A DNA stretch of 21,528 bases, taken from a virus (taxonomy: Duplodnaviria > Heunggongvirae > Uroviricota > Caudoviricetes). A program made the position numbers and the translations under genes. The stretch lies in the IMG/VR virus record IMGVR_UViG_2526164668_000015; one strand, 5' to 3'. The notes under the pieces were generated by a model. The model saw only the letters and a list, made by a program, of their open reading frames with translations, was not told where the DNA came from and searched no databases. Shown piece by piece: positions 1 to 21,528 of the stretch (positions within the stretch are counted from its first letter, which is position 1; each line of letters starts with the position of its first letter).

Positions 1-202
1 TACTGATAAGTTCCAGATCCTCCTGGCAACTTGCACAAGTCCGACAACCCTGAACGACCAGGCGTCTTCGTTCATCTATGGGATCGCCACACTCACAACA
101 ATGAGTGGCGGATATAGTCTGGTAGTTCAGACGACGCATTTTTATTGCTGTATTGCGCTGTAATTCTTCAATTTCTGATGCTGAATCAATGATGTCCGCC
201 AT
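1..202 (-). CDS. TraR/DksA-family C4 zinc-finger protein; 3' end runs off the left edge of the window
   Basis: Absent from the ORF track because no stop lies inside the window. Minus-strand ATG at 200-202 reads MADIIDSASEIEELQRNTAIKMRRLNYQTISATHCCECGDPIDERRRLVVQGCRTCASCQEDLELIS and stays open to position 1. Two CxxC pairs and the small size are typical of phage TraR-like proteins. Confidence 0.6.
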   Translation of the reverse strand, partial: MADIIDSASEIEELQRNTAIKMRRLNYQTISATHCCECGDPIDERRRLVVQGCRTCASCQEDLELIS

Positions 203-429
203 CTTTCATTAATCCCTGAATTGTTGGTTAATACGCTTGAGGGTAAATGCGAATAATAAAAAAGGAGCCTGTAGCTCCCTGATGATTTTGCTTTTCATGT
301 TCACCGTTCCTTAAAAACGCCGTTTAACATGCCGATTGCCAGGCTTAAAATGAGTCGGTGTGAATCCCATCAGCGTTACCGTTTCGCGGTGCTTCTTCAG
401 TACGCTACGGCAAAATGTCATCGACGTTT

Positions 430-585
430 TTATTCCGGAAACTGCTGTCTGGCTTTTTTGATTTCAGAATTAGCCTGACGGGCAATGCTGCGAAGGGCGT
501 TTTCCTGCTGAGGTGTCACTGAACAAGCCCCATGTCGGCAAGCATAAGCACACAGAATATGAAGCCCGCTGCCAGAAAAATGCAT
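430..585 (-). CDS. hypothetical small protein (51 aa) in the lambda b-region/orf61 neighbourhood
   Basis: Hand-translated minus-strand ORF MHFSGSGLHILCAYACRHGACSVTPQQENALRSIARQANSEIKKARQQFPE, below the track's length cutoff. It lies just downstream of orf63. No clear RBS was checked. Confidence 0.3.
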   Translation of the reverse strand: MHFSGSGLHILCAYACRHGACSVTPQQENALRSIARQANSEIKKARQQFPE

Positions 586-595
586 TCAGTGGTTG

Positions 596-787
596 TCATA
601 CCTGGTCTCTTTCATCTGCTTCTGCTTTCGCCACCATCATTTCCAGCTTTTGTGAAAGGGATGTGGCTAACGTATGAAATTCTTCGTCTGTTTCTACTGG
701 TATTGGCACAAACCTGACTCCAATTTGAGCAAGGCTATGTGCCATCTCAATACTCGTTCTTAACTCAACAGGAGATGCTTTGTGCAT
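596..787 (-). CDS. orf63: lambda Orf63-like protein
   Basis: The 63-aa [26 protein letters not shown]...AKAEADERDQV matches my memory of lambda orf63 in sequence, size and position downstream of exo/orf60a. Confidence 0.75.
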   Translation of the reverse strand: MHKASPVELRTSIEMAHSLAQIGVRFVPIPVETDEEFHTLATSLSQKLEMMVAKAEADERDQV

Positions 788-942
788 ACCGCCTCCCGTT
801 TATTATTTATCTTCTCAGCCAGCCGCTGTGCTTTCAGTGGATTTCTGATAACAGAAAGGCCGGGAAATACCCAGCCTCGCTTTGTAACGGAGTAGACGAA
901 AGTGATCGCGCCTACCCGGATATTATCGTGAGGATGCGTCAT
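760..942 (-). CDS. orf60a: lambda Orf60a-like protein
   Basis: Track ORF 760-948. The internal start [24 protein letters not shown] gives 60 aa, as in lambda orf60a. Its ATG at 940-942 overlaps the exo stop at 939-941. Confidence 0.75.
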
Positions 943-1619
943 CGCCATTGCTCCCCAAATACAAAACCAATTTCAGCCAGTGCCTCGTCCATTTTTTCGA
1001 TGAACTCCGGCACCATCTCGTCAAAACTCGCCATGTACTTTTCATTCCGCTCAATCACGACATAATGCAGTCCTTCACGCTTCATACGCGGGTCATAGTT
1101 GGCAAAGTACCAGGCATCTTTTCGTGTCACCCACATGCTGTACTGCACCTGGGCCATGTAGGCCGATTTTATGGCCTCGAAACCACCGAGCCGGAATTTC
1201 ATGAAATCCCGGGAGGTAAACGGGCATTTCAGTTCAAGGCCGTTGCCGTCACTGCATAAACCATCCGGAGAGCAGGCGGTGCGCATACTTTCGTCGCGAT
1301 AGATGATCGGGGATTCAGTAACATTCACGCCGGAAGTAAACTCAAACAGGGCTCTGGCGTCGTTTTCGTACTGTTTTCCCCAGGCCAGCGCTTTAGCGTT
1401 AACTTCCGGAGCCACACCGGTGCAAACCTCAGCAAGCAGGGTGTGGAAGTAGGACATTTTCATGTCAGGCCACTTTTTTCCGGAGCGGGGTTTTGCTATT
1501 ACATTATGAACTTCTGACGCTGTGATGACACCGAGCCGTAATTTGTGCCACGCATCATCCCCCTGTTCGACAGCTCTCACGTCGATCCCGGTACGCTGCA
1601 GGATAATGTCCGGTGTCAT
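939..1619 (-). CDS. exo: lambda exonuclease (Red alpha)
   Basis: 226 aa, [65 protein letters not shown]..., recognisably lambda Exo. Synteny with bet and gam. Confidence 0.95.
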
Positions 1620-2403
1620 GCTGCCACCTTCTGCTCTGCGGCTTTCTGTTTCAGGAATCCAAGAGCTTTCACTGCTTCGGCCTGTGTCAGTTCTGACGAT
1701 GCGCGAATGTCGCGGCGAAATATCTGGGAACAGAGCGGCAATAAGTCGTCATCCCATGTTTTATCCAGGGCGATCAGCAGAGTGTTAATCTCCTGCATGG
1801 TTTCATCGTTTACCGGAGTGATGTCGCGTTCCGGCTGGCGTTTCTGCAGTGTATGCAGTATTTTTCGACAATGCGCTCGGCTTCATCCTTGTCATAGATA
1901 CCAGCAAATCCGAAGGCCAGACGGGCACACTGAATCATAGCTTTATGCCGTAACATCCGTTTAGGATGCGACTGCCACGGCCCCGTGATTTCTCTGCCTT
2001 CGCGGGTTTTGAATGGTTCGCGGCGGCATTCATCCATCCATTCGGTAACGCAGATCGGATGATTACGGTCCTTGCGGTAAATCCGGCATGTACAGGATTC
2101 ATTGTCCTGCTCAAAGTCCATGCCATCAAACTGCTGGTTTTCATTGATGATGCGGGACCAGCCATCAACGCCCACCACCGGAACGATGCCGTTCTGCTTA
2201 TCAGGGAAGGCGTAAATTTCTTTCGTCCACGGATTAAGGCCGTACTGGTTGGCGACGATCAACAATGCGATGAACTGCGCATCGCTGGCATCGCCTTTAA
2301 ATGCCGTCTGGCGAAGAGTGGTGATCAGTTCCTGTGGGTCGACAGAATCCATGCCGACACGTTCAGCCAGCTTCCCTGCCAGCGTTGCGAGTGCTGTACT
2401 CAT
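1616..2403 (-). pseudogene. bet: bet (Red beta) disrupted by two single-base insertions
   Basis: ORF 1810-2403 matches lambda Bet through ...DKDEAERIVE. ORF 1616-1798 is the Bet C-terminus ([18 protein letters not shown]...AAEQKVAA) in another frame. The middle segment NTAYTAE is readable only in a third frame. The shifts lie at the T5 run 1861-1865 and the T3 run 1841-1843 on the plus strand. Confidence 0.85.
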
Positions 2404-2408
2404 CCGTT

Positions 2409-2825
2409 TTATACCTCTGAATCAATATCAACCTGATGGTGAGCAATGGTTTCAACCATGTACCGGATGTGTTCTGCCATGCGCTCCTGAAACTCAACAT
2501 CGTCATCAAACGCACGGGTAATGGCTTTTTTGCTGGCCCCGTGGCGTTGCAAATGACCGATGCATAGCGATTCAAACAGGTGCTGGGGCAGGCCTTTTTC
2601 CATGTCGTCTGCCAGTTCTGCCTCTTTCTCTTCACGGGCTATCTGCTGGTAGTGACGCGCCCAGCTCTGAGCCTCAAGACGATCCTGAATGTAATAAGCG
2701 TTCATGGCCGAACTCCTGAAATAGCTGTGAAAATATCGCCCGCGAAATGCCGGGCTGATTAGGAAAACAGGAAAGGGGGTTAGTGAATGCTTTTGCTTGA
2801 TCTCAGTTTCAGTATTAATATCCAT
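2409..2825 (-). CDS. gam: Gam, RecBCD inhibitor (138-aa long form; the shorter form starts at [13 protein letters not shown])
   Basis: Sequence ...[61 protein letters not shown]... matches lambda Gam. Position is between kil and bet. Confidence 0.93.
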
Positions 2826-2923
2826 TTTTTATAAGCGTCGACGGCCTCACGAAACATCTTTTCATCGCCAATAAAAGTGGCGATAGTGAATTTAGTCTGG
2901 ATAGCCATAATTGTTTGATCCAT
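2780..2923 (-). CDS. kil: Kil (host-killing / FtsZ inhibitor), 47 aa
   Basis: The internal start of track ORF 2780-3049 gives [47 protein letters not shown], which matches lambda Kil. Confidence 0.85.
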
Positions 2924-3056
2924 TTTTTTGGACTCCTGGCTGATTAAGTATGTCGATAAGGCGTTTCCATCCGTCACGTAATTTACGGGTGATTCGTTCA
3001 AGTAAAGATTCGGAAGGGCAGCCAGCAACAGGCCACCCTGCAATGGCATATTGCAT
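2892..3056 (-). CDS. cIII: CIII (FtsH/HflB inhibitor), 54 aa
   Basis: Hand-translated, below the track cutoff: [54 protein letters not shown]. This is lambda CIII, overlapping the kil 5' end as in lambda. Confidence 0.9.
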   Translation of the reverse strand: MQYAIAGWPVAGCPSESLLERITRKLRDGWKRLIDILNQPGVQKNGSNNYGYPD

Positions 3057-3128
3057 GGTGTGCTCCTTATTTATACATAACGAAAAACGCCTCGAGTGAA
3101 GCGTAATTGGTATGCGGTAACGCCGCGC

Positions 3129-3497
3129 TCAGGCGGCCTTGATAGTCATATCATCTGAATCAAATATTCCTGATGTATCGATATCGGTAATTCTTATTCC
3201 TTCACTACCATCCATTGGAGGCCATCCTTCCTGACCATTTCCATCATTCCAGTCGAACTCACACACAACACCATATGCATTTAAGTCGCTTGAAATTGCT
3301 ATAAGCAGAGCATGTTGCGCCAGCATGATTAATACAGCATTTAATACAGAGCCGTGTTTATTGAGTCGGTATTCAGAGTCTGACCAGAAATTATTAATCT
3401 GGTGAAGTTTTTCCTCTGTCATTACGTCATGGTCGATTTCAATTTCTATTGATGCTTTCCAGTCGTAATCAATGATGTATTTTTTGATGTTTGACAT
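3129..3497 (-). CDS. ea10: Ea10 (lambda early protein, 122 aa)
   Basis: MSNIKKYIIDYDWKASIEIEIDHDVMTEEKLHQINNFWSDSEYRLNKHG... matches lambda Ea10 in sequence, length and position. Confidence 0.9.
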   Translation of the reverse strand: MSNIKKYIIDYDWKASIEIEIDHDVMTEEKLHQINNFWSDSEYRLNKHGSVLNAVLIMLAQHALLIAISSDLNAYGVVCEFDWNDGNGQEGWPPMDGSEGIRITDIDTSGIFDSDDMTIKAA

Positions 3498-3515
3498 CTG
3501 TTCATATCCTCACAG

Positions 3516-3543
3516 ATAAAAAATCGCCCTCATCTTGGAGGGC
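3516..3543 (-). terminator. intrinsic terminator in the pL operon (tL2-like), upstream of ea10
   Basis: On the minus strand, the GCCCTC-CAAGAT-GAGGGC hairpin (3526-3543) is followed by GATTTTTTAT (plus-strand A run 3516-3525). Confidence 0.6.
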
Positions 3544-3685
3544 AAAGAAGATTTCCAATAATCAGAACAAGTCGGCTCCTGTTTAGTTACGAGCGACATT
3601 GCTCCGTGTATTCACTCGTTGGAATGAATACACAGCGCTGTGTTTATTCTGTTGTTTGCGTGAAAATGAAATCCGCCTGAGCGGG

Positions 3686-4555
3686 TTATGACCACTTTTT
3701 GTTTGGGTTTCGTTGGTGAGCGTGGTTTACAGGATTATTTGATATACCCCATAACTCTGACTCGCTTATCTCTACACGAGAGAAAGACCTGCTTTCTTTC
3801 AGTTCTTTTATAAACCTAGAACCTAAGATGACATCTATTGTACCAGAAAGTTCTTGTAAAAGATCTATGTTTTTTCTGAGGAAGAAAATATCTTCTTTAT
3901 ATTTAATTTTTACATAGAATTTATTCTGTATTTTTAATATATCAAAGCATGGCAGATATCTATATCCCTCATATTTTCGCCACTGCTTAACAATTATAAC
4001 ATCTTTTTCATTTACTGCATTAATCAGCCCAAGACCAAGTACAGGTATGAATATTCTATTGTCTGCCGAAAGCGTACAATTATCACCACCAGGCAAATAT
4101 GTATAAATCATGTCGGAATTTTTATACGCATCAACGAATGCACGTAAGAAGCGTACATATTTTTGCCATCCGTTTATACCGAATTTACCATATAAGTATT
4201 CTTTATTTGTTAGAAGAAAACTATTTGTATCAGGATCCTTATCTACAGACCTGTCGATAAGATCTCCAACTACGTTTACAAAGTCAAAGACAGAGTTTAA
4301 TAAGAACAATTGTCTTTCAGTAGGGCGAATTTCAATTATGTAGCCAGGATGAAGACGATATTGCATCTGCTTACGAAGTATACCGAACGCTTGGGTCCGA
4401 GCATCTGAAAGCAACTTCTTGTCGCCATCGCCGTGAGCATTGTTTCTAATAAAACTGATATAATTTGCTAATTTTTCAGCCTCTTTTTTGTGTTTTTTTC
4501 GCTCTGATGCTGAGTCTATTGGTTTTGGTATGGACTTGTAATCAATCTTCTTCAT
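3686..4555 (-). CDS. orphan low-GC protein (289 aa from ATG 4555; 293 aa from ATG 4567); function unknown, candidate exclusion/defence moron with motifs resembling the TnpB N-terminal half
   Basis: Single uninterrupted ORF. The minus-strand junction reads GGC ATG AGG TAC GTA ATG AAG, so the N stop TGA sits inside ATGAGGT and GAGGT gives an RBS 5 nt before the second ATG. The gene is very AT-rich compared with the flanking lambda genes. I recognise no family with confidence. Confidence 0.8.
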   Translation of the reverse strand: MKKIDYKSIPKPIDSASERKKHKKEAEKLANYISFIRNNAHGDGDKKLLSDARTQAFGILRKQMQYRLHPGYIIEIRPTERQLFLLNSVFDFVNVVGDLIDRSVDKDPDTNSFLLTNKEYLYGKFGINGWQKYVRFLRAFVDAYKNSDMIYTYLPGGDNCTLSADNRIFIPVLGLGLINAVNEKDVIIVKQWRKYEGYRYLPCFDILKIQNKFYVKIKYKEDIFFLRKNIDLLQELSGTIDVILGSRFIKELKESRSFSRVEISESELWGISNNPVNHAHQRNPNKKWS

Positions 4556-4563
4556 TACGTACC

Positions 4564-4887
4564 TCATGCCAATGGAATGGATTCCCCTTTAACCTTTTGT
4601 CTTCCTTGACAAGTTATACCGAACTCACCTGGCTTGCTATACCAAACTCGATGATTCTTGCGCTCAATACGTTGCAGGTTGCTTTCAATCTGTTCGTGGT
4701 ATTCAGCCAGCACCGTAAGGTCTATCGGATTCAGTGCGCTTTCTACTCGTGATTTCGGTTTGCGATTCAGCGAGAGAATAGGGCGGTTAACTGGTTTAGC
4801 GCTTACCCCAACCAACAGGGGATTTGCTGCTTTCCATTGAGCCTGTTTCTCTGCGCGACGTTCGCGGCGGCGTGTTTGTGCATCCAT
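4564..4887 (-). CDS. N: antitermination protein N (107 aa)
   Basis: Internal start of track ORF 4564-5019: MDAQTRRRERRAEKQAQWKAANPLLVGVSAKPVNRPILSLNRKPKSRVESALNPIDLTVLAEYHEQIESNLQRIERKN... is lambda N with its arginine-rich motif. The last residues diverge from lambda. Confidence 0.95.
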   Translation of the reverse strand: MDAQTRRRERRAEKQAQWKAANPLLVGVSAKPVNRPILSLNRKPKSRVESALNPIDLTVLAEYHEQIESNLQRIERKNHRVWYSKPGEFGITCQGRQKVKGESIPLA

Positions 4888-5044
4888 CTGGATTCTCCTG
4901 TCAGTTAGCTTTGGTTGTGTGTGGGAGTCGTAGTCCTGAACGAAAACACCCCGCAATGGCACATTGGCAGCTAATCCGGATTCGCACTTCCGGCCAATGC
5001 TTCGTTTCGTATCACACACACCAAAGCCTTCTGCTTTGAATGCT

Positions 5045-5074
5045 GCCCTTCTTCAGGGCTTAATTTTTAAGAGC
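5045..5074 (-). promoter_or_regulatory. nutL (boxA + boxB)
   Basis: The minus strand reads GCTCTTAAAAATTAAGCCCTGAAGAAGGGC. The boxB hairpin GCCCTGAAGAAGGGC lies at 5045-5059 and the boxA-like GCTCTTAAA at 5066-5074. Confidence 0.9.
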
Positions 5075-5115
5075 CTCACCTTCAATGGTGGTCAGTGCGT
5101 CCTGCTGATGGCTTA

Positions 5116-5188
5116 AAATTACAAGGAAGATTGTATGTTGTAAACAAGAAATATTGTAAAAAGGGGCGTGAAAAACAAACTCCATTGT
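5116..5188 (-). promoter_or_regulatory. pL with 434-type operators OL1-OL3
   Basis: Three 14-bp ACAA-N6-TTGT sites: ACAAGGAAGATTGT 5121-5134, ACAAGAAATATTGT 5144-5157 and ACAAACTCCATTGT 5175-5188. On the minus strand, -35 TTTACA (5139-5144), a 17-nt spacer and -10 TAATTT (5116-5121). Confidence 0.85.
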
Positions 5189-5238
5189 TTTTAAACGGAA
5201 AATAGTTTGTTTTTTTGTTATCGAGATTGAGGTGGGGA

Positions 5239-6591
<1,353 letters not shown>

Positions 6592-6599
6592 GACATTCC

Positions 6600-6631
6600 C
6601 GCTCTTACACATCCCAGCCCTGAAAAAGGGC
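6600..6631 (+). promoter_or_regulatory. nutR (boxA CGCTCTTA + boxB)
   Basis: CGCTCTTA at 6600-6607 and boxB GCCCTGAAAAAGGGC at 6617-6631. They are followed by the tR1-region palindrome TGTATGCA...TGCATACA at about 6654-6675. Confidence 0.9.
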
Positions 6632-6710
6632 ATCAAAATAAACCACACCTATGGTGTATGCATTTATTTGCATACATTCAATCAATTGTTATCTAAGGAA
6701 ATACTTACAT

Positions 6711-7004
6711 ATGGTTCGTGCAAACAAACGCAACGAGGCTCTACGAATCGAGAGTGCGTTGCTTAACAAAATCGCAATGCTTGGAACTGAGAAGACAGCG
6801 GAAGCTGTGGGAGTTGATAAGTCGCAGATCAGCAGGTGGAAGAGGGATTGGATTCCAAAGTTCTCAATGCTGCTTGCTGTTCTTGAATGGGGTGTCGTCG
6901 ACGACGACATGGCTCGATTGGCACGACAAGTTGCTTCGATTCTCACCAATAAAAAACGCCCGGCGGCAACCGAGCGTTCTGAACAAATCCAGATGGAATT
7001 CTGA
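6711..7004 (+). CDS. cII: CII transcriptional activator (97 aa)
   Basis: MVRANKRNEALRIESALLNKIAMLGTEKTAEAVGVDKSQISRWKRDWIPKFSMLLAVLEWGVVDDDMARLARQVASILTNKKRPAATERSEQIQMEF is lambda CII. Confidence 0.96.
   Translation: MVRANKRNEALRIESALLNKIAMLGTEKTAEAVGVDKSQISRWKRDWIPKFSMLLAVLEWGVVDDDMARLARQVASILTNKKRPAATERSEQIQMEF
6720..6733 (-). promoter_or_regulatory. pRE CII-binding repeat TTGC-N6-TTGC
   Basis: The minus strand reads TTGCGTTTGTTTGC within the first cII codons, as in lambda pRE. Confidence 0.7.
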
Positions 7005-7026
7005 GGTTATTACTGGAACTATCAAC
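6950..7026 (-). ncRNA. oop: oop antisense RNA (about 77 nt) overlapping the cII 3' end
   Basis: The minus strand reads GTTGATAGTTCCAGTAATAACCTCAGAATTCCATCTGGATTTGTTCAGAACGCTCGGTTGCCGCCGGGCGTTTTTTATT. This is near-identical to my memory of lambda oop and ends in a GC hairpin plus T run. Confidence 0.75.
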
Positions 7027-7036
7027 AGGAGTCATT

Positions 7037-7936
7037 ATGACAAATACAGCAAAAATACTCAACTTCGGCAGAGGTAACTTTGCCGGACAGGAGCGTAATG
7101 TGGCAGATCTCGATGATGGTTACGCCAGACTATCAAATATGCTGCTTGAGGCTTATTCAGGCGCAGATCTGACCAAGCGACAGTTTAAAGTGCTGCTTGC
7201 CATTCTGCGTAAAACCTATGGGTGGAATAAACCAATGGACAGAATCACCGATTCTCAACTTAGCGAGATTACAAAGTTACCTGTCAAACGGTGCAATGAA
7301 GCCAAGTTAGAACTCGTCAGAATGAATATTATCAAGCAGCAAGGCGGCATGTTTGGACCAAATAAAAACATCTCAGAATGGTGTATCCCTCAAAACGAGG
7401 GAAAATCCCCTAAAACGAGGGATAAAACATCCCTCAAATTGGGGGATTGCTATCCCTCAAAACAGGGGAACACAAAAGACACTAATACAAAAGAAAATAG
7501 AAAAGATTATTCGTCAGAGAATTCTGGCGAATCCTCTGACCAGCCAGAAAACGACCTTTCTGTGGTGAAACCTGATGCTGCAATTCAGAGCGGCAGCAAA
7601 TGGGGGACAGCAGAAGACCTGACCGCCGCAGAGTGGATGTTTGACATGGTGAAGACTATCGCGCCATCAGCCAGAAAACCGAATTTTGCAGGGTGGGCTA
7701 ACGATATCCGCCTGATGCGTGAACGTGACGGACGTAACCACCGCGATATGTGTGTGCTGTTCCGCTGGGCCTGCCAGGACAACTTCTGGTCCGGTAATGT
7801 GCTGAGCCCGGCCAAACTCCGCGACAAGTGGACCCAGCTCGAAATCAACCGTAACAAGCAACAGGCAGTCGTGACAGCCAGCAAACCAAAACTCGACCTG
7901 ACAAACACAGACTGGATTTACGGGGTGGATTTATGA
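7037..7936 (+). CDS. O: replication initiator O (299 aa)
   Basis: MTNTAKILNFGRGNFAGQERNVADLDDGYARLSNMLLEAYSGADLTKRQFKVLLAILRKTYGWNKPMDRI... matches lambda O and contains the ori iterons. Confidence 0.96.
   Translation: MTNTAKILNFGRGNFAGQERNVADLDDGYARLSNMLLEAYSGADLTKRQFKVLLAILRKTYGWNKPMDRITDSQLSEITKLPVKRCNEAKLELVRMNIIKQQGGMFGPNKNISEWCIPQNEGKSPKTRDKTSLKLGDCYPSKQGNTKDTNTKENRKDYSSENSGESSDQPENDLSVVKPDAAIQSGSKWGTAEDLTAAEWMFDMVKTIAPSARKPNFAGWANDIRLMRERDGRNHRDMCVLFRWACQDNFWSGNVLSPAKLRDKWTQLEINRNKQQAVVTASKPKLDLTNTDWIYGVDL
7386..7520. repeat. ori-lambda: four O-binding iterons followed by an AT-rich unwinding region
   Basis: Iterons TCCCTCAAAACGAGGGA 7386-7402, TCCCCTAAAACGAGGGA 7406-7422, TCCCTCAAATTGGGGGA 7430-7446 and TCCCTCAAAACAGGGGA 7453-7469. 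They are followed by A-rich ACACAAAAGACACTAATACAAAAGAAAATAGAAAAG. Confidence 0.92.
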
Positions 7937-8634
7937 AAAACATCGCCGCACAGATGGTTAACTTTGACCGTGAGCAGATGCGTCGGATCGCCAACAACAT
8001 GCCGGAACAGTACGACGAAAAGCCTCAGGTACAGCAGGTAGCGCAGATCATCAACGGTGTGTTCAGCCAGTTACTGGCAACTTTCCCGGCGAGCCTGGCT
8101 AACCGTGACCAGAACGAACTGAACGAAATCCGCCGCCAGTGGGTTCTGGCTTTCCGGGAAAACGGGATCACCACAATGGAACAGGTTAACGCAGGAATGC
8201 GCGTAGCCCGTCGGCAGAATCGACCATTTCTGCCATCACCCGGGCAGTTTGTTGCATGGTGCCGGGAAGAAGCATCCGTTATCGCCGGACTGCCAAACGT
8301 CAGCGAGCTGGTTGATATGGTTTACGAGTATTGCCGGAAGCGAGGCCTGTATCCGGATGCGGAGTCTTATCCGTGGAAATCAAACGCGCACTACTGGCTG
8401 GTTACCAACCTGTATCAGAACATGCGGGCCAATGCGCTTACTGATGCGGAATTACGGCGCAAGGCTGCCGATGAACTGTCCTGTATGACCGCACGAATTA
8501 ACCGTGGTGAGGCTATACCTGAACCAGTAAAACAACTTCCTGTCATGGGCGGTAGACCTCTAAATCGTGCACAGGCTCTGGCGAAGATCGCAGAAATCAA
8601 AGCTAAGTTTGGGCTGAAAGGAGCAAGTGTATGA
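7933..8634 (+). CDS. P: replication protein P (DnaB loader, 233 aa)
   Basis: MKNIAAQMVNFDREQMRRIANNMPEQYDEKPQVQQVAQIINGVFSQLLATFPASLANRDQNELNEIRRQW... matches lambda P. ATGA overlap with O. Confidence 0.96.
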   Translation: MKNIAAQMVNFDREQMRRIANNMPEQYDEKPQVQQVAQIINGVFSQLLATFPASLANRDQNELNEIRRQWVLAFRENGITTMEQVNAGMRVARRQNRPFLPSPGQFVAWCREEASVIAGLPNVSELVDMVYEYCRKRGLYPDAESYPWKSNAHYWLVTNLYQNMRANALTDAELRRKAADELSCMTARINRGEAIPEPVKQLPVMGGRPLNRAQALAKIAEIKAKFGLKGASV

Positions 8635-8921
8635 CGGGCAAAGAGGCAATTATTCATTACCTGGGGACGCATAATAGCTTCTGTGCGCCGGACGTTGCCG
8701 CGTTAACAGGCGCAACAGTAACCAGCATAAATCAGGCCGCGGCTAAAATGGCACGGGCAGGTCTTCTGGTTATCGAAGGTAAGGTCTGGCGAACGGTGTA
8801 TTACCGGTTCGCTACTAGGGAAGAACGGGAAGGAAAGATGAGCACGAACCTGATTTTTAAGGAGTGTCGCCAGAGTGCCGCGATGAAACGGGTATTGGCG
8901 GTATATGGAGTTAAAAGATGA
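8631..8921 (+). CDS. ren: Ren (96 aa)
   Basis: MTGKEAIIHYLGTHNSFCAPDVAALTGATVTSINQAAAKMARAGLLVIEGKVWRTVYYRFATREEREGKMSTNL... matches lambda Ren. It overlaps the P stop. Confidence 0.92.
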   Translation: MTGKEAIIHYLGTHNSFCAPDVAALTGATVTSINQAAAKMARAGLLVIEGKVWRTVYYRFATREEREGKMSTNLIFKECRQSAAMKRVLAVYGVKR

Positions 8922-8945
8922 CCATCTACATCACTGAGCTAATAA

Positions 8946-8978
8946 CAGGCCTGCTGGTAATCGCAGGCCTTTTTATTT
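8946..8978 (+). terminator. tR2 intrinsic terminator
   Basis: CAGGCCTGC-TGGTAATC-GCAGGCCT hairpin followed by TTTTTATTT, between ren and ninB as in lambda. Confidence 0.85.
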
Positions 8979-8994
8979 GGGGGAGAGGGAAGTC

Positions 8995-9435
8995 ATGAAA
9001 AAACTAACCTTTGAAATTCGATCTCCAGCACATCAGCAAAACGCTATTCACGCAGTACAGCAAATCCTTCCAGACCCAACCAAACCAATCGTAGTAACCA
9101 TTCAGGAACGCAACCGCAGCTTAGACCAAAACAGGAAGCTATGGGCCTGCTTAGGTGACGTCTCTCGTCAGGTTGAATGGCATGGTCGCTGGCTGGATGC
9201 AGAAAGCTGGAAGTGTGTGTTTACCGCAGCATTAAAGCAGCAGGATGTTGTTCCTAACCTTGCCGGGAATGGCTTTGTGGTAATAGGCCAGCCAACCAGC
9301 AGGATGCGTGTAAGCGAATTTGCGGAGCTATTAGAGCTTATACAGGCATTCGGTACAGAGCGTGGCGTTAAGTGGTCAGACGAAGCGCGACTGGCTCTCG
9401 AATGGAAAGCGCGATGGGGAGATCGGGCTGCATGA
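8995..9435 (+). CDS. ninB: NinB (Orf recombination mediator, 146 aa)
   Basis: Internal ATG of the track ORF: MKKLTFEIRSPAHQQNAIHAVQQILPDPTKPIVVTIQERNRSLDQNRKLWACLGDVSRQVEWHGRWLD... matches lambda NinB. Confidence 0.93.
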   Translation: MKKLTFEIRSPAHQQNAIHAVQQILPDPTKPIVVTIQERNRSLDQNRKLWACLGDVSRQVEWHGRWLDAESWKCVFTAALKQQDVVPNLAGNGFVVIGQPTSRMRVSEFAELLELIQAFGTERGVKWSDEARLALEWKARWGDRAA

Positions 9436-9959
9436 CTATCAAATCAAATACGCCAGCACACGACAAGGACTGCTGGCAAACGCCGCTTTGGCTTTTTGAT
9501 GCACTGGATATTGAGTTTGGATTCTGGCTGGATTCGGCAGCGAGCGACAAAAACGCTCTGTGCGCTCACTGGCTAACTGAGGCTGACGACGCGCTAAATT
9601 CTGAGTGGATAAGCCACGGTGCAATCTGGAATAACCCACCGTACAGCAATATCAGGCCGTGGGTGGAAAAAGCCGCTGAGCAGTGCATACAACAGCGACA
9701 GACGGTAGTGATGCTTGTGCCAGAGGATATGTCTGTCGGATGGTTCAGCAAGGCTCTGGAGAGTGTTGACGAAGTTCGTATTATCACTGATGGACGGATT
9801 AATTTTATCGAACCATCGACAGGGCTGGAGAAGAAGGGAAACAGCAAAGGCTCCATGCTGCTGATTTGGCGACCGTTCATTAGTCCTCGACGGATGTTTA
9901 CTATCGTATCCAAAGCGGCATTGATGGCGATCGGGCAGGGCGTCAGGAGGGCGACATGA
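9432..9959 (+). CDS. phage DNA N6-adenine methyltransferase (Dam-like, NPPY motif), 175 aa
   Basis: Start [31 protein letters not shown] (ATG 9432 overlaps the ninB stop). It has the DxWxTP N-terminal motif and the catalytic NNPPY at IWNNPPYS. It occupies the ninC/ninD slot. Confidence 0.85.
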
Positions 9960-10138
9960 GGCGACAACGACGAAGTTTCACCGACATCATCTGCGAAAAC
10001 TGCAAATACCTTCCAACGAAACGCTCCAGAAATAAACGCAAGCCAATCCCAAAAGAATCTGACGTAAAAACCTTCAACTACACGGCTCACCTGTGGGATA
10101 TCCGGTGGCTAAGACATCGTGCGAGGAATACAAGGTGA
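9956..10138 (+). CDS. ninE: NinE (60 aa)
   Basis: [58 protein letters not shown] matches lambda NinE. Confidence 0.9.
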
Positions 10139-10305
10139 TTGACCCAAATCGAAGTTACGAACAAGAAAGCGTCGAGCGGGCTTTAACGTGCGCTAATTGC
10201 GGTCAGAAGCTGCATGTGCTGGAAGTTCACGTGTGTGAGCACTGCTGTGCAGAGCTGATGAGCGATTCGAATAGCTCGATGCACGAGGAAGAAGATGATG
10301 GCTAA
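10135..10305 (+). CDS. ninF: NinF (56 aa, GTG start overlapping the ninE stop)
   Basis: (V/M)[55 protein letters not shown] matches lambda NinF. The track ORF 10093-10305 extends upstream artificially. Confidence 0.85.
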
Positions 10306-10909
10306 ACCAGCGCGAAGACGATGTAAAAACGATGAATGTCGGGAATGGTTTCACCCTGCATTCGCTAATCAGTGGTGGTGCTCTCCAGAGTGTGGAACCA
10401 AGATAGCACTCGAACGACGAAGTAAAGAACGCGAAAAAGCGGAAAAAGCAGCAGAGAAGAAACGACGACGAGAGGAGCAGAAACAGAAAGATAAACTTAA
10501 GATTCGAAAACTCGCCTTAAAGCCCCGCAGTTACTGGATTAAACAAGCCCAACAAGCCGTAAACGCCTTCATCAGAGAAAGAGACCGCGACTTACCATGT
10601 ATCTCGTGCGGAACGCTCACGTCTGCTCAGTGGGATGCCGGACATTACCGGACAACTGCTGCGGCACCTCAACTCCGATTTGATGAACGCAATATTCACA
10701 AGCAATGCGTGGTGTGCAACCAGCACAAAAGCGGAAATCTCGTTCCGTATCGCGTCGAACTGATTAGCCGCATCGGGCAGGAAGCAGTAGACGAAATCGA
10801 ATCAAACCATAACCGCCATCGCTGGACTGTCGAAGAGTGCAAGGCGATCAAGGCAGAGTACCAACAGAAACTCAAAGACCTGCGAAACAGCAGAAGTGAG
10901 GCTGCATGA
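10295..10909 (+). CDS. ninG: NinG (Rap structure-specific endonuclease, 204 aa)
   Basis: [64 protein letters not shown]... matches lambda NinG. Confidence 0.93.
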
Positions 10910-11571
10910 ATATCTACGAAAGAATTGATGGCAGCAAATACCGAAATATTTGGGTAGCTGGCGACCTGCACGGATGCTACACGAACCTGATGAACAAACT
11001 GGATACGATTGGATTCGACACCAAAAAAGACCTGCTCATCTCGGTTGGCGATTTGGTTGATCGCGGTACAGAGAACGTCGAATGTCTGGAATTAATCACA
11101 TTCCCCTGGTTCAGAGCTGTGCGTGGAAACCATGAGCAAATGATGATTGATGGCTTATCAGAGCGTGGAAACGTTAATCACTGGCTGCTTAATGGCGGTG
11201 GCTGGTTCTTTAATCTCGATTACGACAAAGAGACTCTGGCTAAAGTTCTTGCCCATAAAGCAGAAGAACTTCCGTTAATCATCGAACTGGTGAGCAAAGA
11301 TAAAAAATATGTCATTTGCCACGCCGATTATCCTTGTGATAAATACGAGTTTGGAAAGCCAGTTGATCATCAGCAGGTAATCTGGAACCGCGAACGAATC
11401 AGCAACTCACAAGACGGGATCGTGAAAGAAATCAAAGGCGCGGACACGTTCATCTTTGGTCATACGCCAGCAGTGAAACCACTCAAATTTGCCAACCAGA
11501 TGTATATCGATACTGGCGCAGTGTTCTGCGGAAACCTCACATTGATTCAGGTACAGGGAGAAGGCGCATGA
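10906..11571 (+). CDS. ninI: lambda Ser/Thr protein phosphatase (NinI, 221 aa); ninH is absent
   Basis: Contains the metallophosphatase motifs GDLHGC, GDLVDRG and GNHE. Length and sequence match the lambda phosphatase. ATGA overlap with ninG. Confidence 0.93.
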
Positions 11572-11657
11572 GACTCGAAAGCGTAGCTAAATTTCATTCG
11601 CCAAAAAGCCCGATGATGAGCGACTCACTACTGGCCACAGTTTATTGGTTTTCGTAA
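11568..11657 (+). pseudogene. Q: 5' remnant of lambda-type antiterminator Q (about 24 of 207 codons)
   Basis: ATG 11568 overlaps the ninI stop as in lambda. [20 protein letters not shown] matches the lambda Q N-terminus. The sequence then diverges (LLATVYWFS) and stops at 11655-11657. Confidence 0.8.
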
Positions 11658-11782
11658 CTGAGTCATTTTATTATTTTATTGCAACTTTTAATCTTTTATA
11701 GTGCGAAATAAATGGAGCTGGCATTCATTTCGCACTTTATGTTTTTGTTGGACTTATGTTATTTTGATTGAATTCAATTCAG

Positions 11783-12742
11783 TTAAAAAAAGAAGGTGAT
11801 TGCTCCATTTATAAATGAATAGTCATCCCCTGTCTTGAATTCTGATGTTACTTTATTAAATGCTAGTGTGAAGGCTACAGGTGCATACCCAATTGTTGCG
11901 CCAACTTGATATTCATCAACAGTTTTGTTTAGCGATACTGTTGTTTGTTTCGTCTGTATTGTTTTTCCTTCGAGAGTATAGTTGCGATTGACATCTCGTC
12001 TTTCCATACCTGCAAAAATCTTGTATTTGAATCCGCTTGTATCGGACATATGCATTAAACCACGGGGAGCCAGCAGACCAAAGCCATTATCCGAATTGAA
12101 GGTTTTATCATTACCAATGGCAATGGTTGCGCCATATGCTACATATTGAAATAAGTTTCCAGTAACAGCAGAAACTTCAGGGTATAATCCAACATTAGCA
12201 CCTAAAATATCCATACTTGGTGTCATGGATAGCATCCCTTTTACAGTATAACCGTAGCGATTCTCTATTTGATCATCCCATGCATGATATTTTTCTGCCC
12301 CAATAATCTCATGAGCTTTATTTTGTACTTTCTGACCGCCTGCGTCGGGGCCAACAACACCTATGTCAGTACCTAATCGATAGCGAATCCAGTCATTCGC
12401 AAGGGAGTTCCATTCAATACCAGTGTGAGTGTATGCACTAAAAGCTCTGTCTCCAGTTACAGCTGTGTTGTGTCTTTTATTACTGCCTGATGGAGAGTAA
12501 ATATCTTGCGCAATATGGAGAGATAATTGGCTCGAGTCTGAGATATCGTGGCTATATCCCAGAAATAAGCCTTGTGAGTAATCATCTCTGTTTTCATGTT
12601 TATTGCCATAAATATCATTAAGTATTGGTTGAAACTTCCCTGCATCATCATTTGCTAATGATAATGCAAGGCTGTTCGCGATAGCTGAACACGTGGTAAA
12701 TGACAGAGCAATAAAGACGCCAGCGATGACACTTTTTTTCAT
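11783..12742 (-). CDS. lpxR: LpxR-family outer-membrane lipid A 3'-O-deacylase (319 aa)
   Basis: Signal peptide MKKSVIAGVFIALSFTTCSAIA and the C-terminal beta-barrel signature ...GAITFFF. If cleaved after AIA, the mature protein starts NSLALSLANDD and has N9-D10, S34, Q118 and H122, which fits my recollection of the Salmonella LpxR active-site numbering. AT-rich moron on the opposite strand. Confidence 0.7.
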   Translation of the reverse strand: MKKSVIAGVFIALSFTTCSAIANSLALSLANDDAGKFQPILNDIYGNKHENRDDYSQGLFLGYSHDISDSSQLSLHIAQDIYSPSGSNKRHNTAVTGDRAFSAYTHTGIEWNSLANDWIRYRLGTDIGVVGPDAGGQKVQNKAHEIIGAEKYHAWDDQIENRYGYTVKGMLSMTPSMDILGANVGLYPEVSAVTGNLFQYVAYGATIAIGNDKTFNSDNGFGLLAPRGLMHMSDTSGFKYKIFAGMERRDVNRNYTLEGKTIQTKQTTVSLNKTVDEYQVGATIGYAPVAFTLAFNKVTSEFKTGDDYSFINGAITFFF

Positions 12743-13216
12743 ATGTTATTGTCTTCCTTTTTTTTGAATGGTGCGCGTATTTTACATACATGAGTTTGTA
12801 ATACAAGGTGCGTAATCAATATGATGTTTTATAATTGCGTGAGACAATTGATTTATTCGTTTTTTATTGCGGTTTTTATTATCTTTTAATGTAACGGTGT
12901 TTTTATTAAGTGTGTTTGCGTGGTGTTTTATGTTTTTTATAATTTTTATTTTATTAAATTTAAATGCATTAGTAATGGCTATTCTATATAGCAATATAAG
13001 AACTGTTACAAAAAAAGGGGGGCAATTACAGGTAGTTATGGATGATGAGTGAAACAGATATTGGAGAACCGGGGAATGAATGATGTCTGAGTCTTATATA
13101 TCAGAACTCCTTCGCTGTCGCTGGGGGCTCCTGTGCTTATGTCGTTTCCCCGATTCGGTTTTGAACGATTACCGAATGTTGAAGAATTATGCCAAAATAT
13201 AGAAAGGATTTACTGC

Positions 13217-13906
13217 ATGAATACCCAATATTTACAGTATGTTCGTGAGCAACTTATGGCAGCTACTGCTGACTTGAACGGAGCAACGAAAGGCCAGCTC
13301 GAAGCCTGGCAGGAGCATGCACAATTTGATACTGGTACATACAAACGAAAGAAGCTGCGCATTCTGGATGTGGTAACTGGCAAGATGATTACGCTGGATA
13401 ATACGCCGACTTCCGGTAAGCAGTCGTACGCAAAAGGTTCATCCATTGCTTTGGTCAGCCCGGTTGAATTCTCAACCTCTTCATGGCGCCGCGCGGTTTT
13501 GTCTCTCGATGAACATCAGAAAGCATGGTTGCTTTGGTGTTACAGCGAAAGCGTTCGATGGGGGCATCAGGTCACCATAACGCAATGGGCATGGAGCGAG
13601 TTTAAAGATTTGTTAAGTAACAGAAAAATTGCAGGTAAGACACTGGATCGCCTGAAGACGTTAATCTGGCTGGCTGCACAGGATGTGAAGAGCGAACTTG
13701 CAGGGCGTGAGGCCTATGAATACCAGACACTGGCATCATTGGTGGGAGTGACAACAAAAAACTGGTCCGAGACATTTACTGAACGCTGGGTTGCAATGAA
13801 GCACATTTTTCTACAGCTTGATAGTGATGCTTTATTGCTTGTGACGAGAACACGTTCAAAACAAAAGGCAGCATTTTTACAGCAAAATATTGCAAAACTG
13901 GATTAA
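13217..13906 (+). CDS. putative late antiterminator Q, non-lambda type (229 aa)
   Basis: ATG 13217 is preceded by AAAGGA. MNTQYLQYVREQLMAATADLNGATKGQLEAWQEH... resembles Q-homologue annotations of E. coli lambdoid prophages, from memory and unverified. A near-consensus promoter and a short terminated leader follow immediately, as expected for a Q/pR'/tR' module. Confidence 0.55.
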   Translation: MNTQYLQYVREQLMAATADLNGATKGQLEAWQEHAQFDTGTYKRKKLRILDVVTGKMITLDNTPTSGKQSYAKGSSIALVSPVEFSTSSWRRAVLSLDEHQKAWLLWCYSESVRWGHQVTITQWAWSEFKDLLSNRKIAGKTLDRLKTLIWLAAQDVKSELAGREAYEYQTLASLVGVTTKNWSETFTERWVAMKHIFLQLDSDALLLVTRTRSKQKAAFLQQNIAKLD

Positions 13907-13918
13907 AAGCCATATACT
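13890..13918 (+). promoter_or_regulatory. pR'-like late promoter
   Basis: -35 TTGCAA 13890-13895, a 17-nt spacer and -10 TATACT 13913-13918, overlapping the end of the Q-like gene. A -10-like TATGTT lies in the initially transcribed region and may be a sigma-dependent pause element. Confidence 0.65.
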
Positions 13919-13952
13919 TCATGCAAATTTGGTATGTTGTAAAAAATGTATA

Positions 13953-13979
13953 AACCCGCTGCCGAGTGGGTTTTTTTTA
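13953..13979 (+). terminator. tR'-like intrinsic terminator ending a leader transcript of about 55 nt
   Basis: CCCGCT-GCCG-AGTGGG hairpin (one G-U pair) followed by T8 at 13971-13978. Confidence 0.75.
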
Positions 13980-14117
13980 TGCCCTGAGTTGTACTTGTAC
14001 GGTAAACATGCTGGCTGCTATGTAATAGAGTTTTTTTAGCCTGTAACCTCTTGACGGCATTGAATTGCTTTTGTTATGAGTTGTAAGCCAATGTTATCAT
14101 CTTGTATTGGGGTGGTT

Positions 14118-14595
14118 ATGAAGGATGGTGCGCTGCTCAGGAGTTCTTCACTTTTTATTGCCTACATGGGATGCCTTGGATGGGGGAGTGCTTATTTCTA
14201 TGGATGGGGTACTTCTTTTTACTACGGCTTCCCATGGTGGATTGTAGGTGCAGGTGTTGATGATGTTGCCAGAAGTTTATTTTTTTGCAGTTATCGTCAT
14301 TGCTATATTTCTTATCGGTTGGGGTATTGGTGTTGTATTCTTTTTCGCAGTGAAAAGAAAACATTCTATGCAAGAGCTAAATGTATTTCGCCTTTATTTT
14401 GCTGTGGAATTATTGTTTGTGCCGGCAATTATTGAGTTTTCTATATTGAGACAGAAGATTCAGGTACCTCTTTTGCTACTGTCAGCAGCGATTGCGCTGG
14501 CGGTTACAATTTCGATAAGATCTTATGGGCGATTTTTATCGGTATCATGCTTCTATGATAAGCCATTTATAAAAAACATTTTTTTGAGATTGTGA
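14118..14595 (+). pseudogene. AT-rich polytopic membrane protein gene split by a frameshift at a T7 tract (14280-14286)
   Basis: ORF 14076-14435 is plausible only up to ...GVDDVARSLFF, then becomes Cys/Tyr/Arg-rich nonsense. ORF 14248-14595 continues with convincing TM segments (FAVIVIAIFLIGWGIGVVFFFAV...). Removing one T from the T7 run joins them. The likely start is MKDGALL at 14118, after GGGGTGG. Confidence 0.55.
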
Positions 14596-14834
14596 TGATT
14601 GCTTTTGTGGCATATTTTTGGCTTTTTTCATTTCTGACAGGATATTACAAACCACAGTTTAAGAAAGAATATGAAATGATTAATTATAATGATGGTTGGT
14701 ATTATGTTCTTGCTCGTTATGATAATTGTCTGGTTTTGTCTACTTCTTTCAATGCAGGTAGTAAAAGGTTTGTCATTTATCAATCAGCACAAGATAAGAA
14801 TCTTCAGGTTGATATTGTAAGGACCAGAATTTAA
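14592..14834 (+). CDS. small membrane-anchored protein (79-80 aa), possibly the C-terminal part of the preceding gene
   Basis: GTG 14592 or ATG 14595 overlaps the upstream stop (GTGATGA). It has an N-terminal TM segment IAFVAYFWLFSFLTGYY followed by a soluble beta-rich tail. One extra T in the T7 run 14579-14585 would fuse it in frame to the upstream ORF. Confidence 0.5.
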   Translation: MMIAFVAYFWLFSFLTGYYKPQFKKEYEMINYNDGWYYVLARYDNCLVLSTSFNAGSKRFVIYQSAQDKNLQVDIVRTRI

Positions 14835-15124
14835 TTGGCTGCATAAATAATATTTTAAGTTGCAAGTTGGCTATTCGTAGGAATAGAACCTTAGGCATGC
14901 TGAATGCGTTTTCTGAACATTGTTTTATAAACTGTGTCTGCTTGCTGTTGTGATCCTGCTTTTAGTGATGGTGATGATGGATTTCACCAGCAGGATAATG
15001 TTGGTACTGACTGATGGCGCTCTGGTCTGCGGCATTGTGGTATTGCTGTGGCCGATGATGAAAGAACAGGTGATGCTGCCAACTTACTGATTTAGTGTAT
15101 GATGGTGTTTTTTGAGGTGCTCCA

Positions 15125-15400
15125 GTGGCTTCTGTTTCTATCAGCTGTCCCTCCTGTTCAGCTACTGACGGGGTGGTGCGTAACGGCAAAAGCACCGCCG
15201 GACATCAGCGCTATCTCTGCTCTCACTGCCGTAAAACATGGCAACTGCAGTTCACTTACACCGCTTCTCAACCCGGTACGCACCAGAAAATCATTGATAT
15301 GGCCATGAATGGCGTTGGATGCCGGGCAACTGCCCGCATTATGGGCGTTGGCCTCAACACGATTTTACGTCACTTAAAAAACTCAGGCCGCAGTCGGTAA
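15125..15400 (+). CDS. insA: IS1 InsA (91 aa)
   Basis: [91 protein letters not shown] is canonical InsA. Confidence 0.95.
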
Positions 15401-15822
15401 CCTCGCGCATACAGCCGGGCAGTGACGTCATCGTCTGCGCGGAAATGGACGAACAGTGGGGCTATGTCGGGGCTAAATCGCGCCAGCGCTGGCTGTTTTA
15501 CGCGTATGACAGTCTCCGGAAGACGGTTGTTGCGCACGTATTCGGTGAACGCACTATGGCGACGCTGGGGCGTCTTATGAGCCTGCTGTCACCCTTTGAC
15601 GTGGTGATATGGATGACGGATGGCTGGCCGCTGTATGAATCCCGCCTGAAGGGAAAGCTGCACGTAATCAGCAAGCGATATACGCAGCGAATTGAGCGGC
15701 ATAACCTGAATCTGAGGCAGCACCTGGCACGGCTGGGACGGAAGTCGCTGTCGTTCTCAAAATCGGTGGAGCTGCATGACAAAGTCATCGGGCATTATCT
15801 GAACATAAAACACTATCAATAA
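15319..15822 (+). CDS. insB: IS1 InsB frame (167 aa; transposase InsAB' is made by a -1 frameshift at TTAAAAAAC 15374-15382)
   Basis: ...[71 protein letters not shown]... is canonical InsB. The A6 slippery run is present. Confidence 0.93.
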
Positions 15823-16581
15823 GTTGGAGTCATTACCAGTACCTTGTAGCCTTTATTTGCAGGATATAAAGGTAAAAACTCGGTTAATAATGGGTCAGGA
15901 CCTTTAATAGTTGTAAACTTGAACAAAATGACGTTAATATTATTAACGTAGATGATATTATCAGAACAACCTTCTTGCCATCCATTTTATCGCATTCAAA
16001 CATTATAAATGTACTTAGTATTATTCATAAATGATATCAAGATGGCACCTTAACCTTCACCCAAACGACGTTAACCAAATAAAAGAAAGTTAAGATGCCA
16101 TCGAAATATCATTAATTGCTGCATATCCTTTATCATACAATAACAAATGTTCTCCTTATTGTTTTTTTGTGCATCCCTGCTTTTAATATTTACATGCAAT
16201 GGAAAAACAGTATATGGAGAGAACTTTTCCGCAAAACATTTTCATATCCTACGCTCCTGAAATATAACAGATCCACTCAGACATAAATCGCAAAAAATTC
16301 AAGGTTAACGTAAAATGTAAAAAACTTAGCGTAACTAATATTGGTTTACCTTCGTTACTGTAAATACGCCAACATAGCATAGATAATCAATGAGGTATAG
16401 TCTGTTTATGAGAATTAATTTATAAAAACAAGTGAATAACAATGGAGAATTAATCCTTGCAGCTTATGAGTTTGTGAAGCAATTGGGAAAGAAAAATATA
16501 AATGATGTGAAAAAAAATAATTATTCGTCTTACCAATGCACTCGAGACTACTGATCCTACCCACGTAATGTGGACACGGCC

Positions 16582-17435
16582 CTAAGCGAGATTATGGTTT
16601 TCAAATTGTTCCGGGCTGAGACCGCCACAGGCACTGTGACGACGCCAGCGATTGTAATCACACTCGATATAATTAAACACCGTTGCCCGCATTATTTCCC
16701 GGCTGCTAAAGCGTTCCCCGTGGATACATTCCACCTTCAGCGAATGAAAGAAGCTTTCCACACAGGCATTGTATAACAGTAGCCTTTCGCACTCATACTG
16801 CCACGCAGGTTGTGTCGCTTCAGCAGCGCCTGATAATCCCCTGAACAGTATTGACCACCACGGTCCGTATGAACAATGACGCTTTCCGGGCGTCTTCTCC
16901 GCCACAACGCCATTTGCAGTGCATCACAGGCCAGTTGTGCTGTCATTCGCGGTGACATCGACCAGCCAATAACGGCGCGTGACCACAGGTCGATGACTAC
17001 TGCGAGATACAACCAGCCCTCATCGGTACGCAAGTACGTGATGTCACCCGCCCACTTCTGGTTCGGGCCGCTGGCGCTGAAGTCCTGCTCCAGCAGATTC
17101 TCCAATACGGGCAGGCCATGTGCACGGTAGCTGACCGGGCTGAACTTCCGGCTGGCTTTCGCCCGCAGCCCCTGACGACGCAGGCTGGCGGCAATGGTTT
17201 TAATATTGAACTCCGGCAGTTCGTCAGCAAGGCGGGGAGCACCGTATCGCTGCTTTGCCTCAAAGAATGCCTTATGGACAGCGGCATCGCAGGTGAGCCG
17301 AAACTGTTGGCGCAGGCTCATCTGGTGACGACGCCTGAGCCAGACATACCAGCCGCTGCGGGCAACCCGAAGTACACGACACATCGCTTTGATGCTGAAC
17401 TCTGCCCGATGATTTTCGATGAAGACATACTTCAT
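16582..17435 (-). pseudogene. IS3-family OrfB (DDE transposase) with a frameshift
   Basis: ORF 16737-17435 matches IS3 InsF up to ...SMSAKGYCY. The rest ([62 protein letters not shown]) lies in the frame of ORF 16582-16905. TGTTATACAATGCC instead of the expected TGTTATGACAATGCC suggests a 1-bp deletion. Confidence 0.85.
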
Positions 17436-17731
17436 TTCAGGCGCTTCGCGAAGTATGTCGCGGCCTTTTGGAGGATGGCCAGTTCCTCAGCCTGCTCCGC
17501 CAGTTGTCGTTTAAGGCGGACATTTTCAGCGGCCAGTTCGCTTTCGCGCTCTGACGAACTCATTTGTTGCTGCTGTTTACTGCGCCAGGCATAAAGCTGG
17601 GATTCATACAGGCTGAGTTCACGGGCTGCGGCGGCCACACCGATGCGTTCAGCGAGTTTCAGGGCTTCGTTACGAAATTCAGGCGTATGTTGTTTACGGG
17701 GCTTCTTGCTGATTGATACTGGTTTTGTCAT
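17432..17731 (-). CDS. IS3-family OrfA (99 aa, HTH plus leucine zipper)
   Basis: [56 protein letters not shown]...[16 protein letters not shown] closely resembles E. coli IS3 InsE. Confidence 0.92.
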
Positions 17732-18049
17732 GAGTCACCTCTGGTTGAGAGTTTACTCACTTAGTCCTGTGTCCACTATTGGTGGGTAAGATCATAAATA
17801 CCCATTCAATACGCTGTATGGCCGCTGAAAGAACATTTTCTTCCGCTATGACTTTTTGTGTACCTCTCATACATAGCCCTGATAAAGCATTCTGATTTAA
17901 CTTTCTGTCAAATACGAGGCAACCAGTCCGTAATCAACCACACAACAAACCAGAACCCCATCATCAGAATCAAATACTCCATGATGACTGAAATACTTAT
18001 TTTCATATCATTACCGCACCCTGATAATATTCAGTACAGAATTATCCCA

Positions 18050-18847
18050 TTACTGATACTCAATACTCACTGGCAGGGACACATTCCAGCGTTCTGTTTT
18101 ATCTCCCCACAGATGTAATTCGCCGGTGTCAGCAATAGTCCGGGCACCATAAACACCTTCAATCTGGCGAAGAGCAGTATCGCTGAAATGGCTTACGCCT
18201 GTCTCTGAACTTACTGACATCGTCGGCAACCACCCCGGACCTTCACCATCAAACATTGACTGCAGTAATCCGGGAATCTGCTCTGTGTTCAGAACATGGG
18301 ACTTATCAGGCAGACCGTTTCCCCCTACATCATCATATATACTGGTATAAGTAACCTGACCGTTACTTACATGCCGCATAAGTCCTGCCGCCTGCATACG
18401 AAACGTAAAATGACCAATCCGATGGCTATCTTCCCCCGTAACAGGCAATGTAACATCTGCAACTCCTGGTGTGGCCCACACCAGAGAAAAATCCTCAATA
18501 CCTTTTCCGAATATAATTCGGGGAGCCAGCCCCTCACGTCCGGCAGGTGTGGTAAGAACTGTTTTTCCCAGTACAAGATTCATGGCAGGCAAAGAAACAG
18601 GAACCACCGTATCTCCACTACGTGAAACCGGAGAATGTTTGACATTCAGGTTTGACTTCCCTTCTCCTATCTTCCACACCCAGGGATTACGGGTACTGGT
18701 TACTGGACCGCCCAGTTTAAGTTCACCACTGAAATCCTGACCGGGTGTATTCCAGGCCAGAACACTGAATGGAAAAAAACAAACAATCAGAAATAACAAA
18801 ACAGAATTCTTCACATTTTTCTCCACTATTGTTTCCCTGCCATTCAT
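18050..18847 (-). CDS. FaeI-like minor fimbrial subunit (FaeG paralogue), about 265 aa
   Basis: The start [31 protein letters not shown] (ATG 18845-18847) overlaps the upstream stop. [23 protein letters not shown] parallels the FaeG N-terminal motif. The C-terminal pilin strand is [12 protein letters not shown]. Confidence 0.8.
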
Positions 18848-19620
18848 TGCACAGTAACCGTAACATTCAGTTTTGCCTGCCACTGAGCAGGTGTCCCTTC
18901 TGCCGGAAGGTGTAATTCAAAATCAGACACAGAAGATGCATAAGCAGCGGCAAGATTTTTGACTCTGCCATCCGCAAGAATCCCCTGACTGATAACCTGC
19001 CCGTTATCCACTGCGCTCATTCCACCACCAAATTTCTGATTCATCAGCAACAATGAAGATAAACGGTTCTTCAGTTCTTGAGGTAAACTACCGGACTGAA
19101 CATTCGTCACACTCTGTCCACTAACCAGTGACATCCCCGCAGGTACCGATACGCCATCCTCCTGGACACCAGTACTGACAGCCATCCCCTGATCAAGGGT
19201 AAAATAAAGTTGCCCTGTCACCTGACCATTTTCAGGATCACTTACCGGGACAGAAGCACGAAAATGTTGTGCAGTGGCACTGTTTCCGTCTGTTACCGTA
19301 AAAGGCTGACCATTACTACTGAACGTGATAAAAGGCGTAAAACCAGGACCACCGCGCTCTGCCACTTCGAACAGATGCCCCTCAAGAAATGGTAATGAAC
19401 CTTTATCATGCAAATCAAAAATAAGCTGCCCATTCTCTGTTAGGGCATCAGCTGTATCCACGGCCCAAGTCTGTCCGGATGAACCTATCTGCCAAGTCCA
19501 TTTAGGTGCCTCATCAGTAACAAAACCATGAAACTGGATTTCACCACCATCAAGGCGCTCAGCATATAATTTCATTGAACATAAAAGAACACATCCAAAA
19601 AGAAAAAAGAATAACAACAA
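18844..19620 (-). CDS. FaeH-like minor fimbrial subunit (FaeG paralogue); the 5' end is apparently frameshifted or uses a TTG start
   Basis: [27 protein letters not shown] and the C-terminal [10 protein letters not shown] fit the FaeG/H/I family. The only ATG with a strong RBS (AGGAG 8 nt upstream, ATG 19632-19634) is out of frame with the ORF. Confidence 0.75.
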
Positions 19621-19758
19621 CGAACTAAATTCATGCTATTTACTCCTCATCCTTTAAAACAGAAGTCGGATGTATCGTTTTTGGAATAACACTCTCACTA
19701 TAAAACAGTGAGAGTGTTACAAATAATAAATGGTTTCTACTTATTTAAGTTCTGTGCA

Positions 19759-20622
19759 TTAATTGTATGCAACAGTAACATTAAGTGGAATTGACCAATT
19801 GGTTGTATGAGTGACTTTCTGTGTAAAGGTTAAATCAATTTTACTTCCGTTGACTAAACCGAACCCCATACCTGTAGCTGCAGTTGACATTTTTTCAATA
19901 TTAAATCTACTGTTCGCCTCATTTGGGGTTAAAGATTGCATCCATCCCTGATCAGCCCAGTTAGTAACTTGACCTACTCGTCCTTGGAGCTCAGAAACCA
20001 AATCAGACATTCCTAATTGGTTAAGAATATCTTCGGCTGTATCAATATCTGTAGCCTGGTGATTTCCACCAACAAGTCCCGCATATAACGAAGTAGAAAC
20101 ATTGTAATTATCAGAAACGACCAATTTAATACCAGTATCACCACTATCTGGAGTACCATACATCACACCTGCTACACGCGCATCTGTAATTTTTGCCGTA
20201 CCAACAGCTTGGCTATCAGCGTAAACTGGCACACTAAAATCAAACCCTCCATTGTTATTCCAGTTAGTACGAGAGATTTGAATACCATCACCACCACTAA
20301 CAACTACACTCGGCATAACACCTTTAGAATAACTATCAGCAGAATAAATCCCCTTAGTTTTTATAGCCAGAACAGGAATAGCTTCCTGAACAGGCAAAGA
20401 TAATTCGTTACCATTTACCAAGTCGGTACCATTATTAGCGAAATTAGTATAACCACTCCCTGTGGCAACCAGCCATACAGGAGTATCATCTACAGTAATT
20501 GTACCTCCAATAGAAACGGATCCTCCTGCAGAATTTTCCTCCCAAGCACCTAAACCAGCCATAGCAGAACCGGATACCGCAGTAGAGGCAACTACCGCAA
20601 GTGCAATCAACGTCTTTTTCAT
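19759..20622 (-). CDS. FaeG-like major fimbrial subunit/adhesin of a K88 (F4)-family fimbria (287 aa)
   Basis: The N-terminus MKKTLIALAVVAS..., GSVSIGGTITVDD and the C-terminus LTFTQKVTHTTNWSIPLNVTVAYN parallel K88 FaeG (MKKTLIALAIAAS, GSVDIGGSITADD, ATFNQAVTTSTQWSAPLNVAITYY) as I recall it. Confidence 0.88.
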   Translation of the reverse strand: MKKTLIALAVVASTAVSGSAMAGLGAWEENSAGGSVSIGGTITVDDTPVWLVATGSGYTNFANNGTDLVNGNELSLPVQEAIPVLAIKTKGIYSADSYSKGVMPSVVVSGGDGIQISRTNWNNNGGFDFSVPVYADSQAVGTAKITDARVAGVMYGTPDSGDTGIKLVVSDNYNVSTSLYAGLVGGNHQATDIDTAEDILNQLGMSDLVSELQGRVGQVTNWADQGWMQSLTPNEANSRFNIEKMSTAATGMGFGLVNGSKIDLTFTQKVTHTTNWSIPLNVTVAYN

Positions 20623-20843
20623 AAGTTTAATTCCTTCCAGTATATATATTTTATATAGCTGGTAACCCCGTCACAGAATTACCGCAAACCCATCCCTGAA
20701 CAATATATATAAATGTTGCCACATGTATGAATAGTGCAAAACAGAATGGGTTTACGTTATTCCCGTAAAAGCCAACCCTTTACCGCGAAATTATTCAGCG
20801 GACTTCAGTGAATTTATAAAACACAGAATGCAAATACTGATTT

Positions 20844-21335
20844 TTAATTAACGCCCTCCACCTGTAATGCAATCTGAATATTTCCGCGATAATTCACGGG
20901 AATTTCCAGGTCAGCCGGCACATCTGAACGTAACTCAACCTGTTTTTGTGCGTCCGGCACCGTTATCAGAACATCCTCGCCCTGCTGACTGGCATTCAGT
21001 ACAGCCTTTTGCCCATCCACCACCAGGGACGTTTTCAGGGTGATTCTGGCTTCCTGGTTATCCGGTAATACCTGCTTTACTGTGATATAAGCCATACCAC
21101 CGGATGCCGGACGGACTTCTGCATCACGAACCCGTAACTGTACCGGCAATGCATCATCACTCCGGTACAGTACCGGGTCAGTGGGGGTCCGGGTGACTTT
21201 CACCACGCTGTTCCCCACCACCTGACCATTCACCACCCCCAGATATTGCGTTTTCTCACTGTATTCATTTGCATGAACCCCCTGAAAACCGAATGCAGTA
21301 AACAGCAGGCCAGCTATCATCATTTTCTTTTTCAT
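20844..21335 (-). CDS. FaeF-like minor fimbrial subunit (163 aa)
   Basis: Signal peptide MKKKMMIAGLLFTAFGFQGVHA and RBS GGGGAG. It is the same length as FaeF and lies between the chaperone and the major subunit. The C-terminal strand is NIQIALQVEGVN. Confidence 0.75.
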   Translation of the reverse strand: MKKKMMIAGLLFTAFGFQGVHANEYSEKTQYLGVVNGQVVGNSVVKVTRTPTDPVLYRSDDALPVQLRVRDAEVRPASGGMAYITVKQVLPDNQEARITLKTSLVVDGQKAVLNASQQGEDVLITVPDAQKQVELRSDVPADLEIPVNYRGNIQIALQVEGVN

Positions 21336-21377
21336 TTAACTCCCCTTCTGTTCTGTACTCCGGTACGGCGGGATTGA

Positions 21378-21528
21378 TTACGCTGCACTTTTCTGAGGTT
21401 GGACATTTTCATCAACGTTCGTCCCTGCCGTGGATTTCTTCTGATTAATCGTCCAGGTTTTCAGGTCACCATAATCATCCAGGGATTCCACTTTCACCAC
21501 ATTTCCCTTCACCTGCACTTCATCTCCT
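21378..21528 (-). CDS. 3' end of a periplasmic fimbrial chaperone gene (FaeE-like); the 5' part lies beyond the window
   Basis: Hand-translated minus-strand frame open from the window edge: GDEVQVKGNVVKVESLDDYGDLKTWTINQKKSTAGTNVDENVQPQKSAA, with the stop at 21378-21380. Assigned by its position upstream of the faeF-like gene. Confidence 0.6.
   Translation of the reverse strand, partial: GDEVQVKGNVVKVESLDDYGDLKTWTINQKKSTAGTNVDENVQPQKSAA

Follow-up and report, generated by a model that had tools for sequence, protein, structure and literature searches.

To our knowledge, the Nun protein of phage HK022 has so far been regarded as a singular case, one small protein with the exclusion of lambda as its sole known task. 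Residues 96–109 of Nun lie within a peptide that arrests RNA polymerase translocation and threads into the polymerase cleft, and in the arrested elongation complex only residues 87–109 of the protein are ordered (PMC5386594). This stretch holds all known determinants of arrest, namely N97, H98, H100, R102, K106, K107, W108, and the carboxylate of S109, and without its 13 C-terminal residues Nun has no activity and fails to bind the polymerase (PMC5386594). The tail is needed at the extreme C-terminus because of a salt bridge between R102 and the terminal carboxylate (PMC5386594). The nut boxB element serves only as a tether for Nun and can be dispensed with in vitro, and overproduction of Nun kills E. 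coli via transcription arrest without nut sites (PMC4124055).

Two other systems bear on the locus described here. TldR and other exapted, nuclease-dead relatives of TnpB and Cas12 use the TnpB scaffold for a transcription-linked role that does not involve nuclease activity; in proteins of the TldR type the RuvC domain is retained, though inactivated, as is a guide RNA, and repression works through RNA-guided binding to DNA (PMC10691335). In lambda, the slot between N and ea10 is known for exclusion and anti-restriction genes, sieB and ral. Phage 434 has a different gene in this slot, the product of which ends in the Nun peptide. The main reading proposed for it, with a probability of about 0.5, is that of a modular Nun-like transcription-arrest factor in which a TnpB-derived WED-REC domain would serve as the targeting module.

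Position and Junctions of the Gene

The window, that is the whole stretch of DNA analysed (21,528 nucleotides), is on sequence grounds coliphage 434; its positions 3500–5100 are 99.9% identical to OL657226 (coliphage 434). The locus has the following features.

3686–4555, minus strand: coding sequence of a 289-aa protein (phage 434 CPT_434_48), based on the ORF, the junction, GenBank, and homologues
4564–4887, minus strand: lambda-type antiterminator N, encoded upstream in the same pL operon
4553–4567, minus strand: coupling junction with N, read from the sequence, with the ribosome-binding site (RBS) annotated in OL657226
3658–4573, no strand assigned: module of 916 bp in place of lambda 34065–35046 (ral, orf28, sieB), from the comparison with lambda
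3524–3545, minus strand: predicted terminator-like hairpin with a T-run downstream of the gene, a terminator in OL657226
3516–3731, minus strand: HK022-like DNA block (3′ end of nun and downstream DNA), ~95% identity

An earlier note on this DNA, made by reading the sequence, had described an ORF of 289–293 aa (3686–4567, minus strand) between N and ea10, and the ORF and GenBank agree that it is real. The gene is flanked by N (4564–4887) and ea10 (3129–3497). The upstream ATG at 4567 gives the 293-aa alternative, and the second ATG (4555) is the start in homologues and in the GenBank annotation (OL657226). As that reading had it, the start is joined to N: the TGA stop of N (4566–4564) overlaps the first ATG of the gene (4567–4565), and GAGG (4565–4562), annotated as the RBS, lies 6 nt upstream of the second ATG (4555–4553). 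The 434 gene is translationally coupled to N. Its GC content is 34.6%, against 48.8% for N and 45.2% for the window, and the hand counts on which the foreign composition had been argued (16/60 and 12/60 for two lines of the gene, 33/60 for one of N) are exact.

Similarity to lambda stops at window position 3657 and restarts at 4574, and therefore a 916-bp module replaces the lambda ral-orf28-sieB segment, which bears out the reported absence of sieB and ral. The 434 protein has no homology to either product, and the kinship with SieB and Ral is limited to the shared slot, without sequence or structural resemblance and with lambda sieB on the opposite strand. The lambda imm434 hybrid H3 has the lambda version (sieB/ral) at this place and not the 434 gene. 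The DNA downstream of the gene is common to lambda and HK022, both of which are without the gene.

No terminator was predicted between N and the 434 gene, and the hairpin at 3545–3524 is the sole one predicted on the minus strand from 5300 to 3300; the gene is therefore part of the immediate-early pL transcript. A promoter scan predicted no promoter of its own.

In PHROGs the protein is assigned to phrog_12139, function unknown. Its GenBank product name is already "Nun C-terminal peptide-containing protein," and the genome announcement of 434 does not discuss the gene. The earlier note had overlooked the Nun tail, the name of the phage, and this product name. The heteroimmune exclusion function of 434, Hex, was considered as the identity of the gene and rejected, Hex being an ORF downstream of cI at ~5239–5715 (cf. 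PMC3564112).

The Nun C-Terminal Tail

3689–3730, minus strand: Nun tail, residues 276–289 (VNHAHQRNPNKKWS), identical to HK022 Nun residues 96–109

The last 14 residues of the 434 protein are identical (14/14) to the C-terminus of HK022 Nun and, as in Nun, are disordered and stand at the extreme C-terminus. All of the Nun residues N97, H98, H100, R102, K106, K107, W108, and S109 are identical in the 434 protein. The only significant sequence match of the protein in the PDB is Nun (6alg_N, E = 1e-3; cryo-EM structure 6ALG), and PHROG 5632, "Nun-like transcription termination factor," matches residues 274–293 with E = 7e-5.

Outside the tail the two proteins, of 109 and 289 aa, have no similarity. 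The phmmer and PHROG matches to Nun are confined to the last 20–27 residues, and blastp of family members against Nun residues 1–85 gave no match. H93 and R94 of Nun, which contact upstream DNA, are not conserved in the 434 protein, the DAMH motif, a conserved feature of small Nun-type proteins, is absent, and there is no Nun-like arginine-rich motif of the kind that binds nut boxB, the N-terminus of the 434 protein being lysine-rich and helical. In place of that motif the 434 protein would have, as its putative targeting module, a folded TnpB-like domain of ~150 aa. Both genes head a lambdoid early-left operon, although nun is first after the repressor and pL, replacing N, whereas the 434 gene follows N.

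The DNA shared with HK022, ~95% identical over the tail-coding and downstream sequence, begins 46 nt before the stop codon, at the first tail codons, and continues downstream across the site of the IS903 insertion in HK022; this places a mosaic joint within the ORF. In homologues of 36–68% identity the tail codons have diverged synonymously, yet the tail residues N, H, H, R, K, K, and W never vary. It follows that the ancestor of the clade already had the tail and that purifying selection maintains it.

In a back-translated scan, viral contigs had the tail on 58 HK022-type Nun proteins, on ~25 further small proteins whose N-terminal halves are unrelated, and on 32–33 members of the 434-protein family, which is the sole large scaffold bearing it in these contigs. 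Its occurrence on three kinds of protein marks the tail as a portable module.

Domain Layout and Probable Relationship to TnpB and Cas12

4361–4510, minus strand: basic two-helix hairpin, residues 16–65, pI ~10, from the model; phage clade only
3896–4351, minus strand: TnpB/Cas12-like WED-REC core (putative), residues 69–220, from the model, hhalign, and the family
3779–3895, minus strand: long helix, residues 221–259, from the model, at the place where the RuvC domain of TnpB would begin
3758–3796, minus strand: ESRSFSRVEISES motif, residues 254–266, from the family alignment

The 434 protein is basic (pI 9.5) and has only two cysteines, C160 and C203. The AlphaFold model, obtained with an alignment of 31 sequences after one of four sequences had given an unusable pLDDT of 42.6, has a pLDDT of 82 (>90 in the core) and a pTM of 0.71, with the last 30 residues disordered. 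The predicted core consists of a strand (71–77), helices (80–145), and further strands (152–219), and is common to the phage clade and the defence-island relatives. This order of strand, helical insertion, and beta-barrel strands recalls the N-terminal WED-REC lobe of ISDra2 TnpB (8H1J), ISFba1 TnpB (8IAZ), and RdCas12n (9UDI). Nine of the ten top Foldseek matches of the model are Cas12 proteins, none of them significant, and the BFVD library of viral structures gave no significant match.

At the level of profiles, local hhalign places family residues 68–225 colinear with TnpB residues 3–170. The TnpB profile consisted of the N-terminal halves of three solved TnpBs, taken from PDB alignments; a protein search with InsQ gave only copies ~98% identical, which were not usable for a profile. 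The alignment has a score of 19.7, P = 0.054, and a probability of 1%; the score beats the reversed control and was reached by only 1 of 200 column shuffles. Against InsQ alone hhalign found nothing (probability 0.2%), the family HMM found no TnpB among PDB sequences, and neither NCBIfam nor Pfam matched the 434 protein, in Pfam even at E ≤ 10 and including OrfB_IS605 and OrfB_Zn_ribbon. Colinear elements are h-h-L-x-P-x3-Q at the first strand, h-Y-h-P-x-x-G-L, and K-F/Y-Y-h-x-h. From the fold of the model and the hhalign register, the core is therefore probably of WED-REC architecture and derived from TnpB/Cas12; the suggested relationship to TnpB draws on the predicted structure and a weak profile signal.

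The five TnpB elements that had been pointed out by eye fared unequally. Elements 1 (IEIRPTERQ...), 3 (IFIPVLGLG), and 4 (NKFYVKIKY) agree with the hhalign register and with the corresponding strands of the model. For element 2 (AYKN) the case is ambiguous, as hhalign puts it ~9 residues off and the family does not conserve the motif. Element 5 (GTIDVILGS), taken for RuvC-I, is not what it seemed; it lies inside the long helix 221–259 and is not conserved. Nor does the protein end after it, since 43 more residues follow, including the invariant ESRSFSRVEISES and the Nun tail. The proposal of a nuclease-less protein derived from TnpB thus agrees with the predicted WED-REC-like topology and the weak, colinear profile alignment, and finds no significant sequence match in Pfam, NCBIfam, or the PDB-sequence HMM search.

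Among the features of TnpB and Cas12 that were looked for, the WED-REC lobe is present in the predicted fold and the others were not found. A RuvC-like nuclease domain with its catalytic D-E-D is absent, the region after the WED part being a long helix and a disordered tail, and so is a zinc ribbon or TNB domain, with no Pfam match and two cysteines. There is no locus for a guide RNA (omega RNA or crRNA), as N overlaps upstream and Rfam gave no match, and no TnpA or transposon ends were found. No conserved non-coding flanking DNA was found among the family loci, and copies within BREX operons are tightly packed, with gaps of 23 and 35 nt. The REC part is shorter than in TnpB and Cas12, ~65 aa, and there is no significant sequence similarity. 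Like TldR, the 434 protein would be a TnpB scaffold in a transcription-linked role; unlike TldR it has lost RuvC entirely, shows no guide locus, and bears a polymerase-jamming peptide.

Homologues in Phages and in Defence Islands

The gene had been called an orphan, a description that does not hold, as there are both close homologues and distant relatives. Close homologues form only four clusters among 5.8 billion proteins and come from Escherichia and Pantoea. In this phage clade ESRSFSRVEISES is invariant and the gene always heads the early-left operon. It directly follows N in 434 and in four other loci (L004, L007, L112, and L095), directly follows the repressor in the N/nun slot in two (L002 and L087), as nun does in HK022, and precedes an HNH gene and an N-like gene in one (L139). 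About 29 of 33 copies in viral contigs are 96–100% identical and accompany the imm434 cI and the 434-type N. The gene has matches in 117 of 5,426 complete E. coli genomes, 83 of them near full length.

Distant relatives (P0010–P0035) were found by exhaustive profile search with HMM E-values of 1e-16 to 1e-4, and the loci of this clade with a sub-alignment, through the GGLPSLGK tail. They are proteins of 213–326 aa from Betaproteobacteria (Dechloromonas, Burkholderia, Paraburkholderia, and Neisseria). They share with the phage clade residues ~73–225, i.e., the same core, and the ESRSFSRVEISES motif, recognisable before the tail as S-x-S-Y-S-R-V-D-F (V-D/E). They differ from it in having no N-terminal hairpin, in ending in another conserved peptide, GGLPSLGKRR, and in being encoded in chromosomal defence islands rather than in a phage early operon. 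The same peptide also ends a 103-aa protein that adjoins an AAA_15/AAA_21 ATPase in Bradyrhizobium.

Some of the distant relatives lie between brxC and pglX inside BREX operons; these are ~16–20% identical to the 434 protein. Others adjoin a Pycsar effector, lie near an MZB protein and a UvrD-like helicase, or stand beside NYN, RelA-SpoT, PLD, and MZB genes. From these contexts, the wider family is defence-associated. A search of PADLOC-DB v2 gave no match for the 434 protein or eight relatives. The earlier suggestion of an exclusion or abortive-infection moron is thus in keeping with the position of the locus and with the defence-island relatives, though not matched by PADLOC. Given the different tail of the distant relatives, the core may serve effectors unrelated to RNA polymerase.

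Proposed Mechanism and Alternative Explanations

The modular arrest factor would be made together with N from the early-left transcript of pL. Its basic residues 69–220, with the predicted WED-REC fold and without RuvC, zinc finger, or guide locus, would act as a nucleic-acid tether; in the place of the arginine-rich motif of Nun, the core would gather the protein at certain transcription complexes or templates. The long helix and the disordered linker with ESRSFSRVEISES would present the C-terminal 14 residues, and these would jam RNA polymerase as in Nun. The likely outcome would be transcription arrest on competitor phages or other targets, amounting to exclusion or takeover. We infer binding of polymerase by the tail and of nucleic acid by the core, and likewise the target and the biological role. 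The two alternatives offered at the outset, a moron for exclusion or abortive infection and a domesticated, nuclease-less TnpB derivative, are compatible, and the analysis favours both at once, with the TnpB-derived module as the targeting part of a Nun-type protein. As 434 has a lambda-type N and nut, a Nun-like activity made beside N must avoid the phage's own transcription, and no mechanism for this is evident, which speaks against the proposal, as do the missing H93, R94, and DAMH motif and the different tail of the distant relatives. Classical exclusion needs expression in the lysogen, and the 434 gene has no predicted promoter of its own, a point against exclusion.

Other explanations make different use of the tail and the core. 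The tail might be a functionless passenger of mosaic recombination, function residing wholly in the core, and the ~95% HK022 block starting at the tail codons, a typical boundary sequence of lambdoid phages, is what such recombination would leave; this is very improbable, since in homologues of 36–48% identity the tail persists, its key residues unchanged despite diverged codons, and always stands at the extreme C-terminus. The protein could instead regulate the early transcription of 434 itself, tempering or timing N antitermination, for example by arresting a fraction of the pL and pR complexes. Such a role would suit a gene that is tightly linked to N, or replaces N, in all arrangements, and that in most (~29/33) viral contigs is accompanied by the imm434 region and 434-type N. 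It is nevertheless improbable, as lambda and the gene-less lambda imm434 hybrids (H3, with sieB/ral) grow and regulate normally, and HK022 nun mutants are without lytic or lysogenic defect (PMC4124055).

Two further explanations start from the defence context. In one, the protein is an abortive-infection or toxin-like effector with the core as sensor or regulator, and the Nun tail, once activated, halts RNA polymerase globally rather than on specific templates, which closes down the infected cell. The relatives in BREX operons and defence islands are consistent with this, as are the toxicity of overproduced Nun without nut sites (PMC4124055), the 103-aa, tail-only protein next to an ATPase, and the second conserved tail at the position of the Nun tail, a hint that effector peptides can be exchanged. 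Against it, the gene is co-translated with N in the immediate-early transcript of 434, which global arrest would harm, PADLOC has no matches, and no partner gene for an antitoxin or regulator is evident; on balance this explanation is unlikely, if still to be reckoned with. In the other, a phage copy of a defence component interferes with host systems from the slot of lambda ral. The module replaces ral and sieB exactly, early expression alongside N suits counter-defence, and homologues sit between brxC and pglX; yet the BREX relatives are betaproteobacterial, only distantly similar, and carry the other tail, and the conserved Nun tail would be without an obvious role. We know of no such gene in canonical E. 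coli BREX, which also counts against an anti-defence factor, and we hold it to be a poor prospect.

The reading as a Nun-like arrest factor could be extended to the whole family, which would then be a modular defence or exclusion class combining a nuclease-less, TnpB-derived WED-REC recogniser with an interchangeable polymerase-jamming peptide, though so broad a claim is speculative and rather unlikely. Candidates for the recognised feature are a TAM-like DNA motif, an RNA-DNA hybrid, and a structured transcript, and an RNA cofactor of the domain is possibly still present though unrecognised. As its peptide, the class would use the Nun tail in phages of enterobacteria and GGLPSLGKRR in the copies of BREX operons and defence islands.

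Significance

The presence of the Nun tail is already known, having been noticed by GenBank annotators. No paper on the 434 protein, its TnpB-like fold, the relatives in defence islands, or the modular nature of the tail came up in a literature search. The gene was never part of the classical lambda imm434 hybrids, and this may explain the absence of a recorded phenotype. Phage 434 is one of the oldest model phages, and the question is directly testable there.

The Nun arrest peptide appears as a portable module on many scaffolds, one of them a large folded domain resembling a lobe of TnpB and Cas12, and a wider family is indicated by the relatives that end in a second conserved tail. If the tail acts as in Nun, this would be the first TnpB-derived module, without the whole nuclease, coupled to direct jamming of the polymerase, and it would link lambdoid transcription control, the exaptation of TnpB, and anti-phage defence islands such as BREX. 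Should the modular class be real, phage 434 would carry a programmable or sequence-directed arrest device linked to the ancestors of Cas12.

Surroundings of the gene in the 434 window

Two features of coliphage 434 lie on the same strand as the gene for the 289-aa protein that joins a TnpB-like core to a C-terminal Nun tail:

3011-3069, minus strand: Lambda_thermo, the cIII thermoregulator element (Rfam, 88.5 bits, E=2e-21)
5239-5715, minus strand: hex, an ORF overlapping the end of cI

The Lambda_thermo element is an ordinary lambdoid feature. The hex product of 434 is a repressor-protection protein (PMC3564112), and according to a GenBank note the published start codon of the gene is wrong. 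In HK022 (L005, 2901-3957), a copy of IS903 lies inside the block homologous to the window 3619-3627 region, and the two blast segments flanking it overlap by 9 bp, as expected of a target-site duplication.

Family members in rearranged and unusual loci

In the 96-aa protein P0008, the 23 N-terminal residues of lambda-type Bet run straight into the 73 C-terminal residues of the 434-family protein. P0008 is evidently the product of a deletion, is carried by a defective prophage and has retained the Nun tail. Phage L095 encodes a family member with 40% identity, and between its cI-like repressor and N it has an insertion (1608-2762) encoding a type I restriction HSDR_N-domain protein. The gene order in phage L139 (2307-4462) is unusual, the family member being followed by an HNH_3/AP2 ORF and then by a 95-aa N-like protein, which has the terminal GKSIPLI of lambda N.

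A second C-terminal peptide in distant relatives

In place of the Nun tail, the betaproteobacterial relatives end in another conserved peptide, (D)F(D)xLxG(R/K)xVxGGLPSLGK(R/K/G/H)R, for which there is no model in Pfam or PADLOC. It was found in the following loci:

L008-L011, gene 7001-7831/7867: relatives with the peptide
L012-L016: relatives with the peptide
L018, 8932-9243: the peptide

The betaproteobacterial genes are sited within BREX operons and other defence islands, and the same peptide ends a 103-aa Bradyrhizobium protein adjoining an AAA_15/AAA_21 ATPase. In the BREX loci L008 and L010 (11257-14867), pglX is not immediately followed by pglZ; a 376-aa gene, a 423-aa gene and an HSP70-family gene (~610 aa) are located there instead, and may represent another embedded system.

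Nun-like genes and Nun tails on other proteins

In Hafnia phage Pocitis76 (L006, 2740-3680), two neighbouring ORFs, at 3001-3267 and at 3375-3680, come after N. Each is annotated as 'transcriptional regulator'; they match separate parts of Nun with 43% identity and may represent a Nun-like gene that has been split or duplicated. One viral contig, L045, has two Nun-tail-coding matches on the same strand (3257-3292 and 3556-3591), about 300 nt apart, possibly belonging to two tail-bearing genes in tandem.

The Nun tail, in the form DAMHxVVNHAHQRxPxKKWS, occurs on approximately 25 small proteins (80-125 aa) of viral contigs within L022-L141. In their N-terminal halves these proteins bear no relation to HK022 Nun, which suggests that Nun-type factors are a diverse family whose members differ in their targeting parts.

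Follow-up and report, generated by a model that had tools for sequence, protein, structure and literature searches.

Three overlapping reading frames downstream of a lambdoid late antiterminator gene as probable fragments of one TfpB-family membrane-protein gene

What do three short, overlapping reading frames encode when they occupy the place behind the late antiterminator gene in which lambdoid prophages carry an accessory gene? The question is raised by a 21,528-nucleotide stretch of viral DNA (IMG/VR record IMGVR_UViG_2526164668_000015, hereafter the window), for which the open-reading-frame listing gives ORF1 (14076-14435), ORF2 (14248-14595) and ORF3 (14592-14834), all on the plus strand. 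ORF1 and ORF3 share a frame and ORF2 lies in the +1 frame. A preliminary description of the sequence had reported the three ORFs together with T7 runs at 14280-14286 and 14579-14585, positions that we confirm, and had offered four explanations: slipped-strand phase variation, which it listed first, a decaying pseudogene, homopolymer sequencing errors and a pair of coupled genes. The second and the third are the two that the evidence favours. With moderate confidence we read the locus as a single gene of the TfpB family, in which an A6 run would be an inherited null allele, a T7 run an assembly error, and neither run a switch.

The locus and its intact counterparts

The three frames follow a Q-like gene, a pR′-like promoter and a tR′-like terminator, as had been described. 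The Q gene (13217..13906, plus strand) encodes a Q82-type late antiterminator (PF06323 Phage_antiter_Q, E 7e-92) and corresponds to CPT_434_67 of phage 434. The putative pR′-like late promoter, TTGCAA-17-TATACT (13890..13918, plus strand), was identified by its consensus match in a consensus scan. Like its counterparts in other lambdoid phages, it overlaps the 3′ end of Q. The tR′-like intrinsic terminator (13952..13980, plus strand) consists of a 9-bp stem and a T run, and a terminator is annotated in phage 434. A candidate promoter of the downstream gene itself, at 14071-14100 (9 of 12 consensus positions), was not counted, since shuffled sequence yields as many matches.

Homologous loci bore out the suggestion that one gene of about 238 codons, running from MKDGALL to VRTRI and specifying a small C-terminal domain after several membrane helices, underlies the three ORFs. 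More than 50 full-length homologues were found, all of them single ORFs of 236-240 aa (39-97% identity), in Escherichia, Citrobacter, Cronobacter, Klebsiella, Enterobacter, Salmonella and Yersinia. The counterpart in phage 434 is gene 68 (CPT_434_68, UMO75332.1, ‘putative membrane protein’, annotated with 247 aa), a single ORF with T6 and A7 in place of the two altered runs. That of phage 2B8 is a single ORF of 238 aa from MKDG. The gene is also a single ORF in approximately 98% of the E. coli copies. Judged from these alignments, the three ORFs are pieces of one gene, equivalent to phage 434 gene 68 and specifying a 238-aa protein (14119..14834, plus strand). Residues 1-56 of the intact protein are found in ORF1, residues 57-152 in ORF2 and residues 159-238 in ORF3. 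The start codon is likely to be the ATG at 14119 (MKDG): all homologues align from this position, and the phage 434 record begins nine codons earlier (window 14092). The gene is AT-rich, as had been stated for the ORFs (36% G+C vs 45% for the window).

The next gene (14920..15090, plus strand) encodes a DUF3927/TciB-like small membrane protein (PF13064, E 3e-13; PHROG 1470; CPT_434_69 ‘TciB’). According to a literature search, the name TciB goes back to the tci genes of phage P1. The final codons of this gene are supplied by the end of an IS1 element (15069..15837, plus strand; 769 bp, with one additional T at 15108), which lies between the prophage and plasmid-type sequence. No target-site duplication was found at the IS1.

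In lambdoid prophages, the family gene stands after Q and tR′ and before the holin gene, and is usually followed by the DUF3927/TciB-like gene. The preliminary description had compared the position to that of stx in Stx phages, and we found phage 434 and both 434-like prophages of E. coli C7, a strain discussed below, to have the gene in this same slot, 3′ of Q, pR′ and tR′ and 5′ of the holin gene. The homologues in Yersinia also lie directly 3′ of Q. In the window the upstream side of the slot is present, with Q and the pR′- and tR′-like elements, and IS1 takes the place of the holin side. Phage 434B is viable with its Q-to-lysis segment replaced by DLP12 sequence (PMC9119081). Because that phage grows without the whole segment, the gene can be regarded as dispensable for phage growth.

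The two single-base differences and their origin

Base-by-base alignment of window positions 13900-14900 with phage 434 revealed two differing bases, both single-base indels (approximately 99.8% identity); identity with phage 2B8 in this region was 96.7%. The first difference is an additional T in the run at 14280..14286 (T7 here, T6 in phage 434 and in all other copies found), which causes a +1 frameshift after residue 56. The second is the absence of one A at 14571..14576 (A6, whereas phages 434 and 2B8 have A7), which causes a −1 frameshift after residue 152. The A6 run sits 3 nt upstream of the second T7 run (14579..14585), which encodes the FF of KKHFF, has the same length in intact alleles and is also T7 in the 74 IMG/VR loci scored there as intact 238-aa ORFs. 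Thus, of the two junctions that had been ascribed to T7 tracts, the first does coincide with an altered T run, whereas the lesion at the second is in the neighbouring A run. The proposed repair fared similarly. Dropping one T from the first run recovers the phage 434 reading. Lengthening the second from T7 to T8 restores the frame but gives PFIKNIFFEIVM (KNIFF), whereas the intact allele reads PFIKKHFFEIVM (KKHFF).

The −1 change undoes the +1 change, which is why ORF3 is back in the frame of ORF1. The frame-shifted stretch in between runs into a stop at 14433-14435, so a full-length product is not encoded. An intact member of the family (PF27470) would be expected to be a single ORF of approximately 235-245 aa with the conserved N-terminal motif, several membrane helices and a C-terminal beta domain. 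In the window the motif and the domains are all present in the DNA, but they are spread over three frames, and the window copy is, by its sequence, a disrupted member of the family and not a functional one.

The window has 42 runs of at least six bases, four of them inside the gene. Single-base indels at runs are predicted by slippage and by sequencing error alike, so the coincidence of the lesions with runs carries no special meaning. The frequencies of the two alleles in other genomes are more informative about their origin. For the first run, an 80-base query found 1209 copies, distributed over 682 of 5426 complete E. coli genomes; all copies had T6, and T7 was not found (0 of 1209). A 28-mer with T7 was likewise found on no IMG/VR contig, compared with 106 contigs for T6, and the possible ORF1 and ORF2 products of the T7 allele were absent from a collection of 15 billion proteins.

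The A6 allele was present in 16 of the 682 genomes, and these 16 come from several unrelated studies and hosts; approximately 98% of the genomes have A7. It was also found in 5 of 106 IMG/VR loci, isolate drafts among them. Its carriers include E. coli C7 and C3, the nearest sequenced relatives of the window, and C7 has A6 in both of its prophage copies, each annotated as ‘frameshifted’. The exact 158-aa and 79-aa products of the A6 allele are present in public protein sets, the downstream 79-aa product on 411 contigs. At the second T run, a single T6 variant was seen among the 106 IMG/VR loci. Eighty-four of these 106 loci were intact, 6 were cut by contig ends and 16 (approximately 15%) were disrupted, at scattered sites that included nonsense changes and an 11-bp insertion. 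The A7 run was the most frequent single disruption site (5 of the 16). Loss or mis-sequencing of the gene is common and not bound to one tract.

The character of the T7 allele became clearer when the whole window was compared with its closest relative, E. coli C7, a strain from a cow. Over positions 1-15069 the match is to a 434-like prophage lying across the start point of the chromosome record of C7 (positions 1-13900 are 99.4% identical to phage 434). Over positions 15069-21528 it is to plasmid A of C7, and this part carries IS1, ISEc16 and fimbrial genes of the F4/K88-like type. The collections searched contained no record identical to the window. The window differs from C7 by 4 substitutions and 10 single-base indels, all of the latter in base runs. 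The changed side of each indel was determined by reference to phage 434 and other genomes. Two of the 10 were private to C7. Seven were private to the window, all of them +1 insertions (347, 412, 433, 1841, 1861, 14280 and 15108). The insertions at 1841 and 1861, which truncate bet, occur in none of 4383 other copies, and that at 15108, in the terminal region of IS1, occurs in 10 of 9314 records. The private insertions form clusters at 347-433 and 1841-1861, and several of them lengthen runs of just 1-3 bases. Replication slippage rarely extends runs this short, and indels of this kind are typical of long-read assemblies with too little polishing and do not resemble the natural mutation spectrum. 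Seven private +1 insertions and an indel to substitution ratio of 10:4 point to assembly error. The window appears to contain roughly one single-base run-length event per 2-3 kb. At this rate, an event within an AT-rich gene of 717 bp is unremarkable, and other apparent frameshifts of the window, such as those in bet, should not be read as biology.

We consider it most likely that the T7 run, private to the window among six other private single-base insertions, is an assembly error, and that the A6 run, common to C7, C3 and approximately 2% of E. coli genomes, is an inherited null allele. As A6 is in both C7 copies, it was probably present earlier in the lineage, unless it reflects a systematic error of that sequence context. 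Each assignment has its counterpart. The T7 could possibly be real, as a mutation that arose very recently in a defective prophage would look identical at this site. The A6 could be a recurrent long-read artefact; its presence in both C7 copies would fit gene conversion or a systematic consensus error, and some early records of the 158-aa product may derive from 454 data, as guessed from their age.

If both changes are real, the locus would be a true double-hit pseudogene in a defective prophage under relaxed selection. The IS1 at 15069 separates Q and the TfpB-family gene from the lysis and structural genes, which makes relaxed selection plausible; bet is broken too, the frequent disruption of the IMG/VR copies indicates that loss of the gene is common, and A6 is common to relatives. 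The excess of indels over substitutions, the uniform sign and the clustering of the seven private changes, and the location of one of them inside the highly conserved IS1 end speak against this reading, which we regard as unlikely, though a serious alternative. The reverse case, an intact gene in the strain and a sequencing artefact at each of the two runs, is improbable. It agrees with the error-like indel load of the window, and with the A6 that C7 and C3 have in each of two prophage copies, as would be expected of a systematic consensus error at A7-CA-T7. Against it stand the A6 alleles of 16 complete genomes from unrelated studies and hosts, those in the isolate drafts and the 411 contigs with the exact 79-aa product.

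The base runs as possible switch or recoding sites

Slipped-strand phase variation had been listed first in the preliminary description. In the form considered here, the T run, the A run or both would turn a Q-dependent membrane protein ON and OFF. The lesions do fall in base runs, and the A7 run is both the leading disruption site in IMG/VR and the altered run in 16 complete genomes. The length of the first T run, however, was invariant in the 1209 copies, nearly all genomes had A7, and the other disruptions were scattered along the gene. Little length variation of the runs was seen among close copies. Moreover, known bacterial homopolymer switches use runs longer than the 6-7 bases present here. 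A switch tract would also be expected to be conserved in homologues despite synonymous options. The E. albertii homologue keeps the same two runs, but in an allele with 94% identity the KK codons are written AAAGAAG instead of an A run, and both runs are absent in the seven more distant homologues examined, which include those of Salmonella, Yersinia and Klebsiella and a 39%-identical one from E. coli. We regard phase variation of this kind as very improbable.

The same lack of conservation of the A run leaves programmed slippage and a natively split gene unsupported. In these alternatives, the multi-ORF arrangement would be native, with genes translationally coupled at GTGATGA, or ribosomal or transcriptional slippage would be programmed to give the full-length protein. 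The A6 allele has elements that suit both: the upstream stop overlaps an ATG (ATGA), and three codons ahead of that stop there is a T_TTT_TTG sequence at which a −1 slip would restore the frame. Products of 158 aa and 79 aa are also annotated in many records. On the other hand, single-ORF homologues exist in at least eight genera; these full-length homologues are read in one frame and have no conserved slippery motif, and the T7 shift would demand a separate +1 event. The Met with which ORF3 begins is frequent in the aligned family members, where it belongs to the last membrane helix, and the split is a minority, derived allele; the coupled pair that had been proposed is thus not supported. 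We regard this explanation, too, as very improbable.

One bolder version deserves mention. Prophages of E. coli might have, in the A7 run, a real low-frequency ON/OFF site for an envelope protein of the TfpB family. The A6 allele could then be expressed as 158 aa plus 79 aa via ATGA, or a −1 slip on T_TTT_TTG could restore a little of the full-length product. This would provide lysogens with a heritable but leaky off state; we think it very unlikely to be true. To judge from the sequence comparisons, a role of the T and A runs as switches is not supported.

The TfpB family, the intact protein and known systems

The preliminary description did not recognize the protein family. Assignment to Pfam family PF27470 (TfpB) was possible by full-length sequence and profile similarity; a match by fold was not obtained. 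The repaired protein is the phage 434 protein. Among 5.8 billion protein clusters, 104 relatives were found, all of them tagged PF27470 and the best with E 1e-158, and a profile search of 1.84 billion representatives returned 72 clusters only. The PF27470 tag was taken from precomputed annotations of the homologues, and the name TfpB from gene-context tables. The intact protein also matches PHROG 1521, a group of unknown function (E 2e-154), and three smaller PHROGs, likewise of unknown function, whose members are evidently pieces of this gene that had been annotated separately. It had no significant match in a Pfam copy predating the PF27470 model, none above noise in NCBIfam, no match among the PADLOC defence-system models at E values up to 1, and none in a PDB sequence search.

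Distant homologues were found in Neisseriaceae, Pasteurellaceae and Moraxella; tblastn detected family loci in Moraxella bovis, M. lacunata and M. equi with 27-29% identity. The family shares the N-terminal motif S-S..AY..GW.xAYxYGWG...YG[FY]PWW..G..[DN][IV]ARSL. In the neighbourhoods compared, the distant homologues outside lambdoid prophages had no conserved partner gene, so guilt by association yields no function.

An AlphaFold2 model computed from 46 sequences had a pLDDT of 76 and a pTM of 0.67. An earlier model from 28 close sequences had reached a pLDDT of 60, which rose to 76 when Neisseriaceae and Pasteurellaceae homologues were added. The model has five long helices (residues 3-36, 47-78, 89-111, 116-136 and 149-181) and a five-stranded C-terminal beta domain (187-232). 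Conservation is strongest in the first helix and the following loop (GWGSAYFYGWG..YYGFPWW..G.DDVARSLF). By the positive-inside rule, the charge distribution suggests that the N terminus is cytoplasmic and the C terminus periplasmic (N-in, C-out), and that the conserved loop, like the beta domain, faces the periplasm. Foldseek found nothing at E ≤0.001 in BFVD and the PDB; MscS-like matches were weak (probability about 0.2) and were disregarded.

The intact protein would thus be an inner-membrane protein with five long helices and a periplasmic beta domain. Transcription of its gene in the phage would start at pR′ and require antitermination by Q, and the protein would most likely act on the cell envelope, possibly jointly with the neighbouring TciB-like protein. 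Our working view, loosely held, is that this accessory protein is dispensable and Q-dependent, resides in the inner membrane and acts on the envelope, as suggested by gene position, predicted structure and charge distribution.

The gene was already annotated in phage 434, and the NCBI pipeline already flags the nearest relatives of the window copy as ‘frameshifted’; the present analysis therefore has little weight as discovery. It places orphan fragments in a named family that links an accessory gene of phage 434, STM1630 of Salmonella and the tfpB ORF of Moraxella. The family is widespread in Enterobacteriaceae prophages and is a reasonable experimental target independent of the broken copy described here.

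Among known systems, the phase-variable homopolymer loci of Neisseria, Haemophilus and Campylobacter resemble this locus in having frameshifts at runs within an envelope-protein gene. In contrast to those contingency loci, the runs here have 6-7 bases, are not conserved and show almost no length polymorphism. With stx of the Stx phages and the other accessory genes between Q and the holin gene, the TfpB-family gene shares the slot, and like the other genes of this segment it is AT-rich relative to its neighbours and dispensable. It differs from stx in encoding a polytopic membrane protein that has no toxin or known activity and no fold match.

The namesake of the family is found in Moraxella. 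The tfpB ORFs of M. bovis and M. lacunata are of the same length class and have the same N-terminal aromatic/Gly motif as the phage gene, but their setting is a pilin inversion locus, whereas the phage homologue lies in a late operon. In M. lacunata L142 the order is a piv-like recombinase gene (2350-3336), a partial pilin gene, the homologue (3974-4561) and a pilin gene (5092-5571). The homologue thus stands next to the recombinase in the pilin inversion region, and we take it to be the published tfpB ORF of the classical inversion system. To our knowledge, neither Moraxella tfpB nor the phage homologue has a known function, so the name TfpB transfers no activity. Most matches to ‘TfpB’ in the literature concern unrelated chemistry or anaesthesia, and the PilB-like TfpB of Acinetobacter is unrelated as well.

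The Salmonella Typhimurium member, tagged PF27470, has 238 aa and is 46% identical; its gene is divergent from sseJ by 426 bp. The gene can be identified as STM1630 by a deletion primer in the supplements of PMC6785131, as well as by its size, its neighbours and the 426-bp spacing. STM1630 is a chromosomal island gene with its own promoter, located between the effector genes steB and sseJ. An STM1630 deletion mutant was hypermotile in a screen (PMC4219756). The deletion was later re-made in a study that puts some screen phenotypes down to possible polar effects, in statements that give no result for STM1630 (PMC4534456). Published work describes STM1630 as a protein of unknown function.

The closest comparison is with phage 434 itself, which has the same neighbours as the window: LpxR, YlcG, the Q82-type Q, the terminator and the DUF3927/TciB gene. 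Where phage 434 carries gene 68 intact, the window has T7 and A6 and the gene in three fragments, and IS1 replaces everything downstream of the TciB-like gene.

Copies of the TfpB-family gene in other genomes

One of the frameshifts in the TfpB-family gene, an A6 tract in place of the A7 of intact alleles, is present in identical form in both copies on the chromosome of E. coli C7, the closest relative. These two copies belong to separate prophages (L005 3059-3801 and L152 7222-7964), and the finding fits either gene conversion between the prophages or a consensus sequence that is systematically wrong at the A7-CA-T7 context.

An 11-bp insertion at approximately nucleotide 498-501 of the gene, common to three IMG/VR loci (L023, L077 and L088), is another recurrent null allele. 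In Moraxella lacunata NCTC10359, the pilin inversion region includes a tfpB homologue (L142 3974-4561) that encodes only 195 amino acids and has no C-terminal beta domain, whereas relatives of about 240 amino acids have one; the Moraxella homologue may therefore be likewise truncated. A 3054-bp contig from a metagenome-assembled genome labelled Veillonella sp. has a copy of the gene whose product shows 100% identity to that of the E. coli phage; the contig almost certainly comes from Enterobacteriaceae and was mis-binned.

Private single-base insertions in bet and the early region

The recombination gene bet (ORF 1810-2403, minus strand) is cut to a 197-aa ORF by two private insertions of a single T, at positions 1841 and 1861. 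E. coli genomes supplied 4383 further copies of the gene, and neither insertion was seen in any of them. A small ORF of the early region carries three private single-base insertions (347, 412 and 433) in a span of 86 bp, with a net change of +3. Neither phage 434 nor C7 has them, nor do the other closest genomes, and the cluster looks like a local low-quality patch.

The IS1 junction

A 769-bp IS1 (15069-15837) lies between the 434-like prophage and plasmid-type sequence, in which ISEc16 is followed by F4/K88-like fimbrial genes. Comparison of this distal part (15838-21528) with plasmid A of C7 revealed no substitutions and two single-base gaps. The 9-bp flanks of IS1 differ (gaaagaaca and agtaccttg), thus there is no target-site duplication at its ends. 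The junction fits recombination of two IS1 copies, forming a chromosome-plasmid cointegrate, or chimeric assembly across the repeat. Position 15108, in the left terminal region of IS1, has an extra T (T6 instead of T5); of 9314 E. coli records, only 10 matched this variant best.

Accessory genes around Q

A second accessory gene near the TfpB-family gene, one with a known envelope activity, encodes an LpxR-family lipid A deacylase (11783-12742, minus strand). At position 11665, in the intergenic sequence ahead of lpxR, there is an 8-bp insertion relative to phage 434 (ATTTTATT), a local duplication. After the TfpB-family gene lies a gene for a DUF3927 / TciB-like small membrane protein (14920-15090), whose final codons are supplied by IS1 sequence instead. 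The LpxR-family gene stands between a lambda-type Q remnant and the functional Q82-type Q, the same placement as in phage 434, and the order TfpB-family gene, DUF3927 / TciB-like gene is common to the window, phage 434 and both C7 prophages.

Follow-up and report, generated by a model that had tools for sequence, protein, structure and literature searches.

The window analysed here, the whole stretch of 21,528 nucleotides of IMG/VR virus record IMGVR_UViG_2526164668_000015, carries the tail of a fimbrial operon on its minus strand, next to two insertion sequences and a lambdoid prophage. The features are the following:

15070..15838, no strand assigned: IS1 copy with inverted repeats; its outer end separates plasmid-type from prophage-type sequence
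16552..17794, minus strand: IS3-family element, ISEc16-like, 1243 bp, with 39-nt terminal inverted repeats and a split orfB
17795..18049, no strand assigned: 255-bp spacer without faeJ; homology to the F41 plasmid reaches down to 17796, inside a PAPS-reductase coding sequence
18050..18814 (open reading frame to 18883), minus strand: FaeI-like subunit, 254 aa, GTG start; Pfam Fimbrial_K88, E=2.7e-69
18844..19635 (open reading frame 18844-19620), minus strand: FaeH-like minor subunit with a frameshift close to codon 10; Fimbrial_K88, E=3.7e-74
19553..20563, no strand assigned: segment of ~1 kb replaced relative to the F41 operon, seen as a gap in blastn
19687..19719, minus strand: perfect 15-bp stem-loop without U-tract, just 3' of the stop codon of the G gene
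19759..20622, minus strand: FaeG-like major subunit and presumed adhesin (the G gene), 287 aa; WP_000751773.1, annotated as "hypothetical protein"
20844..21335, minus strand: FaeF-like minor subunit, 163 aa, DUF5462, assigned by Pfam and identities
21378..21528, minus strand: 3' end of a faeE-like periplasmic chaperone gene, its last 49 codons plus stop; the gene is cut by the window end

The four minus-strand reading frames lie within 18050-21528, where the preliminary description had placed them together with the 3' end of the chaperone gene, and its assignment of the region to the F4/K88 family in an E-F-G-H-I order is borne out by the reading frames and their Pfam matches. All matches of the operon-tail proteins were far above chance: besides the FaeH- and FaeI-like proteins, the FaeF-like protein matched DUF5462 with E=1.2e-63 and the G-like subunit matched Fimbrial_K88 (PF02432) with E=1.5e-28, the latter over the full profile with 100.4 bits at a gathering cut-off of 26.2. 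With chaperone, FaeF-like, G, FaeH-like and FaeI-like genes in succession and one major-subunit gene mid-operon, the arrangement equals that of the K88 reference, and such an order with a single central major adhesin-subunit gene is the rule for F4/K88-family (kappa-class) operons (PMC12050912). None of the five proteins has a curated equivalog name, because an NCBIfam scan of all of them returned zero matches.

The genes surrounding the major subunit are closely related to known ones. The C-terminus of the chaperone shares 98% identity with FaeE of plasmid pDEC9B-1, 82% with FaeE of the F41 plasmid and 86% with K88 FaeE over 28 aligned residues, and the gene is annotated as faeE in C7 plasmid A (NZ_CP010241), which is 99.97% identical to the window over positions 15069-21528. 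Similarly, the FaeF-like protein is 96% identical to its homologues in the F41 and pDEC9B-1 operons and 72% to K88 FaeF, the mature FaeH-like protein 93% to FaeH of pDEC9B-1, 83% to that of the F41 operon and 76% to that of K88, and the FaeI-like protein 90% to its F41-operon homologue and 62% to K88 FaeI. The GTG start of the latter is homologous to the start of K88 FaeI and is also the PGAP start in the matching plasmid. No faeJ follows, as had been described before: tblastn with FaeJ gave a best E value of 0.51 in the window (2e-173 in the K88 self-control) and found the gene absent from the related plasmids as well. The IS3-family element had been placed about 255 bp downstream, and the spacer is exactly 255 bp since the element ends at 17794 and the FaeI-like stop lies at 18050. 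Within this spacer lie the first ~25 codons of a PAPS-reductase gene (17796-17870, minus strand), which follows the operon in F41-type plasmids. The element itself contains reading frames of 99, 232 and 107 aa, is annotated as "ISEc16 family transposase, frameshifted" in the matching plasmid and is probably defective. We rejected it as the cause of the lack of faeJ: the F41-type and pDEC9B-1 operons are also without this gene and lead straight into the PAPS-reductase gene.

The major subunit itself is far more divergent, with 31% identity to F41, 30% to K88ac FaeG and 60% to the sister allele of pDEC9B-1. The motifs quoted for it earlier (MKKTLIALA, GSVSIGGTITVDD and NWSIPLNVTVAYN) are present in the translation, and the proposed pattern of conserved ends around a divergent centre is reflected in its identity to K88ac FaeG per 30-residue block (57, 47, 40, 27, 27, 20, 20, 13, 33 and 53%). 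In a search of 5.8 billion proteins, including NCBI nr and UniRef, no characterised fimbria with a near-identical major subunit was found, which agrees with the view of a variant adhesin. The subunit belongs to a small unnamed clade of its own, consisting of a cluster at ≥90% identity followed by matches at 49–58%, all labelled as hypothetical or automatically as K88, and identity outside this clade is at most 34%. In a neighbour-joining tree, the pDEC9B-1 allele forms the closest clade. Near-identity to LdaG, RalG, ClpG or CshE (of LDA, Ral/AF-R2, CS31A and CS13) was likewise absent, as judged from this database-wide search rather than from reference sequences. The P0008-type relative at 49% identity belongs to another backbone, which carries a regulator of the PapB type and a chaperone of 251 aa.

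An AlphaFold model of the subunit (pLDDT 86.9, pTM 0.80) contains helices at 193–202 and 206–216, and the top 18 PDB matches obtained with Foldseek were all FaeG (TM 0.68–0.83, E values from 1e-17 to 6e-14). The predicted structure is thus the FaeG fold, an Ig-like core with a grafted receptor-binding subdomain built from two strands and two helices. FaeG varies mostly within this grafted subdomain, where the lactose site also lies (PMC4337312).

On the basis of these comparisons, the closest relative of the operon is that of F41, a fimbria of calf diarrhoea, rather than that of K88, a relationship which the preliminary description had not singled out. In blastn against the F41 plasmid, only positions 17796-19553 (91.9%) and 20563-21524 (91.5%) align. 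The segment in between comprises all of the G gene except the part encoding the signal peptide, the spacer between G and H, and the signal-peptide part of the FaeH-like gene, and its identity to the F41 plasmid is 31–47% per 100 bp. At the DNA level, the match to other F4-family genes covers no more than the first ~74 nt of the G gene. The antigen-defining major subunit of F41 is absent from the window, where the gene has been replaced by one for a protein of 31% identity and another length (287 instead of 277 aa). Altogether, the operon has in essence the assembly platform of F41, and recombination has introduced a major-subunit gene of another, unnamed allele class; both junctions fall within stretches encoding signal peptides, one in the G gene and one in the H gene behind it. 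At least three adhesin cassettes that differ strongly from one another, namely those of F41, of the window type and of the pDEC9B-1 type, are found on a near-identical assembly platform.

The replaced segment also contains the hairpin directly behind the G gene. The predicted RNA fold of the G-H spacer has a minimum free energy of -29.7 kcal/mol (z = -4.0), and 0 of 200 shuffled sequences were as stable. A search for a canonical intrinsic terminator after the G gene yielded only this hairpin without U residues. The F41 and K88 operons have strong hairpins of unrelated sequence at the same place, and the stem of pDEC9B-1 is similar to that of the window.

The FaeH-like gene is present as described, but it is not intact, which had been missed: positions 19603-19608 hold a run of six T where relatives have seven. 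Due to the missing T, translation from the ATG at 19633, which has the ribosome-binding site, no longer enters the frame of mature FaeH, and the sole in-frame start left is a TTG located 22 nt from a Shine-Dalgarno-like GGAG. If the deletion were real, the window copy may be poorly expressed; K88 faeH mutants, studied by Bakker et al. in 1992, reportedly make far fewer fimbriae. The window could then represent a decaying or silent operon with inefficient fimbria assembly, riding on an IS-mediated rearrangement, and the defective IS3-family element and the IS1 copy adjoining the operon tail as well as the truncated PAPS-reductase gene would fit this picture. We consider such decay improbable, since all 20 related loci have the run of seven T (and an intact 263-aa FaeH-like reading frame) and the remaining operon-tail genes show no defect. 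Moreover, single-base homopolymer indels account for both differences between the window and the plasmid (2/2) and for 8/10 of those to the prophage, which is a signature of sequencing error, and two such indels 20 bp apart disrupt the conserved bet gene. Slipped-strand phase variation would be another way to read the T-run in the signal-peptide codons, with the window as an OFF variant: faeH is needed for K88 fimbrial biogenesis, the homopolymer opens the gene and the window is off by exactly one unit. However, a run of 7 nt is short for efficient slippage, its length is constant across 20 independent assemblies, and the same window contains an extra T in the highly conserved IS1 end along with many other homopolymer indels. 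Given the uniform relatives and the richness of the window in such indels, we rejected a switch as the main reading and regard it as very improbable. The 1-nt deletion is probably a sequencing error.

The wider distribution of the operon places it on plasmids. Exact copies of the G protein occur in 251 indexed assembly blocks and exact copies of the FaeF-like protein in 597 blocks of public assemblies; all finished replicons with the exact G protein (5/5) come from cows, cattle faeces or the farm environment. In every one of the related loci, the operon is located on IncFII/FIB plasmids, and its other side is formed by a RepFIB replication gene and an integrase. The usual home of the operon is IncFII/FIB plasmids of cattle-associated E. 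coli. A disrupted upstream operon would have spoken against the preliminary reading, but plasmids with the same segment carry a FaeC-like initiator, an usher, a chaperone and an AraC-type regulator. The initiator, usher and chaperone are intact in the 99.97%-identical plasmid and in 19 other loci; the window has only the end of the chaperone gene, and for the usher, the remaining chaperone part and the regulator, all outside the window, integrity is taken from the near-identical plasmids. Because the matching plasmids carry this intact upstream part, the operon is a plasmid module and not the IS-bounded island suggested before: insertion sequences lie on one side only, and the other flank is plasmid backbone in all related loci.

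The prophage neighbourhood, too, turned out not to be a property of the operon. Homology to plasmids covers positions 15069-21528 and homology to prophages positions 1-15069, with the break at the outer end of IS1 (15069/15070), where plasmid homology stops. The window therefore consists of a plasmid segment joined to a chromosomal lambdoid prophage at the IS1 end. A search of 5,426 complete genomes for this prophage-IS1 junction gave no match. It is a real possibility, falling a little short of probable, that the join is an assembly chimera across a repeated IS1 rather than a true structure, as the breakpoint coincides exactly with the IS1 end, the junction is missing from the complete genomes and the window contains many homopolymer errors. 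However, the same IS1 end adjoins tra genes, IncFII rep/parE or T6SS genes in finished plasmids and another assembly. With four different neighbours in the related loci, real IS1-mediated rearrangement does occur there, and the homopolymer errors suggest long reads, which would normally span an IS of 768 bp. A chimera would touch the context only and not the operon.

The only polymorphisms across 21 sequences of 3.5 kb were four non-synonymous sites in the G gene and the window's own indel, a count that is not an unbiased sample because the related loci were chosen by exact identity of G or FaeF. Among the cluster members listed, seven positions of the G-like subunit vary (173, 188, 194, 198, 211, 225 and 239), all of them within residues 173–239, and variants at 173 (Y/N/A) and 188 (H/N/Q) appear repeatedly and in each of the four combinations. 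In FaeGad, galactose is held by the stretches 150–152 and 166–170 (PMC12442223). In an alignment that has ~20% identity in this region and may be shifted by a few residues, FaeG 150–152 corresponds to a stretch ending two residues before residue 173, and FaeG 166–170 to a stretch that includes residue 188. Since the subdomain resembles neither that of FaeG nor that of F41 and natural variants fall at positions aligned with the FaeGad pocket, a receptor specificity and serotype of its own are expected, and the fimbria probably has both. Antibody selection also yields variation confined to surface-exposed parts of a major pilin, and the divergent subunit might instead chiefly reflect antigenic variation of the fibre for immune escape, with receptor recognition unchanged or placed on another subunit and no new specificity. 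This seems unlikely to us, as the adhesin of F4 is the major subunit and its specificity maps to the same grafted subdomain (PMC4337312; PMC12442223), and F41, K88 and CS31A, all of the F4 family, differ in their ligand (PMC12442223). Furthermore, only 13–27% of residues in the central blocks of the G-like subunit match FaeG or F41, which makes an identical binding site unlikely.

Taken together, we hold it to be likely that a chaperone-usher operon of the kappa class (F4/K88 family) has its distal half in this region, and that in it the F41 platform carries an unnamed major-subunit allele, probably with its own specificity. More tentatively, the 287-aa subunit may represent an unnamed cattle-associated serotype with a new glycan specificity, created by a cassette swap onto the F41 platform, with positions 173 and 188 under recurrent positive selection. 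If true, receptor choice would still be tuned, or host antibody escaped, in commensal bovine E. coli. The system is of a known kind; its uncharacterised major-subunit type is new, the mechanism is not. Assembly and adhesion most likely proceed as in F4, judging by homology with its components. The FaeE-like chaperone would capture subunits in the periplasm, and the FaeD-like usher would polymerise the 287-aa subunit via the N-terminal donor strand GSVSIGGTITV into thin fibrillae, with the FaeF-like and FaeH-like proteins as putative minor subunits. The hairpin 3' of the G gene may help to hold the major subunit in excess, which itself would act as the adhesin and bind a host glycan via the two-helix subdomain on the Ig-like core. 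F4-family fimbriae determine the tropism of intestinal E. coli for hosts and tissues and also serve as vaccine antigens. The unnamed member described here is common on plasmids from cattle, where it could act as a colonisation factor that typing for F4, F5, F17, F41 and CS31A overlooks. The natural variants concentrated at the predicted sugar pocket are experimentally useful: together with a shared platform bearing several cassettes, they provide a natural swap series for the evolution of receptor specificity.

Our literature search on F4-like, F41-like and K88-like fimbriae and on the RefSeq accessions found no named description of this fimbria. For the bovine mastitis strain VL2874, a one-sentence genomic mention reports "F4-like fimbriae" in a plasmid-derived region of an FII plasmid (PMC4556653); the likeness rests on its FaeI, which falls into the same 90%-identity cluster as the FaeI-like protein of the window. 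The "novel F4-like fimbriae" of Michelacci et al. 2018 were rejected as the same fimbria, as the adhesin of that STEC/ETEC hybrid is described as similar to CS31A (PMC8753484). F4-O169 (FayG1/G2), a recent non-classical kappa-class fimbria of E. coli, does not fit the locus either.

Compared with the F4 (K88) fae operon and its FaeG variants ab, ac and ad, the window shares the E-F-G-H-I order, the Pfam families, the predicted fold including the grafted two-helix subdomain, and the conserved motifs of the donor strand and the C-terminus. It is not F4 proper, with 30% identity to FaeGac and no FaeJ homologue, and the regulator is of the AraC type in the near-identical plasmids, whereas the K88 locus has a gene annotated as [quoted passage not shown]; the sources differ as well, cattle for the window type and pig for K88. 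The sister allele on pDEC9B-1 (WP_048227849.1) and on plasmid NZ_CP128591 sits on the same backbone with 86.8% DNA identity over 3.7 kb. Its major subunit, annotated as hypothetical, is also 287 aa long, yet 60% identical to that of the window, and its PAPS-reductase neighbourhood is intact, unlike that of the window. The F41 operon (pF2_407_2_2-1, NZ_CP074757; NZ_CP074821) shares the complete order of AraC-type regulator, FaeC-like protein, usher, chaperone, DUF5462/FaeF-like protein, G, FaeH-like and FaeI-like proteins as well as the lack of faeJ; it differs in its major subunit and in the downstream PAPS-reductase gene, which is cut by the IS in the window, unlike in F41-type plasmids.

The fae-type operon tail is real and no chance pattern. 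Its genes follow the E-F-G-H-I order, which had been proposed from the sequence as a K88/F4-family arrangement; the same order is present in the K88 reference locus (pUMNK88_K88), the Pfam assignments agree, and the motifs quoted in the preliminary description were recovered in the translation. The start of I was set at a GTG, as used by PGAP in an identical plasmid.

Features of the operon tail and its 3' flank
21378-21527, minus strand: 3' end of the chaperone gene (last 49 codons), 98% identity to FaeE of pDEC9B-1, a plasmid with an unnamed sister allele of G
20844-21335, minus strand: 163-aa ORF (FaeF-like, F), Pfam DUF5462, E=1e-63
19759-20622, minus strand: 287-aa ORF (FaeG-like major subunit, G), Pfam Fimbrial_K88, E=1.5e-28
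19687-19719: 15-bp perfect hairpin without U-tract after the G stop codon, z = -4.0
ending at 18844, minus strand: FaeH-like ORF (H), Pfam Fimbrial_K88, E=3.7e-74
18050-18814, minus strand: FaeI-like ORF (I), Pfam Fimbrial_K88, E=2.7e-69
16552-17794: IS3-family, ISEc16-like element with 39-nt terminal inverted repeats

The chaperone fragment shares 86% identity with K88 FaeE across 28 residues. Downstream, a tblastn search with K88 FaeJ gave no match in the window, the F41-type plasmids or pDEC9B-1, and the K88 control recovered itself. The reported lack of faeJ was thereby borne out, and the spacer between the I stop codon and the IS element, estimated before at about 255 bp, measures exactly 255 bp. 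In F41-type plasmids, a PAPS-reductase gene lies directly 3' of the operon, and its first ~25 codons are kept in the window at 17796-17870. Since F41-type operons also run straight into this gene, the absence of faeJ is a sub-lineage trait and not an effect of the IS. Over and above its usual programmed frameshift, orfB of the ISEc16-like element is split into overlapping ORFs of 232 and 107 aa, in the same way in the identical plasmids; the element is probably defective. The 713-bp unannotated stretch between IS1 and this element (15839-16551), kept in all related plasmids, has an imperfect inverted repeat of 32 nt (16027-16116).

Positions 15069-21528 match plasmid A of cow strain C7 at 99.97% identity. 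Positions 1-15069 match, at 99.9%, a lambdoid prophage that in complete E. coli chromosomes sits beside ybhC. The prophage part includes exo/bet/gam, N, a cI-like gene, O/P, nin genes and Q; a cargo gene for the lipid A deacylase LpxR (11783-12742, minus strand) lies between the nin region and Q. The break falls exactly at the outer end of an IS1 (15070-15838; junction 15069/15070), which interrupts a DUF3927 gene 9 bp short of its end, immediately downstream of the Q antiterminator region. Reference prophages continue through these last 9 bp and then into the lysis region; this late/lysis region is replaced here by plasmid sequence. The junction was found in none of 5,426 complete genomes, and the window is either an IS1-mediated plasmid-chromosome cointegrate or an assembly chimera. 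The module of FaeI, 255 bp, ISEc16-like element, 713 bp and IS1 is kept in all related loci, and homology stops at the same IS1 end. This outer end has at least four different neighbours across plasmid C7, the related loci L003-L008 and the window (tra genes, IncFII rep/parE-relB, T6SS genes and prophage), and is therefore a real, recurrent rearrangement hot spot. The suggested IS-bounded island did not hold up: the operon is a plasmid module, with a PapB-like regulator remnant, an integrase and a RepFIB replication gene on its other flank. Its upstream half is intact in these plasmids, so the operon is not disrupted there.

As a further feature of the window, the good start of H (ATG at 19633, GGAG upstream) does not share the reading frame of the mature FaeH-like sequence. 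The T run at 19603-19608 counts 6 T in the window versus 7 T in 20/20 related loci, where the 263-aa ORF is intact. Over 6.46 kb, the window and plasmid C7 show only two differences, both homopolymer indels and one of them in the conserved IS1 end. Against the closest prophage, 8/10 differences are single-base homopolymer indels, and the conserved bet gene is truncated by two of them lying 20 bp apart. Such a pattern points to an error-prone assembly as the origin of the window, so its frameshifts should be distrusted. Because homopolymer indels dominate its differences, including those in IS1 and bet, the H frameshift is probably a sequencing error; real inactivation of H and a phase-variation switch in the T run are minor alternatives. 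The sites differing from the nearest references (347, 412, 433, 1841, 1861, 13016, 14280, 14570, 15108 and 19602) are almost all single-base homopolymer indels.

No canonical terminator was found after G. Strong stem-loops directly 3' of the major-subunit gene are also present in the F41 (L002, 5686-5806), pDEC9B-1 (L014, 10837-10969) and K88 (L013, 7784-7959) operons; the pDEC9B-1 stem is like that of the window, and those of F41 and K88 are unrelated to it in sequence, which indicates conservation of position without conservation of sequence. By analogy with other fimbrial operons, the hairpin may act as an attenuator or mRNA stabiliser favouring the major subunit.

We asked whether G is already known. 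Among 5.8 billion proteins, it matched its own 90% cluster and then a small clade at 49-58% identity (representatives P0002-P0009, including the pDEC9B-1-type allele), with nothing else above 34%; the match labelled F41 is 31% identical. A neighbour-joining tree placed G within a 10-representative clade. Annotations of the 36 cluster members read 'hypothetical protein', 'F4 family fimbrial subunit' or, where automatic, 'K88 ... AC'; NCBIfam has no model for G, and literature searches found no named description of this fimbria. The closest mention is a single sentence in PMC4556653, which places 'F4-like fimbriae' on an FII plasmid of mastitis strain VL2874; the FaeI of this strain falls within the same 90% cluster as I. 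Michelacci et al. reported an F4-like fimbria, but it is described as CS31A-like (PMC8753484) and was rejected as a match; F4-O169 differs in architecture (PMC12050912). The view of G as a divergent, uncharacterised putative adhesin thus stands, as no near-identity to a characterised fimbria emerged, with LdaG, RalG and ClpG excluded indirectly only.

The AlphaFold model of G, built from 63 homologues (pLDDT 86.9, pTM 0.80), significantly matched only 18 FaeG chains in the PDB (E 1e-17 to 6e-14, TM 0.68-0.83, 20-24% identity), and its helices 193-202 and 206-216 align with FaeG helices. In FaeG, two short strands and two helices form a subdomain grafted onto the Ig-like core, and this subdomain holds most of the F4ab/F4ac/F4ad variability and the lactose site (PMC4337312); galactose is held by Phe150-Glu152 and Val166-Glu170 (PMC12442223). 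In a four-way alignment that is weak here (~20% identity), residue 173 of G lies two residues past the stretch aligned to FaeG 150-152 and residue 188 within that aligned to 166-170.

The window was compared over 3.5 kb with 20 related loci, each picked for an identical G or FaeF; apart from the window's own indel, these sequences vary only at four non-synonymous sites, all in G. Among the 90%-cluster members listed, the seven variable positions of G (173, 188, 194, 198, 211, 225 and 239) all lie in 173-239, i.e. 23% of the protein; with evenly spread substitutions, we calculate a chance of about 0.233^7 = 4e-5. Positions 173 (Y/N/A) and 188 (H/N/Q) change repeatedly, and each of the four Y/N x H/N combinations is present, implying recurrent mutation or recombination. 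With 119, 50, 48, 29 and 15 contigs, the alleles are common, and the pattern fits selection on a receptor-binding or antigenic surface.

Public assemblies contain the exact G protein in 251 indexed blocks and the exact FaeF-like protein in 597; 5/5 finished replicons encoding this G are from cows, cattle faeces or a farm environment. In the 42 kb inspected, plasmid A of C7 has no annotated toxin or enterotoxin genes. At 35880-39701 it encodes an annotated 'anti-phage transmembrane ATPase', several toxin-antitoxin pairs and a degraded colicin Ia gene. The operon is ordinary in kind and is a real, complete-looking, widespread and unnamed member of the F4/K88 family, of interest as a candidate bovine colonisation factor and a natural adhesin-swap series.

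We compared the 3.7-kb region with 5,426 complete E. coli genomes. Four plasmids match at 99.9-100% identity, two (pDEC9B-1 and NZ_CP128591) at 86.8% and two F41 plasmids at 91.7%, the latter covering only 73% of the length. In blastn against an F41 plasmid, 17796-19553 (91.9%) and 20563-21524 (91.5%) align; across the unaligned gap, identity per 100 bp falls to 31-47%.

Protein identity to the products of the window
F: F41 operon 96%, pDEC9B-1 96%, K88 72%
G: F41 operon 31%, pDEC9B-1 60%, K88 30%
H: F41 operon 83%, pDEC9B-1 93%, K88 76%
I: F41 operon 90%, pDEC9B-1 89%, K88 62%

The replaced segment starts just past the signal-peptide codons of G and ends within those of H. At the DNA level, only the first ~74 nt of the G gene are matched by other F4-family genes, consistent with a replacement starting after the signal peptide. 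Judged from these alignments, the nearest relative is the F41 operon with its major-subunit gene replaced, i.e. an F41-type platform with a different adhesin cassette; this is cassette replacement on a conserved assembly platform. A 286-aa relative of G (49% identical; GCA_005387045.1, contig BFQJ01000007.1) is set in another F4-family backbone, whose regulator is of the PapB type and whose chaperone has 251 aa, so this allele clade is not confined to the F41 platform. Upstream of the operon, an AraC-family regulator with a GyrI-like domain is divergently transcribed (27582-28508 in plasmid C7; also in L003-L012), and further upstream in near-identical plasmids a PapB-like gene and a partial fimbrial gene are remnants of another fimbrial locus. 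Where these plasmids have the AraC-family regulator, the gene of the K88 locus is annotated 'adhesin biosynthesis transcription regulatory family protein'.
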